Source of the DNA: a virus
Taxonomy: Duplodnaviria > Heunggongvirae > Uroviricota > Caudoviricetes
Virus record (IMG/VR): IMGVR_UViG_3300009154_000029
DNA length: 64,000 bases
Reading direction: 5' to 3' (one strand)
Part shown: positions 1 to 64,000 of the stretch, piece after piece
How the letters are laid out: every line of letters begins with the position of its first letter
Position numbering within the stretch: the first letter of the stretch is position 1
The notes under the pieces: model-generated
Databases searched by the model: none
What the model saw: the letters and a program-made list of their open reading frames with translations, nothing else
What the model was told of the DNA's origin: nothing
Made by a program: the position numbers and the translations under genes

Positions 1-135
1 ATGACAAACGAACAATTTATTTATTGGTTGAAAGGATATATGGCAGCGCAAATTGACTGTCAGATTAAGACTGATATTGAGAAAGCACTTGCAAGCGTAG
101 GAATTAAGCCTACTAGTACACTCACAGCTTGAATT
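1..135 (+). CDS. small hypothetical protein (44 aa, MTNEQFIYWLKGYMAAQ...)
   Basis: ATG at 1 to TGA at 133-135; below the ORF-track length cutoff; same strand and packing as downstream genes. Confidence 0.2.
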
Positions 136-179
136 ACCAAAACTTATAAGGGTTAAAAAAGTTATAATAATAGAAGGTT

Positions 180-479
180 ATGAATCAATTTGAATCAGAA
201 AAACTTCTTAATAAAGTAAGAAATGTTATTGGAATACCGGAATTTCAACCAATAGTTGAAATGTGTAAAGTATGGTTATCTGAAAGAGATGAATCCAAGT
301 ATGAAAAAACTAATAAAGAGTTATTAGAAAGGTATATGGATACATTATGGTTACCTATGGATTGGTCTGAAAAATTCACCTGTCGTTTTGTTTATAAAGT
401 TGATTTTATGGACAATACAGAGAAAGCAAGGTGTTGGATAAAGTGCGCGACTAATTACTTGAAAAACTCAAAAAAATAG
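180..479 (+). CDS. hypothetical protein
   Basis: ORF track; tightly packed + strand array. Confidence 0.4.
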   Translation: MNQFESEKLLNKVRNVIGIPEFQPIVEMCKVWLSERDESKYEKTNKELLERYMDTLWLPMDWSEKFTCRFVYKVDFMDNTEKARCWIKCATNYLKNSKK

Positions 480-485
480 AAAGTT

Positions 486-713
486 ATGAATAGAATAGTA
501 AACGTAAAACAACCAACATTTTTTATCAACTTAGATAACCCAACAGAAGTTAGTTATGAACCAATGGAAGGTAATTGGAAAACGATTACCGTACAAACAT
601 ACCTTTATGGGTTTCCTGAAATAAAAGACGATGAAATTCTTTATATCTATAAAGACTATAAAGGATATGGTAATCCTAGAGACTGTAGAGGTTATATATT
701 AAATAAAAAATAG
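486..713 (+). CDS. hypothetical protein
   Basis: ORF track; 6-nt spacing to neighbours. Confidence 0.4.
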   Translation: MNRIVNVKQPTFFINLDNPTEVSYEPMEGNWKTITVQTYLYGFPEIKDDEILYIYKDYKGYGNPRDCRGYILNKK

Positions 714-719
714 AAAGAT

Positions 720-2012
720 ATGAATAATATAGATAAAGCATACACAGACCTACTCCAAGACATTATAGACAACGGCTACACTAAAGAAGATCGTACTGGT
801 ACAGGAACTCTATCTCTATTTGGCTATCAGATTAGACATGATATGTCAGAGGGCTTTCCTCTACTCACTACCAAGAAGATGTACTTTAAAGGTATTGTAA
901 CAGAACTACTATGGTTCTTACGTGGTGATACATCAATAAAGTATTTGGTTGATAATAATTGCCATATTTGGGATGGAGACGCATGGAAGAATTATTGTAA
1001 TAAATGTAATGAAGATGAGTGGATGAAAGAAATCATTTTAGATTTACCGTTCCATAATAAAAGTTATGGTCTCTATTCACAAGAAGAGTTTATCAACAAA
1101 ATCAAAACCGATGATGAGTTTACTAAGAAGTGGGGTGAATTAGGACCAATTTATGGTAAGCAGTGGAGAAGTTGGCGTAGTAGTAGAAGTGTTGGTGATG
1201 ACACGTTTGTCGGTGGTTATTTTGTTAAAGATGAAAAAACTGACCAAATAGCAAACCTAATCTCTGAACTCAAAACAAATCCTGACTCAAGACGATTAAT
1301 GGTTAGTGCTTGGAATGTAGGTGAGTTGGATCAAATGGTACTTCCACCATGTCATTATGGATTTCAAGTTTATACGAGAGAGTTGAGTTTGGAAGAGAGG
1401 AGAACATTGCTTTTAAAAGATGACCCACATGGAATACAACCAACTACAGATTGGACAGAATCTCAATTAGTAGATTGTAAATTACAATTAGACGAGTTGA
1501 ATATCCCGACTAGAGCAATCTCATTGATGTGGAATCAACGCTCAGTAGATACATTCCTTGGTTTACCATTCAACATAGCATCTTATGGATTACTACTTGA
1601 AATCATAGCCAAAGAAGTTAATATGATCCCTGATGAATTGATTGGTAACTTGGGTGATGTTCATTTATACTCAAATCATATTGAACAGGCTAAGGAGCAG
1701 ATTGGTAGACCTTATACCCAGGAGGAAAGAATCCAGCTTTTAAAAGAAGCTATGGGTCAAGAGGCTTATGATTTAGCTGTTAGTGAATTGATGCCATTCG
1801 GAGGAGGATTAAGTGAGTATTATGATCATTATAAAATACCTCACTCAACCAGAGAATCTTTTCCTTTACCTAAGCTAGTTCATATGAAGACAGAAGCTTT
1901 CTATAAATCACTATCAGAAAACCAATCTTTGTATGGTCATATAGACCCGAAGGATTTTCAATTAGAAAACTACCAATCACATCCAGCAATTAAAGCTACA
2001 CTAAGTAATTAA
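720..2012 (+). CDS. thyA: thymidylate synthase (ThyA family) with large insertions
   Basis: N-terminal DRTGTGTLSLFG, LPPCH catalytic Cys context, C-terminal conserved ThyA blocks; 430 aa vs ~264 aa typical implies inserted segments. Confidence 0.85.
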   Translation: MNNIDKAYTDLLQDIIDNGYTKEDRTGTGTLSLFGYQIRHDMSEGFPLLTTKKMYFKGIVTELLWFLRGDTSIKYLVDNNCHIWDGDAWKNYCNKCNEDEWMKEIILDLPFHNKSYGLYSQEEFINKIKTDDEFTKKWGELGPIYGKQWRSWRSSRSVGDDTFVGGYFVKDEKTDQIANLISELKTNPDSRRLMVSAWNVGELDQMVLPPCHYGFQVYTRELSLEERRTLLLKDDPHGIQPTTDWTESQLVDCKLQLDELNIPTRAISLMWNQRSVDTFLGLPFNIASYGLLLEIIAKEVNMIPDELIGNLGDVHLYSNHIEQAKEQIGRPYTQEERIQLLKEAMGQEAYDLAVSELMPFGGGLSEYYDHYKIPHSTRESFPLPKLVHMKTEAFYKSLSENQSLYGHIDPKDFQLENYQSHPAIKATLSN

Positions 2013-2151
2013 TTATGAATAAGAAGGAAATAAAAGATTCACTGTTTTTAGATGTTGCGTTTTTCTTTCTTCAGATAACGTTCATTTCAGCAGTCCTATT
2101 TGGATTTTATTTATTAGCAAATCTAATTTTCAGTTTAGTAAAATAATAAAA

Positions 2152-2412
2152 ATGAGCACCACTTTAGAAAGTCTACGTAAAGAAATGGAGCCTTATCAGG
2201 GAACTTTAGTTCTTGACCTTTTCGACGTTGTAAGATTGGTTGATGTTATAGCTGAGGAGGATGATTTCTATTGGGTGTACGATACTAAAAAAGGAATAGT
2301 TCATAGCTCCTGTGTTGGAGGATGGATCCCGCTCAAAGGACATATCCAGGATAAAAGCTATGAAAATCTAGTTAGAATCTGGAATTTAAATCACATAAAA
2401 CCAGCAATATGA
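2152..2412 (+). CDS. hypothetical protein
   Basis: ORF track. Confidence 0.35.
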   Translation: MSTTLESLRKEMEPYQGTLVLDLFDVVRLVDVIAEEDDFYWVYDTKKGIVHSSCVGGWIPLKGHIQDKSYENLVRIWNLNHIKPAI

Positions 2413-2756
2413 AAATAGGGATAATTGGAAGTAGAGGATTTAATAATTACGAGCTGCTGGAAAAAACTCTAGCTGAATATCAAAATGCGGAATTGGTTGT
2501 CAGTGGAGGTGCTCAAGGAGCGGATAAACTTGGCGAAAGATGGGCAAATGAAAAAGGGATAAAAACTTTAATCTTTAAACCCAACTGGGAAAAATTTGGA
2601 AAGAGCGCAGGGTTTATCAGAAACCAAGACATTGTTAAAAATTCAGATCTTGTTATAGCTTTCTGGGACGGAGAATCCAAGGGAACTAAAAACTCAATAG
2701 ATCTTTGCGAGAAATTTAGTATAGATGTTAAAACAATAATTTATGGAAAATATTAA
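2409..2756 (+). CDS. DUF2493 / SLOG-family (YspA-like Rossmann) phage protein
   Basis: IIGSRGF...VVSGGAQGAD...AGFIRNQDIV...IAFWDGESKGT pattern typical of DUF2493. Confidence 0.55.
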   Translation: MKIGIIGSRGFNNYELLEKTLAEYQNAELVVSGGAQGADKLGERWANEKGIKTLIFKPNWEKFGKSAGFIRNQDIVKNSDLVIAFWDGESKGTKNSIDLCEKFSIDVKTIIYGKY

Positions 2757-3360
2757 TGACAAAAGCGGACCAACATTTGAAGAAATTGCTATCGTTGAGA
2801 AAGCAACAGGAGGTTTAATTAAAACCCATGAATGGTGGGTGGTTAAAGGAGTAGATGAAAATTTTAAATCAACTCAAAAGCCATCGCACGAAGAGGATAT
2901 TGTATATCATGGCGTATTAGAGAATTCATTCGTTAGTAAGGGAGGAACCTATATGGGAAACTTTAAAGAAGCACAATGGTATCAAAAGAATAGACTAAAA
3001 GTATATGAACCATATGCTCATGGGGTTGCTGAAGCTTATACTGAAGATGGCGTATTAGAAGGATACTGTGGGTACACCCATAGAGGAGCTCAGATCTTCA
3101 GAATCGGAGATAGATTATTCGATGAAGCATATGAACCCAAAGAGGAAAACTATACATCAGAGCAATGGGCAGGATGGGTAAAAGAATATAATGATGGTAT
3201 TATAGAAGCAGAAGCGGAGGGCGATACCTGGTGGATTGAAGACATAAAGAGAGATGGTGTTGGAAGATATATTCCTTTCAAAATGAGAGGGCCTAAAGTA
3301 ATTGAAACTATGGAAGAAGCTGCACAGGCTGCACAAAATTTAAGTAAGCATTTAAGCTAA
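2743..3360 (+). CDS. hypothetical protein
   Basis: ORF track; overlaps upstream gene by 14 nt (operon-like). Confidence 0.4.
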   Translation: MENINDKSGPTFEEIAIVEKATGGLIKTHEWWVVKGVDENFKSTQKPSHEEDIVYHGVLENSFVSKGGTYMGNFKEAQWYQKNRLKVYEPYAHGVAEAYTEDGVLEGYCGYTHRGAQIFRIGDRLFDEAYEPKEENYTSEQWAGWVKEYNDGIIEAEAEGDTWWIEDIKRDGVGRYIPFKMRGPKVIETMEEAAQAAQNLSKHLS

Positions 3361-3364
3361 TAAC

Positions 3365-3760
3365 ATGAAAATATTTTTAGATGACGTTAGAGAACCCTAT
3401 ATGTGTGCAAATTATATGTACCATAGAATAGGTGTATTAAATCCAGTCTACCTCGAGGATTGGTTTGTCGTTAGAAATTACGACGAGTTTGTTGATGTTA
3501 TTGCCAAACATATAGACGAGATAGAATACGTTTCTTTTGATCATGATCTGTCAGATGAACACTACGATCCTTCTATGAACGATAATGATGATCTTAGATA
3601 CAATAATCTTTATAATGAATTCAAAGAAAAAACAGGATACGAGTGTGCTAAATGGATGTTAGATTTTTACAAAGAGAAGGGAAAAGAATTACCTTTCATA
3701 TTTGTTCACTCGATGAATCCTATAGGCACCCAAAATATCATTAACGTTTTTAAAAACTAG
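3365..3760 (+). CDS. hypothetical protein
   Basis: ORF track. Confidence 0.4.
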   Translation: MKIFLDDVREPYMCANYMYHRIGVLNPVYLEDWFVVRNYDEFVDVIAKHIDEIEYVSFDHDLSDEHYDPSMNDNDDLRYNNLYNEFKEKTGYECAKWMLDFYKEKGKELPFIFVHSMNPIGTQNIINVFKN

Positions 3761-3764
3761 AAAT

Positions 3765-3992
3765 ATGGCTAGATATAGACTATTAGAAATTAAGGATAAG
3801 CTCATCAATGAAGGAACACCCTTCTGGAGAGTTGAGAAAAAGGTTCTTGGACTTTTTTGGACTGAGTACTTTGAAGAGCATTCAGAGCGGGGTGCTACCT
3901 TCTACAAAAGAGAAGAGGCTGATATTTGGTATAATTACCATGCTTATCCTCCAAGCAGACGGGACATAAAAGTAATCGCACAAAATAAATAA
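3765..3992 (+). CDS. hypothetical protein
   Basis: ORF track. Confidence 0.35.
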   Translation: MARYRLLEIKDKLINEGTPFWRVEKKVLGLFWTEYFEEHSERGATFYKREEADIWYNYHAYPPSRRDIKVIAQNK

Positions 3993-4002
3993 ATCATAAT
4001 AT

Positions 4003-4278
4003 ATGTACAGAATACCAGAAAAAACTTCACCACTTGCAAAATATCTAATATTGCTATTCTTAGCAACGCCATTTATAATAGGTATTGGTTATTGTATAAA
4101 AACATGCTTGACAGAAACATTTCACCCTATTAAAAATCAATCTTATAAAATAGAGTCAATACCGTGCTATGATTCGGTTGGCAATGTTTACATATATGAA
4201 AAAATTTACAATCATTTACCAACACAAAAAGACTCTGCTGATTTTGAAAAAGAGGGTTTAAGAATAAAAATAAATTAA
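4003..4278 (+). CDS. small membrane protein
   Basis: hydrophobic N-terminal segment LAKYLILLFLATPFIIGIGYCI. Confidence 0.3.
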   Translation: MYRIPEKTSPLAKYLILLFLATPFIIGIGYCIKTCLTETFHPIKNQSYKIESIPCYDSVGNVYIYEKIYNHLPTQKDSADFEKEGLRIKIN

Positions 4279-4280
4279 TT

Positions 4281-4448
4281 ATGAAAAAAAGTACACTTAT
4301 TGGAATGTTCTGGGCATTCTATCTAGGAGCAACAGTTTCTGGATTTTTCGGGGCAGGTATTACTGATATCAGATGGTGGTTGACAGTCATCCCTGTAATC
4401 ATATTAACAAATTGGGAAAAAAGAACACATAACAAAGAAAACAATTAA
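4281..4448 (+). CDS. small membrane protein (55 aa)
   Basis: ATG 4281 to TAA 4446-4448 read manually; two hydrophobic segments; below ORF-track cutoff. Confidence 0.3.
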   Translation: MKKSTLIGMFWAFYLGATVSGFFGAGITDIRWWLTVIPVIILTNWEKRTHNKENN

Positions 4449-4458
4449 AACAAAAAAA

Positions 4459-5028
4459 ATGAAAAAAGTATTATTAGCTGGTCTTGCAATCTCCTTAATT
4501 GCAGCAGGAATTTTTATCGTAAATATGAAATCTACAAATGAATTAACGGAGAAAGAAATCTCAAAAGGCATAGATTCAACCAAATGCCCTTATTTTATGA
4601 TCAATTGTATTGATTATAGATTCATTAAAACCAATTCCTCTTTAATGAATATCCAACATGCCAATTTAGGCTATGATAACTATGTTATGGTTGGATCTTC
4701 TCTGGGTGCCGATAAAAAGGTAAGTCCAAATCAGTGGGTAAAATCCTTGCAAGATGCTATTGTCGTTGCAATAATATTGCATAAAATAAACACCATAGTT
4801 TTAATAGATCATATGGATTGTGGATATTTCAAAATAAAATATGAGGGATATGATCTAGATACAACATACGAGGCAAGAAAAAAATACCATGTTGAGAGTA
4901 TTAATAAATTCAAAAAAGAATTTATAGATAACAACAAATCAGAAGCTGTAAGAAGATTAAAATTCGAGGCATGGCTAGTTTCTAAAGACAATTTAGGTAA
5001 TGATTTTTATGACAAAATAACACAATAA
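4459..5028 (+). CDS. beta-carbonic-anhydrase-like protein with N-terminal membrane anchor
   Basis: CxDxR (CIDYR) and HxxCG (HMDCG) zinc-ligand motifs in the beta-CA order; N-terminal hydrophobic helix. Confidence 0.45.
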   Translation: MKKVLLAGLAISLIAAGIFIVNMKSTNELTEKEISKGIDSTKCPYFMINCIDYRFIKTNSSLMNIQHANLGYDNYVMVGSSLGADKKVSPNQWVKSLQDAIVVAIILHKINTIVLIDHMDCGYFKIKYEGYDLDTTYEARKKYHVESINKFKKEFIDNNKSEAVRRLKFEAWLVSKDNLGNDFYDKITQ

Positions 5029-5029
5029 G

Positions 5030-6049
5030 ATGAATTTAACTCTAACTTACGATGACATTCAGCTGGTTCCCGATTATTCTGAAGTTTCTAGCCGAAAGAA
5101 TATCAGTCTAGAGACTCAGATATCTAAGAACTATAAAATTGACATTCCTTTAGTGGCATCACCGATGGATACAGTTTGTGGATACGAGATGGCACTGTCA
5201 TTTATGAAAGTTGGAGGAGCGGGATGCATTCACCGATTTATGACAATCGAGGATCAAGTCCATTTAGTCAAAAAACTTTTCTCCGCTAGGATTAAAGGTG
5301 GGTATTCAGGAAATTCCCCTATTGTGGCTGCAGTTGGTGCTAATGGTGACTATTTGCAAAGAGCATCAGAATTGATTGGAGCAGGTGCTGATGTTATCCT
5401 TATTGACGTGGCTCACGGACACCACAAAAATGTCAAGGACGCTATCCAAAACATAAAAGCTATAAGCAATGAAATTGATGTTATAGCTGGAAACATAGCA
5501 ACAAAGGAAGCCGCACTTGATCTGGAATCATGGGGAGCAGATGGATTAAGAGTTGGGATAGGTGGAGGAAGTCTTTGCACAACCAGGGTAAAAACAGGAT
5601 TTGGAGTTCCGAATGTAACATGTCTGCAAGAGATAATTGCGGTAGCTAAAACCCCTGTTATGGCTGACGGTGGAATTAGATCGAGTGGTGACGCTGCAAA
5701 GGCTTTAGCTCTAGGTGCTTCATGTGTTATGGTTGGATCACTGATAGCAGGAACAGAGGAAAGCCCAGGAAGCATAATAGAAACCCCACAAGGTCTATAC
5801 AAAAGATACAGAGGAGCTGCTTCCTTAGAAACTAAAATGACACATGGACAGGAAGCAAGAAATGTGGAAGGCGAGAGTACAATGATTCCATACAAAGGCG
5901 GGGTTAAATATATTGTTGAAGGGATATTAGACGGAGTTCGTAGTGCTTTCTCTTATGCCGGCGCCAACTCAATAAAAGAATTCAACCCAGATATAGTCAG
6001 AATTACCTCGGCAGGCCAACAAGAGGCCAAGCCACATTTACTAAGATAA
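5030..6049 (+). CDS. guaC: GMP reductase (IMPDH/GMPR family)
   Basis: 339 aa; IGGGSLCTTRVKTGFGVP catalytic Cys loop nearly identical to GuaC IGPGSVCTTRVKTGVGYP; no CBS insert, so GMPR rather than IMPDH. Confidence 0.8.
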   Translation: MNLTLTYDDIQLVPDYSEVSSRKNISLETQISKNYKIDIPLVASPMDTVCGYEMALSFMKVGGAGCIHRFMTIEDQVHLVKKLFSARIKGGYSGNSPIVAAVGANGDYLQRASELIGAGADVILIDVAHGHHKNVKDAIQNIKAISNEIDVIAGNIATKEAALDLESWGADGLRVGIGGGSLCTTRVKTGFGVPNVTCLQEIIAVAKTPVMADGGIRSSGDAAKALALGASCVMVGSLIAGTEESPGSIIETPQGLYKRYRGAASLETKMTHGQEARNVEGESTMIPYKGGVKYIVEGILDGVRSAFSYAGANSIKEFNPDIVRITSAGQQEAKPHLLR

Positions 6050-6123
6050 AATAAGCTATACGGGAAAAAAAAGGGGCGAAACTAAAAAGATAAATACTAT
6101 ATGAAAGTGTAGAAAGGAACCCA

Positions 6124-6663
6124 ATGAAAATTGAAATAATAATAAGTATAATTTGTGCACTAGCCGCCACTTTTAAGTGGGTGTACGAATATTCAGAAAA
6201 ATCCAAATGGGAAAGAAACGCTTTTCTATTAAACCAAATAGAAAAGTTTAGAAGCTTAGAGACCACCCGTATAATGGAAAAACTTCTAGACTGGAATTCT
6301 ATAGAAGTTAAGATTGGAGAAAATAAGATCTTAGTTGACGATAAATTCCTAATAGATTCCCTACAAACACATAATATTAAACACAGCTTCACTAGAGATG
6401 AAGCTAAACTTCGTGAAATCTTTGATGATTATTTCGATAATATAACAAAGCTTATTTTCATGGCTGAGGTTGGCTTAGTCGATAAAAATAATCTCTCAAT
6501 ATTCCTGGGGTACTGGTTTAGAATAATCTCAGGAGAATCCAAAAATAAACCCGTAGAATTTTTTGATAAGTTACACCACTATTTAGAATACTATGGGTAT
6601 AATGACCTAATCGATTTTTTAGAAAACTACAATGAATATAGCAATAATAGCTCACGACAATAA
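6124..6663 (+). CDS. hypothetical protein
   Basis: ORF track. Confidence 0.4.
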   Translation: MKIEIIISIICALAATFKWVYEYSEKSKWERNAFLLNQIEKFRSLETTRIMEKLLDWNSIEVKIGENKILVDDKFLIDSLQTHNIKHSFTRDEAKLREIFDDYFDNITKLIFMAEVGLVDKNNLSIFLGYWFRIISGESKNKPVEFFDKLHHYLEYYGYNDLIDFLENYNEYSNNSSRQ

Positions 6664-7021
6664 GAAGGCAGATATGGTTGCTTTTGTTCTGAAAAGAATT
6701 GATTTCTTTAAGAGAAAGGACGTTAAGATCATTTCAACAGGAACTACTGGAAACCATATGCTCCATGCAGGAATCACTAATGTTGAATGCTTGCAATCAG
6801 GGCCTAAAGGTGGAGACGCACAGATAGCATCGAGACTAGTTGAGGGTAATGTCGATATAGTTCTATTCTTTATAGATCCGATGTTCTCGCATCCACATGA
6901 AGTTGATATTCATATGTTAATGAGACTCTGTAATGTTTATGATATTCCTCTTGCTACAAACTATGCAACTGCTAAGTTTCTAATTAAAGGAATTAAATAT
7001 GAACAGGCAAAAAATAAGTAA
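6632..7021 (+). CDS. mgsA: methylglyoxal synthase
   Basis: IALIAHD..K, STGTTG, SGPxGGDxQI, DPxxxxPHxxD blocks match MgsA along the whole 129 aa. Confidence 0.8.
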   Translation: MNIAIIAHDNKKADMVAFVLKRIDFFKRKDVKIISTGTTGNHMLHAGITNVECLQSGPKGGDAQIASRLVEGNVDIVLFFIDPMFSHPHEVDIHMLMRLCNVYDIPLATNYATAKFLIKGIKYEQAKNK

Positions 7022-7726
7022 ATGATATCTGATCAGCTCACAATAGTAATACCTAGTAAGAATGAGGGAACCGGCTTGTTGGAGGTATTGGATCTAGTAA
7101 TAAAGCAAGAGCATAGTTTCAAAATTATTATTGCAGATTCGTCTGATGACAAATACAGCAGATCACTATTAGATGATTTCATAAATAAATACGGTTCAAA
7201 GGAGATCCAAATAGTAGAGGGTGGATTACCATCAATTGCACGTAACAGAGGAGCATCTGAAGTAAAGACCCCCTATATCCTGTTTTTAGATGCCGATATA
7301 TACATAAAAGACAAATACCTTATAGGTAGCTGCCTTAAAATAGCCACAGAGGGTGATTGTGATTTAGTAACTTGTAAGTTTAGATCACATGACGGAAAAT
7401 ACAAATGGGTTTGGAGAATATTTGATGTTGCTCAGTTGATTAGCTCTAAAACCAAGCCTTTTGCAGTTGGTGGCTTTATGTTATTCAAAAAAAGCACGTT
7501 CGATAAACTAGGAGGATTTAACAATGAGGATAAAATTGCAGAAGACTACCACCTCAGCTCTAAGATACATCCAAAAAAATTTAGAGTGGCGGATTTTTTT
7601 ATTTACACTCCTTCTCGAAGATTTAAGACAAAGGGTGTTTGGTATATGATTAAATTATTGTTAAATTGCTGGTGGAATAGAAACAACGAATCATTCTATA
7701 AAAAAGATCATAATTATTGGAAATGA
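7022..7726 (+). CDS. glycosyltransferase family 2
   Basis: N-terminal Rossmann-type GT-A fold signature TIVIPSKNE, DxD-like FLDADI. Confidence 0.55.
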   Translation: MISDQLTIVIPSKNEGTGLLEVLDLVIKQEHSFKIIIADSSDDKYSRSLLDDFINKYGSKEIQIVEGGLPSIARNRGASEVKTPYILFLDADIYIKDKYLIGSCLKIATEGDCDLVTCKFRSHDGKYKWVWRIFDVAQLISSKTKPFAVGGFMLFKKSTFDKLGGFNNEDKIAEDYHLSSKIHPKKFRVADFFIYTPSRRFKTKGVWYMIKLLLNCWWNRNNESFYKKDHNYWK

Positions 7727-7814
7727 AAAAGATTAACCTATTTTATAAATTCGAAACATTGGTGGTTGGCACAGTAATTGCTTTACTAATTTTAATTGAA
7801 ATAGCTGTACATAT

Positions 7815-8534
7815 ATGAAATACAAAGCTATAATAGTTTCGGATCTTCACCTCGGTACAAAGGATAGCAAAGCTAAAGAATTTATCGAATTTCTTGAAGA
7901 TCACCCAACTGATCTGCTAATATTGAACGGCGACATAGTGGATGGATGGGCTTTGAACAGAGGTGCCAGATGGAAAAAGCAACACACAAGGGCTCTATCA
8001 AAGATACTCAAAATATCCAATAAAACTAAAGTGATTTGGATCAGAGGTAACCATGATGAATTTTTAATTGAACTAATCGGATCACATTTCGGTAACATCT
8101 CCGTTAGAGAAGATTATGTTTTAGAGGTAGGTGATAAAAAGTATTATGTGTTTCATGGAGATGTCGTAGACGTATTCATTACAAAGTACAAATGGCTAGC
8201 CAAGATAGGATCAATAGGTTACGACTTCGCATTATGGCTAAATAGATGGTATAACAGGTACAGAGCCTGGAGAAAGCTACCCTACCAATCAATCTCTCAG
8301 CAGATCAAAGCAGGTGTAAAGCAAGCAACAAACTACATTAATGATTTTGAGAGAGCTGCTATTAAAATGGCTCACAAGCACGACTGTAATGGAGTAATGT
8401 GTGGACACATACATCAGCCTGAAGATATGGTCATACACGGAGATCATTATCTAAATTCAGGGGATTGGGTAGAAAACAGAACAGCAATTTTAATCGATAA
8501 GAACAATATCATAACAGTTTATAATCACATTTAA
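7815..8534 (+). CDS. LpxH-like calcineurin-type metallophosphoesterase (UDP-2,3-diacylglucosamine diphosphatase family)
   Basis: SDLHLG, GDIVDGW, GNHD, HGD, GHIH metal-binding blocks in LpxH order. Confidence 0.6.
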   Translation: MKYKAIIVSDLHLGTKDSKAKEFIEFLEDHPTDLLILNGDIVDGWALNRGARWKKQHTRALSKILKISNKTKVIWIRGNHDEFLIELIGSHFGNISVREDYVLEVGDKKYYVFHGDVVDVFITKYKWLAKIGSIGYDFALWLNRWYNRYRAWRKLPYQSISQQIKAGVKQATNYINDFERAAIKMAHKHDCNGVMCGHIHQPEDMVIHGDHYLNSGDWVENRTAILIDKNNIITVYNHI

Positions 8535-8857
8535 TGTCAAAGAAAAAAATAAAGTATCACAAAATAATTAGAGAGTGGAATGAGGCATCTAAGAAAGAAG
8601 TATGGGAGGGTATAAGGGATAACTTCATATATGGATTCTTAGCTGCGATGCTAATTGTTGCCACAGCATCAAGAAATGATATGGTGGTACTATTCAGCTT
8701 TGTAATGTATTATTATTTCGTTGGAAGAATAATTAATAGACCCAAATATATAACAGATTTAGGTAAACTTGTAGTTTTTCCAATTCCTTCAGCAATTGGA
8801 GCATTTACTGGATACAAGTTGAGTTATATACTACTGACACTACTCCATCACTCTTAG
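8534..8857 (+). CDS. membrane protein
   Basis: two or three hydrophobic helices; start overlaps stop of upstream gene. Confidence 0.35.
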   Translation: MSKKKIKYHKIIREWNEASKKEVWEGIRDNFIYGFLAAMLIVATASRNDMVVLFSFVMYYYFVGRIINRPKYITDLGKLVVFPIPSAIGAFTGYKLSYILLTLLHHS

Positions 8858-8895
8858 TTTTTAGATGGAATAGTTTAAAATAACTTTCCATCTAA

Positions 8896-9942
8896 ATGAG
8901 TCATCGTCACCACCATCCCAAAGTTTTATTCCTTCTTAAAAAGAAGAAAATTTACGACACTCAGTCTTACACCAAAGTAATTCACTCAGGACTTTTTAAC
9001 AGTGCTACTTTTGTTAATGACATGTTAAACGCAAACGGAGTAAAATCATATTGCGTTCAAGTTATTGATTCTAATGACATCGATCGAGAAGTAAGTAAGA
9101 TCAGACCATCTGTAGTAGTTATAGAGGCTCTCTGGGTTACCCCACAAAAATTCTTGGAACTTCATAAACACCATCCAAAGATTAAATGGGTAGTTAGACT
9201 TCACTCAGAAATGCCATTTATTGCAAACGAAGGTCCAGCCATGGAATGGTCTTTTGAATATGACAAGCTATCTTCAATAATGGATATTACTATTGCTCCG
9301 AACACTTTAAAAATGGTTGGTGATCTTGAAAAAATCGGAATCCAAAAAATAGCTTATCTTCCCAATTACTACCCAGTAAAAGAGTGTAACCACAAACACC
9401 ATAAAAGTAAAGATCATATAGACATAGGTTGCTTTGGAGCTATTAGACCAATGAAGAATCAATTGATCCAGGCAGTAGCCGCTATCGATTTTGGTAACTC
9501 ACTAGGAAAGCCTATACACTTCCACGTAAACTCAGAGAGGATAGAAAAGGGTGAATCAGTTATTAAAAATATTAGGGCTCTTTTTGAAAATCAGGAGCAC
9601 CATAAATTAATAGAGCATCCTTGGCATTCACATGAGGAGTTTATTAAAATAATATCCAAGATGGATATAGGTCTCCAAGTCTCTTTTAATGAAACATTCA
9701 ATATAGTGGCAGCTGATTTTGTTTCTGAAAATGTTCCAATTATTGGATCTGATGAAATAAACTGGCTGAACTTTATCTATAAGGCTAGTCCAACATCTTC
9801 AAATGAGATTGTTAAGAAAATGAAGATAGCTTACATGTTTAGAAAACTAAACCTGCAAAAGCTAAATAAAATTGGACTCAAAGGGGTTTCTGAAGAATCA
9901 AAAGAAACCTGGCTTTGGTATTTGAAATCAAAAAAACATTAA
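8896..9942 (+). CDS. hypothetical protein (His-rich N-terminus; possible glycosyl-modification enzyme)
   Basis: ORF track; sits in a cluster with GT2 and LpxH-like genes. Confidence 0.35.
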   Translation: MSHRHHHPKVLFLLKKKKIYDTQSYTKVIHSGLFNSATFVNDMLNANGVKSYCVQVIDSNDIDREVSKIRPSVVVIEALWVTPQKFLELHKHHPKIKWVVRLHSEMPFIANEGPAMEWSFEYDKLSSIMDITIAPNTLKMVGDLEKIGIQKIAYLPNYYPVKECNHKHHKSKDHIDIGCFGAIRPMKNQLIQAVAAIDFGNSLGKPIHFHVNSERIEKGESVIKNIRALFENQEHHKLIEHPWHSHEEFIKIISKMDIGLQVSFNETFNIVAADFVSENVPIIGSDEINWLNFIYKASPTSSNEIVKKMKIAYMFRKLNLQKLNKIGLKGVSEESKETWLWYLKSKKH

Positions 9943-9943
9943 T

Positions 9944-10138
9944 ATGGAAGCACTTTACGATTACATCTTTTGGTATAACCATCATGAAGAAATATGGTAT
10001 GCCATAGAAAGAGACACACAGTTGGATTTCTTTAGAGGGAACAGAGAAAACTCAAAGTATTATAAATCCAATACGCACTCAACCCTAGTTGAGATTATCA
10101 CAAAACCAAAGCTTCTAGCTAAATTAGAGGGCAAGTAG
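9944..10138 (+). CDS. hypothetical protein
   Basis: ORF track. Confidence 0.3.
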   Translation: MEALYDYIFWYNHHEEIWYAIERDTQLDFFRGNRENSKYYKSNTHSTLVEIITKPKLLAKLEGK

Positions 10139-10171
10139 TTTACACTAGATATATAAAAATAAAATCTTTCA

Positions 10172-10630
10172 GTGATTAAGAGATTTAGTGATTTTATTAA
10201 AGAAAGCATAGACAGTTTTGAAAATGAGATATTTTCTGCGTATAACGGAAGGTATCTATTTGACGTTACTAAGGCTTATCAATTTGCTAAGGATAATCCA
10301 GATAAAGCTAGGATTGAAACATATCCAAGTTTTTATCTTAGCCAGTACTCGCATCCAGATTTTTCACTGGTTGATCCTAAAAAGATTTCTAAGATCAGAA
10401 AAGAAATGGATTACGATAAACCACTTGGGCTTTTAGTTAGATTCAAGAATCCTGAAGATCCTAGAACGGAAGGTGAATGGGTTCTTATTGATGGCAACCA
10501 TAGAACAAGAATAGCGGTAGAAGAAAATATGCCAGGCAAACTGATGGTTATAAAAGATCCCAATGATGTTGAGACCTTTATGAAATTTGATCCCGAAATA
10601 CCCCACGAGCTTTTTCCAGAAGATTACTAA
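10172..10630 (+). CDS. ParB-like nuclease domain protein (CTS-like N-terminus MIKRFSDFIKE)
   Basis: LIDGNHRTRIA resembles the ParB/Srx DGxHR motif; N-terminus fits the recurrent motif. Confidence 0.4.
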   Translation: MIKRFSDFIKESIDSFENEIFSAYNGRYLFDVTKAYQFAKDNPDKARIETYPSFYLSQYSHPDFSLVDPKKISKIRKEMDYDKPLGLLVRFKNPEDPRTEGEWVLIDGNHRTRIAVEENMPGKLMVIKDPNDVETFMKFDPEIPHELFPEDY

Positions 10631-10842
10631 TAAGTGTTTCTGTCAGGAAATAGAGGATCTTGTTTTATCTCCAGATCTTTTTTGTTTTGTAGATAATTTA
10701 CAGAAGCTCTTCCGATATCTCCCAGTAGACCTGAGGTGTCATTAGGTCTTTTCATCTCTTTAACTATCTCCGGGGTTAATCCAGGATTTAATTTCTCAAG
10801 CCTTTTGGCTATTTGATCTAAATACTCTTTACTTGGTGTCAT
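10627..10842 (-). CDS. hypothetical protein
   Basis: ORF track; fills gap on minus strand upstream of 10850 gene. Confidence 0.3.
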   Translation of the reverse strand: MTPSKEYLDQIAKRLEKLNPGLTPEIVKEMKRPNDTSGLLGDIGRASVNYLQNKKDLEIKQDPLFPDRNTY

Positions 10843-10849
10843 ATTAAGA

Positions 10850-11611
10850 TTACATTGTTACTAATATGATGGGTCCTAAGTCCTGCGTAATTGAGCCAAC
10901 ATATTTAGTATAATTTTTTCTAATATAAGCTTGGCTGATCGTCCCGTCTGTGTATATTGAATTTGGGCATTTCATAGAATTCAAAAAGAATTCTGACAGC
11001 TCATAAAAAGATACTGGACCTTTTGAAATGACAAAACATGGAAGTCCGTCTTTGTCTACACCAATACCACCCCTATTTGTCTTATTCTTGGAATCCTTAT
11101 GTGCTTCGAAAATTGAATTTATCTTTCCATCTAAAGTGAGGATTGGTCCGTTTTGTATTGCAAATTTGAAACTTTTATCTCCAAAGTTAAATTCAGATGT
11201 TCCAACTATTCCCCATTTATCCCCACCACCATAAAAAACCCCATTTCTCTCACCCGAATTTTCGTCCAAGTGCATTCCAAAATTATCAGTCTCGCTACTA
11301 TTTTTAGAAGCTATGTCTTTACCGTAAAATCTATAATATCCTGTGTTGCCACCACCAGGTTCAAAGAGACATGCGTTCATAGCAAAATCTATAGCAAATG
11401 GTTCAAGTTTACCTTTTACTGGAAAGTCTGTTTTAATTGAATCAACACCTCCCATATCTTCCAGAAGGGATTCTAATGGACTAGATGAAATCTTATATTC
11501 AGACTTACCCATTGTATCATTTCTGATAATAACCTCTTGACCTTTTTTAACCTTGTAGTAATAGAATTTGCTATCCTGTCCAAATTCTTCAAAGAGCTTA
11601 AGATATTTCAT
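10850..11611 (-). CDS. phosphodiester glycosidase family (DUF2233) protein; likely start MKYLKLFEEF
   Basis: RGGIGVDKDG...DGTISQAYI resembles the DUF2233 C-terminal block; internal Met (minus-strand start 11611) gives a CTS-like N-terminus, alternative start 11653. Confidence 0.45.
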   Translation of the reverse strand: MKYLKLFEEFGQDSKFYYYKVKKGQEVIIRNDTMGKSEYKISSSPLESLLEDMGGVDSIKTDFPVKGKLEPFAIDFAMNACLFEPGGGNTGYYRFYGKDIASKNSSETDNFGMHLDENSGERNGVFYGGGDKWGIVGTSEFNFGDKSFKFAIQNGPILTLDGKINSIFEAHKDSKNKTNRGGIGVDKDGLPCFVISKGPVSFYELSEFFLNSMKCPNSIYTDGTISQAYIRKNYTKYVGSITQDLGPIILVTM

Positions 11612-11677
11612 AGATCGTAATTCGTTTCTTTTATATATCCAGTCCGAAATCATTCAGAGTTTTATGATATAATTTTT

Positions 11678-12103
11678 ATGGAGTATAAGAAATTTCAAAA
11701 AATGGTTGATCTGCTTAAGACCCACGAAAAAAAAGTTCATCAAGCCTACGATCTAAAAATAGATATGATAGACTTTTTTGACGATCTACAAAATGTCATA
11801 AGTATTCTTCTAGAGGAATCATACGGGAAGGAGGGTCTGGATTGGTTTGACTGGTTTAGATTCGAGTCTGACTATGGCAGAAAAAAGTGGGGTGGGGTTC
11901 CTGTTTATGAAGCGAGAGAAGACGGGAAAATTGTTGAGATAAAAGGAAGGGATTCTAAGTACGGTGCATATGACGAGAATGGAAATCCAATATGCTACTC
12001 TGTGAAATCAACCTGGGAATTTTTAGAATCAAATCACGGTAAAAATAAAAAAGATGCCAAGAAAAAAGAACCAAAATCAGGGAATCGAAAAAGAGGAAGT
12101 TAG
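11678..12103 (+). CDS. hypothetical protein
   Basis: ORF track. Confidence 0.4.
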   Translation: MEYKKFQKMVDLLKTHEKKVHQAYDLKIDMIDFFDDLQNVISILLEESYGKEGLDWFDWFRFESDYGRKKWGGVPVYEAREDGKIVEIKGRDSKYGAYDENGNPICYSVKSTWEFLESNHGKNKKDAKKKEPKSGNRKRGS

Positions 12104-12116
12104 ATACCAGATAGAG

Positions 12117-12554
12117 ATGAGCGACAGACAAATGTCGATAATGCAGGATGCCCTTGAATTTTATTCTAGATTCCTACATGGGCAAGTTGATTATATCCCA
12201 TCGTGTCTCGATTGGAGATTAAAACAAGATCACAGAACTCACATCAATCCAAAGATAAAGGAAGCCCTAAATACCCTTAAAAGGGAAATGTTTGGACTAG
12301 AGCACGAGAACTCCCATTGGGGCATAGGTACTAGTCACATTCCAACTATGGAAGATGATAAAAAAATGGACGAGCCTCAAATCTCTTATGAAATGTATAA
12401 GATGATTCTTTACACGTGGAGGCAAGAAAAAATGGAAACGTGTAAAAAAACAGGGGAAGATCCAGGCTGGACTGTTCATGACAGCTTGCCTCTTAAGTAC
12501 TCTTCGGAAAAGCTAATCTCAATAAAAAGAAACCAAATCTCCCAGGATATATAA
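12117..12554 (+). CDS. hypothetical protein (start chosen at MSDRQMS to avoid 50-nt overlap)
   Basis: in-frame ATG at 12117 just after upstream stop at 12103; track ORF starts 12054. Confidence 0.35.
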   Translation: MSDRQMSIMQDALEFYSRFLHGQVDYIPSCLDWRLKQDHRTHINPKIKEALNTLKREMFGLEHENSHWGIGTSHIPTMEDDKKMDEPQISYEMYKMILYTWRQEKMETCKKTGEDPGWTVHDSLPLKYSSEKLISIKRNQISQDI

Positions 12555-12557
12555 AGC

Positions 12558-14015
12558 ATGCCTGGAATCAATATTATTATCGGGGATTCTCAAACTCCAT
12601 TCATAGCCAACAGAACGCAGAACGTAAAAATGCTATCACGTAAGGGATCTAAAGGAGCTCTTTGGTTAGGTGGAATGGGTTTAAATTGGCTTAAAGATGC
12701 TTTAAGAGAACACCCCACAAACACTGACGTTTCTAATGTTGTTATTTGCATAGGAACAAACGGAGGATTTAATCCCAATGAGAATATACAGGGACTATTT
12801 ACTGAACTTAGAAGGGCTTTTCCAAAAGCAAAATTTTATGCTGTCCAAGGATCTTGGGGATGGGGCGGAAATAAGAACGTTACCCCAGCAAGGGTTAAAG
12901 CATACTATGATAAATTTTCAGACGAGGGTGCGACTATAATTAATCCACCAATAGGAAGTGTTTCAGATCCCCATGGCGATCTACCAGTTTATAGTAAAAT
13001 AGGTAAATCTATAGACTCTTACATAACAAATAAAAGTGATACCCCTGTTCAGGTTATTTCAAATAACACATCTGATTTCAACGGGACCCAAATTATCACA
13101 GAACCAATTAAATCAATAAATCAAACGACTCAGATAGATGCCTCGGGGGTTATATCTAGACCAGGTGATGTTTACCAATACATGATCAGAAATGATCATT
13201 GGTTAGCAAAGAAGCCTGGACAAAGCAGATGGTTCGAAATTTCAGGAGCGGATTACAAACCTCAGTTTCAACAGAGTTTGGATATTCTCGATAGGGAAAA
13301 CCCAGATGCAAGATCGGCAAGTGCTCCGAACAAAAATATTCCTGGAGGTGATATAGCTAAAAATCAGACTGTATTAAAAGGGTCAATAACCCCAGTGATT
13401 ACTCCAGTAATAGCAAACAAGCAGAATCAAGTTAAAGTTGTAAATTCTGGACCTGTTGGAAATTATGGGGATCTTAAAGAAGCTCAAGGTAAACCGTTAA
13501 TTATGGTTTTGGGTGGAATGCCAGTAGGAGGAAGACAAAGTGGCGGATCTAGAGGGTATATGTACGACTACCTTAACAAAGGGGGAATTGATTACACGTT
13601 ATTCGTTTCTAAAAATCATAAAATTGATGGAGCAGGTGCTTATCAAGCAGTTAAAGATCAGTTAGCTAAAGATGGGATAAAGTCAACTAAAAAGATTCTC
13701 TATTTATTTTCTGCTGGATATTATCCAGGGCAAATGCTTTTGGAGAAATTCGGAGCCGAAGAATTCGATAAAATCTATCTGGTTGATATCTGGATCGGTA
13801 ATTCCGGCGTTTCTAATTTTTATAAAAAAATAGCAGAGGATAATAAAGATAAAACGGAATACTATTACACAATATACGGATCCAGCAACAAGGAAGCAGC
13901 GGAATATATAGCTTCTAAGGTTAAGAACAAACTTAGCAATGATCCAAAAGGACAGGGATCAACTCATATGGCAACAAATATAGATGCCATGCAATCAATA
14001 AACAATTACATTTAA
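12558..14015 (+). CDS. SGNH/GDSL-hydrolase-like N-terminal domain protein
   Basis: IIIGDSQT block I (GDS) and GTNG block near residue 66; long C-terminal extension. Confidence 0.35.
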   Translation: MPGINIIIGDSQTPFIANRTQNVKMLSRKGSKGALWLGGMGLNWLKDALREHPTNTDVSNVVICIGTNGGFNPNENIQGLFTELRRAFPKAKFYAVQGSWGWGGNKNVTPARVKAYYDKFSDEGATIINPPIGSVSDPHGDLPVYSKIGKSIDSYITNKSDTPVQVISNNTSDFNGTQIITEPIKSINQTTQIDASGVISRPGDVYQYMIRNDHWLAKKPGQSRWFEISGADYKPQFQQSLDILDRENPDARSASAPNKNIPGGDIAKNQTVLKGSITPVITPVIANKQNQVKVVNSGPVGNYGDLKEAQGKPLIMVLGGMPVGGRQSGGSRGYMYDYLNKGGIDYTLFVSKNHKIDGAGAYQAVKDQLAKDGIKSTKKILYLFSAGYYPGQMLLEKFGAEEFDKIYLVDIWIGNSGVSNFYKKIAEDNKDKTEYYYTIYGSSNKEAAEYIASKVKNKLSNDPKGQGSTHMATNIDAMQSINNYI

Positions 14016-14040
14016 CAATAAAAAATAAATATATAATAAA

Positions 14041-14325
14041 ATGAGCAAATTACAAGTTTTAGATTTTTATGCGGAATGGTGCGGACCTTGTAGAGCGATG
14101 AGTCCAGCTATAGAATCACTAATGGCGGAACACAATACAGAGGGATCTGATTTAGAGATTTTAAAAGTTAACGTTGATAAAGAAAATGAACTATCTGAAA
14201 AATATGGCATCAGAAGTATCCCAGTTTTAGTTTTTACAAAAGACGGCGAAGAGGTTTTCAGAACAGTAGGCGCTCAGCCAAAAGATAAGATTGCAGCTAA
14301 AATAGCAGAGCTTAAAGCAGTTTAA
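14041..14325 (+). CDS. trxA: thioredoxin
   Basis: WCGPC active site at residues 13-17; 94 aa. Confidence 0.85.
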   Translation: MSKLQVLDFYAEWCGPCRAMSPAIESLMAEHNTEGSDLEILKVNVDKENELSEKYGIRSIPVLVFTKDGEEVFRTVGAQPKDKIAAKIAELKAV

Positions 14326-14342
14326 ATATAAAATAATATAGC

Positions 14343-15884
14343 ATGAATAATTTTCAGAGGTTTAGCGAGTATAGCGGTATTAATCAGCCAGGGATCTTTT
14401 CTGACTCAGAGGAAAGACATACAGCAAGATACACGCTAAAAGAATTTAAAAACGTAATCAAACAGGAACTCTATGAATCTGAGGGATATGTTGACGAAGA
14501 ACTAATCAAGGAAGCTTATATGTACTACGAGATGGCATCTTTTACAGATTCTAAGGGCGATTGGACTTCAGGTAAAGAAAATATCATGTCATTGGATGCC
14601 GGTGAAAATGTGATCCTCATAAAAAATAATGAGGCATATGTTATATCAAAAAGCACTTTTGATTCGGTTAATGAAGATTGGTCTTTTGCTAGTGCTAAAA
14701 ATGCATTTAACACTCTAAGAGCAAAAGCTTCTTCTACCATCGATAGTATGTCAGCAGGAGCAAAAAAAGCTTGGGATGGATTAAGTGACGGTGCAAAAAA
14801 AGCTTGGGAGTTTGTTAAGACTATACCCTCAGTTGTCACAAAGTTAGTAAAGGGAATGAGTTGGAAAGAATGGACCTCGCTAACACTTGGGGTAATATCT
14901 GCTTTAACTGGATTGGTTGGAGCGGGAATCCCCGGGGTTACCATACTAGGAGGAGTATCTCTGTCCCTTTTGGGTGCTATGGATATCTGGGAAGGTTGGG
15001 AAAAGTATCATGAAGCTTCAAAGAAGCTTGGAAAAATAGATCTAGGTGATGGTGCAAAAAATAGTGCAATTATGGTCTCGGCTTTACCCCAAATTGCAAC
15101 GGGAACTATCCTATTATCTTTAGGAATTAAAGATGTACTTGAGGGATCATCAACAGCTCTGGTTAATCCTGCTGCCGGATCTGTTGCACTAGCGATTAAA
15201 AACACTGCATTAAAAGCTTCTAATAATATAATCGCTTCTATGGGTCATAATATGACTCATATGGCATCAGGTTTTATTAAAAAGGTGGTTGAAAAAATTA
15301 CAAAAAATCCTAAATTGGCATCAAAAGTACCGGGTGTTGCCGGTAGGATTGCCGTTATTGTTTTAGGTAATGTTGTGCTTGGGAAATGCTTAGACTGGCT
15401 ATTTAAGGGCATCATGAAGGGAGCAAAACTTTTAACCTCCGCTTTTAATTTTCTTCTGGATATACCAGCAAAGATCTCTCAGGGAATAGAAACATTCAGA
15501 AGCAAAGCAACCTCACCTATAGCTAAAATAGTTGGTAGTGGTCTTGGCAATTTGGTTAAACCTCTAACTGACTCTGCATCTAAAATGATTAACAAATACA
15601 TCAAGCCCATGTTAGATGGCGTAAGAAAATTTATAGATTTCCAGATATTAACCTATGATCTTTGTCAGGAGACATTAAAAGAAGAAGAGAAAAAACCAGA
15701 AACGAAAAAAATACCAGTTGCTAAGATTCCTGCAACCAAGGGTAAGCCTATTATAAACACAAAGAAGGAACCTCAGAAAGCAACCAGTAAAGATCTTGGA
15801 CTTGTAAAACAAATAAAGGGAATTAAGGAGGGCATAGAAACTCGTAACGTTTACAACTTTGATCAATTTTTAAGATTCGGATAA
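14343..15884 (+). CDS. large hypothetical protein with internal hydrophobic segments and Lys-rich tail (possible virion or internal protein)
   Basis: 513 aa; repeated AKKAWDGLSDGAKKAWEFV; hydrophobic stretch around residues 180-260. Confidence 0.4.
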   Translation: MNNFQRFSEYSGINQPGIFSDSEERHTARYTLKEFKNVIKQELYESEGYVDEELIKEAYMYYEMASFTDSKGDWTSGKENIMSLDAGENVILIKNNEAYVISKSTFDSVNEDWSFASAKNAFNTLRAKASSTIDSMSAGAKKAWDGLSDGAKKAWEFVKTIPSVVTKLVKGMSWKEWTSLTLGVISALTGLVGAGIPGVTILGGVSLSLLGAMDIWEGWEKYHEASKKLGKIDLGDGAKNSAIMVSALPQIATGTILLSLGIKDVLEGSSTALVNPAAGSVALAIKNTALKASNNIIASMGHNMTHMASGFIKKVVEKITKNPKLASKVPGVAGRIAVIVLGNVVLGKCLDWLFKGIMKGAKLLTSAFNFLLDIPAKISQGIETFRSKATSPIAKIVGSGLGNLVKPLTDSASKMINKYIKPMLDGVRKFIDFQILTYDLCQETLKEEEKKPETKKIPVAKIPATKGKPIINTKKEPQKATSKDLGLVKQIKGIKEGIETRNVYNFDQFLRFG

Positions 15885-15905
15885 ATTAACAGATTTAAAT
15901 AAAAA

Positions 15906-15934
15906 AAGCCTAGAAATTCTAGGCTTTTATTTTG
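15906..15934 (+). terminator. rho-independent terminator
   Basis: AAGCCTAGA-AAT-TCTAGGCTT hairpin followed by TTTATTTT. Confidence 0.6.
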
Positions 15935-16063
15935 CGTTTTATTTTTTAAGGTTACTTAAAATCTCCTGGTTTTTTTTAATTCTTTTAAGATTTTTAGCTT
16001 GGTTTTTTTTGTTTTTGCTTGGTTTTTCCTGATTGTTACTTGCTTTTGACATGTTTGTTTTGG

Positions 16064-16933
16064 TTATTTTAAAAGTGCATAGTATTCTTTGAAGAGCTTT
16101 AACCTCTCTGGAAGACCTATGGTTCCCCCGTTTACTCTTTTTGTAACTGAGGTAACTGTTGCATCATCAGCACCTTTATCACAGATAGTCCAAAGACCAT
16201 TCTTTTGAAAAAAGAAAGCTGCAGAAGCAAGAGCGTATTTAGTTGATAATAAATCTGGATTTTCGATGATATTATCCTCTACGATTTTATCAAAATCAGA
16301 GTAGTTGGATTTACCTGTTGTTTGTAAAGCACCTCTTCCACGGAATTTCCAGCCATCTCCAGAAGATTCGTCCCCGTTGCCCATCCTTGAGGAGTAAACC
16401 TTGTTAGCAATCTTCTCTGGATTTTTAGCATAAGATTCATTCAGATTTCCTGGGAAGTATTTAGGAAAGATCTTCTTAAGACCATCCGCAGAGTAATTAA
16501 GATTCTCTGTGAACGATTTCCAGTGTCCAGATTCATGAGCTGCTTGTGACAGAAGGTGTGCAAGTCTTAGCACATTAGTGATTCCAAATTTAGCAGCGGT
16601 GTCTGGGATTTGTGCAATAATAGTGTCAGGCACATGTCCCTTAAGTGCAGACAGTTTAAATTCGCTGTTTGGAATAGCTACTTCAGATTCAGTTACTGTG
16701 ACAGAAGAGGCATCCAAACCCATCTTAGTCCAAGTCGCAGGTCCAACTATACCATCGGCAGATAAGCCATTTGCAGATTGCCAGGCTTTAACTGCTCTGT
16801 CTGTTCCAGGACCGAAATCGCCATCAGCGGTTAGCCCTAATTTGGCTTGAAGTTTCTTAACATCTTCGCCTTTAGATCCAATTTTAAGATTCATAGAATA
16901 TCGTTTTTTGCAATATATATCCGGGAGGGTCAT
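16064..16933 (-). CDS. endolysin: PG_binding_1 domain plus GH19-type muramidase/chitinase-like catalytic domain
   Basis: N-terminal KLQAKLGLTADGDFGPGTDRAVKAWQ (PG_binding_1 twice); AHLLSQAAHESG block typical of GH19 phage lysins. Confidence 0.7.
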   Translation of the reverse strand: MTLPDIYCKKRYSMNLKIGSKGEDVKKLQAKLGLTADGDFGPGTDRAVKAWQSANGLSADGIVGPATWTKMGLDASSVTVTESEVAIPNSEFKLSALKGHVPDTIIAQIPDTAAKFGITNVLRLAHLLSQAAHESGHWKSFTENLNYSADGLKKIFPKYFPGNLNESYAKNPEKIANKVYSSRMGNGDESSGDGWKFRGRGALQTTGKSNYSDFDKIVEDNIIENPDLLSTKYALASAAFFFQKNGLWTICDKGADDATVTSVTKRVNGGTIGLPERLKLFKEYYALLK

Positions 16934-17019
16934 AAAATTGGGTGAAATCTTTTCGGAAACCCTAGATAGAACACATACCGCATAAGGCGGAGCTTATTAA
17001 ATAACTTAAAGAATTAATT

Positions 17020-17535
17020 ATGATTTCAAGATTCATTTTAAGTGCAGCTGTTATGTCTGCCTCCCTTTTTACCACAAGCCTCAATCTAGGGGAAACTAAA
17101 AAAAGTGTGAACTATCAATCTCTCTATGAAGAGATAGTTAAGCAGGGAATAGAGTATCCAGAGATTGTTTGGGCTCAAGCCGTTTTAGAGTCAGGAAACT
17201 TTGATAGTGATGTTTTTCATAAGAATAACAATCTATTCGGAATGCGTCTCCCAGAGAGGAGAAGAACTGTAGCTGACGGAGCTTTTCACGGGTATGCTAA
17301 GTATGGGTCATGGCAAGAATCTGTGGAGGATTATAAGCTATATCAAGAATACTACTTCAAGGATAAAAAGATATCCAAAAAATCATACTTCAGTCATCTA
17401 AATAGATCCTACTGTGAAATAGGAGGACAATACTCAACCAGGGTTAAGTCAATTATTTCCAAAATGTATGATCCTAAATTCAAAACCCCCGAAAATCTTA
17501 GAGATGGAATATTTGGAAACGAATCGGACGATTAA
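17020..17535 (+). CDS. glucosaminidase-like (FlgJ/mannosyl-glycoprotein endo-beta-N-acetylglucosaminidase family) cell-wall hydrolase with signal/anchor
   Basis: WAQAVLESGNF block plus hydrophobic N-terminus. Confidence 0.5.
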   Translation: MISRFILSAAVMSASLFTTSLNLGETKKSVNYQSLYEEIVKQGIEYPEIVWAQAVLESGNFDSDVFHKNNNLFGMRLPERRRTVADGAFHGYAKYGSWQESVEDYKLYQEYYFKDKKISKKSYFSHLNRSYCEIGGQYSTRVKSIISKMYDPKFKTPENLRDGIFGNESDD

Positions 17536-18208
17536 TCAAATCCCAAATTTGGTAGAATATGAACTCAAAGAGATTCTACCTGGCATATTCTCGGCAATAA
17601 TCAAAGACGATTACCAGAGGGCTATGCTATTCTTGAGGTGTCAGGAGTATTATGAATCAGCATTTTCTGAGATCAAGGGGAAAAATTTCGAGATCTTCGA
17701 ATTCATGGAGATCTACAGAAAGCCAAAGGGAAATGACATTTTTATGTATCCCTTAGATTGGGGTGGATTTAATGTTCCTGGACATATTATCGAAACTTGC
17801 ATAAATAGCGTTTTTCGTCACAGTAGCGGCGTTTACGTAACTCCGTATGATTACATAATGGATTCGATAATTAATCGAATTAAGGAGGGAATAAAGAAGA
17901 ATAAGAGGTGGTATCTGATCGGAGTGGATAAAGAGGACAGCAAAACTATGGAACATGAGATCTGTCACGGATTATATTACACTAACAGAGCCTATAAAAA
18001 GAAGACACTAGAGATGGTAAGAGCTATTCCTGATAAGATATCAAAAAGAATGAGAGACATCCTCTCAGGGATGGGCTATTGCAAAGAGGTCTTAGATGAC
18101 GAGATTCAGGCTTATTTGTCGGTCGAGCCCACAAAGGAGATGAGTAAAATAAGGGGGATTAAAAAGCTTCAAAAATCTTTTCGGAATCACCTTTCAGAAT
18201 ACATATAG
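17468..18208 (+). CDS. hypothetical protein with HExxH (HEICH) motif; start uncertain (17468, 17504 or 17624)
   Basis: track ORF overlaps upstream gene by 68 nt; in-frame ATG at 17624 lies after the upstream stop. Confidence 0.35.
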   Translation: MILNSKPPKILEMEYLETNRTINQIPNLVEYELKEILPGIFSAIIKDDYQRAMLFLRCQEYYESAFSEIKGKNFEIFEFMEIYRKPKGNDIFMYPLDWGGFNVPGHIIETCINSVFRHSSGVYVTPYDYIMDSIINRIKEGIKKNKRWYLIGVDKEDSKTMEHEICHGLYYTNRAYKKKTLEMVRAIPDKISKRMRDILSGMGYCKEVLDDEIQAYLSVEPTKEMSKIRGIKKLQKSFRNHLSEYI

Positions 18209-18212
18209 AAAC

Positions 18213-18245
18213 AAAAAAAGCATAGTTTTACTATGCTTTTTTTTA
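18213..18245. terminator. bidirectional rho-independent terminator between convergent genes
   Basis: A-run, GCATAG-TTTTA-CTATGC hairpin, T-run. Confidence 0.6.
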
Positions 18246-18265
18246 TGGGTAAATGTTTTAATTAT

Positions 18266-18907
18266 TTACATTTTACTTTTGATAAACTCTTTTCCTTTTT
18301 GTTTGATAAACTCTTTTCCTTTTTGAATTAGCTTACCTACTGCTTGAAATTTTCCCATTCCTAGTTTTTGTAAACCACCAAACGTCTTTTTGTATGATCC
18401 GGCGTCTAATTTTCCCCTGTTATTAGCAGCAGTCAATTGCATAAATCTCATAGATATCTTAGGAAGAAGATCTGAATTTTTCTTACCTTTAAATCTATCT
18501 CCAAGACCTGCACCACTAATAGGCTTCTGCAAAATAGCTCTTGCTGCATTGTCGTCTTTAGCAGATAATATCATATTAGCTAAAGCTCCACAGTATTTGT
18601 TTAGAGCAACTTGTTCTGCAGCAGCTGCAGGATTTTTCTTTTTCATCATCGCAGCCTTCTTCCAAAGTTTTTTGTCTTCGTTCATTACTTCTAAATCACT
18701 GTAGTAATCGAAATAATCTTCAGCCTCAGCTAATTCTTCGTCGTATTCGAATTCATCTTCGTATCCGAATTCTTCATCTAATTCGTCAGAAAAGTCACCA
18801 TCAAACTCGTCATAATTGTCAAATTCTTGGTCTAGTTCCTGATCTAGTTCGAAATTTTCTTCTTCGTTGATAAACTCGTCGAAGTTTCTGATAATTTGTT
18901 TGTTCAT
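18266..18907 (-). CDS. acidic/basic bipartite protein, paralog A (MNKQIIRNFDEFINEEENFELD)
   Basis: CTS-like N-terminus, D/E/F-rich low-complexity region, Lys-rich C-terminus with KGKEFIK tandem repeat. Confidence 0.5.
   Translation of the reverse strand: MNKQIIRNFDEFINEEENFELDQELDQEFDNYDEFDGDFSDELDEEFGYEDEFEYDEELAEAEDYFDYYSDLEVMNEDKKLWKKAAMMKKKNPAAAAEQVALNKYCGALANMILSAKDDNAARAILQKPISGAGLGDRFKGKKNSDLLPKISMRFMQLTAANNRGKLDAGSYKKTFGGLQKLGMGKFQAVGKLIQKGKEFIKQKGKEFIKSKM
18281..18325. repeat. 24-nt tandem repeat (about 1.9 copies) encoding KGKEFIK x2
   Basis: gataaactcttttcctttttgttt repeated directly. Confidence 0.6.
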
Positions 18908-18936
18908 TGCTTGTTTATTTTTTTTTTTATATATAT

Positions 18937-19497
18937 TTATTTCTTTCCAGTAACTCCTGCTGTATGTAAATCCATTAGATTTTTCATTACCTTTTTGAAA
19001 GCTGCTTTATCCATCTTTCCTGGATTTGTTATTGAAACCAATTTTAAAAAATCAATAGCAATACTTGGGATAAAGTCACGATTTCTTAATCCCTTCTTAT
19101 ATCCTATATTACCCGGCATAGGACCAGACAAAACAGAATTCATCTTTGCTGGATTTGCCAGGGTCATAATCAATTTAGGGGCTAAAGTAGCTTTATATTT
19201 AAATTTATCCATTTTATGAGGATCTCCTTTGCGAGATAAGTCTCCTTTAGCTGGTACACCTTTAGTTGTTGGCGTAGCTGCTACTGGTTTAGTAACGTCT
19301 TCATATAGATCATCTGATTCATCTTCGAAATCGAATTCTTCGTCTAATTCGTCTTCTTCTTCGAATTCTTCATCATATCCAAACTCTTCATCCAACTCCA
19401 TATCCAATTCGTCAAGGATATCAAGTTCCTGATCTATTTCGAAATTTTCTTCTTCGTTAAGAAACTCATCAAAGTTTCTGATAATTTGTTTGTTCAT
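18937..19497 (-). CDS. acidic/basic bipartite protein, paralog B (MNKQIIRNFDEFLNEEENFEID)
   Basis: first ~80 nt nearly identical to paralog A; same architecture. Confidence 0.5.
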   Translation of the reverse strand: MNKQIIRNFDEFLNEEENFEIDQELDILDELDMELDEEFGYDEEFEEEDELDEEFDFEDESDDLYEDVTKPVAATPTTKGVPAKGDLSRKGDPHKMDKFKYKATLAPKLIMTLANPAKMNSVLSGPMPGNIGYKKGLRNRDFIPSIAIDFLKLVSITNPGKMDKAAFKKVMKNLMDLHTAGVTGKK

Positions 19498-19549
19498 TTT
19501 TTATAGTTTTTTTATGCTATTGTTTAGGTATTATATATCTTTTCGGTTT

Positions 19550-20179
19550 TTATTTTCTGCGATTTTCATGGTAACTTTCATGAAATGTTACTTTTTTGTG
19601 CATTTCTTGCCATTTCGATCTATCCAAATACGAGATCAACTCTTTAGCTTCCTGATAATCTCCAGAGTCAAGTGCTTGATCGATCATGCTTCTGATCTCC
19701 CTCTTAGAAACGTTAGAATAGTTGATTTCCTCAACGTCTTCAATCTCATCAGAATCTTCATGCTCGTCCTCTATCTGATTAATTATACCCCCAATTCTTC
19801 CTTCCGCAGAGGGACTTTCTCTAAGTACAGCGTACATAAGTTTTAAGAATTCAGAACCTGACATAAGCATCATTTTTTCCAAAACCTTCTTTTTAAGATT
19901 TGGTACTGGGCTGTGACCACCTAGTTTATCAATTAAAGCAGTAAGATCTGATGCTATTTCAGATTTGTACCCTAAATCCTCGATTTCATGGGCTAGTTCG
20001 TCTGTATTTGTGATAAGGGTAACCTCCTCCATGTCATCTTCGTCTTCATAGTCGGTGTCAGAATCTTTCAAAATTCCTTCCAAATCAAGGATTATTTCTA
20101 TGGGGCTATGATTAGATCCCCAGCCACTCATATGAATGACATTTGCTTCATTAAGTGGCTTCCAGAATTTTCTAGTCAT
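19550..20179 (-). CDS. hypothetical acidic protein
   Basis: ORF track; overlaps downstream minus-strand gene by 8 nt. Confidence 0.4.
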   Translation of the reverse strand: MTRKFWKPLNEANVIHMSGWGSNHSPIEIILDLEGILKDSDTDYEDEDDMEEVTLITNTDELAHEIEDLGYKSEIASDLTALIDKLGGHSPVPNLKKKVLEKMMLMSGSEFLKLMYAVLRESPSAEGRIGGIINQIEDEHEDSDEIEDVEEINYSNVSKREIRSMIDQALDSGDYQEAKELISYLDRSKWQEMHKKVTFHESYHENRRK

Positions 20180-20378
20180 TGTATCTTTGTTTTAGTTTTG
20201 AAATGTCAAATTTAATAGGGGCTTTTGCTTTTTTTAATTCATCTATGAATCTGTTTACAATATCGCCCAATGTGTTCGAACTTGAAGAATTGTCGAAAGA
20301 TGTTTCTGTCTCTGGATAACCAAATGCGGAAAATTTCCCAACTTTTGGAGATCCATCCATTCTAGTAAAACTTTTCAT
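20172..20378 (-). CDS. hypothetical protein
   Basis: ORF track. Confidence 0.3.
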   Translation of the reverse strand: MKSFTRMDGSPKVGKFSAFGYPETETSFDNSSSSNTLGDIVNRFIDELKKAKAPIKFDISKLKQRYND

Positions 20379-20395
20379 TAATTACGTTTTTTTGT

Positions 20396-22012
20396 TTGAA
20401 TATATATTCAAACAAAATTACAATTCGTATGTTATACTCCGGGTTTAAAACATTTTCAGAAAAAGCTCTCTTATTGGAGAGTGCTCAAGAAGCTAAGGCA
20501 TATTTAATTAAAAAGTATGCGGAGAGCAAAAATATGAAATCTTCGGAAGTTCCGGAAGAGATTAAGCAAAGAATAGTTAACGATCCTAGATTTATCGAGG
20601 TCAGAGATTTATGTCAGAAATTCCCTAACTATATTGCTCTTTTCACTAAATTTGTATTTGATCAAAAAGCTCCAATTGACAGAATAAAGCATATCATTGA
20701 AATGATGCTTCAGTATAAAAACAATCTGGCAAAGGATCTTGAAATGCAAATTCAGGATTATGGAAAGATTACCGCAACCAAAGAAGACATTAGACCAGGA
20801 TGGGAGGTTTTGGAAGACGATCTTAATAATATTCCTAGAAAGATCAAGCTAAGAAGACTTTACAACGGTCTTACCCCAGAAATGAAACTTCAGTTCAACA
20901 AAGCATCAGAGAAGGAAATAGCTCACTTGGAGGAAATTTCAAACCAGCTAGATAGGCTACCAAACAAAGAGGGTGAAGACGAGAAGGGTAACATGGTCAC
21001 TAAAAACGCATGGGACGAATTTACAGGAAATGTTAAAAAATACACAGACACTAGAACATATCCAGAATATAGAGATCCTAGAGTTGCTTTCTTAGATCTA
21101 ATAAAAGACGCAGATCTTAAGATAGCAAAATGGGACGAGAGCGATGATGAGTTCGTTACAAGTCTTAAAAAATTAGGGGCTCAAGTTGGTATACTTTATT
21201 CTAAAAAAGGCTATACCGTTTTATCTGCAAGAACTCCAGAAGCTCTTAGAGCAGTAGCAGGTGACACTGGATGGTGCATCAGAAATGATAGCACATTCTG
21301 GAGCTATTCTGGAAGTAGTCCAGATATGGCTAGAATGCAATTTGTTGTGGTCAATAAAAATCTTCCAACCACAAATCCCAACAGCCTTTTAGGTATTACA
21401 GTTTACGGAGATGGCAGAATCTACTCAGATGCCGATAGACCAAATCGTAGGATATACGCACCAAATGGTAGCACATTCAAAACATTGAATGAGCTTATGA
21501 AAGGTTTAAATTTTCCTAATGATCTGATCGATGAGGTTAATAAGAAATTTGAGGTGGAAAAAAATATAAAGGTTTCTCTAGAGCAATTCTTTAAGGTTGG
21601 TAAAAAACTTAATGCAGAGGAAATTATCAAATCCCTTATTAATGCTAAAAGAGGAGTTCTGTCAGGTATAGTTGATCCTGAACAATGGGATCAAATCTCA
21701 GGTATAGTTTCAATGATTATAGCAGAGGCTGAAGATTTAAAACCATCACACTTCCTAGAGGAGTTTAGAACTTATGGAATCCTAACCAAATCATCGGTTG
21801 GCGTATTTGATTATGTTGTTGGCGATGATTACACTAAGAAAGATATAGATAAGATCATAGATTCAACAAAACAAAATCAAGAATCTGCAAGAGATTTCTT
21901 AATGACATACAGAGCAGGGTTTGGAAAGGTGAAAGCTGAGCACTTGGCTTTACTGGAGGAAATAGAAAGGGATGAAGCCGAGGTACTAAAAGCTTTAGAA
22001 TCAAAATTATAA
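20396..22012 (+). CDS. large hypothetical protein (538 aa)
   Basis: ORF track; an internal Met gives MLYSGFKTFSEKALLLE-type N-terminus. Confidence 0.45.
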   Translation: MNIYSNKITIRMLYSGFKTFSEKALLLESAQEAKAYLIKKYAESKNMKSSEVPEEIKQRIVNDPRFIEVRDLCQKFPNYIALFTKFVFDQKAPIDRIKHIIEMMLQYKNNLAKDLEMQIQDYGKITATKEDIRPGWEVLEDDLNNIPRKIKLRRLYNGLTPEMKLQFNKASEKEIAHLEEISNQLDRLPNKEGEDEKGNMVTKNAWDEFTGNVKKYTDTRTYPEYRDPRVAFLDLIKDADLKIAKWDESDDEFVTSLKKLGAQVGILYSKKGYTVLSARTPEALRAVAGDTGWCIRNDSTFWSYSGSSPDMARMQFVVVNKNLPTTNPNSLLGITVYGDGRIYSDADRPNRRIYAPNGSTFKTLNELMKGLNFPNDLIDEVNKKFEVEKNIKVSLEQFFKVGKKLNAEEIIKSLINAKRGVLSGIVDPEQWDQISGIVSMIIAEAEDLKPSHFLEEFRTYGILTKSSVGVFDYVVGDDYTKKDIDKIIDSTKQNQESARDFLMTYRAGFGKVKAEHLALLEEIERDEAEVLKALESKL

Positions 22013-22037
22013 TCACAAAAATTAATTAGACTTTTAT

Positions 22038-23267
22038 ATGAATTATATGTCATTAAACGAAGGGGAATACTGGGGACCTGCCGGTGAAAGAACTAAAGAG
22101 CTCGATGATGCTTTCAATCAGACTGATGCTGGGAGAGATTTATATGCTCTAGGGGTTAGAAAAATAAGGGAGAGAGACAGAATCAAGTATGAGAGAAGAG
22201 GCTACAATAAATCCATGCCAAGAACAGCTGCTTACAAAGACGAAGCCACAGGTAAATTCCATATTGAACACTATTCTAGTAAACCTGGATTAGAAATTTA
22301 CGGAGAAAAAGATTTCGATACACCAGAGGAACTATACAGACACCTTTGGATGAGACTAGCTAAAAATTTAATCCCAGCTTCACTTGTTAGTAAAAGAGAT
22401 GCAGAGAAAAGAATAAATCTTGAAGAGTTATTCCCAATTGGACATAGGATTTCTCAGGAAGGATTTTTCGATAGAATAAAGCCATTTATTGGCGGGGAAG
22501 AACTTAATCATCCATCGAACCAGGATCTAGTAGGAACTGAGACAGTTCAAGAGCTACTTAAATTGGGACTTATTGGGAAGGGCACCAGATATAATGCGAG
22601 TGCAACTATTGCTGTGGTTAATGATATTTCTAAAAATGAAATAGTTAAATATAGATTCTACTGTAAGGCCGCACAGGTTGCAAGAAACATATATTCTCCA
22701 CTAATAACCCAAATAATCGGGGCATTTGAATTTAGGGCTTGTTCAGGTACTATGGTTTCAAGGAGTCAAGATTATGAATCATGGACGGTAACAAACACAA
22801 ACAGAATTCCTCTAAATTCTGTTAATTTCAGATCAGGCGAAAACACACTCAGATGTCACGTTCAGGATAATGATATGATGGCTGCTGTTTTTCTTTCGAT
22901 TATCAAAAGAACATTTAAAAGAGCTAAAGGATCTAATTGGGCAGAGAAAATTCTAGCTGGTGGAAACAACACAGCTTTGATAGAGGAAATGAACAGTCTC
23001 TTATCCGACTATTTCTTTCAAGCCGCTTCGAACCTAGATCAAACAGTATTTTTCGAGGAGGAGTATCATCAGAACGAAACCATTATCAATAATGCAAACG
23101 CTCTTTTAATTAAATACCTTATGACTAACGGATCCCAAACAATTAAAGATCTAATCAAAGGTAATACTGAGCTTGAACCATTGGTAAATTTTGCAACTTC
23201 ACGTGAGGATTTAACGGAATTTGCTAAGAAGTTAATCCGTCTAATCAAATCTTTAAAATACTCATAA
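22038..23267 (+). CDS. large hypothetical protein (409 aa)
   Basis: ORF track. Confidence 0.45.
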   Translation: MNYMSLNEGEYWGPAGERTKELDDAFNQTDAGRDLYALGVRKIRERDRIKYERRGYNKSMPRTAAYKDEATGKFHIEHYSSKPGLEIYGEKDFDTPEELYRHLWMRLAKNLIPASLVSKRDAEKRINLEELFPIGHRISQEGFFDRIKPFIGGEELNHPSNQDLVGTETVQELLKLGLIGKGTRYNASATIAVVNDISKNEIVKYRFYCKAAQVARNIYSPLITQIIGAFEFRACSGTMVSRSQDYESWTVTNTNRIPLNSVNFRSGENTLRCHVQDNDMMAAVFLSIIKRTFKRAKGSNWAEKILAGGNNTALIEEMNSLLSDYFFQAASNLDQTVFFEEEYHQNETIINNANALLIKYLMTNGSQTIKDLIKGNTELEPLVNFATSREDLTEFAKKLIRLIKSLKYS

Positions 23268-23270
23268 ACT

Positions 23271-23504
23271 ATGAGAAATCTAAAATCTTACGAGGAACAG
23301 CTAAACGAAAGAAGAAGACAAGATGTTTGTGCTGGATGTGGAAAGTCAATCGAGGATCCAGAGAAAGAGTGTTCTAGATGTGGGACATTTCCACATAAGG
23401 CATATCACGAGAGAGCAGCTTCTAAAACTCTTGGCATAGCTAAATGGATTCAAAATTCCCCAGTTATGCAACCTAATCAGAAATTGAGCGGAGCTGAAAA
23501 TTAA
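23271..23504 (+). CDS. small zinc-ribbon protein (CxxC...CxxC), CTS-like N-terminus MRNLKSYEEQLNE
   Basis: CAGCGKS and CSRCG pairs. Confidence 0.4.
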   Translation: MRNLKSYEEQLNERRRQDVCAGCGKSIEDPEKECSRCGTFPHKAYHERAASKTLGIAKWIQNSPVMQPNQKLSGAEN

Positions 23505-23589
23505 AAAGAAAAACATTCTAATAAAATTCCAGTAAATCTGGAATTTTTTTTGCCCCTATGTAGTATAAATTAATAAACCAACGGGTATT

Positions 23590-24213
23590 ATGGAAAAAAG
23601 ACTAAAAGGTGAATTAAGTAAAAGCGAATCTGGCCGATGGGCAATCTGGTACTGGAAAGAGGATAGAAACTCCTTTGAAGGAGGTAAATATCCGGTTCAC
23701 CCAGAGATCCAAGAAAAAATGGAACAATTCGAATTTATGGATTATCTTAGCGATGGCATTGAGGTTGAATTTGTTATAGTTAAAGATGATAAAGTGTGCG
23801 AGGAGTTTGGAACTAACGAATATGCGAAAATTGTTCAACCGGAGGAAGAGGAGATTTCTGAATTTAAAAAAATAAGGGAATCTATTATCAGACAATTGAA
23901 AAATGTGATCTATGATAATGGAGACGTATCGGATGTTGGGAATGAGATAGGAATTGCAATAGCAAAACACCTTAACGAAAACCAAAACGTTGAAGACTTT
24001 ATGCATGGAGTAAGACATGGGGTTTCGTTAATTGACGGATCGCATTCTTCCGATTTCGAGCCTGTTGTTTCTGATGATTTTACAATAGGCCCAAATGGGG
24101 CATATGAATATCAAGACTGGGATCAAGTTTTCGAAAGCTACTTAGGTGCTCAAGATCTTCATTCTTTCCTAGAGTGGCTGAAACAAAATTACGATTCTCC
24201 GGTTATAAAATAG
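23590..24213 (+). CDS. hypothetical acidic protein
   Basis: ORF track. Confidence 0.4.
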   Translation: MEKRLKGELSKSESGRWAIWYWKEDRNSFEGGKYPVHPEIQEKMEQFEFMDYLSDGIEVEFVIVKDDKVCEEFGTNEYAKIVQPEEEEISEFKKIRESIIRQLKNVIYDNGDVSDVGNEIGIAIAKHLNENQNVEDFMHGVRHGVSLIDGSHSSDFEPVVSDDFTIGPNGAYEYQDWDQVFESYLGAQDLHSFLEWLKQNYDSPVIK

Positions 24214-24371
24214 TCAGGTGGCGGAATGGATAGACGCATACTTGTTGGTTTTAAGGTTAAAACATGATTTGCAAACATGGGGTAGTTCCACGCATAGGGG
24301 ATTAGTGCACATGAGTCCTTCTGTAATAAAGAAAAATACCCACCATACAGGTTCGAATCCTGTCCTGACTA
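24212..24371 (+). tRNA. tRNA-like gene with ~70-nt excess in central region (intron-containing or degenerate type II tRNA, Leu-like 5' half)
   Basis: perfect 7-bp acceptor AGTCAGG/CCTGACT, U8, D-arm GCG-GAATGGATAGA-CGC like tRNA-Leu, T-arm ACAGG-TTCGAAT-CCTGT, discriminator A; 160 nt total. Confidence 0.45.
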
Positions 24372-24446
24372 CAATGAATAGAGCAGTTGAGTTCATTACT
24401 CAAAGGAACGCAGACAGTGGAGATGAGCGACCCACCTATTCAAAAT

Positions 24447-24541
24447 AGTCAGGTGGCGGAATGGTAGACGCTATCGTTACAAAGGTAGAATAGTAAATAG
24501 TTTACGCTCTATTCTTACAGGTTCGAATCCTGTCTTGGCTA
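24447..24541 (+). tRNA. tRNA-like gene, type II (long extra arm), anticodon arm not confidently foldable
   Basis: same 5' 25 nt and T-arm as upstream copy; acceptor AGTCAGG/CTTGGCT with two G-U; 7-bp AGAATAG/CTATTCT hairpin in the variable region; 95 nt. Confidence 0.45.
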
Positions 24542-24554
24542 CAAATTAAAAAAA

Positions 24555-24926
24555 ATGAATATGGAAAAATTAATTTTATCTCTAGTGTTTGTTGTTATCA
24601 ATATAGCTTTAGCCTTTATTGATGCAAGGAGAATTAAACAGAATAAACACATTTATCACGGAGTGAATGGAGCAATTTACGGTGGCTTGATTTTAATCGG
24701 TTACTTATTTACACACAGCATTCTTTCATCCTTTGCAATGCTTTTACTTCGTATTCCTGTCTTTAATTCATCTCTAAATCTTTTTAGAGGGCTTCCAATC
24801 GATTACACTAGCAAATCCACAACATCTATCATAGATAAAACAACACAAAAAATAATAGACTCTATTGGATATTTTAATTACTGTTTTGTTATTCTTTTAA
24901 TAGTGTTCGCTTTATTATGTCTTTAA
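24555..24926 (+). CDS. membrane protein
   Basis: three hydrophobic helices. Confidence 0.4.
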   Translation: MNMEKLILSLVFVVINIALAFIDARRIKQNKHIYHGVNGAIYGGLILIGYLFTHSILSSFAMLLLRIPVFNSSLNLFRGLPIDYTSKSTTSIIDKTTQKIIDSIGYFNYCFVILLIVFALLCL

Positions 24927-25186
24927 ATAAAATTAATCTTATGGCAAAAGGAATGTTAGAATATGATCTGAACGATCCTGATGATATCATGGCTCATGAA
25001 AGAGCGGTTAAATCAACTGATATGGCTTTGGCATTATGGGAAATGGCATATAATGTAAAGAAACAAATACAAAGTCAAGTGGAAACCGAAAAATTAGATT
25101 CGTATGACGCAATCGAAAAAGTATTTGAGAAATTCTGGGAGATCCTTGATGATCGCGGGATTAAACTAGATAACATTATAAATTAA
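24917..25186 (+). CDS. hypothetical protein
   Basis: ORF track. Confidence 0.35.
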   Translation: MSLNKINLMAKGMLEYDLNDPDDIMAHERAVKSTDMALALWEMAYNVKKQIQSQVETEKLDSYDAIEKVFEKFWEILDDRGIKLDNIIN

Positions 25187-25224
25187 TTCACATCGAAACT
25201 TTTAATCGAAAGTCAGATTTAATA

Positions 25225-25425
25225 TTGGAAATTAAAAAAAATAAAATGAGCAACAAATCAACTAAAAAATTCAACGGAACACCTAAAGCCAGAACAAGAA
25301 GAAATTCAGTAATAACACGTCTTGAAGCGCAGTTAAAGAGCGGAAAGAAAAGTCAAGGGGAGTTAGTTGAAGCTGACATTAAAAGAATAAACAAAGAACT
25401 CGAAGTTCTTAAATCAAGAGTATAA
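25225..25425 (+). CDS. small basic protein
   Basis: ORF track; Lys/Arg-rich. Confidence 0.3.
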   Translation: MEIKKNKMSNKSTKKFNGTPKARTRRNSVITRLEAQLKSGKKSQGELVEADIKRINKELEVLKSRV

Positions 25426-25664
25426 TGAAATTAGATCCTATATTATTCTATGTTGGCATAATCCCAGAGGATAGTCCAACTTTCTTCAACTTTATACATT
25501 CTCTAAATGAGGATGATGTTGATCAAAAATTCAATTCACATATCTTAAAAGAATTTGACGATCTTAATGGTTATTATAATTATTTGATTAAAGGAACATG
25601 GGAAGCTTATAAATGTTTTATCGGACAGGCTTTTGTTAAATCCCTCGAACATTTTGAGGAATAA
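25425..25664 (+). CDS. hypothetical protein
   Basis: ORF track. Confidence 0.3.
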   Translation: MKLDPILFYVGIIPEDSPTFFNFIHSLNEDDVDQKFNSHILKEFDDLNGYYNYLIKGTWEAYKCFIGQAFVKSLEHFEE

Positions 25665-26058
25665 AGATAAATACAAAATGACAAATAAAAGATTAACCTT
25701 ATTTCCTGATTATGACGAATGGTCCAAAGAAATCTTCACAAGCACTTTCGTCAACCTTTGTCATAACCATATGGCAAGTTTAGGATACTATTCACACATT
25801 ATCAAAGATCAAATTTGTATAGTTGATTCAACAGGCTCAAGCTCTTGTACTCCTGGAACTTTAGTAGGTTGGCGATTTGTTAGCGAGATAGAAAAGTTTA
25901 TTGCTAATAACGGGTATCCATGGTTCGGAGATGACAGCAGAACACAGGTAGAGAGCTCAAAGGGATTTGCTATAGTTGGACAATTTGCAAACATAGTTTC
26001 TGAGCTGTTACAAAGGGAGCCAGAAATAATCGAAAATGAAAAAAATGAAACCATTTAA
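25633..26058 (+). CDS. hypothetical protein
   Basis: ORF track. Confidence 0.35.
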   Translation: MLNPSNILRNKDKYKMTNKRLTLFPDYDEWSKEIFTSTFVNLCHNHMASLGYYSHIIKDQICIVDSTGSSSCTPGTLVGWRFVSEIEKFIANNGYPWFGDDSRTQVESSKGFAIVGQFANIVSELLQREPEIIENEKNETI

Positions 26059-26338
26059 ATTTATATTCCTCTCTTTTATTTGTTTCATGTCATGTAAAAA
26101 CGTAGACATGAACAAAACAAAGAGTGGGGATTTGGTTATTATAGGAAAAGATAGTTTTACTGTTAATGTTGATACATTCAGGGTTATAGCAACAAATAAA
26201 GCCAATCCAAGAAACGTTCTAGAGGAAGCTGACCCGAGATATGAAAATTTAACAGATAAAGGTAAGGTCTTCTTCTTTTCTAGACCAATGCCTATTGGGG
26301 ATACTATTTTAACTAGAACATTAATTAGGATAAAATAA
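26036..26338 (+). CDS. lipoprotein
   Basis: signal peptide ending in lipobox FMSC. Confidence 0.45.
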   Translation: MKKMKPFKFIFLSFICFMSCKNVDMNKTKSGDLVIIGKDSFTVNVDTFRVIATNKANPRNVLEEADPRYENLTDKGKVFFFSRPMPIGDTILTRTLIRIK

Positions 26339-26340
26339 AA

Positions 26341-26589
26341 ATGGATTTTAGATTTGTAAAAATAAAGGTTGAAACCGTTCTAGGAGAAAACGAAAGCATG
26401 GATAAAATGTTTTTTGAGTATCTAAATGAATATTCAATTACACATAAGATGGATGAGGTCAAAGGAGATAATGGATGCCCAATAGTTGAATACGAGGGCG
26501 GGCCAATTTCGTTATATAATATGTTAAAAGAAAAGTTTGGAATGGAGAGAGAAGATATTGAACAATCATATCCCCAATTAAATGAGTAA
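26341..26589 (+). CDS. hypothetical protein
   Basis: ORF track. Confidence 0.3.
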   Translation: MDFRFVKIKVETVLGENESMDKMFFEYLNEYSITHKMDEVKGDNGCPIVEYEGGPISLYNMLKEKFGMEREDIEQSYPQLNE

Positions 26590-26794
26590 TAATAGAGACA
26601 AAAGAAAAGATTATAAAATTTCATTAGACGTTGGATCTAGATATCTAATAGTCGATAAAGTATATGAGATTATTGAAGTTACTAATCAGCACACTTACGC
26701 AGTAAGGGTTAGTCCTGAAGGTGAGTGTTACGGTAGAGCCATCACTCTTGGATCTTTAAGAAATAAAAAAGTGGAGAAGGTATCTTTATTATGA
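26582..26794 (+). CDS. hypothetical protein
   Basis: ORF track. Confidence 0.3.
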   Translation: MSNNRDKRKDYKISLDVGSRYLIVDKVYEIIEVTNQHTYAVRVSPEGECYGRAITLGSLRNKKVEKVSLL

Positions 26795-27583
26795 ATCTGA
26801 CCCGTGAAGTGTAGCAGTAAGCTTATCTATTAATGTTTCTCCAAATTTACTTAGCATATTTGCTGGTCCGGTTTCCCCAGTAAGTCTGTTCACATAAACC
26901 CCCTGAGATGTTGCATTTAAAAGATTACTTAGCTTTGCTCTCTCATCTTTAGTATTTGCATTAGGAGTAGTATTAACCACTGGTTTTATGTTTGAAGCAT
27001 ATTCTGAGCTGCATGAAGCGTGAATGTGATTATAGTGATTCCCAGCCTCATTCTGTTTGCCCATCTTTGAATCATCATATCTCCAAATAATTGTTCTAGA
27101 AGAACCGCTTTCCCCCTTTATAATATTATTCGGGTATTTTTTAATAAGATCAGGATCTTCGGTCATAAGGGAATATCCCATAGAAACTAAAGCATCAACT
27201 AATCTATTTCCAGCTTCTACAAATTTAGGATTGGGATTTTTATTATTTCTATCGGCACCATTTGATCCTTCTAGTGAAGCAAAAGGAACGCTTTCGTCTC
27301 CTATCCTAGCCAGATCAACAGCTAATCCCTGATTATGACGGCTGTAATCACTATGAGATGGATGATCAGTGTCTGCAGCAGTAACCATAACATGAACTTT
27401 AGCTTCCCTTGCTGCAGTTTCAATATCGTCTAATAAAGCCTTATTAACCTTATCTGTGCCAGGGACACTACCCATTTTTAGGTTAGTGTACGATGTTCCT
27501 TTTAGATAATCGAGAGGAACTTTATTTATTTCGTTCAGCTCGTTTTCTGCTATAAAATCGTTGAATAACTTGATTCTTTTCAT
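26789..27583 (-). CDS. M15-family zinc peptidase (VanY/L-Ala-D-Glu peptidase type) with CTS-like N-terminus MKRIKLFNDFIAE
   Basis: SRHNQGLAVD = SxHxxGxAxD zinc-binding block, downstream HYNHIH; N-terminus nearly identical in pattern to T4 CTS (..EFIAE). Confidence 0.6.
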   Translation of the reverse strand: MKRIKLFNDFIAENELNEINKVPLDYLKGTSYTNLKMGSVPGTDKVNKALLDDIETAAREAKVHVMVTAADTDHPSHSDYSRHNQGLAVDLARIGDESVPFASLEGSNGADRNNKNPNPKFVEAGNRLVDALVSMGYSLMTEDPDLIKKYPNNIIKGESGSSRTIIWRYDDSKMGKQNEAGNHYNHIHASCSSEYASNIKPVVNTTPNANTKDERAKLSNLLNATSQGVYVNRLTGETGPANMLSKFGETLIDKLTATLHGSDS

Positions 27584-27771
27584 AATTAATTGGGTTTATC
27601 CTAGTTCTATATATTCTGCTTTTTGAGACTTATTACTCTATATATCCACTTATTTAGGAGATACCCGAAATATTTTCCTGGTTTGTTGTTATGATAGTAG
27701 TAAAACTAGTGTTTAATTTTTTATTTCCGAGGGTATCCCATATCTTTGTGAAGTACTTAAAAAAATAGGTT

Positions 27772-27960
27772 ATGACTGAGAAAATAATTATGGCAGCTCT
27801 ATTTATTGTAGCTGGTTTTTCTGCAATGTACTTTTATGGTGAGGGCCTTAGAATGTGGATTTGGCAAGTTACCACAATCGTTTGGATCATAAACTCCTAC
27901 AGAAAAACAAAACAAATCGAAAGACTTACTAGAGTAATAAAAAATCAATCATGGAAATAA
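27772..27960 (+). CDS. small membrane protein
   Basis: two hydrophobic helices. Confidence 0.3.
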   Translation: MTEKIIMAALFIVAGFSAMYFYGEGLRMWIWQVTTIVWIINSYRKTKQIERLTRVIKNQSWK

Positions 27961-28367
27961 AAGAATCACCAAAAATCGAATTCAGAGAGACTAAACATCA
28001 GGTATCAAGAACTTTCTGCCCAATTAACGGAGAGCCTATTGCAATTAAAGCAATCAGATCGGGGTGGAATTACGGGCACCCAACATATCACGTGATAACA
28101 GAATGGGGAGATATGGAAAATTCTGACTATCAATTTTTAAGCCACAAAGAATTGGAGGAAAAACTTGGGATGAACATAGACACTGAAGAGAGGTCTTCCC
28201 CTGGGACGGAAGCCCAAATGAGCTTAATCTCTGACCTTTTAAAAGAATCAGATTCACACAATTTAAGTCCAGAGGTTATTACCTGGGCACTTCAGTTTAT
28301 GCAAGAAAATCCAGGGCTTGAGCCATATGAGGCTTTTGCACTAGGGTATCATGAATGGGTAAAATAG
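27951..28367 (+). CDS. hypothetical protein
   Basis: ORF track. Confidence 0.35.
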   Translation: MEIKESPKIEFRETKHQVSRTFCPINGEPIAIKAIRSGWNYGHPTYHVITEWGDMENSDYQFLSHKELEEKLGMNIDTEERSSPGTEAQMSLISDLLKESDSHNLSPEVITWALQFMQENPGLEPYEAFALGYHEWVK

Positions 28368-28404
28368 TAACCAATAATTAATAATAATTTAAAATTAAAA
28401 TCAA

Positions 28405-29373
28405 ATGTTAACAGTTCTAACAGTTCTTGCCTTTATTGGCATCATTTATGGAGTAATTGCCAAAGTTCAAAAGAGTGCAGAGTCTGACTTTGTTCTTCCG
28501 TCGGGAAAATCTGTATTAACAATTTCAGCAATTGCATTTGTTCTATTCCTATCGGTAAACATGACACTGTACAGAATAGGAGCACAAGAGGTTGGTGTTG
28601 TAGTTACCCCACGAGGGGTATCGGATGAAGAACTTACCACCGGGTGGAATTTCGTAGCACCTTGGAATACAGTTAAGCTCATGGATAAAACCGTATGGGT
28701 ATACACACTAACATCTAACCCAAAAGAGGGTGCCAAAAATACAGATGATGCTATTTGGGCACCAACCTCAGATGGTATTAAAATGGGATTCGATATTTCG
28801 GTTAACTGGCGTATTGATCCTAATCAAGCTTCATGGATCTACGGTAACATCTCTGCAGACCAAGACGGTGAAGGCAAGTATCATTGGATTGAAGAAAATA
28901 TTATTAGACCTGCTATTAAGTCTATTATGCCACTTACCATATCAAACTACACGCCAATCCAATGTTATTCTGATAAACGTTCAGAGATACAAGCTAAGGT
29001 ACAAGCAGCTCTTAAAAAAGAATTGCAAACCAATCACCTTGTGGTGGAGGTTGCTCAGATTCGTGAGGTGTTCTATAACCCACAATACGAAGCAAGTATC
29101 AATCAAAAGAAACTTGAAGAACAAAAGGTTTTAACAATGGTTCAAATTACTCGTCAAAAAGATGAGGCGTTAAAACAAGCTACTATTGATAAGGATATAG
29201 CAATTCAAAAAGCAGAAGGCGAAGCGAAAGCCTTGCAAATAAAGGGTTCTTCCATTGCCAGCAATCCTAAGATTATTAATCTTGAGTGGATCCAGAAATG
29301 GGACGGTAAGTTACCAAATTACATGATGGGTAACGGACAAGGTGTTATAATGAACATGCAAAATAAAGATTAA
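28405..29373 (+). CDS. SPFH/band-7 (prohibitin/HflKC-like) membrane protein
   Basis: N-terminal TM helix, SPFH-like core, C-terminal coiled coil. Confidence 0.55.
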   Translation: MLTVLTVLAFIGIIYGVIAKVQKSAESDFVLPSGKSVLTISAIAFVLFLSVNMTLYRIGAQEVGVVVTPRGVSDEELTTGWNFVAPWNTVKLMDKTVWVYTLTSNPKEGAKNTDDAIWAPTSDGIKMGFDISVNWRIDPNQASWIYGNISADQDGEGKYHWIEENIIRPAIKSIMPLTISNYTPIQCYSDKRSEIQAKVQAALKKELQTNHLVVEVAQIREVFYNPQYEASINQKKLEEQKVLTMVQITRQKDEALKQATIDKDIAIQKAEGEAKALQIKGSSIASNPKIINLEWIQKWDGKLPNYMMGNGQGVIMNMQNKD

Positions 29374-29379
29374 ATAAAA

Positions 29380-29823
29380 ATGCAAAAAAGAAAACCATTA
29401 AAAAAGAAACCAGCAGGTAAGGTCACAGCAGAAACACAAGGAGAAAAGTCAGATGTTAATGATTTGGAGGTCGCTAAAAAAATGCTCAAAATTCATCAGA
29501 GTGCTATTGATAGGAATTTAGAATTCAATCTCGGATTCGAGTCAGTTAAAAAACTTCTATCTTATTCCAATTGTTATTACACCAATAGAAAATTTGAAAA
29601 CGAGGGTAACTATGCTAGAAGCTTTGATCGTATAGATTCAGCAAAGGGATATGTGGAAGGAAATGTTGTTGCGTGCACAGTGGACATAAACGGGAAAAAG
29701 AGTAACCTGACATTGGAAGAGATTGAGTGTTTGTATAAAAAGCTAGTGACCAATAAGACTAAGGTTGAAAAAAAGGTTAAGACAGAGGAAGATCCTAGTC
29801 CTACCACCCCTGAAGATATATAG
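29380..29823 (+). CDS. hypothetical protein (possibly degenerate HNH-like fold)
   Basis: SFDRIDSAKGYVEGNVVACTVDINGKKS resembles HNH core with catalytic His replaced. Confidence 0.25.
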   Translation: MQKRKPLKKKPAGKVTAETQGEKSDVNDLEVAKKMLKIHQSAIDRNLEFNLGFESVKKLLSYSNCYYTNRKFENEGNYARSFDRIDSAKGYVEGNVVACTVDINGKKSNLTLEEIECLYKKLVTNKTKVEKKVKTEEDPSPTTPEDI

Positions 29824-29843
29824 AGTAAATTTTTATCTATCAA

Positions 29844-30680
29844 TTGAAAAGGATTTCAACTTTTAATAATTTTCTAAACGAATCTGAAATGGGAACGGAG
29901 CCATTTAAGATCGACGATACTACCTTAAATAAGCTAAAGGAAGACTCTAATTTTTTAAGAAATGCAGCTATTAAAGGAAATATCTCCTCGCTTTTTACCC
30001 TGCATAAAACATACCCAAAAAGAATTCTAGAGATTTACAATTCTTCCGATGGATTTGGAATGACCATAAAGGTTAATGAAATTAACAATTTGATAACCTC
30101 ACTTGATGCTGGGTATTATTATATAACACCTGATGTTTTCTCAGGAAGCTCCATAACTTATCTATATTTCATTAAAGATGATAAACTGGAATCGGGAGAG
30201 TTTAAGGTGGGAAACATTGGTAAGCATCACGATCTATACGACGAGAATATGCTGGTTACTAGTTTAGGTTACGAAAATTATCAGGGCCTCGTTAAAGCTT
30301 TAGATTCTTCAATTAAAGGCGTAGTTGATACCTTTTCAAATATTAGAGTTTTTGATTTTGGTGACTCTAAGATACCCTACAAGCTTTCGTCAGAGGTTAA
30401 GACGAAAATAAAACAGATTTATAAAGAGTGTATTAAAGACTATTTTAATGCAGGCGAGCTCGATCCTGAAATATCCTCCCTGAAAGACATAATAGCGGAC
30501 ATATTCAAGAAAAGACAGAATCTTATTAGAGACTATGGATTAGAAGGACTACCTGATGATTTAATGACTAGGGTCATAAGAAGCTTGGTTGACGATGAGG
30601 AGAAGGAGGTTCTAGTTAAAATTGAATCGCTTCTAAAATTTAGCAAAGCTAAAGAAAACATATTTAAGCTATATCGTTAA
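29844..30680 (+). CDS. hypothetical protein, CTS-like N-terminus MKRISTFNNFLNE
   Basis: ORF track; motif. Confidence 0.45.
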   Translation: MKRISTFNNFLNESEMGTEPFKIDDTTLNKLKEDSNFLRNAAIKGNISSLFTLHKTYPKRILEIYNSSDGFGMTIKVNEINNLITSLDAGYYYITPDVFSGSSITYLYFIKDDKLESGEFKVGNIGKHHDLYDENMLVTSLGYENYQGLVKALDSSIKGVVDTFSNIRVFDFGDSKIPYKLSSEVKTKIKQIYKECIKDYFNAGELDPEISSLKDIIADIFKKRQNLIRDYGLEGLPDDLMTRVIRSLVDDEEKEVLVKIESLLKFSKAKENIFKLYR

Positions 30681-30695
30681 AGATTATACAAGAAC

Positions 30696-30730
30696 AACAA
30701 AAAACCCAAAGTTTCCTTTGGGTTTTTTTA
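30696..30730. terminator. bidirectional rho-independent terminator
   Basis: A-run, ACCCAAAG-TTTC-CTTTGGGT hairpin, T-run between convergent genes. Confidence 0.6.
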
Positions 30731-30749
30731 TTAAAATATAAACAAACAA

Positions 30750-31259
30750 TTATCCATCTAATCCAATATCATCTTTACCCATCCCAAGATATCCGCCAAG
30801 TTTATTGAAATAAGATGTTCTGGTAATATCAGGCTTTATCATCTTAGTCAGATCAATTTTCTGAAGGGACAATTGCTGTACCACACCTCCAACTAAATCA
30901 GGAATAGCTGACACCATAGCTTTAGCTAAATTAGTTCTTTGTTGGATTAGCTTGTCTTTAAAAGATGGGTCTATGCCAGGTAGGGAAGAAATAATACCAG
31001 CAACTCTCTGAGCTAAATATGATGATGCCGAAGATGGATCTTCTTTGACCATTCTTACTATTGTGCTAGCTTGTTGTTGATCCCCATTAATAACTCCTTG
31101 GGCCATTAATTCAGCAATAACTTGCATAGCTTCATTCTTTACTCCAGACATTGAAAATTCAACTTTGCCAAAAACTGGAGGTGCAACTTCGATACCTGCT
31201 GCTCCTGCTCCCGGTGCATTTGCATCCTCAAAAAGCTCAAAATCTATAAGATTTTCCAT
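30750..31259 (-). CDS. hypothetical protein (MENLIDFELFEDA)
   Basis: ORF track. Confidence 0.4.
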   Translation of the reverse strand: MENLIDFELFEDANAPGAGAAGIEVAPPVFGKVEFSMSGVKNEAMQVIAELMAQGVINGDQQQASTIVRMVKEDPSSASSYLAQRVAGIISSLPGIDPSFKDKLIQQRTNLAKAMVSAIPDLVGGVVQQLSLQKIDLTKMIKPDITRTSYFNKLGGYLGMGKDDIGLDG

Positions 31260-31275
31260 ATTAATATATTTTATT

Positions 31276-31545
31276 TTATTCTGCGTGTGGTTTTACTAGT
31301 CCTGCATATCCAGGTTGTCCCATGCATTCTTTTATATATCCCATGCACTCGTTAACATACCCCTCGTAGGTGTGAGAATCGTCTGGGTCATTGTGATAGT
31401 CTTCCGCTTCCTTGCAAAGCATAGCTTCACAAAGGGATTTTATTTCATTTTTTGCATCCTCACTCACTGCACCACATTCTTCTAAATGTGATCCGTAATT
31501 CTCCATTAATCCGGAGAAACTCTCGTATGATTTTAAATTTGTCAT
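31276..31545 (-). CDS. hypothetical Cys-rich protein (MTNLKSYESF)
   Basis: ORF track. Confidence 0.35.
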   Translation of the reverse strand: MTNLKSYESFSGLMENYGSHLEECGAVSEDAKNEIKSLCEAMLCKEAEDYHNDPDDSHTYEGYVNECMGYIKECMGQPGYAGLVKPHAE

Positions 31546-31548
31546 GGT

Positions 31549-31857
31549 TTATATATCTTTTTGCGTTTCTGAATCCACTGGATCTGGCTGTGTGGTTTGT
31601 TCAGATTGGTCTTTAGATGCCTGTTTCGGAGAGGAAGAATTTTTAGAAAATATCTTTTCTATTACCGTTAATCCTAAACCCCCACCTGTTATGATTACTA
31701 ACGAATCAAACATAAATTCAGGGGTTACCCATTTGTCAGCCTTAAAGGTTGCCAGAAATGTGATAACAATAATTGAAAAGAGAGAAACGATAGCAGCAAA
31801 TCTTTTGCTGGACGCCTCTGATTGATTTGAGAAAATATCTTTGAAAAATTCTTTCAT
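31549..31857 (-). CDS. small membrane protein
   Basis: central hydrophobic helix. Confidence 0.35.
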   Translation of the reverse strand: MKEFFKDIFSNQSEASSKRFAAIVSLFSIIVITFLATFKADKWVTPEFMFDSLVIITGGGLGLTVIEKIFSKNSSSPKQASKDQSEQTTQPDPVDSETQKDI

Positions 31858-31913
31858 AACTTTATTGTTATTTTTTTATATATCTATTAACACCGTATTT
31901 TGATATATAAATC

Positions 31914-32333
31914 ATGTCCAGCATTTTAAAATTTTCCGATTGGGTTCTAGAAGGCATTGATCCATCTATGCCAGACTGGAGGGAAGGTGGGATTGTTTTA
32001 ATTAAGGGTATGGTTTTAGATGATGGCTGGCCTAGGTTATATGCCGGAAGAATATCGAGCCTTTGGAGAAATTCAAGTGGCGCTATTATGGTAAAGCTTC
32101 AATCCCAGATCTACATTATACTAAGGCAAGGATGGACATACACAAGTAATAAAATAATGACAAACCCAGAAATTCTAAAAAGAGCTTTAGGATTATCCTC
32201 ATATAGTTTAGCACTAAATTCAAAAACAGGAAAGACCCCAATGTGGGAGAAATCTATAAATAGAGTGGATTTTGAAGCATTTTTAAGGGATTGGTCAACG
32301 GTACTCGACACCTACACAGAATTCAAATTCTAA
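31914..32333 (+). CDS. hypothetical protein
   Basis: ORF track. Confidence 0.35.
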   Translation: MSSILKFSDWVLEGIDPSMPDWREGGIVLIKGMVLDDGWPRLYAGRISSLWRNSSGAIMVKLQSQIYIILRQGWTYTSNKIMTNPEILKRALGLSSYSLALNSKTGKTPMWEKSINRVDFEAFLRDWSTVLDTYTEFKF

Positions 32334-32335
32334 TT

Positions 32336-32905
32336 TTACTTTTTTAGAAGATCGTTAAGAACATAGGTTCCCCTTTCGTTTAAGGGAACACCGCTTAGAT
32401 CTGTATAGGGTATACATTCAAGGTCAAGATAATTTTTGATGATTGCATCAAGTTTAATGATTTCCTCCTTATTATGGAATCTTATGCCATCATTTTCTGT
32501 ACCTTCTAGAACTGGCGGGACATAATATATTCTATGCCATTGGTTTATTGATTTTAGAATCTCCTTTTGCACATGATTGATTGTTGCTATCTCCTTTAAA
32601 GAAAGGTTACCTTTAAAAAGCGATCTAAAGTAAAAATAGTTTAGCAAGGAGCTGGAGTCACAAATGATCCACTCTTTTGAACCAACATACATTCTTTCCC
32701 TCCCCAATTGTTTATAAAATATCACCAGCTGATCCATGGCAGAATCTGGGATACCCCACTCTGCAATATAATCGGTAGCTGCTTCTCCTACAAAGATTGA
32801 ATTCTTTCTTTTAATTTTAAGACTATGGTGAAGTGATGTTGCTAAAGTGCTTTTTCCTGAGCATGGAGCTCCTATAACTGAGACTAAATACGATTGTGTT
32901 TTCAT
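32336..32905 (-). CDS. P-loop NTPase / nucleotide-kinase-like protein
   Basis: Walker A GAPCSGKST at residues 12-20; 189 aa kinase-sized. Confidence 0.45.
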   Translation of the reverse strand: MKTQSYLVSVIGAPCSGKSTLATSLHHSLKIKRKNSIFVGEAATDYIAEWGIPDSAMDQLVIFYKQLGRERMYVGSKEWIICDSSSLLNYFYFRSLFKGNLSLKEIATINHVQKEILKSINQWHRIYYVPPVLEGTENDGIRFHNKEEIIKLDAIIKNYLDLECIPYTDLSGVPLNERGTYVLNDLLKK

Positions 32906-33039
32906 CGGTGATTATATACAGGATTCCAAAATAATTCCACGAATCTGGGAATAACCTGTGATTTTTAACTATAATACAGGAAATAGTCCTGAAAATGGGA
33001 ATTTGAAAAATATAAGTGATTAATTTTAAATGATTTAGA

Positions 33040-33468
33040 GTGAAACTATCTATAGCAAACAGAAAAGCCAAATTTGATTATGAATTTTTAGAAATCTGGA
33101 TTGCTGGGATTTGTTTAACCGGATCTGAGGTTAAGTCAGTTAGGGATTCAAAGGTTTCCATGGTGGATTCCTTTTGCTTTTTTATCTCTGATGAACTTTG
33201 GCTTAAGGGAATGACCATAACACCTGGATTGAATTCTTTCCAACATGACCCTATAAGGGATCGAAAGCTGTTATTAAAAAGAAAGGAGTTAAAGAAATTA
33301 AAGGATAAAATGGATCAGGGATTAACTATAGTTCCAATCCGGATATTTTCATCAGAAAGAAATCTTATTAAAGTTGAGATAGCTCTAGCAAAAGGAAAAA
33401 AGAGCTACGATAAAAGAAACGCAATCAAGGAAAGAGAGGCTGAAAGAGAGATTAGAAAATTATATTAA
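33040..33468 (+). CDS. smpB: SsrA-binding protein SmpB
   Basis: whole-length similarity to SmpB: IAxNxKAxxDYxxxE, GTEVKS, ITP, DPxRxRKLLLxxxEL, IALAKGKKxxDKRxxIKERE. Confidence 0.8.
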   Translation: MKLSIANRKAKFDYEFLEIWIAGICLTGSEVKSVRDSKVSMVDSFCFFISDELWLKGMTITPGLNSFQHDPIRDRKLLLKRKELKKLKDKMDQGLTIVPIRIFSSERNLIKVEIALAKGKKSYDKRNAIKEREAEREIRKLY

Positions 33469-33477
33469 AATTTAGTT

Positions 33478-34242
33478 ATGAAAAAAATACTAAAAGAAAT
33501 TTATCCATTCTGTAAAAAAGCTAGAAATGAAGGAACAGCTTTTGCCAATGGACATATAGACTACCCTGCCAGGGTTAAGTTTTTGGTAAACCTCTTAGAG
33601 AAATTTGACATATCGCATTTTGTAGATTCATTTGCAACTGAGGTTCATCCCATGATAAATTTTCATAATATAGTTATGCCGGGAAAAAGCAGCTATATTA
33701 TAATTGCTCATCATGATATAGTTAATCCAAATTCAGATAATGCAAATGACAACTCTGCTTCTGTTATTAACGCAATCTACCTTAAGTCACTTGTTCCTGA
33801 TGCAACTGTTGTTTTGACTGATTGTGAGGAGGTTGGAATGTACGGAGCAAAAAGACTCTGTGAGCAAATAAAAAGTGGTCTTTATGGTGAGATCAAGGGT
33901 GTTATAAATCTCGAACTTACTGGAGCTGGAGGAAAATCTATAATGATAGGGGATTATCCAGGATCACTGAATGAAAGAATTAGAATTTTATTCGAAGCAC
34001 CTGTTTTTTCAACACCTCCAAGCGACACCGTTATTTTTAGAAGGGAAGGTATAGATAGCACAGTGATTAATCCACTGCCTATAGTATCCGAGAACTTTTC
34101 AAATATGCCAACTCAGGGAGGATATTTAGATAACTCATCATGGTGGAGATGTCACACTGAGGAAGACTCTGTTGATCAAATATCTATTGATGATATGCAC
34201 CAGTTTGTAACCAAAATTCTTGTTCCTCTTATTAAACCTTAA
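33478..34242 (+). CDS. M28/M20-like zinc peptidase candidate
   Basis: HHD..., DNSAS, CEEVG, NLELTG blocks in metal-ligand order of M28-type peptidases. Confidence 0.35.
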   Translation: MKKILKEIYPFCKKARNEGTAFANGHIDYPARVKFLVNLLEKFDISHFVDSFATEVHPMINFHNIVMPGKSSYIIIAHHDIVNPNSDNANDNSASVINAIYLKSLVPDATVVLTDCEEVGMYGAKRLCEQIKSGLYGEIKGVINLELTGAGGKSIMIGDYPGSLNERIRILFEAPVFSTPPSDTVIFRREGIDSTVINPLPIVSENFSNMPTQGGYLDNSSWWRCHTEEDSVDQISIDDMHQFVTKILVPLIKP

Positions 34243-34346
34243 ATGGAAACATTAGATCTCATATTAAGGGTAATAACTTTGGGTTTGGCTTGTTTTGGTT
34301 TATTCCTAGTCGTTTTTGTTTTAATTAAAGATAACTTTAAAAAACT

Positions 34347-34538
34347 ATGAATCATTTTGTTATTAGCGGATCTATTGTCCAAGCAATGAAGGAAAAATAT
34401 GGTGAAGAGATGGTAGAAAAGTGCTTCTATCTAGCAAGTCAAAAATTTCCTACAGATGTCTATGAGGACATAAAGGATAGCGGAGAAATGGATTTAATGG
34501 ATTGTTTTTGTACTATTTACGAAGGTCTTCTGAAATAG
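34347..34538 (+). CDS. hypothetical protein
   Basis: ORF track. Confidence 0.3.
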   Translation: MNHFVISGSIVQAMKEKYGEEMVEKCFYLASQKFPTDVYEDIKDSGEMDLMDCFCTIYEGLLK

Positions 34539-34925
34539 AATTCCTATTTAAATACCTCGTAAGCAAGATATAGGATAACCAAAAACAACCTGAAATTGAA
34601 TAAAAAACGATGTCTGCAGCCCAATAAGAACCTGTCAAGTCCATGATGAGCTTGAAGAGAGCATCGTAGCCAAACGGAAGAAAAAACATTGCGAGCATTA
34701 AAGAGGTTTCCTTTAAGATCGTGAGTCTTTTCTTTTTGTCTTTGAGTATTTTGATTTTTTCTATCACCAGGGTCGTCGTCCATATTGGAAAATTTTTTCA
34801 CAATTTAGCTCCATAGTGGAAAAAAACTGCGGAATTCAAGTTATTCGTTGTATATATTGGAAAAGTTTTGCAAAATAAGGAACTTACACCACTTTATCCT
34901 CATAGAAAAAATAAAATTAAAAATT

Positions 34926-35246
34926 ATGCCACGTTTCGAATCATCAGCAGAGGTAGACGTAGACGTTTACGAATTTTTAGAATCATGTTCAGACTGGGAC
35001 AAAGCAGAAGCTCTGGAACAGCTTTTGGATGAAGTACCAGAAAGCGACAGATTGGAAAAGGCCTTGAAAAAAAGCTTGGCCGAAAAATTCTCAGGAATGT
35101 CACTTGGAAGTCCAGATTTAGGCGGAGATAATCTTAATTACGACCAGGAAGAGTTTATGTCTTCATTAAACAAGCTTAATAAAGCTTACTATCAGCTATC
35201 TAATGAGGAGCTTGAAATTATAAATAAGATAGCTAAGAGGTTTTAA
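34926..35246 (+). CDS. hypothetical acidic protein (start at MPRFESSAE)
   Basis: in-frame ATG preceded by AT-rich leader; track ORF from 34848 has an implausible N-terminus. Confidence 0.35.
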   Translation: MPRFESSAEVDVDVYEFLESCSDWDKAEALEQLLDEVPESDRLEKALKKSLAEKFSGMSLGSPDLGGDNLNYDQEEFMSSLNKLNKAYYQLSNEELEIINKIAKRF

Positions 35247-35270
35247 TTGTGATTCATGAATATATAGTCC

Positions 35271-35960
35271 ATGCACATTCTGGAATACAAGAGATTTATA
35301 ACGGAATCTAACGAAGAGAATCTATATACATTTGACCAGCTTTCACCTAAAGCCCAGCAAAATGCTATAGAGCGCAATAGAGAGCCAGACCTTGATTACG
35401 ATTGGGAATCCCCCATTATTGAAGGATTCAGTGAAGAAATGGAGAAATGTGGAATCAGAGACGTTAAGTGCATGTTTAGTGGATTTCACAGCCAAGGAGA
35501 TGGCGCTTCATTCACTGGTGAGGTTTTTGACAATAGAAAATTTATCTTTGAAACTTTAGACATGGGCAGATTTGATCCCTGGCCACTACTTGATAGGGTA
35601 AAATCAGCAGCAAGTATGAGAGAAGAAATTTTAAAAACATTTAATGAAGACCTTCATATTCGAATTACAAGAAGACCTAACAGTAATTATGTACATGAGA
35701 ACACTGTTAGCGTAGATGTTAATTATTACAATGATGAAGACTTTTACATAAAAATCGGATTGGAAGGAGAAGTTTTAATAGACCTTGATGTATTTTTGCA
35801 TGAGCTAGAAATGGAGGCTATTATGTGGGTTAGAGAAAAATCAAAGGGACTTTACAGAGATCTAGAAAATTATTACGAAGAACTAACCTCAGATGAGGGA
35901 ATAGCAGATAACTTAAGAAGTGGGGGATATGAATTTGACGAGATGGGAAATATGATTTAA
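35271..35960 (+). CDS. hypothetical protein, CTS-like N-terminus MHILEYKRFITE
   Basis: ORF track; motif. Confidence 0.45.
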   Translation: MHILEYKRFITESNEENLYTFDQLSPKAQQNAIERNREPDLDYDWESPIIEGFSEEMEKCGIRDVKCMFSGFHSQGDGASFTGEVFDNRKFIFETLDMGRFDPWPLLDRVKSAASMREEILKTFNEDLHIRITRRPNSNYVHENTVSVDVNYYNDEDFYIKIGLEGEVLIDLDVFLHELEMEAIMWVREKSKGLYRDLENYYEELTSDEGIADNLRSGGYEFDEMGNMI

Positions 35961-36110
35961 TTAAAAAAATAATTACATGAAAAAAGAAACCTGGCTAAAG
36001 GAAGAATATCAAGGTAAATCACAGAAACAAGTTGAAGATAGCTGTAAGATCATCACTTGGGGAACGATTGTTATTCTGATAGCACTGATAGCTTCTATGC
36101 TAATCAAGCA

Positions 36111-36587
36111 TTAATATTTTCCTCTAAGGGATTCCTCCCATTTTCTAAACATAAGATTTCCTCTCTGATAGGCATCTGCTTCTATCTTTTCAACATCCTG
36201 GGATTTACCGTATATCCCCTCAGAGGCTTTCGCAATATCCCATCCTTTATTTAATTTTTGATCCGCGTGGATCAGTTCATGAGCTAAAGATCTTAGACAA
36301 TCTTTCAAAGCTCTACCGCTAGTGAAGATTGTAATCTCATTTATTGTTGGATTGTAGTTTCCAGTCGGGAAAAAAGCAGGAACACCTTTTTGTTTTTTCT
36401 TGTCAAATGTGATTGTTGGAAAAACCTCGTCATCAAACTCTATTCCCTCGCCTGACATGAAATCGATTATCGAAGAAGCTAGTTTACAGATATCCGCACC
36501 ATCCACGGTAAAAGCTTTACCCGAATTTATTTTTTGGTTTTTGTCTATTTTTTTAAGATATCCGTTAAAGTCCTTAATTCTTTTCAT
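36111..36587 (-). CDS. HExxH zinc metalloprotease-like protein, CTS-like N-terminus MKRIKDFNGYL
   Basis: HELIH motif at residues 113-117. Confidence 0.45.
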   Translation of the reverse strand: MKRIKDFNGYLKKIDKNQKINSGKAFTVDGADICKLASSIIDFMSGEGIEFDDEVFPTITFDKKKQKGVPAFFPTGNYNPTINEITIFTSGRALKDCLRSLAHELIHADQKLNKGWDIAKASEGIYGKSQDVEKIEADAYQRGNLMFRKWEESLRGKY

Positions 36588-36588
36588 A

Positions 36589-37731
36589 TTAAATCATTCC
36601 TTTTTTCAAAGCCCTACCCAAATGAGACATATCTTTTATTCCAGTCCTTTTAAGAACATCGTCCTTTATTTTAGGATAAGGATCTAGAAGATATAATTCT
36701 AGAGGATTTTCTTTAAAGTATTTGTCTAAAACATCATTTGTTAAAATTGTGGACATTAGCCTTTGAGCTTTTGTCCTAACCTCTGGTTTTTCAATTTTTG
36801 CCCATTTGGCACCTTCATAATAAGTTGTAAAGGATTCACCTGAAAGAACATGCAATTTAGATTCAAGATTCCATTCACCATCGGGTATGTAAAAAACCGG
36901 GGTTGAAAAAAATCCACCGATAAAATCAGCAACGCCCTTAAGGGATTTTAAATGATCATCCCAAGCATAAATACTACCTGCACGATAATTTCCTCCCACT
37001 TTTTTTGGTCCATTTTCTAGAGATTCTAGCATGTTTGAGTTGCAATAAAAATCTTGTCCAACTTCAATCGGAGATCCAGCTAGAGATTTAATTTCGCATT
37101 GAGAACAATTGAATAGACCAGAAACGTAGGTTGGTGCAAATGGCAAGGATGTTATTATTGAATTCCAAGAACAATTAAAGTCACCTTTAATTTTCCCGAA
37201 TCTCAGTGAATATAATGCTTCCAGTTTTTCATTCGTATCTATCTTTTGGATTAGATCAACATTTCCATTTACATCTATCCTTTCAGTGCTTGGATTCCAC
37301 TTCCAATTAGATGTTTTTATTGATGAAAACAATAAGGATAAAGCTTGATCACTGATAGGACCGTGAGTTTCTTTTCTAGTCCTCTTCTTTGCTTCCTTAG
37401 CGTATTTATCAATAAGATAATCAAGCAAATCCTTTAATGAGTAGGCATCTCCAGTAGCACCATATCTTCTAATAAATCCGCTATCTTTTGCATAGTCTCT
37501 AATGTACCCTGACTTCTGCAAAACTATTCCAGATGGATACAGATCTATTCTATTGTTAGATAACATAATGCTTTGATTTCTTGCCTGTCCAGCAGTTGTG
37601 GAATCTGTGAACCCCAGGTCTTGCAAAGATTTCCATTCCTCCTTATAGGAATCCTTCCAATTGGCAGGCCAGCCATCGCTTACAAGTCTCTCGTTTATGG
37701 GAAATTCTGAAAGATTAATAATTCTTCTCAT
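36589..37731 (-). CDS. LRR-like repeat protein of the conserved-C-tail family (paralog of 53234..54610)
   Basis: N-terminal ~110 aa alignable with 53234 gene; repeats ...SLAGSPIEVGQDFYCNSNMLESLENGPKKVGGNY; tail YFKENPLELYLLDPYPKIKDDVLKRTGIKDMSHLGRALKKGMI. Confidence 0.55.
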   Translation of the reverse strand: MRRIINLSEFPINERLVSDGWPANWKDSYKEEWKSLQDLGFTDSTTAGQARNQSIMLSNNRIDLYPSGIVLQKSGYIRDYAKDSGFIRRYGATGDAYSLKDLLDYLIDKYAKEAKKRTRKETHGPISDQALSLLFSSIKTSNWKWNPSTERIDVNGNVDLIQKIDTNEKLEALYSLRFGKIKGDFNCSWNSIITSLPFAPTYVSGLFNCSQCEIKSLAGSPIEVGQDFYCNSNMLESLENGPKKVGGNYRAGSIYAWDDHLKSLKGVADFIGGFFSTPVFYIPDGEWNLESKLHVLSGESFTTYYEGAKWAKIEKPEVRTKAQRLMSTILTNDVLDKYFKENPLELYLLDPYPKIKDDVLKRTGIKDMSHLGRALKKGMI

Positions 37732-37737
37732 GTTAAA

Positions 37738-38217
37738 TTACTTATTCTTTGATTTTGGAGGATAAGTCTTTTCTATCCAACTTGGGAATTCATCAAGAAC
37801 ATCTGCTTTAGAAACATCATATCCAAATTTGGAGTAATGTTCTGGCTTAGAAACCTTAAATTTCTCATCCTTGTCTTTGGAAAATTGTTTGTGTGCAAAA
37901 TCTATGACCCAGCCATCCATATATCCAGCTACGTGGGCATTCTTTTGTTTAGAAGTCTCCGGAAAATAGATTAGCTGAACAGGGGTTCTAGCTATTTCGC
38001 ACCATCTAAAGAAGTCCTGTGCATACCATGCGCAATTGCCCGTTTTTTTGTCAAATGGCTTGCCATTTCCTATATCGTAATCCTTTTCTATATCCTTTAG
38101 ATAAGACTTGGCTACGGCTTCGTAATCACGTCTTAAATTAGGGACGTTGGAAACAACCGGGAGATAATCCCTATTTAAAGTTGCGGTATAAGACTCGTAG
38201 AGTGAAATATATTTCAT
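37738..38217 (-). CDS. papain-like (NlpC/P60- or CHAP-like) candidate, CTS-like N-terminus MKYISLYESY
   Basis: GNCAWYAQ (Cys) followed by HVAGYMDGWVID (His) in papain-fold order. Confidence 0.3.
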   Translation of the reverse strand: MKYISLYESYTATLNRDYLPVVSNVPNLRRDYEAVAKSYLKDIEKDYDIGNGKPFDKKTGNCAWYAQDFFRWCEIARTPVQLIYFPETSKQKNAHVAGYMDGWVIDFAHKQFSKDKDEKFKVSKPEHYSKFGYDVSKADVLDEFPSWIEKTYPPKSKNK

Positions 38218-38274
38218 TTTGCTAGTTATATATCGGAATACTAGAGATATATAAACAAATTAAAAAAGATATTT

Positions 38275-38946
38275 ATGAAACATTTAATCTTATTCGAGGA
38301 TTTCGATCAAATGGGGGATATAAATCCAGGTGGAGCACCAGAGCTATCATCAGGAGAGAAAGCTGCTCTTGAAAAAGGTCTGGAAATTTTAACAATTGAA
38401 CAAGCTGCTGTTTGTTATTTGTATGCAAAAGGTCTTCAGAACGAGATCTATAGAGCTATGACCACTGCAGATGAATACTCACCTTCTGGCTACAGAACAG
38501 ATACACCTGACGACCTATCACTTCTAATAGGAATAAAACGTAGATCTTTTGATTTTGCAGTTACCAAGATGAAGATTTTATTGGGACTTATAGATCAAGG
38601 AAATCAAGCAATTTACCCAAAGATTCTTGACTTCTTTAATGAGTTTGAGGAGATAGGGCCTAGCGCAGTAGCTGAAATTGCAAAGAATGCATTTACCCCA
38701 GAAGCTATGGATAAGGGAAAGGCTTTCAGATACGAGATGGAGTCATCTAAAATGAGGAGTTCAGTAGCAGCTGTAAACAGGGATAATGATATTAGAACTT
38801 ATTATAGCACATACTACAAAATGGCTCAGCCTAAAATGGAAGAATATCAAGCAAAAATGAAAGCTACAGAAAAGACCATTCAAAAATTAGCAGAGAAGGG
38901 GATTTCTATTACTGCAGCAGATATAAGAAAGGTAATTTCTAAATAA
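38275..38946 (+). CDS. hypothetical protein, CTS-like N-terminus MKHLILFEDFDQ
   Basis: ORF track; motif. Confidence 0.45.
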   Translation: MKHLILFEDFDQMGDINPGGAPELSSGEKAALEKGLEILTIEQAAVCYLYAKGLQNEIYRAMTTADEYSPSGYRTDTPDDLSLLIGIKRRSFDFAVTKMKILLGLIDQGNQAIYPKILDFFNEFEEIGPSAVAEIAKNAFTPEAMDKGKAFRYEMESSKMRSSVAAVNRDNDIRTYYSTYYKMAQPKMEEYQAKMKATEKTIQKLAEKGISITAADIRKVISK

Positions 38947-38950
38947 TCCA

Positions 38951-39526
38951 ATGAAACTAGTAGAAGCAATTAAAACTTTAAGACCTGGTGAAAGATTAAA
39001 GGCTTTGGTTATTCTGGCTTTAATCTCATCACTAACAGGTCTTATTACTGTTTGGTTGAAGGGCAATCCTTGTAAAGAAATAAGCACTCAATACACAGAA
39101 ATGCTTCACAACTATTCAGAAATTGCTAAGTCTAATAATTCTCTAATGAGCGACAATAATCAAAAACAAGAGATTATAATTAGCTTAAAAAGAATTCTAG
39201 AAAAAATTGATTCTTCTAAGAGTGAAACGATTATAAGTGATGTTGTTATTGATGTTCCTGTAAAACAGCAGGTTTTAGAGAAGTTGGAGGTAAAGGATAA
39301 TAACACTATCGCAGATTCACACGAAGAAGAACCCATAATTTTAGCTGACGAATGCTCATCAGATTTTCATCCTTTAAAAAAAGATCTGGATAAAAGCAAA
39401 GTCCACACAAAAGTAGAGAAGATATTGCAAATAAGAAAGACCACAAAAACTACAGTCGGATTAAATAAAAGTCAAAGAAGTCTTTTGGATTCTGCTTTAA
39501 TCATAACAAGAAAAATTAAATCATAG
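38951..39526 (+). CDS. membrane-anchored hypothetical protein
   Basis: N-terminal TM helix LKALVILALISSLTGLITVWL. Confidence 0.4.
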   Translation: MKLVEAIKTLRPGERLKALVILALISSLTGLITVWLKGNPCKEISTQYTEMLHNYSEIAKSNNSLMSDNNQKQEIIISLKRILEKIDSSKSETIISDVVIDVPVKQQVLEKLEVKDNNTIADSHEEEPIILADECSSDFHPLKKDLDKSKVHTKVEKILQIRKTTKTTVGLNKSQRSLLDSALIITRKIKS

Positions 39527-40000
39527 ATGAAACACATTGAAATATACGAAGCGTTTTCACAATCTCTAAACACTGGGATCGTTCCTATTACTCAAGTTTT
39601 GGCTAATCCCAAGATGATAGACTTTTCCGTTCTTCCTGATAAGAAAACCGTGATCATTTCACAATCTGATGGAAGAGGAGGGGTAGTTCCAGGATCTTCA
39701 TATAAATACTCAGCACAAGGGAGAAAGGGAAGCGGAATTCTTTCGGTTAAAATCGGATTGGAGATAAACTCGATCGTTAAAAAACCAGACGGATCGATGG
39801 AGGTAAAAGTTATACCAACATCCTCACTTGCTAGAAAGTCATCACAATCAAAAATAGGACCTGATGGATGGATAACAGCTCCTGTTGGTGTTGACAAGGT
39901 CGATTCTTTAATTAAAGATCTAGTTAAATCTAGGGGTAAATCTGGAACATTAGAAACTGAAAATCTAAGTGTTGATTTTTCATTAATCGGTCCTCAATAA
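39527..40000 (+). CDS. hypothetical protein (MKHIEIYEAF)
   Basis: ORF track. Confidence 0.4.
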   Translation: MKHIEIYEAFSQSLNTGIVPITQVLANPKMIDFSVLPDKKTVIISQSDGRGGVVPGSSYKYSAQGRKGSGILSVKIGLEINSIVKKPDGSMEVKVIPTSSLARKSSQSKIGPDGWITAPVGVDKVDSLIKDLVKSRGKSGTLETENLSVDFSLIGPQ

Positions 40001-40029
40001 TTTTTTTCACCCGGAATCTTAAACTACAT

Positions 40030-40350
40030 TTGCTTCCTAAATCTTTAAGAATGCAAGATCAAAATACTATAGATCAAATCGTCTCAACCTGTAATGAGAT
40101 AGTTAAGAACGACTCAGAAATGCTCAGGTGGAGATTTGGGGTAACCCAGGAAGAACTTTCGCATATTGCTAACATTGCTCATTCAATAGTACTTCACAAA
40201 AAAGGAATAAGAAAGGGCGGAGGATTTGTTGAAGCTGTTTGCTCAGACTCACTTACTAAAGCAGCGGTTCGTGCTGACTCTACAATGCAAAAGGTCTTAG
40301 CTTATATGGCTTCCTTTGTAGATAAGGCCGATACCATATATCCACACTAA
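40030..40350 (+). CDS. hypothetical protein
   Basis: ORF track. Confidence 0.35.
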   Translation: MLPKSLRMQDQNTIDQIVSTCNEIVKNDSEMLRWRFGVTQEELSHIANIAHSIVLHKKGIRKGGGFVEAVCSDSLTKAAVRADSTMQKVLAYMASFVDKADTIYPH

Positions 40351-40534
40351 CATTACTTCGGAGTTAAAAAAATATTAATCATGGGATTTATAAAATTTGT
40401 AATAGTCTCGCTTTCATTCATAGGCGTTCTTTATTTTATCGAGATGGCCATAATAAGCAATCTTTCTGATAAAAATAGAATAAGAAAATGGTGGAGAAAC
40501 CATATTGTTGGTGAATAGTAAAAACTAAAAAAAT

Positions 40535-41347
40535 ATGCCAGAAGGTCCAGAAGTTAGAAGGATGTCCGAAGGATTATCCTCAAGAATTCAAGGTAAAAGA
40601 ATAGTAAAGGCTCAAATCCTTGGTGGTAAATGGATTAAAAAACCAATTACAGGAATAGATATTTTAACTTCATCTCTAGAAAAATCTCCTCTTGTTTGCG
40701 ATTGGGTTAAGGTTAAGGGAAAATTTATATACGCTAAATTCGGAGATCTCTACATGTGGAATACTCTCGGAATGAGCGGAGGCTGGAGAGATCTACAAAC
40801 AAAGCACTCGCACTTTGTATTTGAACTGGAAGGGGGAAGGAATATTTACTTTGATGATGTTAGAAGATTTGGAAACATATCATTCTATTCAGATATAAAT
40901 ATCATCAAAAAAAAGTTAGAAGGTGCAGGTCCTGATCTATTAAACGAGGATGTTTCCTATGAGCTTTTTGAAGAGAGAATATGTAGGAGAGGTGATAAGA
41001 ATATCTGTCAACTTTTAATGGACCAAAAAGTTGTTAGCGGAATAGGTAATTACATTAAAAGTGAAGCTTTATACAGATCTAAGGTTAATCCACATCTAAA
41101 GGCTAAAGAAATTTCAAAAGAGAAAATGAGATCCCTTTACGATTGGTCAAGAGCTATTATAAGAACGAGCTATGAACAAGGCGGGGCTACACTGGCAACC
41201 TACACTGACATGGACGGGAATAGAGGCGATTTTGTCTTCTCGTTTCATGTTTATCGTAAAGAAGTCGACCCGCTAGGAAATAAAATTATTCACGAGGAAA
41301 CACCTGATGGGAGAATGACACACTGGGTTCCACAAATTCAAAACTAA
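40535..41347 (+). CDS. Fpg/Nei-family DNA glycosylase
   Basis: N-terminal MPEGPEV catalytic Pro2/Glu3, H2TH-like middle region; no obvious C-terminal zinc finger. Confidence 0.75.
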   Translation: MPEGPEVRRMSEGLSSRIQGKRIVKAQILGGKWIKKPITGIDILTSSLEKSPLVCDWVKVKGKFIYAKFGDLYMWNTLGMSGGWRDLQTKHSHFVFELEGGRNIYFDDVRRFGNISFYSDINIIKKKLEGAGPDLLNEDVSYELFEERICRRGDKNICQLLMDQKVVSGIGNYIKSEALYRSKVNPHLKAKEISKEKMRSLYDWSRAIIRTSYEQGGATLATYTDMDGNRGDFVFSFHVYRKEVDPLGNKIIHEETPDGRMTHWVPQIQN

Positions 41348-41568
41348 TGCAATTTACTATTAATTACGACGAGTCACAGATCATATCTGTTGACAAGATC
41401 TACAAAGGGGCAATGGAAAACGGTCAAAAATTTGAGATTCACGCCAACTGGAATGACTGGGACGGATGGACAGTAGATGATATCATTTTCGAATCAGACA
41501 TGGAGGAAAGTGTAAAAGAAGATATATCCGAATCGTTTACTCAACAAATAAATGGATATATAGATTAA
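41347..41568 (+). CDS. hypothetical acidic protein
   Basis: ORF track. Confidence 0.3.
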   Translation: MQFTINYDESQIISVDKIYKGAMENGQKFEIHANWNDWDGWTVDDIIFESDMEESVKEDISESFTQQINGYID

Positions 41569-41582
41569 ATAAAAGACAAATT

Positions 41583-42092
41583 ATGGCAGTATTTTCACTT
41601 GTAGCATCTAGAAGTTATCTTCCATCAGATAATCCAATGAATAGATTCAAAGGAACAGTTAGCTCTGCTTCAAACAGTACAACAGTAGGATTAACAGGTA
41701 TAGACGCAGGACTAGTTTCATCACTTAATTCATTAAAATCAAGCAGAACTATAACGGTTACAGGATCAACTTTACCAGTAGGCGGATATATTACAGCTGC
41801 TAGCGGAACTTCAGTAACTTTGACTTATCCATATACAGTGTCAAGCGTTGCAGCAGGACAAACGGGCGATTGGCTTTATTGGTACTATCTTGATGCACCT
41901 AATGAAAAACAACTTCCTATTACATACGTAGGTGGAAGTGGAGCTTACACATTAAACTATATGGATCTTGATGGAACTACAGCTTCTATAAGCGCCGGTA
42001 CAGGATATAATGATATGCAAATCTCTCTTATTAGAACACTATCAGGAACAACCGGAACAATTATAGGGTACAGTAAAGGTAATCTTAACTAG
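41583..42092 (+). CDS. Ser/Thr/Gly-rich protein (fiber- or structural-like)
   Basis: compositional bias, TVTGSTLPVGGYITAASGTSVTLTYPYT. Confidence 0.35.
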   Translation: MAVFSLVASRSYLPSDNPMNRFKGTVSSASNSTTVGLTGIDAGLVSSLNSLKSSRTITVTGSTLPVGGYITAASGTSVTLTYPYTVSSVAAGQTGDWLYWYYLDAPNEKQLPITYVGGSGAYTLNYMDLDGTTASISAGTGYNDMQISLIRTLSGTTGTIIGYSKGNLN

Positions 42093-42111
42093 GAATTTCA
42101 AAAACAATATT

Positions 42112-42146
42112 AAAAAAATAAGGGATCTTTGATCCCTTATTTTTTG
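42112..42146. terminator. bidirectional rho-independent terminator
   Basis: A-run, AAGGGATC-TTT-GATCCCTT hairpin, T-run. Confidence 0.55.
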
Positions 42147-42775
42147 TGTACTCTTTTATCGCAAAATTTATAGAAGTTCTTGAATACGATATCACCAAGC
42201 CATCCCTTCTCTGGATGGAATTGGAGGCCAAAGATATTTTTACGCTTACATTCAAACCCAGCTATAGGTGTTTTTTTAGTTGATGCTATAATCTTACAAT
42301 CTTTAGGAAGTGAATCGATCATATATGAATGCTCCATCTTAACCATGGCTTTCTCAGAGTTATCGTATCCTTGAAATAAAACACTTGGTTTTAATTCTGC
42401 CGTAACATTTGAGAATTCACCCATTGGAGGATTGCATTTAGTTATACTTCCTCCAAGATGCTGAGCCAAAATCTCCGCGCCATAGCAGAGACCGAGTTTA
42501 GGTAACTTTGAATCCAATAGAACATCAGGAAGACCTGGAAGTTCGCCTTTAACATTTCTAGATCCAGTTATAATGACACCAAACGTATCATCTAAGTGAT
42601 CTTTTATGTCCTTTTCTACATTAGCTTCATCATACGGTAAGCCAATAAAAGGAAGCTTAGAAAGCTTTAAATTAGATTCCACTGAGAGAACCGGTGTTTC
42701 CATATGAAGCACTAGGAATTTTCTTCTCTTCCAAACATCGAAAGGTGGAATTCTAATTAAACTTTTATCTCCCAT
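42137..42775 (-). CDS. class I glutamine amidotransferase domain protein
   Basis: GLCYGAE (nucleophile Cys in GxCxG) and FGLQFHPE (His-Glu) catalytic blocks. Confidence 0.65.
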   Translation of the reverse strand: MGDKSLIRIPPFDVWKRRKFLVLHMETPVLSVESNLKLSKLPFIGLPYDEANVEKDIKDHLDDTFGVIITGSRNVKGELPGLPDVLLDSKLPKLGLCYGAEILAQHLGGSITKCNPPMGEFSNVTAELKPSVLFQGYDNSEKAMVKMEHSYMIDSLPKDCKIIASTKKTPIAGFECKRKNIFGLQFHPEKGWLGDIVFKNFYKFCDKRVHKK

Positions 42776-42776
42776 T

Positions 42777-43052
42777 TTATTCCCATTCTATATTTACTGC
42801 TCCACCAAAAGCACTGCCATGCTGCATCTGTGCTCCTCTCGTTTCTGGTCTTTCTAACCAATCTAATTTGTCTGCAGATCTAGCTAGTGTATTCAGAGAA
42901 TTAAATAGTTCCTGACCTTTTTGTTCACCCATAATTTTATTAAGAGCATCTCTAACTTCGGGCATTTGAAGAATATGCTTAGTGTTCTTAGCTTCTCCCT
43001 GAATTATTAGGTTTATGAGTTTTCTTTTTTCTACCTCTTTTAAATTTTCCAT
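42777..43052 (-). CDS. hypothetical protein
   Basis: ORF track. Confidence 0.35.
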   Translation of the reverse strand: MENLKEVEKRKLINLIIQGEAKNTKHILQMPEVRDALNKIMGEQKGQELFNSLNTLARSADKLDWLERPETRGAQMQHGSAFGGAVNIEWE

Positions 43053-43056
43053 AGGA

Positions 43057-44109
43057 CTATTTTAAATATTGAGCAATTATTTTCATCGTTTCCCTGTCTT
43101 TAGCGTCTATAGCTTTAGAAAGTTCATCGTTCAGTTCTCTCTGAGTCATCTTAGAGTAATCAATCGGCTCTGGTTCTTCCTGCTTTTTAGGTAAGTTAAG
43201 ACCTAAAGATTTTCTTTTCTCCATCTTTTTATTATAATCTTCCATCTGTCTCTCGTATTCCGCCATCTGTCTTTCATATTCTGCAAGATCCCTTAAATAT
43301 TTAGCTCTCTTTTGTAGCTTATCTATGATCTTGTCTATAAGAGAATCAACTTTAACTCTTGCCTCTGGTGTTTTAGATAATATACCCTTCATAAGATCTA
43401 AAAACTCTTCAGTTGGCATCGTTTTCTCGTCGATCATATACTTCCAAAGTTCCTCTCTAACATTTTTAAACATGTCAGTTTTAGGATTCTCGTTAACAAA
43501 ATCTCTAAGATCCGCTGCTATTTCTGGACCATATCTCCAATCATCAGGTTCATCGGATAAACCAAATTGAGATTCAATTGCTTTAGCAAGTGCAGGATCT
43601 TTAGGAACAGATCCCATTGATATAACTCTCCAGATCCCCTTAACCGCTTCATGTATAAGCATACTAAAATCTACACCTCTAGCTCTTATTATCGGACTTT
43701 GACTAGGGGTTGTTTGTGTCGTTGCTTTCTGTTTAGCAAAAGCAGTATCGATCATTCTTCTAATATCATTCCCGCTAGAGAATTTAATGTCCAGCTTTAT
43801 CTTATAGTGATCTATTAAAGGTTTATACAAATCAGTAATCACCTTGGTTGCCAATTCTTCCAATGCTCTTTCATATCCTACTGATAGAGCTTGTGATCTG
43901 TACATTTCGTTCATTAAAGGACCAGCCGCTCCTTGAAGAGCCCTTGGGCTTCCTTCAGTTTCTCCTGCTATTCCCATTCTTTCTTTTGCTCTAGCGGTAA
44001 CGTCTGCAATATAATCACTCTCTCCCGGTAGTTTACCTGGAATAGAGGAGAGGTCTCTAGTTTTCATTGCCTCTAGGAAAAGTTCAAATTTTTTAAGTCT
44101 ATCTGTCAT
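43057..44109 (-). CDS. hypothetical protein, CTS-like N-terminus MTDRLKKFELFLE
   Basis: ORF track; tandem AEYERQM repeat. Confidence 0.45.
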   Translation of the reverse strand: MTDRLKKFELFLEAMKTRDLSSIPGKLPGESDYIADVTARAKERMGIAGETEGSPRALQGAAGPLMNEMYRSQALSVGYERALEELATKVITDLYKPLIDHYKIKLDIKFSSGNDIRRMIDTAFAKQKATTQTTPSQSPIIRARGVDFSMLIHEAVKGIWRVISMGSVPKDPALAKAIESQFGLSDEPDDWRYGPEIAADLRDFVNENPKTDMFKNVREELWKYMIDEKTMPTEEFLDLMKGILSKTPEARVKVDSLIDKIIDKLQKRAKYLRDLAEYERQMAEYERQMEDYNKKMEKRKSLGLNLPKKQEEPEPIDYSKMTQRELNDELSKAIDAKDRETMKIIAQYLK

Positions 44110-44115
44110 AAAGGA

Positions 44116-46404
44116 TTACTTGTATTTTCTGATTGATTCTTTTCTGTCTTTAAGGATTTTAAGAAGTCTTTTAGCCACATCCATCTCAGAAGCCTTTCTT
44201 AAAGCTAATGGACCTGGGTCAACGGAAGGTCTTTTTATTGGATCATCATCCGGATCGGTTGGTCTTTGAGGTTTAACTGGTTTTTCAGGATCAACATCAG
44301 GATCAACGTCTGGATCACTTGGTCTAGGCCTAGTGGCAGGCTCTGCATAAGTGAAAGCTTCGAAAGTCATAATTTTTCTAGATCCTATCGATTGTGATCC
44401 GTCCTCGAATAAATTAAAAATTCTTTGTACTCTTGAAGATTTGCTCTCGTTTACAGGTGTTCCGTTAATAACCAATTTGTTATTAACTATATCATATTCA
44501 AGGTGAATCTTATCTCCTACCTCATCATCTATAATTGCATTTGCGATAGGATCTTCGATATATTGTTGAATAGCACGTCTTAAAGGTCTAGCCCCCATTT
44601 CTTTATCATATCCATGCTTCATAATAATTTCCTTAACCGATCTTCCACAAGTTAATTCGATATTTCTTTCTTTTAACTTAGCTGCAACCTTATCTAATTC
44701 ACCATCTATGATTTTGTATAGATTGTCTTGCTCTAAAGGTTTAAATATAATTATTTCATCTATTCTATTAATAAACTCAGGTGGAAGTTTTTTCTTAAGA
44801 TCTGCCTTTACTGCATCTATTCTTTGAATCTCTTGTTTTGAAGCATCTGTAGAGAATCCTATCGTAGGTCTTCTCTCCTCCTCTGCCTTTGCTCCAATGT
44901 TAGAGGTCATGATTATAATGGTATTCTTGAAATCAACCTTTCTACCTTCGCCATCTGTCATATGTCCATCTTCAAAAACTTGAAGCCAAGATTGAAGAAC
45001 TTTAGCGTGTGCTTTTTCTAATTCGTCTAAAAGAACTATACAGTGTGGATTTCTTCTGATCTTTTCAGTGAACTGAGTTCCTTCGCCATATCCAACATAA
45101 CCTGGAGGTGAACCGAATAATCTAGAAACTGTATGAGGCTCACTGAATTCACTCATATCCAATCTAAACATTCTATTAGGATCCCCGAACATTTCCTTAG
45201 CTAAAGCTTTAACTAAGTGGGTTTTACCGACACCAGTAGGTCCAAGGAAAAGAAATACCCCCTCTGGACGGTTTGGATCTTTTAGACCTGCTTTAGTTCT
45301 TTTAATGATACGTGTTACAGCTTCAACTGCTTCGTCTTGTCCAATAACAGACATCTGCAATCTAGACTGTAGGCCTTTTAGAGATTGTTTTTGATCTCTA
45401 GAAACATTCTCGATAGGAATTCTAGTTTTCTTAGAAACAACCTCTTCGGCAAGTTCCTTAGTTATTGATATGGTTTCCTCTTTTGGTGAACCACCTTTAG
45501 CAGCCTTTAATTCCTCTTGGATCTCTTTAACCTTATCATGGGCTTCGAAAGACTCCTCAAATTTTTGTTCTTTTGCTAGACGATTAACCTTTTCCAAAGC
45601 AGATACAAGTTCTGTTTCTAATTCAATTACTCTAGGGTTTTTTGATCTAGACATACGAATTTTAGCTCCTGTTTCGTCCATTAAATCAATGGCCTTGTCA
45701 GGTAAAAATCTGTCGGTAATATATCTTTGTGAAAGTTTTATGAATGATTCTATAGCAGCATCTGTATATGAAACGTTATGAAACTCCTCGTATTTTTTCT
45801 TAATACCATTTAGTATTTCTAAACACTCAGAAAAACTAGGTTCATCCACATAGACCTTTTGAAATCTTCTTTCCATTGCTCCATCCTTCTCAATGCTTTC
45901 TCTGTATTCATTTAGTGTTGTTGCTCCAATTAAACTTAGTTTTCCTCTAGCTAGCGCTGGTTTAAGTGCGTCATAAACCTGTGGTTTTTTTAAGGTGTGC
46001 ATCTCATCCATAAATAGAACTAATCCCTCAGTCTCAACTTCTTGAATAAGTTGTCCTAAAGCACCCACTGCAAAAACTGCGTTAAGATCTATTGATATTA
46101 GTTTTTTGCCGCCTAAAAATTGAGGACAATCACCGCTTGCCATTACTATTGCTAGTTTTTCAACTGCGGCTGTTTTACCTACTCCTGGTTCACCAATTAA
46201 AACTGGATTATTCTTGGTTTTTCTACTTAAAACCCAAATAACTTGTTCAAGTTCTTTGTCTCTTCCAACGACAGGATCTATCTTTCCGTCCTTTGCCATC
46301 TGGGTTAAATCAACACCCAGTGCTTTATAGACCTTGTTACCCTCTGTGACCTGTTGATCTTCAATCTGGCTTTCCAGTACTTTTTTAGTGTGTAGTCTTT
46401 TCAT
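44116..46404 (-). CDS. ClpA/ClpC-like double-AAA+ unfoldase lacking N-domain, with IGF ClpP-docking loop and Pro/Asp-rich C-terminal tail
   Basis: two Walker A boxes GEPGVGKT and GPTGVGKT ~317 aa apart, sensor/arginine-finger blocks, PTIGFSTD loop, tail [28 protein letters not shown]. Confidence 0.8.
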
Positions 46405-46621
46405 TTAATTGTTCTTTGTTTTACCACCTATATATCTACTTTACTTTGGGCAATACCACAGTAATATAAGATTTTTTGGCAGGTCCAACATCGCAACTTG
46501 TGCTAATAGAAAAGAATTAATAAAATTTATTTTACAGTAAATATTATGCTTTTCCCGTAGGTTACTGCATAATAAGTTCCACGAGGTAGTCCACTTAAAT
46601 GTTATCCACTATATAACAAAA

Positions 46622-46645
46622 TTCAGCCACCTAAGGTGGCTGAAT
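46622..46645. other. perfect 11-bp stem hairpin in 500-bp divergent intergenic region
   Basis: ATTCAGCCACC-TAA-GGTGGCTGAAT; no U-run. Confidence 0.4.
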
Positions 46646-46903
46646 GCGCTATCTTTTTACCTGATGTTAAAAAGTTTAACCTATTATGGTTTGTCTGATT
46701 TAATTACTTTCATATCTATATTTACTAAAAAATCCATTGTTTCAAATGGATTTGGTCATTAAACCTAGGTCTATGTTTTGTTCAATATATATATCAATAA
46801 TCCTAATATCTCAGAGATCCAATCGGACACGAAATCACTATACATTATATGTCAACAAATTAGGAAATTCTGTTGAACGATTATTCTAAGCGATAAAAAC
46901 AAA

Positions 46904-47425
46904 ATGGAAAATAAAATTTTTGAAAATTTAGAAAAAAATAAAAAATTAAAAATCCAAAGTCTAGAGTGGAATCGTCTGGGGATTCAAACAAAATTAACAG
47001 AGATTAAAAAAATTATGGGGATCAGAAAATTCGATCTTCCATCAGAATCCCCGAATTGTTTATCAATTCTTATTTCCAAAACACCATTAATGTGTTTAGA
47101 TGTTGAAGGAACGCCAGGTTCGGTGGAGGGTTTTAGATCATTTTTAGCTGGGATAAATGTTGATTTAAACACCCTATTTTACGAGAAAACAGGAAACCAA
47201 GGTCTACACATATTTTTCAGAAAAAAGCCCGGTAGCACTAACATAAATAAGTATAATGTAAATAAATTTGGTATTCAATTTGATGTTCTTTATAGTGGAA
47301 GAGTTTTTACTACCCCTAGCTTCTTTATGGGCAGAACATACGAATTTGGAACAATAACACCATTCTCAATAAAAACAATTGAGGAGATCCAAGAAATGCC
47401 AGATTGGGTTTCTCTTTTACTATGA
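46904..47425 (+). CDS. PrimPol-like (bifunctional primase-polymerase small domain) protein, copy 1
   Basis: CLDVEGT (DxE), GNQGLHIFFRK, FGIQFDVLYSGRVFTTPS blocks match Prim-Pol motifs I-III. Confidence 0.45.
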   Translation: MENKIFENLEKNKKLKIQSLEWNRLGIQTKLTEIKKIMGIRKFDLPSESPNCLSILISKTPLMCLDVEGTPGSVEGFRSFLAGINVDLNTLFYEKTGNQGLHIFFRKKPGSTNINKYNVNKFGIQFDVLYSGRVFTTPSFFMGRTYEFGTITPFSIKTIEEIQEMPDWVSLLL

Positions 47426-47973
47426 ATCTGATAGAAAATTTTAAAATTTTAGGCTCCTATAATATAGATTCAATTCTTTCCAAAATTCAATGTTTGGATC
47501 AGGATTGGGATGAATACACATTCAGACAGGAGAGATATAAGGATCATAGTGAAACTAAAACAATTCCTCTTATATGGTCTGAGAAGTTTAATTCAATCGA
47601 AAAGAGAAAGTGGTATAATATCTTTGAGAATGAACTTGAAGAGCTAGAATTTATTTTTAATAGCTCACTCGAAGAAGGTGTAATAATAAGTGCTATTCTT
47701 ATTAATCTACCGAAGGGTAAATCTATAAAAAGGCATATTGATGCAAACCCAATAGGTGAAAGATTCAATCAATGTCACAGAATTCATATCCCTATAACAA
47801 CAAACGAAAACTGTATCTTTGAAATTAACGGAGAAGAGAAATCATTAAAGCCAGGAGAAATTTGGGAAATAAGTAATGTCTTTAAACCACATAGTGTAAG
47901 AAACGAAGGCGATTGCGACAGAATCCACCTACTAATTGACTGGATGCCATTAGAGATTTTTAAGAATCTCTGA
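47404..47973 (+). CDS. cupin / Asp-Asn beta-hydroxylase-like 2OG-Fe(II) oxygenase candidate
   Basis: HIDANP ... HRIHIP ... HSVRNEGDCDRIHLLIDW His/Asp spacing. Confidence 0.4.
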   Translation: MGFSFTMNLIENFKILGSYNIDSILSKIQCLDQDWDEYTFRQERYKDHSETKTIPLIWSEKFNSIEKRKWYNIFENELEELEFIFNSSLEEGVIISAILINLPKGKSIKRHIDANPIGERFNQCHRIHIPITTNENCIFEINGEEKSLKPGEIWEISNVFKPHSVRNEGDCDRIHLLIDWMPLEIFKNL

Positions 47974-48342
47974 TAAATTATTAGATGTTCCTGAATTTCC
48001 TTCCGAAGTGTAGCTAAAAACTCCATTTTTCTTAGTGATTACTAAATCACCAGATTCTGTTTTTAAGCAAACAGTGTTACAAAGATCACCTCTTCCAGTA
48101 AAAAAATCAGCAACAGATTCTGCAAGTCCTCTGCCATCTGGAGTTCCAAAATAGCTTGCGTCTTTACTTGTGCATTTAGAATCAACCTCACCCATACCAT
48201 TTGAAAGAGATTGTTTTCTGATTGAATTTATTTCATCTCTAGTGAACCAATTTATTGAGCCATTACCTTGATTAAATTCAAAACTTTGTGATTCTTCTAA
48301 AAGATCAGAAACAAACTCTTCAAATAATTTAAGACGCTTCAT
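47950..48342 (-). CDS. hypothetical protein, CTS-like N-terminus MKRLKLFEEFVSDLLEE
   Basis: ORF track; motif. Confidence 0.45.
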   Translation of the reverse strand: MKRLKLFEEFVSDLLEESQSFEFNQGNGSINWFTRDEINSIRKQSLSNGMGEVDSKCTSKDASYFGTPDGRGLAESVADFFTGRGDLCNTVCLKTESGDLVITKKNGVFSYTSEGNSGTSNNLSEILKNL

Positions 48343-48392
48343 AATTTACCTGCTGTTTTATCTGATATATATCAATGAAAAAACAATAAAAA

Positions 48393-49025
48393 ATGGTAAT
48401 AAAATTTTTAACATTTCTCCCCGATGGCCACTACGGTTATCCGGAACCAATATTAACCGACAACTTTACAATTCCAGATCGTGATGAACTTTTAGCCAGA
48501 TATGCAGAAGCAGATTGTAGCGCATATATAATGGGGGAAGACGATAACAGGGGTACAGAAGGGCCGTTTGATGACTTTCAAAACTATGAACTTTATAAGC
48601 ACGGTTTCATGATAATTGGAGAGAATCTGAATTATCTTAACCGCTATTTGTATGAGGCGATTAACAACTATCTGTCAGTGGCTTTAGGTGGAGGTGAAGG
48701 AGGTTATGAAGCTAACGGTAAAGATTTTTATGATCTATTCGATGCATATAGTCCTTTCAAAGGATTTATTGTACCGATAACTTTCGGCGATGAAGCTAAA
48801 GGAGACACATTAGACTCTGAACACGCATCGTTAGAAAACATAGATCCAAATTCCATTAAAATAGCTGTAGATGTCCTAGTTGAAAGATATAAAGACCATC
48901 CTTTAGAAATTTATCAGCTGGATGGTGTTCCTGAACTTAAGAAAATGGTTTTAGATAGATTGTCAGAGCTTGGAGTAAAAGACTTTGGAGCTTTGGGTAA
49001 GATTTTAGGGAAAGGTCTATTGTAA
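48393..49025 (+). CDS. acidic protein with the family C-terminal tail (no LRR repeats)
   Basis: ends LEIYQLDGVPELKKMVLDRLSELGVKDFGALGKILGKGLL. Confidence 0.5.
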   Translation: MVIKFLTFLPDGHYGYPEPILTDNFTIPDRDELLARYAEADCSAYIMGEDDNRGTEGPFDDFQNYELYKHGFMIIGENLNYLNRYLYEAINNYLSVALGGGEGGYEANGKDFYDLFDAYSPFKGFIVPITFGDEAKGDTLDSEHASLENIDPNSIKIAVDVLVERYKDHPLEIYQLDGVPELKKMVLDRLSELGVKDFGALGKILGKGLL

Positions 49026-49544
49026 AACTAAAAATCGTTCAATCAACCACTGGGGGATATGATCTATCTCATATAGAGAATTTATGGTAAACGGTGTTTT
49101 TTCTCCCCATTCATAAAATTTATCATCCAGATATGACGGAGCAGTAAAAGCTCTTCCCGTATAAAGAAAGTCAAAATCTATTCCATCAACTTTCGCTTTC
49201 TTGTATTTACTTAGCTCTATATTATTAGAATTCCTGAAATAAATGTGCAGACCAGAGTTAAGGCTCCTCTCATAGAACAAAGAGTCTAACGAAACCCCAA
49301 GTGAGCTAAGTATCCCCTTAAATTTCACAACAGAGTTTCTTGTGCCTTCCACATCTAGACAAACTAGATTGCTTACCCTTAGATTAATCGAAAGAAAATT
49401 AGAGTCTTTAATAATATCTGGAGATTCAGAACCGTTCACCAGATTTGAATGCCTGATGGTTTTCATAGATCCTCTCTGAGCCTCGCAAACTGAGACCTTT
49501 GTTAAAACACCTAAAGCATTCCATCTTTTAATATAATCTATCAT
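49017..49544 (-). CDS. PrimPol-like protein, copy 2 (inverted paralog of 46904..47425)
   Basis: CLDVEGT, NSGLHIYFRN, GIDFDFLYTGRAFTAPS. Confidence 0.45.
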   Translation of the reverse strand: MIDYIKRWNALGVLTKVSVCEAQRGSMKTIRHSNLVNGSESPDIIKDSNFLSINLRVSNLVCLDVEGTRNSVVKFKGILSSLGVSLDSLFYERSLNSGLHIYFRNSNNIELSKYKKAKVDGIDFDFLYTGRAFTAPSYLDDKFYEWGEKTPFTINSLYEIDHIPQWLIERFLVLQ

Positions 49545-49584
49545 GGCAAAGGAATATATATGTGAATCAAAATTACCGATGAAT

Positions 49585-50532
49585 ATGAAAAGAATTAAGA
49601 GGTTTGAGTTATTCTTAGAGAACGAAGAAAAGAAGACTGGCTATAAGCTTTTTTATTTTAAAACAGAAGCAAATGAAGACTATGGTTATCCAATCCTTTC
49701 TGAAGTCGACGAGGACGATTTATATAGGAGGAATGGTTCATGGAAATCCCCAAATAGCATTGATGAGCTTCATGACGAGTATGTTAACGCAAACAATGGA
49801 CCAATCCATGGCTCAGATGGGTGGGAAAGTCTCAATTATAGCATACAGAAGTATCAAGATGCAAAAGACCAAAATGACGAGGAAGAGATGGCAGAATGTC
49901 TTGAAAAAATTGAAGATTGTCTTTTAGATTTTGGACTTGACGATGCTGATGCAGAAAGAGTTGCGAATGAGCCAGATTATTATGATGAAATGACTACAAA
50001 GTATATTAATGACACATTTCAACAATGGAAAAATGCATATTACCCATTCGACTCATCTTGGAATTTTCTGTGCATAGATCTAAATGGTGGGGGAGAATAC
50101 TCTAATAGATGGGATGACAACTCTATAGATGGAAATCTTTGGACTACTATCGCTTCATTGATTGGCTCTGCCGTTATCCCATTAGCTTATTCGAATGATA
50201 GTGATTATTTTCATATATTAACTTCGGATAACGAATTCATAAAAACAAAATTCACAAAGTCAAATAGTCCAGAAAAGATTGCATCAGGATTTATAGCTGA
50301 TCCAGAATCTCATAAAATGGTAAGTGATATGATCTCAAAAATGGAAAATACAGGGAAAAAGAATTTTCTACCAAAAGCACCTTTAGATATACTTGATGCT
50401 TATTTTAAGGAGAATCCCTTAGATCTGTATATGATAGCTGACCATCCACAACTTAAGGATGAGGTTCTAAAAAGAACAGGCCTAAAGGACTTTTCAAGAT
50501 TAGGACAAACTATAGATAAAGGAATACTTTAA
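49585..50532 (+). CDS. acidic protein with family C-terminal tail; start at MKRIKRFELFLE
   Basis: internal ATG 49585 gives CTS-like N-terminus; tail YFKENPLDLYMIADHPQLKDEVLKRTGLKDFSRLGQTIDKGIL. Confidence 0.5.
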   Translation: MKRIKRFELFLENEEKKTGYKLFYFKTEANEDYGYPILSEVDEDDLYRRNGSWKSPNSIDELHDEYVNANNGPIHGSDGWESLNYSIQKYQDAKDQNDEEEMAECLEKIEDCLLDFGLDDADAERVANEPDYYDEMTTKYINDTFQQWKNAYYPFDSSWNFLCIDLNGGGEYSNRWDDNSIDGNLWTTIASLIGSAVIPLAYSNDSDYFHILTSDNEFIKTKFTKSNSPEKIASGFIADPESHKMVSDMISKMENTGKKNFLPKAPLDILDAYFKENPLDLYMIADHPQLKDEVLKRTGLKDFSRLGQTIDKGIL

Positions 50533-50589
50533 TCTACGTGGTCCTATTTAAATCAGGATATATAAAGTGCAAAATAATACTCGTAAAAT

Positions 50590-52257
50590 TTGAAGCTCCC
50601 TAAGAAATATCTCACATCTAATCCCAATATCATGAAAAGGGAAATAAAAAAACATGGCGATAAGAAGGATGATGATCCCTCTGCATACAAGGACTGGGAT
50701 GCTGACTATAAAAGTGGAAAGGCAGGAAAGGGTAAAGCAGTTCCAACCAAAAAGAGCAAGTACACAAAAAAGTACAAAGAGATGTTTGGAGAGAACGAGA
50801 GTGCGGGGAAAGACAGAATAATGGACTTCGAAACGTTCACAGTTGAAAACTTGGATGAAGCCTCTAAGATGAGTAAGGATAGTCCAGTTTATAAATCACT
50901 TAAAAAAAAGGCAAAAAAATCAGGATTCCCTTTATCGATTCTTAGAGAAGTGTGGAGCAGAGGGTATGCTGCTTGGAAGAATGGACACGTCCCAGGAACA
51001 ACACCTCAGCAGTGGGCAATGGCTAGAGTCAATTCTTTTATTGTTGGGGGCAGAACCACAGAAATGAGCGATAAGGCTCTTTATAAGAGAGCTAAGAAAT
51101 CAAAACGTGTTAATGAGAGTCAGGAACACCAAGAACTTACTGAGGAGCAAATTGCATGGCTTAATGGAAAAGTTAAAAAGGATTCAACATGGACATTGAA
51201 TCCACAAACAGGACTTGTTGATATTAACGGTAGCTTTAGTTGCGCTGTCTATTTTCCTACGCCAAAAAACAAGGCACTTCATGGAATTAGATTCGGAAAT
51301 GTGACTGGATCTTTTGACTGTAGCTCTTGTTACCTGCTATCCCTTGAAGGAACCCCCCGTACTGTTGGTGTTGATTTCGAGTGCTCGAATAACCCATTAG
51401 ATTCATTGGAAGGTGGACCATTAGAAGTTGGTAGAGATTTTAAATTTTATGCGACAAAGGTCACGTCTTTGGAAGGAGCACCAAAAATTGTTGGTCGTGA
51501 TTTCATATGCACAAGTAGTAAGTTGGTTACACTTAAAGGTGCACCCCAAACTATTATGGGAAAATTTGAGTGTAAAGGAAACGAGTTAGAGACTTTAGAA
51601 GGAGGACCTGAAATAGTAAATGGAACTTTTGATTGCGATGGGAATAAGCTTCAGTCGCTAAAAGGCGGACCTAGAGTGGTTGGAACGTATTACCAGTGTT
51701 GTAGTAACGATCTTCTCTCTTTAGAAGGAGCACCCGAAAAAGTTGGACATTTCTTCTGTAGAGGAAATAAAAATCTAACTTCTCTAGAAGGAGCTTCGAA
51801 TATGGAAACTGACGGTTATTTTAATTGTAGCGGAAATAATTTAACATCTTTAAAGGGATCGCCCAAAAAAGTTGGATGGTATTTTGATTGCACTAATAAT
51901 CCTCTTGAGACCCTCGAGGGGGTAACAATGGAGATAGGAGGTAAGTTTCGTTGTGATTCATTTGCTACTATTGACGGACAATGGAATGTTGGGGGTTGGC
52001 TGAATGTGTTAGAAAGAAAAACTGAAAGCACTAGAAACAACACAGAAGATCCATTACAAATAATAAATCTCGAGGATTCTAAAAAGCTAATTCTAACCAT
52101 ACTGTCTGACGATGTTGTTGATCAATATTTCAAAGAGAATCCATTTGAAATCGGTATTCTAGACAATTTACCTGAATTTAAGGAGAAGGTACTTAAGAGA
52201 ACTGGGCTTAGGGACCTATCTATTTTAGGAAAGGCACTTAGCAAAGGTATGCTTTAA
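50590..52257 (+). CDS. LRR-like repeat protein, conserved-C-tail family (555 aa, ~10 repeats)
   Basis: 22-aa repeats LxSLEGAPxxVGxxFxCSxNxL; tail YFKENPFEIGILDNLPEFKEKVLKRTGLRDLSILGKALSKGML. Confidence 0.6.
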   Translation: MKLPKKYLTSNPNIMKREIKKHGDKKDDDPSAYKDWDADYKSGKAGKGKAVPTKKSKYTKKYKEMFGENESAGKDRIMDFETFTVENLDEASKMSKDSPVYKSLKKKAKKSGFPLSILREVWSRGYAAWKNGHVPGTTPQQWAMARVNSFIVGGRTTEMSDKALYKRAKKSKRVNESQEHQELTEEQIAWLNGKVKKDSTWTLNPQTGLVDINGSFSCAVYFPTPKNKALHGIRFGNVTGSFDCSSCYLLSLEGTPRTVGVDFECSNNPLDSLEGGPLEVGRDFKFYATKVTSLEGAPKIVGRDFICTSSKLVTLKGAPQTIMGKFECKGNELETLEGGPEIVNGTFDCDGNKLQSLKGGPRVVGTYYQCCSNDLLSLEGAPEKVGHFFCRGNKNLTSLEGASNMETDGYFNCSGNNLTSLKGSPKKVGWYFDCTNNPLETLEGVTMEIGGKFRCDSFATIDGQWNVGGWLNVLERKTESTRNNTEDPLQIINLEDSKKLILTILSDDVVDQYFKENPFEIGILDNLPEFKEKVLKRTGLRDLSILGKALSKGML

Positions 52258-52265
52258 AGATAAGA

Positions 52266-53234
52266 ATGAGAAACTTAAAAACATATAAATTATTCGAGAA
52301 ATCACAAGAGATCACACCAGAGCAGAGGGAGTGGCTGGACACCTGCTCAACGGCAGGGAATAGACATTCAAAATGGTCAATAAATCCACTAGGAATGATT
52401 GATGTTGATCATGATTTTTATGCACATGGATCTAATGGAACAAGGTTTTCATCCAATCTAAGAAAGAATCTCACAGGATTTCTTGGATTAAAATTCGGAA
52501 AGGTTTGGGGGGGTTTCTTTGTTAATGACACTGCAATTACTACATTGGAGGGAAGTCCATCTGATGTTGGAGGATCCTTCCACTGTGAGCAGAACAGTTT
52601 GGAATCACTTGAAGGAGCTCCTGAAAGGGTGGGAAGAAATTTCGTTTGTAGTGGGAATACAACACTAAAATCTTTAAAAGGAGCACCTCGGGAGATTGGA
52701 TATGAACACACTTACGACGAGAATGATCTATATCCATCAGTATTTGATTGCTCACTTTGTGATTTAAAGAATCTAGAGGGAAGTCCAGAGTATATACCTG
52801 GTGATTTCAAATGCGAGGGAAATCCACTAGTATCTCTTAAGGGAGCACCTAGAGTTATAGAAAGAAACTTTTATACCAGAACCGGATTAGGTGAACTTAA
52901 ATCACTATACGGAGCTCCTGAAAAAGTAGGGGGTAGCTTTATATGTAATGACTTCACTTTGTATAATGGAACATGGGGAACCTCAGAATCATACACAAAG
53001 CTCTTTTTAGGAGTTGAAGACGATGACTGTAAAATATACGCTAGTTCAGAGAGAATGAAATTGTTGATGACACCTTATGTTACTGACGATTTAGTCGACT
53101 CATTCTTTAAGGAGAATCCACTAGAGATTGGTCTTCTAGACGGTTATCCAGAAATTAAAGCTGAAGTTCTCAAAAGAACAGGACTAAGAGACATGTCATC
53201 ATTAGGACAAGCTCTAAGAAAAAAAATGATATAA
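52266..53234 (+). CDS. LRR-like repeat protein, conserved-C-tail family (MRNLKTYKLFEK)
   Basis: repeats plus tail FFKENPLEIGLLDGYPEIKAEVLKRTGLRDMSSLGQALRKKMI. Confidence 0.6.
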   Translation: MRNLKTYKLFEKSQEITPEQREWLDTCSTAGNRHSKWSINPLGMIDVDHDFYAHGSNGTRFSSNLRKNLTGFLGLKFGKVWGGFFVNDTAITTLEGSPSDVGGSFHCEQNSLESLEGAPERVGRNFVCSGNTTLKSLKGAPREIGYEHTYDENDLYPSVFDCSLCDLKNLEGSPEYIPGDFKCEGNPLVSLKGAPRVIERNFYTRTGLGELKSLYGAPEKVGGSFICNDFTLYNGTWGTSESYTKLFLGVEDDDCKIYASSERMKLLMTPYVTDDLVDSFFKENPLEIGLLDGYPEIKAEVLKRTGLRDMSSLGQALRKKMI

Positions 53235-54610
53235 TGGGAAAACACATTTTAAGCGCAGCAGAATTCTTTCTGAATGAGGGGACAATCAACGATCCATCAG
53301 ATTGGCCAGATAACTGGAAAGACATGCCTGAATGGACACAACTCCAGGAGCTTGGATTTACTGACGCCACCACGCCGCAAATGGCCAAGAACGGTAGCAT
53401 TCTTCTCATGAACTTTGCCATTCCACACTATCCAGGAGGTATAACACTTCAACAATCAGGGTACATTAGAAATAAGTTGGCATCTTCAGGATTCATTAAA
53501 AATTATCGTGATAGCTTTACACTTAAGCAAATGTTTGACTACCTTATAGAGAAATTCACTAAGCTCTCAAAAAAAGGAATAGAAAGAAACCCAGAGCATG
53601 GTGATCTTCCAGATCCAACAGTTGCATTCTTAAATAAGGTGGTTAATGGATCTTGGAGTTTTAACCAGGAAACTCAAAGAATTGACGTTGAAGGTAATGT
53701 TAACATGTCCATGATCAAATCTATACCCGAGGGGATCAGATTCGGAAACGTTTTGGTTCATTTCGTTTGTAATAATATGGGACTTACCAATTTAGATATT
53801 GCTCCGATATATGTTGGTGGATATTTTGACTGCTCGAGTAATAAACTCACCTCGCTAGAGGGAGGACCTGAAAGAGTGGACGGAAATTATGACTGCTCAC
53901 TCAATAAGCTCACAACATTAAGGGGTGCTCCAGAATATTGTGCACACTCATTTGTCTGCAGTTCTAATAAATTAGAAACGCTAGAGGGATGTCCGAAAGA
54001 AGTGGGTAGGAGATTTGATTGTTCAAAAAATCCTCTGAAATCCCTTATTGGCTCTCCTGAGATGAATCCTGAAAGCCAATTTTTTGCAGATCGAACCCTC
54101 ATTAACAATCTAAGTGGAATGCCTGAAGTTGGTGAGGTGACAATTGAGGCATGTAAAAATCTCAAATCTTTAAGGGATTTACCCCAAAGTGTTTATTCCA
54201 TATATCAGGGGGGTATGTCAATCTTTATTAATAAAGGAGGGAATAGATCAGGTGGCAATTTTTCAAGATCATATATTCTTGAAGCAATAGCACAGCTTAT
54301 TTCTTATAGGAATGAAGCTATCACCAGTGATCGTTATTCTAATACTCAGATCCCAGATATAGAAAGAGGCGGATACACCATACACACTAATATATACAAT
54401 TGGAATTCTACACCAAAGGAAAGGGAAAGGGGATTTACTCTTTTTATGACACTTCTAGACAATGACTTCTTAGATCAATACTTCAAAGAAAATCCTATGG
54501 ATATCAATATATTAAATGCATTGCCTGATGTTAAAGCCGGGGTATTACAAAGAACTGGTATAAAAGACTACTCCAAACTAGCAGCAGCTCTAAGAAGCGG
54601 TATGGTTTAA
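53234..54610 (+). CDS. LRR-like repeat protein, conserved-C-tail family (paralog of 36589..37731)
   Basis: shared N-domain, repeats CSSNKLTSLEGGPERVDGNYD etc., tail YFKENPMDINILNALPDVKAGVLQRTGIKDYSKLAAALRSGMV. Confidence 0.6.
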   Translation: MGKHILSAAEFFLNEGTINDPSDWPDNWKDMPEWTQLQELGFTDATTPQMAKNGSILLMNFAIPHYPGGITLQQSGYIRNKLASSGFIKNYRDSFTLKQMFDYLIEKFTKLSKKGIERNPEHGDLPDPTVAFLNKVVNGSWSFNQETQRIDVEGNVNMSMIKSIPEGIRFGNVLVHFVCNNMGLTNLDIAPIYVGGYFDCSSNKLTSLEGGPERVDGNYDCSLNKLTTLRGAPEYCAHSFVCSSNKLETLEGCPKEVGRRFDCSKNPLKSLIGSPEMNPESQFFADRTLINNLSGMPEVGEVTIEACKNLKSLRDLPQSVYSIYQGGMSIFINKGGNRSGGNFSRSYILEAIAQLISYRNEAITSDRYSNTQIPDIERGGYTIHTNIYNWNSTPKERERGFTLFMTLLDNDFLDQYFKENPMDINILNALPDVKAGVLQRTGIKDYSKLAAALRSGMV

Positions 54611-54643
54611 TAGTATTAAAAATTTAAATAGATATATAATTAT

Positions 54644-55222
54644 ATGAAGCATATCCATGACTACCATATATTCGAGAGCACTACCAGCAAGAATCTTGTC
54701 TCCCCCTCACTCTCACCGATTACAACCTACTTCGAGACCGCACAGGGATCCAAGTATCTTCTCTCACAGAAGGGAGAGACCAAGAGGTGGAAAAGCTCAC
54801 ACGCCAACACAGGAGGGGAAGATCAAGGGCTAAAGTCCTGGTATCCCAACTCCATGTTTGTACCTGAGGATAGTCTAGATGCTATGATGGCTTACGAGCA
54901 CTTATTAGATAAAGGATACAGAATATCACTCTCCAAGACCCAGAACGGCAAGCAGGTCTGGATCATTCTTAAAGATGGTGCGTGGACACCAGCTCTCTAC
55001 TCCGACGCATTCCCAACATATAGCAGACTGAACCCAGATAAAGCATCTAAGCCACTAGCTTTCACTAGCTACTCAACGCCATCTCTAGGCATGATGGCTG
55101 TGGAGTACAAACAGGAATCTAATGGACTGATCAGAAGCTTCCATCCTGGTTCTCCAGTCTCCAAGGTGCTACCTATAGATCAGGCTGATCCTAAGGATCT
55201 GTTCTACTTTGGCATTAAATAA
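54644..55222 (+). CDS. hypothetical protein in GC-richer island (MKHIHDYHIFE)
   Basis: ORF track; composition shift. Confidence 0.45.
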   Translation: MKHIHDYHIFESTTSKNLVSPSLSPITTYFETAQGSKYLLSQKGETKRWKSSHANTGGEDQGLKSWYPNSMFVPEDSLDAMMAYEHLLDKGYRISLSKTQNGKQVWIILKDGAWTPALYSDAFPTYSRLNPDKASKPLAFTSYSTPSLGMMAVEYKQESNGLIRSFHPGSPVSKVLPIDQADPKDLFYFGIK

Positions 55223-55296
55223 TTCAGGGTCTAAGAAAAGCCACTATCTAATCTTATATTCACAATTCATCCGAGCTTATTCCGTATATTTGGATT

Positions 55297-55755
55297 ATGA
55301 TTAAATCTAAATCAAAGGGGGAAGATCTCGATAATAACTCCTATTTATGGGAACTCCTTAGGGAGGAGTATCTAGAGGAGCTCTACTCAAGGGTAAGCTC
55401 ATCCGATCTCTTCCTGCCCAAAAGATTTCTCTGGGAGCACGTTATCTGTTTAGTTTCTTATCGCGATCTTCCATCTAGTGTGAACGTGGACAAAGCCATC
55501 TACGAGAAGAAGGTGGAGCACTATCGACAGAAGGTCACAGGTCAGCCTCAGCACTCATTTAATGTATTTATGGCCGAAATAGCCGATAGAATGAATGGAT
55601 ATGACGGGTACGTTCTCGCCGAATGGAATATTGGAATGGAATCAGTGGAGGGATATATGAAGAAATTTGGGGTGGATAGGGACACGGCTTTGAAGATGAA
55701 GAGTCTATACGAGGACTCACCCCTTATAGAGATGGAATGGAAGCAAGTCAAATAG
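55297..55755 (+). CDS. hypothetical protein, paralog of 60185..60610
   Basis: shared EGYM..GVDR..ALK.KSLY....E.EW..V C-terminal blocks. Confidence 0.45.
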   Translation: MIKSKSKGEDLDNNSYLWELLREEYLEELYSRVSSSDLFLPKRFLWEHVICLVSYRDLPSSVNVDKAIYEKKVEHYRQKVTGQPQHSFNVFMAEIADRMNGYDGYVLAEWNIGMESVEGYMKKFGVDRDTALKMKSLYEDSPLIEMEWKQVK

Positions 55756-55863
55756 AACAATCTGCTAAATGATCTGCCCGACTTAAAGGCGGGGGTTCTG
55801 AAGAGAACTGGTCTTAAAGACATGAGCGCTCTAGTCAAAGGTCTAAAAGGGGGAATGTTTTAA
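55756..55863 (+). pseudogene. orphan copy of the family C-terminal tail (NNLLNDLPDLKAGVLKRTGLKDMSALVKGLKGGMF), in frame directly after the TAG stop of 55297..55755
   Basis: manual translation of codons from 55756; no start codon; 35 codons then TAA at 55861-55863. Confidence 0.5.
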
Positions 55864-55874
55864 TTAACCTCTTA

Positions 55875-58160
55875 TCAATTTTTTACAAATCTGTAAATTT
55901 TTGAACCGCTTGTTAGACTTAACAAAAGGATATATGTTCCTGACGATATCACAGAGGTATTTACAACCACTATATTACTCCCCTTAGATAGACGTATTTT
56001 ATTTCTGTATACTATTCTTCCCATCGCATCTATAACATTCACATTTGAGAATTGAGCGGATTCTGAAAAAAAATTTATTCTGTATACATCTTTAACAGGA
56101 TTAGGGGATCCCTCATTAGAGGAAGATCTTACTAGAACTGTAGCAGTTGAAATCTTTGTTAATAAAGCTGATCCATAGGCAGGGATTGTAATGGTTCCAA
56201 TATAGTTATTACCATATACATCTCTGTATGTACCATCCAATGTAGTGACAACAGGGGCATTAGTAGTATTATAAAAAGGAATAAATGTTGTTGTAGGAAT
56301 AGCTACACTTGCGGCATCCCCAGCTATAAATGTTTTCCAGGCAGTCAGTTTCAAACTTGCGGGATCTACAAATGTACCACCAGAGGTAAGATGGTAATAG
56401 TAGTCAAATGGATTGGTTACGTCATCTCTGTAGTAGTTGCTATCAAATACAGCAATCAATCTCATATCATTCTGGATAGTGATTGTTGTAGGAGTATTTA
56501 ACGCACCGTTCCAGTAAAAGAAGTTTTTTTGAGAGGTGGTTGATGGATATATGACATTTTTCTTAACCGTATTGTTTCTCACCTGAGATGTGTCGCTAGG
56601 AAGCCTGTTCATAGAAATACAATCTGTACTGTTATACACCATGTTGGTACGAATATTAACTCTCTTACTATTATTAAGAAATATTCCCTCTCCATTTGTA
56701 GAAGAAACTGAATTACTTGTAATGTTTACATCACTAGCTCCATCTATATAAATACCCCTAGCATCTCCGGTAGTTGTGCTAGTACCAGCTGCTGCTCCCA
56801 CTGTAGTGATAATGATATTATTAGAAATTGTTCTGTTTGTCTTGCCTAAACCTGTGTAAGTGTAAATAGCTCCACCGTCATTCTTCTCACTATTAGTATT
56901 AGTGATATAGTTTTTGTCTACAAGCACATTACCACCCTTCCAATCAATACCATTGAAGCCAATACTATCTATTCTGTTATTAGTAATTGTTACCCCAAGC
57001 CCATCTACAAACACAGCAGCACCTTGTCCATCATCACCTGATCTACCCATTCCGGGGATAAGTCCACACTTAGAAATGGTATTAAACCTAACAGTAACAG
57101 CCCTATCTGCTCTCCCCTGAAGACGAACCCCAGTGTTAAGGCAGTTCTTTATTGTGCTGGACTCAACCAATGCATTCGCCACATACCACATCTTTACAGC
57201 ATCAAAGTTGTACTCAAATTCGCAATTAGATACGGTGATGTTGCTAGCATCCTTTGCTATTAAAGCAGCATAACCAGCTCCGGTAAATCTAAGGTAACTA
57301 AACTTAATATTACTCCTTGCTGTTCTCCCACCGTATCCACCGCAGTGAACCAATGTATCTTGTGCACTCACTTTAATGGTATAACTAGCTGGATTGAGAT
57401 TGCCAAAGTACACTTGTAATGTTTTCCCTGAATTGTTCCAATACCACTCCCCAAAACTGTCAAGAGTCCTGATGTCATCCTGAAAAAAGAACCCGTAATT
57501 AGCTTTCCCGGGATAGGTGTTAGTAACACCTGACCAAATATCACCACTAGCTGGAGCTGGGTTTCTATAGCTCACCTTTGTACCAACTTGGCTTTTAACT
57601 CTTCCTGTATCTAAAATCCATCTCTCTTTCCTTACAATAATCTGAGCTCCTGTCCAGTTAGTTGTGCTTAACTGACTGCTAGTCAAACTGGTATCTCCAG
57701 CTGAAAGTGTACCCACTGACTGATAGGTTAGATATCCCTTATTTGTTGCTGTGTAATTAGGGAATCTACCCATTCCTGTCAGAACACCATTAACCGTTAC
57801 TATCGAAGCTCTACTCGGATCACTGGTTATAGGGTTACTACTGTAGATGCCCACCCCTGAAAGAGTCCATCCTGTAACAGTTACAAATCCGGTAATCTCA
57901 GGAAGGCTTCCTGTACCATAAGCATTAAACACTAGGTTGTCTCTATTGGGAATAAGCTTTCCCTGAAACACATCCCCTCGTTTAAAAGAAATGGTGTCAC
58001 CAGAAGCAAAGGTGGCTGTGTTCACCTTATTTAGTGACTGCCACGGAGCGCCCAATGTGCCAGCATTAGCATCATTTCCCGTGCTTGATGATACGTAATA
58101 ATTCTTTGCCTGTGCTCCTAGGGACGACAAAATGATAAGGTAAAAAATCAGGGCTCTCAT
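55875..58160 (-). CDS. secreted right-handed beta-helix protein with T9SS C-terminal sorting domain
   Basis: signal peptide MRALIFYLIILSSLGAQA, parallel beta-helix-like repeats, C-terminal ~80 aa with Por-secretion CTD pattern. Confidence 0.6.
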   Translation of the reverse strand: MRALIFYLIILSSLGAQAKNYYVSSSTGNDANAGTLGAPWQSLNKVNTATFASGDTISFKRGDVFQGKLIPNRDNLVFNAYGTGSLPEITGFVTVTGWTLSGVGIYSSNPITSDPSRASIVTVNGVLTGMGRFPNYTATNKGYLTYQSVGTLSAGDTSLTSSQLSTTNWTGAQIIVRKERWILDTGRVKSQVGTKVSYRNPAPASGDIWSGVTNTYPGKANYGFFFQDDIRTLDSFGEWYWNNSGKTLQVYFGNLNPASYTIKVSAQDTLVHCGGYGGRTARSNIKFSYLRFTGAGYAALIAKDASNITVSNCEFEYNFDAVKMWYVANALVESSTIKNCLNTGVRLQGRADRAVTVRFNTISKCGLIPGMGRSGDDGQGAAVFVDGLGVTITNNRIDSIGFNGIDWKGGNVLVDKNYITNTNSEKNDGGAIYTYTGLGKTNRTISNNIIITTVGAAAGTSTTTGDARGIYIDGASDVNITSNSVSSTNGEGIFLNNSKRVNIRTNMVYNSTDCISMNRLPSDTSQVRNNTVKKNVIYPSTTSQKNFFYWNGALNTPTTITIQNDMRLIAVFDSNYYRDDVTNPFDYYYHLTSGGTFVDPASLKLTAWKTFIAGDAASVAIPTTTFIPFYNTTNAPVVTTLDGTYRDVYGNNYIGTITIPAYGSALLTKISTATVLVRSSSNEGSPNPVKDVYRINFFSESAQFSNVNVIDAMGRIVYRNKIRLSKGSNIVVVNTSVISSGTYILLLSLTSGSKIYRFVKN

Positions 58161-58419
58161 TTATAGATTTTATTTTTTATGTTATATCTATTTTTCTTAC
58201 CCTTATTATCAGAATTTTATTGAGGATTTGTTGCATATTCTCAAATATTATGAGAAATATGAGCTTTCTAGTCAAGAGTCTACTGCGGTGCTTTCCAGAC
58301 AGGGATGGTGCTAGTGTCAGAGGGTATTTAGCTAAACCCCATGGGGTCGCAAAAAACACGGATTTCATCAGATTCACTCCGGGCTCCTGCCGTACATTTA
58401 CAATATTAATATAAAAGTT

Positions 58420-58599
58420 ATGAATAACGAACAGCATCCATTAGAAAATACACTACAGAACTTAAAGGATTTTAGAGAAGCATTAATTAACTTTAGTGCT
58501 CCTGAAAATGTAGATGGATGGTCTCTATCAAATTTGCCAACCCATTTTTGGGAAACTATTGGTGAATGTATAAATGATATTGAGCAGCATATAAAATAG
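58420..58599 (+). CDS. small hypothetical protein (59 aa, MNNEQHPLEN...)
   Basis: manual ORF; shares start context aaagttATGAATAACGAA with the next gene. Confidence 0.3.
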   Translation: MNNEQHPLENTLQNLKDFREALINFSAPENVDGWSLSNLPTHFWETIGECINDIEQHIK

Positions 58600-58605
58600 A
58601 AAGTT

Positions 58606-58824
58606 ATGAATAACGAATTTGCACCAAAAAGAGGTTTGGCAGAAAGGTATTCAATTGAAAGCCTGGCCAAGTCCAGAGGACTTTCAGTAGAGGAATTTAA
58701 AGCCAGCATTCTGGAAGAACGCGAAATAAAGAATGGGTTAATTCAGAAGCACCTAGCTAAAGGTTATACCCAAGAACAAGCCGAGACGACCGCACTTAGG
58801 ATATTATATATTCCAGGTTTTTGA
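58606..58824 (+). CDS. small hypothetical protein (MNNEFAPKRG...)
   Basis: ORF track. Confidence 0.35.
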   Translation: MNNEFAPKRGLAERYSIESLAKSRGLSVEEFKASILEEREIKNGLIQKHLAKGYTQEQAETTALRILYIPGF

Positions 58825-58859
58825 GGTTAGCCTCATGATATATAGGATAGAACCAAAAG

Positions 58860-60086
58860 ATGAGAAGAATTTTAAATTTTTATGATTTCACATCAGATTC
58901 ATCAATGAATGAATCTGACAAACCGTTGGAGGGGAAACCGAAAGAAGGAAAGCCTTCATTCGAAATCCCCAAGATTAATCAGAAGATGCCTAGCGATTAT
59001 TTGGGCAAAGGAGGGGGATTGGAGGGAGGAAAATACCCCGGAGGTAGAAAAACATATGCCAGACTAAGGACGAAAGCTGTTACTGATCTCCTAAAATTAA
59101 AAAAAGATATGGAGGAAGAGGGTTTTATGGAAGACTGTGAAGAATCATTAAAGGGGGCTAAGGAGGAGTTAAAAAAATTGTTTGCTAGCCCGATTACTGC
59201 CAGAAAATTTAGAGACAACTACGAGAAATCAAAGAATACAGCAATTGCTAATAGCCAAAAATCAATTTTTAAAAAGTATTTAAATGCGATCGAAAATCTT
59301 GAAATTGCCTACTATACAAATAGCGGTCTTTGGCAGGAAGGCATATCCCCATTAGTCAGAAAGAAAATTGAAAAAATATATCCCACAGGATCTAAATTCT
59401 ATAAGGAATACCCCGATGCTATTGCTTTTGTTCTTCCTGAAGATCCGGAGCTTAATAGAATTATATTCGTGAATTGTGTTAAGGGATTAGAAAAAAGCAT
59501 GTTTGACGAAATGAAGTTCGTTATGATCCATGAGATTCAACATTTACTGTTTAAGATCTGTCCAATAAATCCAGAGGCCCAAATTGGAAAGACTTTTATT
59601 GGCCCAGGAGAACCAAAATCAAGTCCGTTAGCATCCTTGTTTGGAGGAGGGGGTCTTTTTAAAACTGCTAAGGATTTATATTTTAAATTATCGGGTAAAA
59701 AATCAGAGGCGGAGATGGAATCAGCTTTAGCTCGAATAAAGAGAATATCAAAAGAAACTAGTAGCGACACCGAGGCAAAGAACATATATTTTTATTGGAC
59801 TAAACTATGCATGGAAAAGGGTAATGGCCAATACATAGATGAGATAACTGAAAATGCATCTCGAATTATTGCTATGAGATCAGTTCTAGGGGTTTCCCCT
59901 GGGAAGGACATAAGCAAAAAAATGATCCTGCCCTATATCCTTAGAAAGGAAAGCGATACAAACATATCCTGGCTATTGCTGGCTTGGGCTAAAAACGGAT
60001 TTAAAGATTTGGATCAATTTTTAAATGGAATAAACGCACTGGCTAAATCGGACCAAGCCTCTCAATTTGGCGGAGATTACGCGTAA
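58860..60086 (+). CDS. HExxH zinc metalloprotease-like protein, CTS-like N-terminus MRRILNFYDFTSD
   Basis: HEIQH motif (MIHEIQHLLF) around residue 224. Confidence 0.45.
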   Translation: MRRILNFYDFTSDSSMNESDKPLEGKPKEGKPSFEIPKINQKMPSDYLGKGGGLEGGKYPGGRKTYARLRTKAVTDLLKLKKDMEEEGFMEDCEESLKGAKEELKKLFASPITARKFRDNYEKSKNTAIANSQKSIFKKYLNAIENLEIAYYTNSGLWQEGISPLVRKKIEKIYPTGSKFYKEYPDAIAFVLPEDPELNRIIFVNCVKGLEKSMFDEMKFVMIHEIQHLLFKICPINPEAQIGKTFIGPGEPKSSPLASLFGGGGLFKTAKDLYFKLSGKKSEAEMESALARIKRISKETSSDTEAKNIYFYWTKLCMEKGNGQYIDEITENASRIIAMRSVLGVSPGKDISKKMILPYILRKESDTNISWLLLAWAKNGFKDLDQFLNGINALAKSDQASQFGGDYA

Positions 60087-60184
60087 ATGAAAGATAAACT
60101 TACCATCTCATACAGCCTGGACTCACCTCCAGGCTTTTTTGTGGTCTAAGCCCCCGGGCAGGTTTTCGAAAAATCCCCGAGTTT

Positions 60185-60610
60185 ATGGGTTATATTTGGA
60201 TTATGAACCAAGACGAGATCAAAGAGCTAGAAGCCCAAACACTAAAGCAATATCTGAAGGAGCTAGAGACCCTGGTGTCCATGCCCGAACTCTACAAATC
60301 AAACTACCCCTTATGGGACAAGATGGTGCATAACAGACTCAGGCATCCCACCGATGAGAAGATAGACTGGGCTCTGATCTACCAGTACGAGGCGGTAATG
60401 GACACACCCCAGCACATGCTCGATCTGTTTGTCTCAGTGGAGAGGGATGATTGGGGGGTTTCATCGTTTCCCATAGGGGAGATACGCTGGGACATGGACA
60501 CCGAAGGGTATATGAGGGTCTATGGAGTGGACCGACCCATGGCTCTCAAGATCAAGAGTCTATACCGAAAGCAGGTGTTCATAGAGCTCGAGTGGGTCAA
60601 AGTCCACTAA
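60185..60610 (+). CDS. hypothetical protein in GC-rich island, paralog of 55297..55755
   Basis: alignment of C-terminal blocks; GC-rich codon usage. Confidence 0.45.
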   Translation: MGYIWIMNQDEIKELEAQTLKQYLKELETLVSMPELYKSNYPLWDKMVHNRLRHPTDEKIDWALIYQYEAVMDTPQHMLDLFVSVERDDWGVSSFPIGEIRWDMDTEGYMRVYGVDRPMALKIKSLYRKQVFIELEWVKVH

Positions 60611-60654
60611 ACCCCCAGGAGACCCGCCCACCACAAGCCAATGATATATAAGAC

Positions 60655-61041
60655 ATGAAACACATAGACACATACGAGATGCTAGAGGCTAAAGGCCCAT
60701 GCTGGACAGGCTACAAGCAGATTGGCACCAAGATCAAGAAAGGCAGAAAGGTGCCGAGATGCGTGCCGATCAAGGAGGGAGAGATCACACCACCACCAGG
60801 CTGGGAGATGCAAGACTCATCCCTCTATAAGAGATACACGTTCAAGGACTTCAAAGTTGCCATGGCATTTATGAACGAGGTCGCAGAGGTGTGCAACCAA
60901 ATGAATCACCATCCCAAGTGGACCAACGTTTATAAGACTGTCCAGTGCTGGCTTAGAACCCATGACGCAGGAGATGTGCCTACAGAGAAGGATCACGAGC
61001 TTGCTCTAGCTATGGACTCTATAGCCTCCAGGCTCAGCTAG
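60655..61041 (+). CDS. pterin-4a-carbinolamine dehydratase (PCD/DCoH)-like protein with N-terminal extension
   Basis: EVCNQMNHHPKWTNVYKTV...RTHDAG matches the [E]xxxHHPxxxxxY...HD PCD signature. Confidence 0.6.
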   Translation: MKHIDTYEMLEAKGPCWTGYKQIGTKIKKGRKVPRCVPIKEGEITPPPGWEMQDSSLYKRYTFKDFKVAMAFMNEVAEVCNQMNHHPKWTNVYKTVQCWLRTHDAGDVPTEKDHELALAMDSIASRLS

Positions 61042-61067
61042 AAGCCCACACAAAACTCCAATCATAC

Positions 61068-61093
61068 AGTCCAGGTTATTCTGGACTTTTTTA
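61068..61093 (+). terminator. rho-independent terminator
   Basis: AGTCCAG-GTTATT-CTGGACT hairpin followed by TTTTTT. Confidence 0.55.
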
Positions 61094-61099
61094 TGTCCC

Positions 61100-61272
61100 C
61101 TCATATAGTATAGTAGTAAGGTAGTATGCGAAGGGGAGCCTACCCCTACCTAGTGCCAGCACCTAGTCCAGCATATATCATGAGGAGAAGCTTGGATAGG
61201 CCTCCCCACATAGTATGATGGTAACATAGTATGCAAGGGGAAGACCGGAACCCCTAGTGGACACGCGTGGGA
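61100..61272. repeat. two ~65-bp imperfect direct repeats (~105-bp spacing), each with a GGGG..CCCC hairpin, in GC-rich non-coding DNA
   Basis: CATATAGTAT.GTAAGGTAGTATGCGAAGGGGAGCCTACCCCTACCTAGTG vs CACATAGTATGATGGTAACATAGTATGCAAGGGGAAGACCGGAACCCCTAGTGG. Confidence 0.55.
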
Positions 61273-61622
61273 GGTGCTAGGAAGAGCCTAGATGAGGGAC
61301 GGCTAAGTGGGTGTATATGGGGAATCTGAGGGAGCTCTGGCCCCTGATGGAAACCCCTCTGCAGGACCGAGCCACCACCCAGGGTGGGTACACGGTGATT
61401 TCTGTGATGCCGCGTTTGCCTAGTTTCCCAGCCCGGGCCGAGTCCACCGCCGACGGTTCGCCGGGACGTCTGGGAAATCCTGGAATTCTGTGTGATTTTG
61501 TGGAGATTTGTGTGAATCCCCGGTCGGGCTCACCCGGTCCCACAGATTCCCCCGCTAATCTCGCCCCGCCAGGCTGCCTTAGATCCCTATAGGAGCTCGC
61601 CTCGCCCCGGATATATAGGTGT

Positions 61623-62249
61623 ATGAAGCATATTAAACCCCTAAACGAAAACTGGGATGACGACGACCCGGATTACGACATTCCCGATGACGACGAGCCC
61701 ACCGAGCCCTTTAAGAGAAGATTGGATTTACCTAAGTGGGAGAAGCTCTTTCACGTTCTCTATATAGGTGACCACTACGCCCTAGTCTATATGGGCACAG
61801 ACCAGAAGGACCTTTGGATAGTTGACTTGGACTGGGGGGAAATCCGAGAGGATATGGAGAATTTGGGATTCTGGCTTGTCTTTGATGCCGATCCCACTAC
61901 TTGGGAGGAGAACCAAGGTGGTCTGGAGGATTTTCTCACTCTGGCCTGGCAGGGTAAGCTGGGAATTAAGAAGGAGGATCTCTTCGAGGCTGGGGATGAT
62001 CCCGAGGTTTCGGCTGAGCGATTCATTGACAATCAGGCTTTCTCCAAGAAGGCCGAGGTTTGCCGAATCAGCACGCCGGAGTTTGCGGAGGTGGTGATAG
62101 GAGAGCTGCTGAAAGCTCATGGCCGGGCTCATGAGAGACACATAGTCACTGCCAAGAGGTATCGGAACATTCTTCCGGCGGATTTCAAGGGTGTAGGTAA
62201 CAAGAGGATGGCGAGCTATATCGCAGCCGTGTGGCCGAGCGCAACTTAG
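61623..62249 (+). CDS. hypothetical acidic protein in GC-rich island (MKHIKPLNENWDDDDPD)
   Basis: ORF track. Confidence 0.45.
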   Translation: MKHIKPLNENWDDDDPDYDIPDDDEPTEPFKRRLDLPKWEKLFHVLYIGDHYALVYMGTDQKDLWIVDLDWGEIREDMENLGFWLVFDADPTTWEENQGGLEDFLTLAWQGKLGIKKEDLFEAGDDPEVSAERFIDNQAFSKKAEVCRISTPEFAEVVIGELLKAHGRAHERHIVTAKRYRNILPADFKGVGNKRMASYIAAVWPSAT

Positions 62250-62353
62250 GCGCAGGTTGGAGTCTACTCTCCCGGCTCCTTTTGAGAGCCACGCCCGTGA
62301 CCGGTGTCCCCTAGTGCCACAATGTAAATGTATGGCATTTCCCCGAGAAGAAA

Positions 62354-62473
62354 AAAATATTCCGGTGGTATTTTGATATATAAGACAGAATAAAAAAAAT
62401 GAGTATGAACAAAATATTCCGGTGGTATTTTGATATATAAGACAGAATAAAAAAAATGAGTATGAACAAAATA
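62354..62473. repeat. perfect 57-bp tandem duplication (2.1 copies) spanning the leader and first 12 nt of the downstream gene
   Basis: aaaatattccggtggtattttgatatataagacagaataaaaaaaatgagtatgaac at 62354 and again at 62411. Confidence 0.8.
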
Positions 62474-63157
62474 ACCAGCTACGAGGATTTCCTTAATGAG
62501 GATAATAAACCAAAAGCTAAAACTAAAACTAAGGTTATAATCCTCCCTATAAGCAGTAGTCTATCCAATGGAGAATCTGCCCCGGCAAATAAAATCATCA
62601 CTCCTAAGTTCTGGAGCATCAAACAAGCAAAGCCCGAGCATAAACAAATAGCACTTGATATTCTTAATGCACTAAGCGGGTTTACCGAGAATGAAGAAGC
62701 TGTGATAAAGACGTTTAGAGAGGAAATAAAGACACAAGAGGATTTCTTTGGTGTTCAACAGGTTTGGCAATATTGGTTTCCAAGCATACAGAATTTGAGA
62801 AATGTGAGGTACAAAACTATGGCTGAAGCTGATAAGATGGGTAAAACCAGGGAAACCAGAAAGGGAATTGGCTTCAGAAACGCCTTAGGCTACTATCTTA
62901 ACGATAAGCAACTTGCCACATTGAATGCTGTTCTCCCTGCTGGAATTATAAAGATCGCAAAAACTAAAGGGTCAGGTGGAGAAATTTCCACATCAAGGAC
63001 AAGAACAATTGACTTTCCCGATATGACAAAAGAGGCTCTTATAGATATTCTATTAAGAAGCTTATCTATAATGCAAAAGGATCTTACATATACCGGAGAG
63101 CAAGTTTGCGCCCATATAGACTCTGTTTGTAAAAATTACAGAGAAGCTAAAAAGTAA
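62462..63157 (+). CDS. hypothetical protein, CTS-like N-terminus MNKITSYEDFLNE (alternative start 62456)
   Basis: ORF track; motif. Confidence 0.45.
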   Translation: MNKITSYEDFLNEDNKPKAKTKTKVIILPISSSLSNGESAPANKIITPKFWSIKQAKPEHKQIALDILNALSGFTENEEAVIKTFREEIKTQEDFFGVQQVWQYWFPSIQNLRNVRYKTMAEADKMGKTRETRKGIGFRNALGYYLNDKQLATLNAVLPAGIIKIAKTKGSGGEISTSRTRTIDFPDMTKEALIDILLRSLSIMQKDLTYTGEQVCAHIDSVCKNYREAKK

Positions 63158-63174
63158 TAATTCAACTAAAGATA

Positions 63175-63205
63175 TCCCAGCCCAATCTTCGGATTGGGTT
63201 TTTTG
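63175..63205 (+). terminator. rho-independent terminator
   Basis: CCCAATC-TTCG-GATTGGG hairpin plus TTTTTT. Confidence 0.6.
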
Positions 63206-63370
63206 TGCGTCTCTGCAGCGATGCATGCATCACATAAAAACCGTGGCCAACGGTTCCGCGACGGCCGCAGCGGAAGCTTCCCAGCAGCTGGATGAAACAA
63301 AATGACCCCACCGGCCTATAATAGACGTCCAGAAATATCTCTGGGCGATTAAAAAAATAAAAAACAAAAG

Positions 63371-63907
63371 ATGAAAAAAATCATTTTGATTGTAGCAGTT
63401 GCTTTGACTTCAGCAGTTGCTAGTGCACAGATGCCATGCGCATTTAAGAAATCAGACAAGATGTTAGAAGGTACAGTTTCTTATACTAAAGCAACTGATA
63501 CTAAAGCAACTTGGACTCTAAACCCAACAGTTGGTTACTTTGTAACTAATCGCGTTGCAGTTGGTCTATCTGCAGAATTAGGTGAAACCGCAGATGTTAA
63601 AACAACAAACGTGGGTGCATTCGCAAGATGTTACTTTATGAACATCGGACAACACGCACACGTTTACTCGCAATTAGGTGTTGCTGCCAACTCCTCTACA
63701 GACGCTGGCGTTAAGACAACTTCGACTACAGCAGGTCTTGGTCTTGGTGCTAACTACTTCGTTAGTCCAAAATTAGCTCTTAGCATGAAATTAGCAGATC
63801 TAGTAAGCTACACTAACAGCGATTCACATTCAACATTAACAGTTGGATTCGAAGGTGTAACTAGTCCGTTCACTACAGGAAGCTTTGGGGTACTTTATAA
63901 GTTCTAA
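63371..63907 (+). CDS. outer-membrane beta-barrel protein (porin-family/OmpA-like barrel) with signal peptide
   Basis: signal MKKIILIVAVALTSAVASAQ, alternating amphipathic strands, C-terminal ...GVLYKF. Confidence 0.55.
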   Translation: MKKIILIVAVALTSAVASAQMPCAFKKSDKMLEGTVSYTKATDTKATWTLNPTVGYFVTNRVAVGLSAELGETADVKTTNVGAFARCYFMNIGQHAHVYSQLGVAANSSTDAGVKTTSTTAGLGLGANYFVSPKLALSMKLADLVSYTNSDSHSTLTVGFEGVTSPFTTGSFGVLYKF

Positions 63908-63945
63908 TTCGTTTATCAGCTAACCCCTATAGTTGATAAGCCAGC

Positions 63946-63975
63946 CAGGAATTGAAAAATTCCTGGTTTTTTTTG
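63946..63975 (+). terminator. rho-independent terminator
   Basis: CCAGGAAT-TGAAA-AATTCCTGG hairpin plus T8. Confidence 0.6.
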
Positions 63976-64000
63976 TAATAAATTTTTTTATCTGAAAGGG

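Follow-up and report, generated by a model that had tools for sequence, protein, structure and literature searches.

A lineage-specific phage gene family that joins internalin-like LRRs and other payloads to a new C-terminal domain

The window analyzed here, a 64-kb stretch of DNA from an uncultured low-GC phage, carries seven related genes (Table 1), six of them intact and one interrupted. Four of the seven encode internalin-like LRRs, and all seven C-termini consist of one small helical module of ~50-60 amino acids, hereafter the tail. The six intact open reading frames lie where the initial annotation had placed them. Because the same sequence has been assembled in five independent metagenome contigs with 99.97-100% identity, the locus is not an assembly artefact. 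The multigene family is specific to this lineage of phages. Contigs related to the window measure 154-435 kb, the source phage is probably very large, and its host probably belongs to the Bacteroidota. This phage lineage is known from metagenomes only. We are highly confident that the genes form one family built from three modules, namely a leader, a payload and the C-terminal tail. The family of tail-sharing genes is real; its function can only be inferred.

Table 1. Family genes, their modules and neighboring features in the 64-kb window
Feature	Coordinates	Strand	Description
Endolysin	16064-16933		no leader
m36589	36589..37731	-	380 aa: leader MRRIINLSEFPINE, SGYIR-type N-domain, ~4 LRRs, C-cap, tail
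Tail, m36589	36592..36771	-	tail HMM E=2.7e-31
LRR array, m36589	36892..37158	-	
ClpB/ClpA-like AAA+ unfoldase	44116-46404	-	double-ring Clp-family ATPase, 2 kb upstream of array
Palindromic promoter-like GATATATATC	48364..48373	.	between divergent genes 47950-48342 (-) and 48393 (+)
m48393	48393..49025	+	210 aa: non-LRR payload, divergent tail with 3-aa insertion; tail E=8.6e-18
Tail, m48393	48834..49022	+	tail HMM
Promoter-like AATATATA	49553..49560	+	24 nt 5' of ATG 49585
m49585	49585..50532 (nominal ORF from 49543)	+	315 aa: leader MKRIKRFELFLE, non-LRR payload, tail
Tail, m49585	50350..50529	+	tail HMM
Promoter-like GATATATA	50557..50564	+	5' of m50590
m50590	50590..52257	+	555 aa from TTG; alternative ATG 50632
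LRR array, m50590	51301..51933	+	10 x 21 aa
Tail, m50590	52075..52254	+	tail HMM
m52266	52266..53234	+	322 aa: leader MRNLKTYKLFE (L-x-E, residue 11), LRR N-cap, ~6 LRRs, tail
LRR array, m52266	52503..52925	+	
Tail, m52266	53052..53231	+	tail HMM
m53234	53234..54610	+	458 aa: leader MGKHILSAAEFFLNE (L-x-E, residue 15), SGYIR N-domain, ~6 LRRs, insert, tail
LRR array, m53234	53750..54190	+	
Tail, m53234	54428..54607	+	tail HMM
m55297 (seventh member)	55297..55863	+	152-aa ORF, TAG 55753-55755, 35-aa tail end, one frame

The payloads vary as expected for the modular family that had been proposed, and comprise an LRR array, an SGYIR domain with LRRs, DUF5824 with LRRs, and two non-LRR payloads. 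The N-terminal domain that was said to be common to m36589 and m53234 is indeed 49% identical over 117 aa. In m50590 a Lys-rich N-terminus is followed by DUF5824 (aa 96-159), an LRR N-cap, 10 LRRs, a C-cap and the tail; the Pfam DUF5824 match (residues 96-159, 57.1 bits, cut-off 25) occurs in this member alone. Member m53234 is identical to metagenome protein P0001. The non-LRR members have full-length orthologues: P0254 for m48393 (31% identity), and P0179 and P0238 for m49585 (~30% across the full length). Full-length, tail-bearing orthologues of every payload type are found in related phages at ~30% identity, which leaves recent cassette exchange unsupported. Relatives also include N-domain plus tail proteins without LRRs and double-tail fusions, and related loci carry between 1 and 8 family copies, in one case eight in tandem within 5 kb. 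When two strains are compared, the dN/dS values of the family (0.15-0.59) indicate purifying selection at the protein level, rather than rapid diversification.

The seventh gene was first described as a tail-only remnant without a start codon. A seventh copy of the tail does exist, but it is no remnant, as it is in frame with an ORF at 55297-55755 and only a TAG lies between the two. The read-through product aligns across this stop with the intact tail-bearing proteins P0156, P0186 and P0164, and the in-frame TAG is found in all five independent contigs. In the window TAG is an ordinary stop, terminating 23 of the 96 ORFs. The segment from 55297 to 55863 is a seventh family gene, interrupted by a nonsense codon. 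The promoter-like AATATATA falls within the nominal ORF starting at 49543 and so supports the annotated start of m49585 at 49585. Another motif, GATATATA, precedes 50590 and none is found ahead of 52266 or 53234, such that these three genes probably form a single operon.

The tandem repeats reported for four members are true LRRs that form an Internalin-J-like solenoid with a cysteine ladder and its own N- and C-caps. Among repeat spacings below 40 aa, 172 are exactly 21 residues, 30 are 20 and 20 are 22, so the period is 21 and not 22 as first stated; even the example units given at that time are 21 letters long. The logo of 172 repeats reads V-G-G-x-F-x-C-x-x-N-x-L-T-S-L-E-G-A-P-x-x, with low information at positions 4, 6, 8, 9, 11, 20 and 21 and strong conservation of F5 (80%), C7 (75%), N10 (79%), L12 (84%) and L15 (98%). 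These five residues are spaced as L4, L6, N9, L11 and L14 are in the LRR consensus LxxLxLxxNxL, and the curved solenoid fold of the LRR superfamily is present. The earlier LRR assignment is upheld. In a phmmer search of PDB sequences with the m50590 repeats, InlJ (3bz5) was the sole match (E=1.3e-14), and the family profile matches InlJ with E=7.7e-8. Pfam LRR models scored below their gathering thresholds (LRR_4, 12.7 bits with a cut-off of 27; LRRNT, 11.6 with a cut-off of 25.8); a precomputed PF12799 match is present on some homologues. A BspA-like relationship had been anticipated, yet no member matches LRR_5 (PF13306) at E<=1, and the repeats are instead best classed as a variant of the InlJ/IRREKO-like LRR. 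LRR_5 was seen only in unrelated neighbor genes of the relative L016. In solved LRR proteins, the x positions of the core form the concave-face strand. Here the variable residues fall at the x positions within F-x-C-x-x-N-x, which suggests that the solenoid is a surface for binding proteins or other ligands.

The tail is a new protein domain, not described before, that matches nothing in Pfam, PHROGs or solved structures; tblastn with the tail consensus returned nothing among 50,697 GenBank phage records. Homologues outside this genome, whose existence had been in question, occur in ~165 metagenomic protein clusters (50% identity, E<=1e-3); the contigs that carry them reach 435 kb, and tandem arrays are frequent. 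Within the 64 kb, the tail HMM detects exactly seven copies, the seventh at 55756-55860. An AF2 model of the m36589 tail by itself has five short helices and a pLDDT of 89. The match reaches the exact C-terminus in 131 of 168 proteins, and the tail core is also found internally, in one subfamily and in fused proteins. Tail-bearing proteins carry an LRR array as payload in 81 of 143 cases and something else in the other 62. Among the six intact members only twelve alignment columns show no variation, and 11 of these lie in the tail, whose C-terminus is basic, hydrophobic-ended (...+ + G phi phi) and conserved to the last residue.

As described in the initial annotation, one C-terminal motif ends all six intact members in the alignment. 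However, the tail is conserved rather than invariant (39-68% pairwise amino acid identity), and the ~120-nt 3' ends that were called identical share only 57-70% of their nucleotides. These values bear on the idea that near-identical tail-encoding ends anchor recombination, whereby the paralogues would exchange cassettes or undergo gene conversion. Modular architecture and the domain-shuffled and fused variants among relatives would fit such a process, but third codon positions are only 32-65% identical, the longest common word is 7-14 nt, and a repeat finder recovers just 60-85% identity over <=57 nt. Moreover, the orthologues of each payload type retain their own tails at ~30% overall identity. 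We consider recombination anchoring highly improbable, and for present-day sequences the mechanism, including gene conversion between tails, is refuted by synonymous sites that are near saturation.

At the opposite end of most of the proteins is a leader of 11-15 aa with the pattern M-K-x-I-K-x-F-x-x-F-E and the consensus M-K-(H/R/N)-I-K-x-F-x-(L/Q)-F-E-(S/A). It is amphipathic in pattern, usually ends in L/I-x-E, and falls in an N-terminal stretch of 18 residues that is disordered in the structure model. The leader is present on 98 of 140 tail-bearing proteins (~70%), compared with 5.6 in shuffled controls, and 85 of these 98 have [L/I]-x-E with E at residues 8-17 (shuffles, 14.3 +/- 3.5). 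This E mostly occupies residue 11-14 and is followed by S in 42 leader proteins and by A in 18. The leader is not confined to the family. It precedes 27 of the 96 ORFs in the window (28%), compared with 3 of 101 in T4 (62 kb, equal GC content), and its share of ORFs across these regions is 28-50%. Carriers in the lineage include LRR proteins, two SLT proteins, VanY and PG_binding_1, as well as PRTase, HD, RNase_T and Pterin_4a proteins, the last four of which are enzyme-like. The leader resembles the T4 capsid-targeting sequence (CTS), a resemblance without homology.

The best reading of these features, to which we assign a probability of roughly 0.4, is that the family may consist of modular, virion-loaded host-interaction proteins. 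A cargo or host-interaction role, as proposed earlier, is plausible, and the capsid-targeting-like leader, which had gone unnoticed, supports it independently. According to this model, the leader would act like the T4 CTS to bring each protein into the prohead, where a Glu-specific prohead protease would then remove it. No such protease and no scaffold core is encoded within the window or within 10 kb on either side. The tail would dock differing payloads on one common partner, whether part of the scaffold, of the inner body or of another virion component, and the LRR payloads would travel with the DNA to bind host targets early in infection. Several observations favor virion loading. The leader usually closes with the T4 prohead-protease cleavage motif, L/I-x-E and then S or A. 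Additional peptidoglycan hydrolases that lack a secretion signal are typically virion or ejection proteins, such as T7 gp16, and the SLT, VanY and PG_binding_1 proteins carry the leader and have no signal peptide, whereas the endolysin lacks it. Finally, the family gene of the relative L020 immediately follows one that matches PHROGs for 'tail protein' and 'virion structural protein'.

Other observations count against virion loading. A leader on 28-50% of ORFs would imply an unprecedentedly large packaged proteome. The leader is not homologous to the T4 CTS, and it is weak or displaced in m48393, m50590 and m55297. The proteins are acidic (net charge ~ -2.5 per 100 aa), unlike the basic internal proteins of T4, and the PRTase, HD, RNase_T and Pterin_4a carriers look like cytoplasmic enzymes.

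Could the same proteins instead act in the cytoplasm without ever entering a virion? As intracellular effectors, they would take over the host or counter its defenses, with the LRRs capturing host proteins and the leader and tail serving as other handling signals, whether for the AAA+ unfoldase, for timed turnover or for assembly of a cytoplasmic complex. The enzyme-like leader carriers fit this alternative, as does the location of the family genes among accessory genes, outside any recognizable structural module, with the double-ring Clp-family ATPase encoded nearby. The basic-basic-G-hydrophobic-hydrophobic C-terminus, conserved to the last residue, is also in keeping with it, and recalls the MuA-type C-terminal ClpX recognition signals, a likeness that serves as a lead only. 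Yet the tail core also occurs internally and in fusions; with a pLDDT of 89 it behaves like a folded domain rather than a terminal degron. An effector role likewise leaves unexplained why L/I-x-E followed by S/A is conserved and why signal-less peptidoglycan-active proteins bear the leader when the endolysin does not. We view this alternative as possible, if doubtful.

The tail might also be a common anchor for interchangeable binders on fibers, collar or baseplate, such that a single virion would present several adhesins. Adhesion and recognition are classical tasks of LRR solenoids, with internalins as the closest structural and sequence relatives, and the DUF7941 'fibre cloud' paralogues of phage Goslar offer a parallel (10.64898/2026.04.21.720040). 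The L020 gene order and the beta-helix protein gene that adjoins the array point the same way, but the product of the latter carries both a signal peptide and a T9SS sorting domain and so is secreted rather than virion-bound. Furthermore, a short, cleavable-looking N-terminal leader is unexpected on outer fiber proteins, the members have neither a trimerization nor a fiber-type domain, and the tail is unlike known virion anchors. Some payloads are small non-LRR domains without adhesin features, and DUF7941 itself has no match in the members. We consider external decoration quite unlikely.

Returning to virion loading, its most far-reaching form would be a two-part addressing system of huge phages. 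A protease-removable capsid-targeting leader on about one-third of the genes, together with a C-terminal docking domain on a subset, would load the head with an unusually large and varied set of co-injected effectors, among them LRR binders and peptidoglycan hydrolases as well as nucleases and nucleotide enzymes. This proposal is speculative and on balance somewhat unlikely. If true, these phages would package a 'first-strike proteome' far beyond that of T4 or phiKZ-like phages. If the leader does direct packaging, it would represent a second, independent case of T4-type capsid targeting, on a far larger scale, and a natural tag with which foreign proteins could be brought into the heads of large phages. 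The LRR paralogues would in that case be candidate injected binders of host factors, for example defense systems, giving a testable entry into how huge phages that still resist culture work. Regardless, the tail domain marks a whole clade of uncultured phages with contigs up to 435 kb, and combined with the abundant CTS-like leader it provides a simple sequence handle with which to predict which proteins travel together, possibly inside the capsid.

Among known systems, the repeats most closely approximate those of Listeria InlJ (3bz5) and the IRREKO class, whose consensus is LxxLxCxxNxLxxLDLxx(N/L/x)xx (PMC2946307). They share a 21-residue length, an L-x-C-x-x-N-x-L-x-x-L segment, Cys at core position 6 (75%) and the solenoid. 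In contrast, the variable segment of the phage repeat is S-L-E-G-A-P-x-x-V-G-G, with invariant Gly and Pro, rather than L-D-L-x-x-(N/L)-x-x. The nested 10/11 periodicity of InlJ/IRREKO is absent, as L14 is followed by E (52%), G (97%), A/G/S, P (98%), x, x and V, with no second L-x-L unit. Unlike InlJ, the phage-encoded proteins lack a signal peptide and an LPXTG or GW anchor, and would be cytoplasmic judging by sequence. The same repeat type (C-S-N-N-N-L-T-S-L-E-G-A-P-Q-S-V-Q-G-N-F) occurs in Vibrio phage VB_VaC_SRILMA CDS0008, the 735-kb metagenomic phage LR756501 and phrog_7816, in LRR proteins without the tail module or a canonical leader.

The family also recalls Goslar (Chimalliviridae), a large phage in which ten paralogues fuse a DUF7941 module to carbohydrate-binding, glycosidase or LRR domains in a proposed host-recognition 'fibre cloud' (10.64898/2026.04.21.720040). 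In both, one module recurs on many paralogues with varied payloads and would hold host-interaction domains on one common scaffold. However, DUF7941 is N-terminal, larger, predicted to polymerize head-to-tail and found in another phage lineage; no member has a DUF7941 Pfam match at E<=1, making this an analogy only.

The T4 CTS is an N-terminal propeptide of 10-19 aa common to otherwise unrelated internal proteins, in which targeting depends on residues 4 and 7, and processing on residues 8 and 10 (PMC9026906). The gp21 protease cuts after L/I-X-E, the first determined site being a Glu-Ala bond (PMC9026906). We verified that IPII and IPIII of T4 both begin with MKTYQEFIAE, which does not fit the leader pattern and is spaced differently. 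The leader is not homologous to the CTS, is 1-5 residues longer, and occurs on ~30% of ORFs rather than a handful, and the phage family differs from the T4 internal proteins in being acidic and in having an extra conserved C-terminal domain. Nevertheless, the leader shares with the CTS an M-K start, a hydrophobic position 4, an aromatic position 7 and L/I-x-E followed by a small residue. Similarly, as with T4's internal proteins and with Alt, a short peptide at the N-terminus is carried by otherwise unrelated, fast-evolving accessory proteins whose genes cluster in variable regions.

Exactly seven copies of the tail, a helical module of ~50-60 residues at the C-terminus, are found in the window (E = 3e-15 to 3e-31 with a profile built from 87 tails). 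The six ORFs named in the initial annotation are present and share this aligned C-terminus; we designate them by start coordinate (m36589, on the minus strand; m48393; and m49585, m50590, m52266 and m53234 in the array). We read the family as modular phage proteins that carry a variable binding payload, often LRRs, between two shared address modules, the tail and a short N-terminal leader. The 3′ ends were first described as identical over ~120 nt, and it was proposed that they act as recombination anchors that allow gene conversion among the copies. Pairwise, however, the tails are merely 57-70% identical in DNA and 32-65% identical at third codon positions, compared with 39-68% in protein. 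The longest common word is at most 14 nt, and a repeat finder returned nothing above 85% identity over 57 nt. Such low identity of DNA and third positions indicates conservation at the protein level, and the anchor proposal, which we consider highly improbable, fails on these grounds.

The tail HMM search suggested in the initial annotation, run exhaustively against 1.84 billion representative proteins, revealed homologues outside this genome in 165 clusters (110 at E<=1e-10). All are from metagenomes and none of the proteins has a name. The tail has no Pfam or PHROGs model, and its consensus gave no tblastn match in 50,697 deposited phage genomes. The match finishes exactly at the C-terminus in 131 of 168 proteins, and the payload is an LRR array in 81 of 143 and another domain in the remaining 62. 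The last ten residues conform to [LI]-[GA]-[RK]-x-[LMI]-[RK]-x-G-[LIM]-[ILF], and the final 20 carry a net charge of +3.4. Because the tail core is also internal in one subfamily (metagenome proteins P0132, P0135 and P0063) and two tails are fused in P0016 and P0131, the tail is best described as a domain, not merely a terminal peptide. A profile search of PDB sequences for the tail matched only ribosomal protein eS19 (E=0.015), and a DNA-binding helix-hairpin-helix fold is unsupported.

The tail copy that begins at 55756, originally called an orphan remnant without a start codon, actually continues the frame of the ORF before it. Specifically, the read-through product of 55297-55863 aligns across the stop with P0156, P0186 and P0164, which are intact tail-bearing proteins of related phages, at 25-29% identity over 135-155 aa. 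Recoding of the TAG at 55753 is ruled out, since TAG terminates 23 of the 96 window ORFs, table 11 gives a coding density of 91% and no tRNA is encoded in the window. Together, the in-frame continuity, the alignment to intact relatives and the ordinary use of TAG as a stop indicate that the seventh copy is a family member interrupted by a nonsense codon. Five independently assembled metagenome contigs contain the whole array, including this TAG, at 99.97-100% identity, and thus the region is genuine and not an assembly artefact. Short tail-only ORFs of 42-93 aa also lie inside arrays of related phages (3295-3465 of the related locus L006; P0121-P0130) and are reminiscent of the truncated 55756 copy; it seems that either decay or the expression of free tails has recurred in the lineage.

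Related contigs of 154, 181, 290, 345 and 434.5 kb have the same GC content as the window. They show between 1 and 8 tails per 5-21 kb, and in one case eight leader-LRR-tail genes follow one another head to tail. The 345-kb contig is ENA ERZ1426845, and the 434.5-kb contig, IMGVR_UViG_3300032236_001850, was the one IMG/VR contig matched by a degenerate DNA pattern for VLKRTGIKD. The population of the window, sampled from lakes (JGI 3300010885, 3300027741, 3300027747), is represented by JGI contigs of 147 and 88 kb. Every payload type in the window has full-length tail-bearing orthologues at ~30% identity, which indicates that the paralogues are old. Judged by their sequences, m50590, m48393 and m49585 are functional and evolve under purifying selection: their dN/dS values against a strain variant (97.7% nucleotide identity) are 0.15, 0.37 and 0.59, the last resting on few changes. 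This small sample from one strain pair gives no sign of ongoing positive selection.

The repeats number ~10 in m50590, ~6 each in m52266 and m53234 and ~4 in m36589, and the other three members have none. Their period is 21 aa (172 spacings, among all those below 40 aa, are exactly 21) and not 22 as initially reported. The consensus is V-G-G-x-F-x-C-x-x-N-x-L-T-S-L-E-G-A-P-x-x. Conservation is lowest at positions 4, 6, 8, 9, 11, 20 and 21, of which those from 4 to 11 coincide with the x positions in the LRR strand. The LRR-like assignment was correct: among all PDB sequences the m50590 repeat region matched only Internalin-J (InlJ; 3bz5, E=1.3e-14), which the family repeat profile also matched (E=7.7e-8). 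A suggested relation to BspA/LRR_5 was not borne out by a Pfam search of the members. Compared with the IRREKO consensus (PMC2946307), the phage repeats have the same conserved segment and Cys, but their variable segment, E-G-x-P-x-x-V-G-G, departs from it. These comparisons place the phage repeats among InlJ-like LRRs, as a variant class, and not with BspA/LRR_5. A Foldseek comparison of the full-length predicted model with the PDB gave no significant match, and searches of Pfam, PHROGs and NCBIfam with the members and most neighbours were almost all empty. By analogy with the DUF7941 family of Goslar, the members might be external adhesins for which the tail serves as an anchor; we regard this as distinctly unlikely.

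The leader was missed in the initial annotation. Nearly all full-length tail proteins carry it, with the consensus M-K-(H/R/N)-I-K-x-F-x-(L/Q)-F-E-(S/A), and a loose version of the pattern matches 98 of 140 tail proteins, versus 5.6 in shuffled controls. Among these matches, 85 contain [L/I]-x-E whose E falls at residues 8-17 (14.3 +/- 3.5 when shuffled), usually followed by S or A. The first 18 residues are disordered in the predicted model. The leader occurs on 27 of the 96 window ORFs, many of them tail-less, and on 32-55% of ORFs in related loci; the window is ~tenfold enriched relative to 62 kb of phage T4 with the same GC (3 of 101 ORFs). In m50590, a putative TTG start is followed by a 75-aa Lys-rich extension (50590-50860), after which the leader-like DRIMDFETFTVEN occupies residues 75-87; the extension may be an N-terminal fusion. 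Another small leader-bearing family consists of two tandem paralogues that differ at one position within their first 16 residues, MNKQIIRNFDEF[I/L]NEE. Beside m36589 lies the gene for a 158-aa protein that bears the leader and an HExxH motif (LAHELIHADQ); it has no family match and may be a small metallopeptidase.

Coordinates of example leader-bearing ORFs, the seventh tail copy, example promoter-like motifs and other features in the window
Feature	Coordinates	Strand	Remark
Leader ORF	26789-27583	-	
Leader ORF	38275-38946		
Leader ORF	39527-40000		
Leader ORF	47950-48342	-	
Leader ORF	54644-55222		
Leader ORF	58860-60086		
Leader-bearing tandem pair	18266-18907; 18937-19497	-	
HExxH protein	36111-36587	-	
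Seventh tail copy	55756-55860		split from ORF 55297-55755 solely by in-frame TAG 55753-55755
GATATATA	31902-31909		
GATATATA	38227-38253		
GATATATA	48364-48373		
GATATATA	54631-54638		
GATATATA	60643-60650		
Clp-family ATPase	44116-46404	-	
Beta-helix protein	55875-58160	-	
Inverted paralogous ORFs	46904-47425; 49017-49544	+; -	
High-GC stretch	60000-62000		ORFs 60185-61592
Small-gene trio	2409-3760		

The T4 capsid-targeting sequence (CTS) is a propeptide of 10-19 aa common to otherwise unrelated internal proteins; its residues 4 and 7 are important for targeting, and the prohead protease gp21 cuts it off after L/I-X-E (PMC9026906). T4 IPII and IPIII both begin with MKTYQEFIAE. The window leader resembles the CTS in pattern, not by homology. 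On this analogy we hypothesize that the leader would most likely send the protein to the prohead and then be clipped, and that the tail would dock on a common partner, a joint mechanism to which we assign a probability of about 40%. Clipping at the predicted sites would leave m52266 beginning with K12-S-Q-E-I-T, m53234 with G16-T-I-N-D and m36589 with R15-L-V-S-D. Leader proteins with recognisable domains include two SLT lytic transglycosylases, one VanY carboxypeptidase and one PG_binding_1 protein, all four lacking a signal peptide. Extra wall hydrolases without a secretion signal are typical virion or ejection proteins, such as T7 gp16. The leader is absent from the endolysin and from core enzymes such as ThyA, thioredoxin and an IMPDH-like protein. 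If the leader is a prohead address, then why is it so extremely frequent, and why is it also on ordinary-looking enzymes (HD, PRTase, RNase_T, Pterin_4a and NAGPA-like domains)? These points, and the acidity of the family proteins, are the main objections.

The family might instead act inside the cell, as effectors that the adjacent Clp-like ATPase handles, a reading we consider doubtful. This 762-aa double-ring AAA+ protein, phage-encoded 2 kb upstream of the array, scores well against ClpB, ClpA and ClpV models and falls under every equivalog cut-off; its tblastn matches looked like host-derived Clp genes within phage-labelled records.

A promoter-like motif, [G/A]ATATATA, is associated with leader genes (Fisher p=2e-5). 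Exact copies of the octamer GATATATA number 26 in the window (4.1 expected), nearly always directly upstream of ORF starts, and the motif is also plentiful in related contigs. The distance from its end to the ATG clusters at 4-5 nt or ~20-24 nt, and the shorter spacing suggests leaderless mRNAs. A scan of the array for sigma-70 promoters and terminators found fewer than expected from shuffling.

A 761-aa phage-encoded protein has an N-terminus like a signal peptide, a beta-helix of the right-handed type (Beta_helix/NosD) and, for type IX secretion, a C-terminal sorting domain (Por_Secre_tail). It suggests a host in Bacteroidota and may act as a depolymerase exported via the host T9SS. Two inverted paralogous ORFs of ~175 aa, with common LDVEGT...LFYE...GLHI(F/Y)FR, flank a hydroxylase gene, a leader ORF and m48393; the minus-strand copy has a weak Prim-Pol match (22.7 bits, slightly below cut-off). 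A stretch with GC of 0.51 (~0.35 elsewhere) may have been acquired recently; among its genes is that of a Pterin_4a dehydratase with a leader (60655-61041). Downstream of thyA, three consecutive small genes with precomputed Pfam matches to YAcAr, Tad6 and cREC_REC, also present in the related loci L007 and L008, form a possible anti-defence cluster.

The repeat type of this family is shared with phrog_7816, a Vibrio phage and a 735-kb metagenomic phage, where the tail is absent. The tail domain, its pairing with a CTS-like leader and the scale of leader use appear to be undescribed; they join the LRR multigene families and shared-module paralogue sets already known from large phages.

Follow-up and report, generated by a model that had tools for sequence, protein, structure and literature searches.

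A tail-domain fragment in frame behind a TAG stop, probably a recombination scar in a large uncultured freshwater phage

We analysed a 64-kb stretch of phage-like DNA (the window) in which a complete 152-aa gene ends in TAG and is followed, in the same frame, by 35 further codons. We propose that these 35 codons are a recombination scar in the hypervariable gene array of a large uncultured freshwater phage, a pseudogene stub without a function of its own (probability roughly 0.88). The original prediction had left two readings side by side, a recombination scar that joined a tail fragment behind an unrelated gene and programmed amber read-through. Comparison with relatives supports the former, and the latter failed every test that was run, namely conservation, TAG usage, tRNA content and completeness of the module.

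The source is a large uncultured phage-like genome, and gene content, including a T9SS domain, points to a host that is probably a member of the Bacteroidota. Contigs identical to it, or nearly so, are found in freshwater-lake metagenomes and reach 147 kb. The window encodes a thymidylate synthase, a GMP-reductase-like protein, an Fpg glycosylase, a ClpB-like ATPase, a lysin with PG_binding_1 and GH19-like parts, and a homolog of the anti-Thoeris protein Tad6. The features discussed below are collected in Table 1.

Table 1. Position, strand and main properties of the features discussed (window coordinates)
Feature	Position	Strand	Properties
tRNA-like gene	24212-24371	+	Rfam tRNA, 32.8 bits; 88 nt at anticodon/variable region
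tRNA-like gene	24447-24541	+	Rfam tRNA, 33.9 bits; 36 nt at anticodon/variable region
Fifth intact tail member, 380 aa	36589..37731	-	Identified by motif scan, alignment and profile
Sixth, diverged tail member	48393..49025		Found by tail-profile search of the window
Tandem array of four intact tail genes	49543..54610	+	329, 555/541, 322 and 458 aa; ends ..YFKENP..VLKRTG..
Intact tail member	49543..50532	+	Tail at extreme C-terminus
Intact tail member	50590..52257	+	Tail at extreme C-terminus
Intact tail member	52266..53234	+	Tail at extreme C-terminus
Intact tail member	53234..54610	+	Tail at extreme C-terminus
Upstream neighbour, complete 192-aa gene	54644..55222	+	N-terminal head MKHIHDYHIFES; no tail
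5' flank/start region common to the 152-aa and 141-aa genes	55271..55300	+	CCGAGyTTAT..GTATATTTGGATTATGA; family D10, 83% over 30 nt
152-aa gene	55297..55755	+	ATG start; TAG stop at 55753-55755; complete
Tail stub B	55756..55863	+	35 codons (55756-55860) and TAA at 55861-55863; in frame with the 152-aa ORF
Convergent neighbour, 761-aa beta-helix protein	55875..58160	-	T9SS C-terminal sorting domain; stop 12 nt from the stub TAA
Paralog of the 152-aa gene	60185..60610	+	Likely true start 60203 (135 aa); TAA; no tail fragment behind

The fragment, the tail family and the 152-aa gene

Read directly from the sequence, the arrangement is as first described: the 152-aa ORF, which carries neither head motif nor tail, closes with TAG, and the next 35 codons read NNLLNDLPDLKAGVLKRTGLKDMSALVKGLKGGMF before TAA. 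The fragment, here stub B, has a B-type tail (..GLKDMSALVKGLKGGMF). Searched among 1,688 six-frame window segments, it matches a profile of five intact tails with 49.3 bits (E 2.6e-14), far beyond chance, and it keeps ten of the ten alignment columns that are invariant across the stub and the five full-length members, which bears out the claim that it copies the conserved C-terminal tail. The alignment spans positions 27-59 of the 60-position profile and ends one residue before the TAA; these 33 positions are about half of the tail domain. The FKENP part is missing, as had been noticed, together with the invariant D13 and D16. A single in-frame ATG lies 12 codons before the end, and the only in-frame sequence upstream is the unrelated 152-aa ORF. 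Without FKENP, a start or a body of its own, stub B is therefore a fragment and not a member gene.

Several measures bear on the history of the fragment. In comparisons with each paralog tail, synonymous differences have reached saturation (pS 0.6-0.76) but non-synonymous ones have not (pN 0.28-0.40); intact paralogs give the same values among themselves, so for most of its history stub B was a coding sequence. It is 56-65% identical in nucleotides to each of the in-window tails, and we rejected a recent gene-conversion copy of an in-window tail on that low identity. The GC content of stub B (45%) resembles that of the 152-aa gene (44%) and the 192-aa gene (46%), as against 31-38% in the other tails, and this composition suggests that its parent gene came from the same higher-GC block as those two genes. 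The fragment is unusually clean, with all invariant tail residues kept and no frameshift. Recent truncation explains all these features, but continuing selection would fit the clean state too. TAG and stub are identical in four assemblies of the window lineage, and because of this identity selection within the lineage is unmeasurable.

A motif scan of all six frames places the same C-terminal tail on five intact window ORFs. Their 60-aa tails were used to build the profile, and the module follows the pattern ..D..D.YFKENP..P..K..VLKRTG..D.S.L... A word-indexed search with this profile returned 2 proteins only, and an exhaustive search was therefore needed; run over 1.84 billion representative proteins, it yielded 154 clusters of tail-bearing representatives, in which the tail always sits at the extreme C-terminus. 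These proteins range from 39 to 855 aa, with bodies as diverse as SLEGAP-type repeats and unrelated sequence, and one of them (P0100) is a P0020-like protein minus its body, with head and tail only. An AlphaFold model of the 60-aa tail has five short helices (pLDDT 83), of which stub B would cover roughly the last 2.5, and the model gave no fold match in the PDB. Neither Pfam nor PHROGs contains a family for the tail itself; among the tail-family members, the only matches are to DUF5824 and, weakly, to PHROG families in the body of the 555/541-aa member, and marginal PHROG matches in two others. When the phage genome collection was searched by tblastn with a family member, only its body repeats matched, in jumbo and megaphages.

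The block as a whole is a hypervariable one of tandem genes with a common C-terminal module of ~60 aa, often combined with an N-terminal head. This head, MKHIKTFxLFE(S), is present on ~60% of the full-length tail-family representatives and, more widely, on many proteins that are otherwise unrelated, some of them tail-less. Window ORFs that bear it start at 39527, 47950 (minus strand), 49585, 52266, 54644, 58860, 60655 and 62462, and it occurs within P0005-P0152 as well.

The 152-aa gene is a self-contained unit, with its own 5' flank of ~30-70 nt and its natural stop at the TAG codon. Its protein is 32% identical (E 4e-16) to the 141-aa product of 60185..60610 and ends at the equivalent residue, and both the paralogy and the matching ends were correctly predicted. 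At the nucleotide level, similarity between the two genes weakens further upstream of the common 30 nt and is nil past the stops. The 30-nt region thus marks the left part of the duplicated gene unit, and the stop codon is its right edge. Further paralogs are found in L008 (three copies) and L015 (two). Eight of eight family copies with a read 3' end, taken from the window's 152-aa and 141-aa genes, their L001 orthologs, the two in L015 and the three in L008, terminate no more than two codons from one common position, with C-terminal ends such as ..EPEWVKVG* and ..IELEWVKVH*. The family is small, unrelated to the tail family and scattered through the hypervariable block. A tblastn scan of the loci found no tail match beside the other 152-aa paralogs, the 152-aa, 141-aa and 192-aa proteins gave no body homology in BLASTP against 148 tail-bearing representatives, and no Pfam or PHROG family matched these three proteins.

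The 192-aa gene upstream has homologs in 57 clusters, most of them 190-194 aa long, and gave no tblastn match in the phage genome collection. We considered it as the severed 5' half of the gene from which the stub derives and rejected this, as it is complete and widely conserved at ~192 aa and its body occurs on no tail-bearing protein. On the other side, the convergent gene encodes, within a phage-like genome, a 761-aa right-handed beta-helix protein that has both a signal peptide and a T9SS sorting domain (Por_Secre_tail); its identity in two other lineages is 93%, with a dN/dS of 0.16 against L001. Scans of viral_contigs with the 152-aa, 192-aa and 761-aa proteins gave no match, and a metagenome scan with the 761-aa protein returned two short contigs, both ending at the site.

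Two features further downstream are recorded here as observations in their own right. The interval 61042-61622, between the Pterin_4a gene and a 208-aa gene, is poor in ORFs and stands at 53% GC, against 35% for the genome. Within it lie a pair of 47-nt direct repeats (61092-61138 and 61197-61243) and, at long range, inverted repeats (61319-33/61538-52 and 61047-60/61501-14); Rfam gave no match. Since the whole block at 60-62.3 kb is GC-rich, its composition suggests a foreign origin. A 231/233-aa gene has two candidate starts, since its ATG and A-rich leader lie within a 57-nt tandem duplication (98% identical) at 62350-62463.

The site in related lineages

The closest diverged relatives, L001-L003, share the gene order of the window and 94-99% of its nucleotides where collinear, and dS per gene is 0-0.2. 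The 152-aa protein is found in databases in two lineages, one sequence identical to the window (P0001) and one 93% identical (P0002); the L001-L003 ortholog, with the same 93% identity, has a dN/dS of about 0.5. In L001-L003, the gene stops with TAA at the codon where the window has TAG. Homology between the window and L001 is lost after the second base of this stop codon and is regained at 55840, with 1,875 nt of L001 (8459-10333) in place of 85 nt of the window (55755-55839). The L001 insert starts with a different tail stub, stub A (..GLRRTGVKDMSSLAKTIRKGIL*), which lies in the +1 frame with stops before it and in which only the last 21 profile positions are recognisable (30 bits). A 103-aa ORF and then a 421-aa gene on the other strand come after it.

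The last ~8 codons of stub B (GLKGGIF*) are present in L001 beside the 761-aa gene, 1.9 kb away and outside any gene. This remnant implies that stub B is older than the lineage split and that it was not maintained in the sister lineage. Stub A is only ~60% identical to the window stub despite a dS of 0-0.2, and the two are therefore not orthologous. The same figure, set against a neutral divergence of <=0.2, led us to reject a deletion between L001's two direct tail stubs as the origin of the window state. At this site, a third lineage (L007) carries unrelated DNA, and the sequence beyond the stop of the 761-aa gene differs in the three lineages. Judging from these alignments, the stop of the 152-aa gene stays at the same codon whatever comes after it.

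A neighbouring site in L001 offers a parallel. The 322-aa tail gene is absent there through a 968-nt deletion between the microhomologies TAAAGA and CTAAGA, and a five-codon tail remnant of it, RKKMI*, stands at L001 5850-5875, in frame right behind the TAA of the 541-aa gene. It is a second, independent tail stub behind a stop codon, which implies that such stubs are a recurrent by-product of gene-sized rearrangements in this block. Close relatives differ more generally by gene-sized insertions, deletions and replacements with breakpoints at or inside gene ends. Stub B has the properties of a gene remnant: it is truncated, its edges coincide with rearrangement breakpoints (the stop codon and a point inside the stub), and it is dispensable in the L001 lineage.

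We propose the following course of events. A tail-family gene would once have stood convergent to the 761-aa gene, and a rearrangement would have replaced or deleted everything upstream of its codon -35, bringing the stop of the 152-aa unit up against the tail remnant. The common frame of the 152-aa ORF and the stub would then be a 1-in-3 accident, and the stub frame would be open only because it was recently coding. Later, in the L001 lineage, the 85 nt made up of the G of TAG and the first 28 stub codons would have been swapped for the 1.9-kb segment, which would have brought another, older tail stub and recreated the stop as TAA. A window-like ancestor of L001 is the more parsimonious order, since a single replacement then gives L001; this polarity is a parsimony argument that uses no outgroup. 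L001 also has the derived state at the nearby site of the 322-aa gene.

Stop-codon usage, tRNA content and competing explanations

A rival reading is amber read-through, programmed or leaky, by which some ribosomes would append the 35-residue tail to the 152-aa protein. In its favour, the stub frame is open, shared with the gene and well preserved. Phages with TAG recoding exist (10.1101/2021.08.26.457843; PMC9523058), and the window contains two non-canonical tRNA-like genes of unclear decoding. We nevertheless regard read-through as very unlikely. The original prediction had asked whether TAG is under-used as a stop. In the window it ranks second among the terminators and is not depleted, ending 21 of 93 ORFs (about 23%) against 66 for TAA and 6 for TGA; these counts are approximate, being taken from greedy non-overlapping ATG-ORFs of which a few are probably spurious. 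Treating TAG as sense improves coding coverage no more than reassigning the other stops does, and neither stop counts nor coding coverage gives a signal of genome-wide recoding. In the Pterin_4a gene, TAG lies five residues past the end of the Pfam model, with the same TAG in L001 and TAA in the L015 homolog, which identifies TAG as an ordinary stop here. A separate run of three consecutive ORFs in one frame with TAG between them (99 aa, 75 aa and a 430-aa ThyA; 180-2012, plus strand) has near-identical junctions, AAAAAATAGAAAG(T/A)TATG. Read-through is not needed there, because ThyA matches its Pfam model from residue 6; the protein appears to carry an insertion, with 348 residues over 245 model positions.

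The tRNA-like genes, which had been described as adjacent to the site, lie ~31 kb away. They stand in tandem, with near-identical acceptor and Leu-like D and T arms, and both exceed the 13-15 nt expected at the anticodon/variable region. Folding by hand and with ViennaRNA gave no canonical anticodon arm; no CTA occurs in the anticodon region, and the CUA anticodon that the original prediction had proposed to look for is found at no plausible position. Default ARAGORN misses both genes, and its intron-tolerant mode is inconsistent (Pro-tgg or Leu-tag). ARAGORN and Rfam found no tRNA(CUA) in the 64-kb window and ~24 kb of further sequence (L009, L012 and L013), which makes ~88 kb out of a genome that measures 147 kb or more; Rfam found no other tRNA in the flanks. 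A lone ARAGORN call of tRNA-Phe inside an ORF was unconfirmed by Rfam.

The remaining tests concern the extension itself. Stop and in-frame extension are not conserved, as the nearest diverged relatives combine TAA with a different, out-of-frame stub, and what read-through would add is an incomplete module. RNA folding around the stop is unremarkable (z -0.36 and -0.19), with no stimulatory structure. A narrower version, in which basal or host-dependent UAG read-through in this one lineage equips a small share of the 152-aa molecules with the partial tail, is just as improbable. If true, the half-module might serve as a C-terminal sorting or interaction tag, and a recombination accident would have made a new read-through isoform on which selection is now starting.

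Three other explanations were weighed against a recombination scar. A recent nonsense mutation in a true fusion gene, made up of the 152-aa domain and the tail, would account for both parts lying in one frame with their junction exactly at the stop; but the near-constant stop position in the eight 152-aa family copies read, the occurrence of a 152-aa body with a tail in 0 of 148 tail-bearing representatives, the lack of the first 26 tail positions and the unrelated sequence behind the same stop codon in L001 make it exceedingly unlikely. Of the 119 nt that separate the convergent 152-aa and 761-aa genes, 108 belong to the stub, and its DNA might have been kept for a non-coding role as their 3' UTR or terminator. 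We consider this improbable too, given that the interval holds no terminator-like hairpin, folds no better than shuffled sequence on either strand and has given way to other sequence in L001 and L007. In a metagenome assembly such as the window, a chimeric join or a base error could have made the TAG, but TAG and stub are the same in four assemblies from different samples (L004, L005, L006 and L012), which to all intents rules an artefact out.

Related systems and meaning for the phage

The closest known analogue for the context is found in the T-even internal-protein loci, which are polymorphic and hold diverse genes with only a capsid targeting sequence (CTS) in common (PMC3012670, PMC9026906). 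Like those loci, the block described here is a tandem array of diverse accessory genes with short conserved termini in common, and, as with cassette exchange, close relatives gain, lose and replace whole genes with breakpoints at gene ends. Unlike the T-even CTS, which is N-terminal, the conserved handle of the stub is a C-terminal module of ~60 aa, and the rearrangements here run through microhomology or unknown joins, with no demonstrated CTS-mediated recombination. A T4-type CTS comprises ~10 N-terminal residues and ends in a prohead-protease site (L/I-x-E). The T4 CTS is MKTYQEFIAE (PMC8442874); the head of the window family resembles it, by eye only, and ends in an L-x-E motif. By this analogy, the head may be a putative packaging or processing signal.

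Recoding of TAG to glutamine (code 15) with suppressor tRNAs is found in crAss-like and other large phages (10.1101/2021.08.26.457843; PMC9523058). The present phage resembles them in being large, in its probable Bacteroidota host and in having an in-frame TAG followed by recognisable coding sequence. It differs in that the case is single, where those genomes have many in-frame TAGs, in that TAG is a common true terminator, in that no tRNA(CUA) was found in the ~88 kb searched and in that relatives do not conserve the arrangement. In phage Q-beta, the A1 read-through protein is made at a leaky UGA and carries a conserved, essential extension. Here, too, an in-frame extension right after the stop could in principle add a C-terminal module to a minority of products, but the stop is UAG, the domain is truncated, and in the sister lineage the extension is either missing or out of frame.

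The fragment is most likely a real but ordinary gene remnant, and as a read-through candidate it therefore has no importance. As a marker its value is modest: stub B, the second stub in L001 and the three configurations beside the 761-aa gene together document a block of a large freshwater phage that turns over by gene-sized replacements with edges at gene ends. A wider value may lie in the family from which the stub derives, an unannotated family of ~150 clusters (at 50% identity) that combines a conserved head, a variable body and a conserved five-helix tail.

Follow-up and report, generated by a model that had tools for sequence, protein, structure and literature searches.

A gene at 55875..58160 on the minus strand of the window (the whole stretch of 64,000 nucleotides that was analysed) encodes a protein with two bacterial export signals, one at each end of a beta-helix module. 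It is moderately probable that this target gene is a host-derived glycanase gene of a Bacteroidota phage, the product of which is exported via Sec and the T9SS and cleaves surface or extracellular polysaccharide outside the cell. Because both export signals are kept, the infected cell most likely exports the enzyme instead of incorporating it into virions.

Domain architecture and fold of the encoded protein

The target gene and the parts of its product were assigned as follows.

55875..58160, minus strand: complete ORF of 761 aa with an ATG start, comprising a signal peptide, a predicted beta-helix glycanase, a beta-sandwich, a linker, and a T9SS type-A C-terminal domain (CTD)
58107..58160, minus strand: Sec-type signal peptide, residues 1-18 (MRALIFYLIILSSLGAQA), with predicted cleavage after A-Q-A
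56481..58103, minus strand: right-handed parallel beta-helix, putative catalytic module, residues ~20-560 (PF13229, AlphaFold model, and Foldseek)
56145..56480, minus strand: helix-capping region and auxiliary beta-sandwich, residues ~561-672 (secondary structure and pLDDT of the model)
56106..56144, minus strand: disordered linker, residues 673-685 (pLDDT below 50)
55878..56105, minus strand: T9SS type-A C-terminal sorting domain, residues 686-761 (TIGR04183, PF18962, our own HMM, a profile match to 8glk_D, and the model)

At the N-terminus, MRALIFYLIILSSLGAQA followed by KNYY, a basic n-region precedes a hydrophobic core of 12 residues and an A-x-A motif, and this segment was judged to be a signal peptide by eye and by its conservation. 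The signal-peptide region forms a helix (residues 2-14) in the AlphaFold model, and the mature protein has a conserved start, NYYVSSSGND. The signal peptide is identical among the sibling copies of the gene, and a similar leader is retained in homologues that are 40-48% identical to the target.

The preliminary description had reported a signal peptide, a beta-helix, and a C-terminal T9SS domain, and had set a search with the TIGR04183/Por_Secre_tail HMMs as the test that could refute it. All three parts of this layout were borne out. TIGR04183 (31.3 bits; cut-off, 23; residues 686-761) and PF18962 Por_Secre_tail (31.3 bits; cut-off, 27; residues 686-754) both scored above their curated cut-offs. 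In addition, residues 686-761 were matched with an E value of 4e-16 by our own CTD HMM, which was trained on homologues with close relatives left out, and the CTD also gave a profile match to the T9SS substrate CTD chain 8glk_D. The sequences SPNPVKD..., VIDAMGRIVY, SGTYILLL, and KIYRFVKN are landmarks of this domain. In the model of the whole protein (pLDDT 89.8), the CTD folds into a beta-sandwich of its own after the linker, with strands at residues 692-760 and a pLDDT of 81-90. No other T9SS cargo was detected when all ORFs of the window and its flanks were searched with our own CTD HMM. An ORF of 762 aa at 44116-46404 was considered as a paralogue of the target and was rejected, since it encodes an unrelated ClpB-like AAA+ protein.

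In profile searches, the target scored 73.4 bits with PF13229 Beta_helix (cut-off, 25.9) and 21.8 with the TIGR03804 repeat (cut-off, 19.45). The best PDB fold match found by Foldseek was the GH141 enzyme BT_1002 (5mqp; E value, 4.8e-18; TMt, 0.61), with 600-638 aligned columns over its four chains, and the second was GH120. The sequence profile of the target also matches GH136, GH141, and GH120 chains, the match to 5mqp being confined to target residues 172-280. The target therefore shares with BT_1002, GH120, and GH136 the beta-helix fold and a profile-level sequence similarity. However, its identity to BT_1002 is only 14-15%, and Pfam PF21231 GH141_M scored 11.5 bits against a cut-off of 27, below the level of membership in the GH141 sequence family, so the target is not filed as GH141. 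The model and these matches are best read as indicating a bacterial-type beta-helix glycoside hydrolase with a GH141-like fold, that is, a predicted glycanase. Residues D428 and D473, located in the motifs KNDGGAIYT and GIYIDG, are invariant across 52 homologues, and they may be regarded as candidate catalytic acids on the basis of this conservation.

The beta-helix fold is common to many tailspikes and depolymerases, and the target could accordingly be a virion tailspike or depolymerase, with a receptor-binding and glycan-cutting beta-helix, that arose from a host T9SS enzyme. Its signal peptide and CTD would then be left over from that enzyme or would serve a new purpose, such as assembly or a chaperone function. 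We consider this distinctly unlikely. In agreement with the preliminary description, the protein did not group with tailspikes: none of the PHROG families, those of tail proteins included, matched it at an E value of 0.01 or below, tblastn against 50,697 phage records gave no match, and tailspikes and depolymerases aligned with the model at a TM of 0.39 or below, whereas the nearest fold is that of the bacterial GH141 protein. The target has no N-terminal particle-binding adaptor, its mature form starting at the helix cap (residue ~20). Furthermore, all phage alleles of the gene have kept the cleavable Sec leader, although tail proteins are assembled in the cytoplasm. In the window, the gene is part of an accessory region, on the opposite strand, and is remote from all structural genes. 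The selection on the CTD and the positions of the alleles, which bear on this reading in opposite directions, are given below.

Cassette structure and the surrounding DNA

The target gene forms a 2.4-kb cassette, oriented on the opposite strand and bracketed by a 24-nt direct repeat.

58259..58282, minus strand: upstream repeat copy with the core TTGACTAGAAAGCTCAT; sibling homology breaks at or just past it
58161..58258, minus strand: conserved 5' region of the cassette with a CATAAT hexamer, a TAATATTTG element, and an A-rich leader
55822..55845, minus strand: downstream repeat copy with the core TTGACTAGAGCGCTCAT, located 30-53 nt downstream of the stop codon

The repeat was matched twice in 64 kb compared with 0.19 matches expected, and none of 100 shuffles reached two. 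Sibling synteny is broken at both copies, and the sibling L019 diverges starting at the downstream one. An extra 421-aa gene inside the bracket of L019 was considered as a second secreted cargo and was rejected; its product has no signal peptide and is PG-binding-like.

A σ70-like sequence, TTGACT-17-CATAAT, was found at 58275..58247, with its TTGACT hexamer within the upstream repeat copy. Upstream of the target, the TAATATTTG element comes close to the −7 consensus of Bacteroidota, but an exact match to TAnnTTTG was not found there. Scans for σ70 promoters and intrinsic terminators around the target were not above the shuffled expectation. The approximately 115 nt upstream of the gene carry 0-3 substitutions among the siblings, compared with a dS of 0.11-0.21 in the gene itself. 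The preliminary description had called the target a moron gene. The opposite strand, the conserved upstream region of its own, and the coincidence of the repeats with the synteny breaks agree with this, and they support the view that the cassette is moron-like, namely a discrete unit whose own conserved upstream region carries a putative promoter.

In the sibling comparison, the dN/dS was 0.14-0.19 for the whole target and 0.26-0.47 for its CTD, with an intact reading frame in all siblings. Judged from these substitution patterns, the target gene is under purifying selection, the CTD included, which argues against a virion protein that keeps the CTD as a relic. In addition, all sibling contigs that extend across the locus have kept the gene, whereas its neighbours vary. 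The target might also be a passenger, acquired recently and of no use to the phage; its host origin and its slightly raised GC content (0.39-0.40 versus about 0.35) would fit this. However, such a passenger is scarcely credible in view of the dN/dS, the intact frame, an upstream region more conserved than synonymous sites, the retention of the gene despite the turnover of its flanks, and its presence in at least three phage backbones.

The context was examined over approximately 95 kb, consisting of the window and its flanks. This DNA contains dense ORFans and genes for Tad6 anti-Thoeris, ThyA, SmpB, and lysozyme-type PG hydrolases, together with phage-only PHROGs (phrog_1987, E value of 3e-32; phrog_33624, 2e-17; phrog_7485, 1e-22). 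More than 20 ORFs share an N-terminal tag and an upstream motif. The sequence GATATATA was observed to precede a group of genes. No bacterial core genes, ribosomal ones included, were found in the ~95 kb. Nor were capsid, portal, or terminase genes found there, or any hallmark structural gene in the window and its 10-kb flanks, and phage identity thus rests on the accessory genes and the PHROG families.

The missing structural genes could instead mean that the region belongs to a bacterial chromosome, as an island, or to a mobile element of another kind, the target being a chromosomal T9SS cargo gene like any other. It fits such an origin that the contigs were not found in IMG/VR, where searches with the target and with the nearby OMP gene gave no match, and that the closest named homologues are chromosomal. 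This origin is nevertheless very improbable. No close copy of the target was present in 185,579 species-representative genomes, the ORFan density is extreme and bacterial core genes are absent, and Tad6, ThyA, SmpB, the phage-only PHROGs, and the shared tag and motif all speak for a phage, as do target alleles lying in unambiguous phage genomes. The preliminary description had placed the gene in a phage-like region and had named a chromosomal nature of the tag-bearing genes as a point against it; the gene content favours phage. The best explanation is that the source is a large uncultured freshwater Bacteroidota phage. Five proteins of the window, joined into a single query of 2,853 aa, were also compared with phage records, and ClpB-region matches alone were seen among the best 15.

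Other parts of the preliminary description did not stand. It had proposed lysogenic conversion and, together with the OMP gene at 63371, a possible prophage edge, the boundaries of which were to be defined by comparing the flanks with host genomes. No integrase or repressor Pfam family was found within the ~95 kb, and the survey of species-representative genomes mentioned above yielded no prophage copy. The OMP gene is 5 kb from the target and outside the cassette, and phage-like gene content of the same ORFan-dense kind extends at least 10 kb past it and at least 8 kb past the left end of the window. An element at 34513-34801 that is common to the window and the unrelated phage L015 was considered as an RNA and was rejected, because its alignment pattern is that of a small membrane-protein gene; Rfam was blank there.

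Homologues in bacteria and alleles in other phages

The closest chromosomal relatives of the target belong to Ferruginibacter/Chitinophagaceae (38-43% identity). They match over the signal peptide, the beta-helix, and the CTD, have the same invariant residues, and, in Chitinophagaceae that degrade polysaccharides, make up T9SS cargo families of multiple copies. Thus, cargo such as the Ferruginibacter paludis protein P0007, a right-handed parallel beta-helix protein, has the same signal peptide-beta-helix-CTD layout as the target. In contrast, the Chitinophagaceae proteins are 900-1,300 aa long, with PKD/Ig repeats separating the helix from the CTD; the phage copies have no such repeats, and their helix is joined directly to the CTD. 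On the best reading, the target gene is host-derived. The phage host is probably a T9SS-bearing member of the Bacteroidota, in the Chitinophagaceae, such as Ferruginibacter, and this family gives a hint to the host of a large freshwater phage that could not otherwise be assigned.

The F. paludis gene adjoins those for UxaC, a mannitol-dehydrogenase-family protein, a PfkB kinase, and a GDSL esterase, and its context is therefore chromosomal sugar catabolism, compared with the phage context of the target. This neighbourhood of hexuronate catabolism suggests a foraging rather than a self-glycan enzyme. The target might then be a nutritional auxiliary metabolic gene, whose secreted product harvests environmental glycans (pectin-like or uronate-containing) and fuels a long infection cycle. 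The multi-copy cargo families of the polysaccharide degraders, the fold match to BT_1002, which acts on pectin, and the other metabolic accessory genes in the window are in line with this role. On the other hand, a secreted enzyme would be a slow and shared good for a lytic infection, the PKD/Ig repeats of foraging enzymes are lost in the phage copies, and allelic replacement and tail-gene adjacency fit host-surface specificity better. We therefore regard the nutritional role as unlikely and prefer export of an enzyme directed at surface polysaccharide.

Alleles of the same architecture (signal peptide and CTD), 46% identical, occur in unrelated phages, and alleles were found in at least three unrelated phage backbones. 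The alleles of L015, L017, and L105 are co-directional with their neighbours, lie at the end of structural/tail clusters, and have almost no upstream intergenic space. The alleles P0004, P0005, and P0003 adjoin tail-fibre-like, virion-structural (phrog_1645; E value, 1e-141), and endolysin genes. P0003 is a recombinant entirely without the CTD. Sequence comparison shows that the alleles are exchanged among phage backbones and resemble host-range genes in this respect.

These observations qualify the claim of the preliminary description that the protein is secreted and not a virion component. The claim is supported for the target, where the Sec/T9SS signals and the fold favour secretion. For the alleles that end structural/tail clusters, a typical tailspike position, a virion role is compatible with gene position, and both the swapping of alleles, as known for receptor-binding proteins, and the allele lacking the CTD add to that side. 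In addition, the loss of the CTD from the natural allele P0003 indicates that T9SS export is dispensable for at least this variant.

Proposed export route and relation to known systems

In the preferred reading, the precursor would cross the inner membrane by Sec, using its cleavable signal peptide, and fold in the periplasm. The host T9SS would then recognise the type-A CTD and move the protein over the outer membrane, whereupon the CTD would be removed and the enzyme either released or attached to the surface. The exported enzyme would cut polysaccharide, the likeliest substrate being the host's own capsule, EPS, or another surface glycan. Such a non-virion depolymerase could clear the glycan around infected and neighbouring cells, and the phage may gain by progeny escape and adsorption and/or by the exclusion of competitors. 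Superinfection exclusion and polysaccharide modification, the roles suggested in the preliminary description, are hypothetical.

A broader proposal, which we put forward tentatively and with considerable doubt, is that Bacteroidota phages deliver a soluble non-virion depolymerase through the host T9SS before lysis. The enzyme would strip the strain-specific surface glycan from infected and neighbouring cells and replace the job of tailspikes. Its gene would be traded like a receptor-binding module between unrelated backbones, from ~100-kb phages, in which it follows tail genes, to a jumbo-type phage, in which it is a repeat-bracketed cassette. If the products are exported depolymerases, the host-range and capsule-stripping functions of Bacteroidota phages may sit partly outside the virion. 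This would have a bearing on host-range prediction, on the interpretation of "auxiliary" CAZymes in viromes, and on the sourcing of secretable depolymerases.

Tailspikes and depolymerases such as those of Klebsiella phage K64-1 (S2-4), HK620, and CBA120 are, like the target, phage-carried right-handed beta-helix proteins, polysaccharide cleavage being a prediction in the case of the target. Some target alleles share with them the adjacency of tail genes. Unlike them, the target begins with a Sec leader and ends with a T9SS CTD, in addition to the differences in adaptor, fold similarity, and tail families described above.

Lom and Bor of lambda and Llp of T5 are the classical exported phage morons that alter the surface of the infected cell. 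The target resembles them as a phage gene with host-type export signals, and its cassette appears, from its sequence, to be transcriptionally separate as in a moron. However, Lom, Bor, and Llp are small outer-membrane proteins or lipoproteins that use Sec/Lol, and Lom and Bor come from prophages, whereas the target is a 761-aa predicted enzyme routed through the T9SS in a context of ~95 kb with no sign of lysogeny.

The nearest precedent is Cryophage, a 76-kb Bacteroidetes phage (MT820023) from a cold freshwater-type habitat, which has variable and exchangeable T9SS-CTD cargo genes (Bellas 2020, Nat Commun, PMC7468147). Its cargo contains carbohydrate-active or adhesin-type parts and was proposed to hijack the host T9SS; that computational report called phage T9SS cargo a unique occurrence in 2020 (PMC7468147). 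A full-text literature search returned no report of phage-encoded T9SS cargo besides Bellas 2020. The cargo of Cryophage and the target are alike in being phage-encoded, in having a T9SS type-A sorting domain, in coming from cold freshwater-type habitats, and in being known from sequence alone. The target is thus a solid further example of phage T9SS cargo, not a new principle. The two differ in their catalytic families, which are endoglucanase, GH39, and PA14 in Cryophage and a GH141-like beta-helix in the target. The target also differs in its much larger genome, its repeat-bracketed cassette on the opposite strand, and its alleles across at least three unrelated backbones. Its spread over these backbones, its purifying selection, its streamlining compared with the host versions, and its allele exchange show that phage T9SS cargo is not a one-off.

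Export signals and predicted fold

The gene lies exactly where the preliminary description had placed it, and all three features recognized there by eye, a signal peptide, a beta-helix and a CTD, were borne out.

55875–58160, minus strand: target ORF, 761 aa, ATG start

The N terminus (MRALIFYLIILSSLGAQA/KNYY) reads as a signal peptide of Sec-type layout (basic, hydrophobic and A-x-A segments), and homologues of only 40–48% identity have a similar leader ahead of the conserved mature start, NYYVSSSGND. The Pfam Beta_helix model scored 73.4 bits (cut-off 25.9), and the TIGR03804 score was likewise above its cut-off. The check with Por-secretion-tail HMMs gave scores above the curated cut-offs of both libraries: 31.3 bits for TIGR04183 (cut-off 23, residues 686–761) and 31.3 bits for PF18962 (cut-off 27). 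An independent CTD HMM, made from homologues with near-identical relatives excluded, recovered the same 76 residues (E 4e-16) and detected no further CTD-bearing ORF, either in the window or in the flanking sequence. At the level of sequence, these results show that the protein has both of the predicted signals required for Sec and T9SS export.

An AlphaFold2 model computed from a 52-sequence alignment was confident (mean pLDDT 89.8, pTM 0.83) and contained the following parts.

Residues 2–14: helix of the N-terminal signal
Residues ~20–560: long right-handed beta-helix
Residues ~561–672: capping region with a beta-sandwich
Residues 673–685: disordered linker
Residues 686–760: separate C-terminal beta-sandwich

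The top Foldseek match in the PDB was BT_1002 of Bacteroides, a GH141 enzyme (5mqp; E 4.8e-18, TMt 0.61), followed by the GH120 enzyme XylC; lower ranks were taken by Klebsiella capsule depolymerases and by coliphage tailspikes (E 1e-10 to 1e-3, TM ≤0.39), and the best match in a viral structure library reached a TM of 0.32. In a profile search of PDB sequences, the target matched GH136 lacto-N-biosidases, 9rx2 (an uncharacterised parallel beta-helix protein), GH141 and GH120, and its C terminus matched 8glk_D, the CTD of a T9SS substrate. D428 and D473, located on successive coils (KNDGGAIYT and GIYIDG), are invariant in 52/52 homologues and constitute a candidate catalytic pair. We describe the product as a predicted GH141-like beta-helix glycanase, yet do not file it in GH141 because the score of Pfam GH141_M was far below the cut-off. 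No PHROG match was obtained at E ≤ 0.01, and tblastn against 50,697 phage records gave no match.

Cassette structure and allele exchange

The target gene is oriented opposite to its neighbours and is bracketed by a 24-nt direct repeat with the core TTGACTAGAnnGCTCAT. This repeat occurs only twice in 64 kb, compared with 0.19 copies expected, and two copies were reached in 0/100 shuffles.

58259–58282: upstream copy, ~100 nt 5′ of the target ATG
55822–55845: downstream copy, 30 nt past the target stop

In the alignment of sibling contigs, whose proteins are 85–94% identical to the target, the interval separating the ATG from the upstream repeat was near-invariant (0–3 substitutions per ~115 nt), as was that between the stop codon and the downstream repeat; synonymous divergence inside the gene was 0.11–0.21. 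Homology among the siblings ends at or just past the repeats. The upstream repeat holds the TTGACT of a TTGACT-17-CATAAT match, after which comes TAATATTTG, close to the Bacteroidota −7 consensus and a candidate promoter; promoter and terminator scans around the target were not above chance.

The sibling L019 (JGI Ga0480303_0000036) has genes added within the bracket, and the content of the cassette is therefore variable.

L019 8653–9918, minus strand: extra gene, 421 aa, PG_binding-like segment

This 421-aa protein has a tag-like N terminus (SFSEF). Another sibling, L021, is without the 59-, 72- and 408-aa genes. The 761-aa gene is kept in every contig spanning the locus despite the differing neighbours, and several assemblies end within or beside it, which suggests that variants co-exist at the locus. 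Two paralogous genes with similar upstream sequences flank a segment consisting of the cassette and the 59-, 72- and 408-aa genes, suggesting that recombination between them shapes the locus.

55297–55755, plus strand: 152-aa paralogue
60185–60610, plus strand: 141-aa paralogue

Within the lineage, the dN/dS of the target was 0.14–0.19 overall and 0.26–0.47 in the linker and CTD (few sites), and the signal peptide was unchanged. These results show that the target is a folded, selectively maintained, phage-borne beta-helix of glycanase type that forms a discrete cassette.

Past the siblings, identity falls to 46%. The two best matches at this level, P0004 and P0005 (743 and 746 aa), have the same compact architecture of signal peptide, helix and CTD, and their phages have essentially nothing else in common with the window. 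Both genes are co-directional at the end of a structural/tail cluster. In contig L017 the allele is preceded by genes for a virion structural protein (phrog_1645, E 1e-141) and for a PTL_trimer protein; in contig L015 it is placed between the gene of a 2,106-aa protein and those of an M15 endolysin, a baseplate-wedge-like protein and a tail fibre of collagen-like type (E 7e-51). A further allele, P0003, is a complete internal gene in a backbone of L017 type and in a tail-module context.

L105 4886–6898 (ENA ERZ27292224 k119_121309): P0003 allele

It is identical to the L017 allele over the first 60 nt, and its body is of the window type (85% aa identity); by this mosaic composition, P0003 is a recombinant allele. 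This mosaic and the alleles in other phages show that the gene recombines between backbones like an exchangeable module. P0003 has no CTD, and the existence of such an allele shows that some variants can do without the predicted T9SS routing; the product of P0003 would stay in the periplasm until lysis.

The position of these alleles in tail modules is a genuine caveat on a non-tailspike reading. Together with the generic fold, it is what speaks for a virion tailspike, a role that we consider very unlikely given that the cleavable leader is conserved, that an adaptor is missing (no virion-docking domain was found N-terminal of the helix) and that homology to tail families is lacking. A secreted accessory (moron-like) gene, as the preliminary description had proposed, is the best-supported reading, since the CTD HMM passes, the leader is conserved and homology to tail families is lacking; its proposals of lysogenic conversion and a prophage edge were not supported.

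Proposed function and relation to known systems

T9SS type-A cargo proteins are exported by Sec with cleavage of the leader and then fold in the periplasm. The CTD is recognised, the protein crosses the outer-membrane translocon, and the CTD is removed, with release or surface attachment of the product. The substrate of the target enzyme would be a polysaccharide at or beyond the cell surface.

The closest chromosomal homologues (38–43% identity) belong overwhelmingly to Ferruginibacter and other Chitinophagaceae, and a single genome often has several of them. They are 900–1,300 aa long and carry PKD/Ig repeats between the helix and the CTD, which are absent from the phage copies. In F. paludis, the homologue adjoins hexuronate-catabolism genes, a context that points to a nutritional role, the main rival explanation, which we regard as unlikely. 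The capsule, EPS or surface glycan of the host itself is favoured as the substrate, because the swapping of the gene resembles that of host-range determinants, its alleles adjoin tail genes in other phages, and the PKD repeats of foraging enzymes have been shed. With such a substrate, the target would act as an exported, non-virion depolymerase.

Cryophage, a Bacteroidetes phage of 76 kb, has T9SS type-A sorting domains on the products of three of its variable genes, namely an endoglucanase, a GH39 protein and a PA14 protein; the authors regarded this as a "unique occurrence" and suggested that the phage hijacks the T9SS of its host (Bellas et al. 2020, PMC7468147). Full-text literature searches found no other report of phage T9SS cargo. 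The target is likewise a phage-borne, predicted T9SS type-A cargo, but belongs to another catalytic family and a much larger phage, and it adds clear cassette boundaries, evidence of selection and exchange among unrelated phages. Rather than being categorically new, it would, as judged from sequence, be a second example of a rarely reported phenomenon, from an uncultured system: a well-documented case carrying a testable mechanistic idea.

The phage genome and other features of the window

Gene content was taken from precomputed calls on overlapping freshwater-lake metagenome contigs, covering the window and extending ~8 kb past its left end and ~10 kb past its right end. This region consists mainly of small co-directional ORFans. 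Its other genes encode thymidylate synthase, Tad6 (anti-Thoeris), YAcAr, a GMP-reductase/IMPDH-like protein, a GT2 glycosyltransferase, thioredoxin, PG_binding/glucosaminidase/SLT proteins, Band_7, SmpB, an M28 peptidase, Fpg, a ClpB-like AAA+ protein, an Asp/Arg hydroxylase, DUF5824 and Pterin_4a. Flank genes strongly match phage-only PHROGs (phrog_1987, E 3e-32; phrog_33624, E 2e-17; phrog_7485, E 1e-22). Neither ribosomal or other bacterial core genes nor capsid or terminase genes were found in the window or covered flanks, and neither the target nor its OMP neighbour was found in IMG/VR. An 88-kb overlapping contig reaches ~74 kb past the window, and the genome is therefore well over 130 kb. 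We conclude that the window is very probably a phage genome, the chief weak point of this reading being the absence of hallmark genes from the covered region. Lysogenic conversion was unsupported: the covered region has no integrase, and 185,579 species-representative genomes contain no close copy of the target. The OMP gene does not mark a prophage edge, because phage-like gene content of the same kind goes on for at least 10 kb past it.

63371–63907, plus strand: OMP gene, 178 aa, signal peptide and weak OMP_b-brl match

Its product is a putative second Sec-exported accessory protein, encoded 5 kb from the cassette and outside the bracket. Three genes form a set typical of very large phages.

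2743–3360, plus strand: Tad6 (anti-Thoeris, PF25188)
33040–33468, plus strand: SmpB
44116–46404, minus strand: full-length ClpB-like double-AAA+ protein

More than 20 ORFs share the N-terminal tag M-[KR]-x-[IL]-x-x-[FY]-[ED]-x-[FL]...E (for example MKRLKLFEEFVSD, MNKQIIRNFDEFINEE and MKHIHDYHIFES), which is absent from the target.

18266–18907, 18937–19497, 26789–27583, 47950–48342, minus strand: tag-bearing ORFs (examples)
38275–38946, 39527–40000, 52266–53234, 54644–55222, 58860–60086, 60655–61041, 62456–63157, plus strand: tag-bearing ORFs (examples)

The tag resembles the concept of the T4 internal-protein capsid targeting sequence (PMC3012670); such a function would imply many capsid-packaged, injected proteins. 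Of the 26 occurrences of the 8-mer GATATATA, 16 lie no more than 25 nt ahead of an ORF ATG, often that of a tag-bearing gene, and this position makes the 8-mer a candidate phage promoter motif. At 62350–62463, a 57-nt tandem duplication in perfect register (98% identical) takes in the upstream motif (TGATATATAAGACAGAAT) as well as the region around the start codon of a 233-aa tag-bearing gene. A sharp high-GC island (60150–62400; 50–58% GC versus ~35% background) spans the 141-aa gene, the Pterin_4a gene, a 208-aa gene and a 580-nt uncalled gap (61042–61622), and a milder rise (43–47%) occurs at 54600–55750.

24212–24371, plus strand: tRNA-like gene, 32.8 bits
24447–24541, plus strand: tRNA-like gene in tandem, 33.9 bits
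720–2012, plus strand: thymidylate synthase, 430 aa
50590–52257, plus strand: leucine-rich-repeat-like protein
53234–54610, plus strand: its paralogue
34513–34698, minus strand (L015 16016–16243): small hydrophobic protein gene, ~61–75 aa

Both tRNA-like genes passed the Rfam tRNA gathering score, and ARAGORN called neither; with insertions of 88 and 36 nt in the anticodon/variable region, they may be phage tRNAs with an intron or a long variable arm. Thymidylate synthase covers only positions 29–307 of a 335-position PHROG profile, implying an insertion of ~150 aa, which may be an insertion domain or resemble an intein. The leucine-rich-repeat-like paralogues carry repeated G-x-F-x-C-S-x-N-x-L-x-S-L-E-G units and both match phrog_7816; the first also matches DUF5824 and a C-terminal segment of a phage cytidyltransferase family. 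The window and L015 versions of the small hydrophobic protein are 78% identical; in L015, a phage otherwise unrelated to the window, its gene is immediately downstream of the M15 endolysin. This gene gave no Rfam match and has a coding-like substitution pattern; it is possibly holin-like and common to phages of one host.
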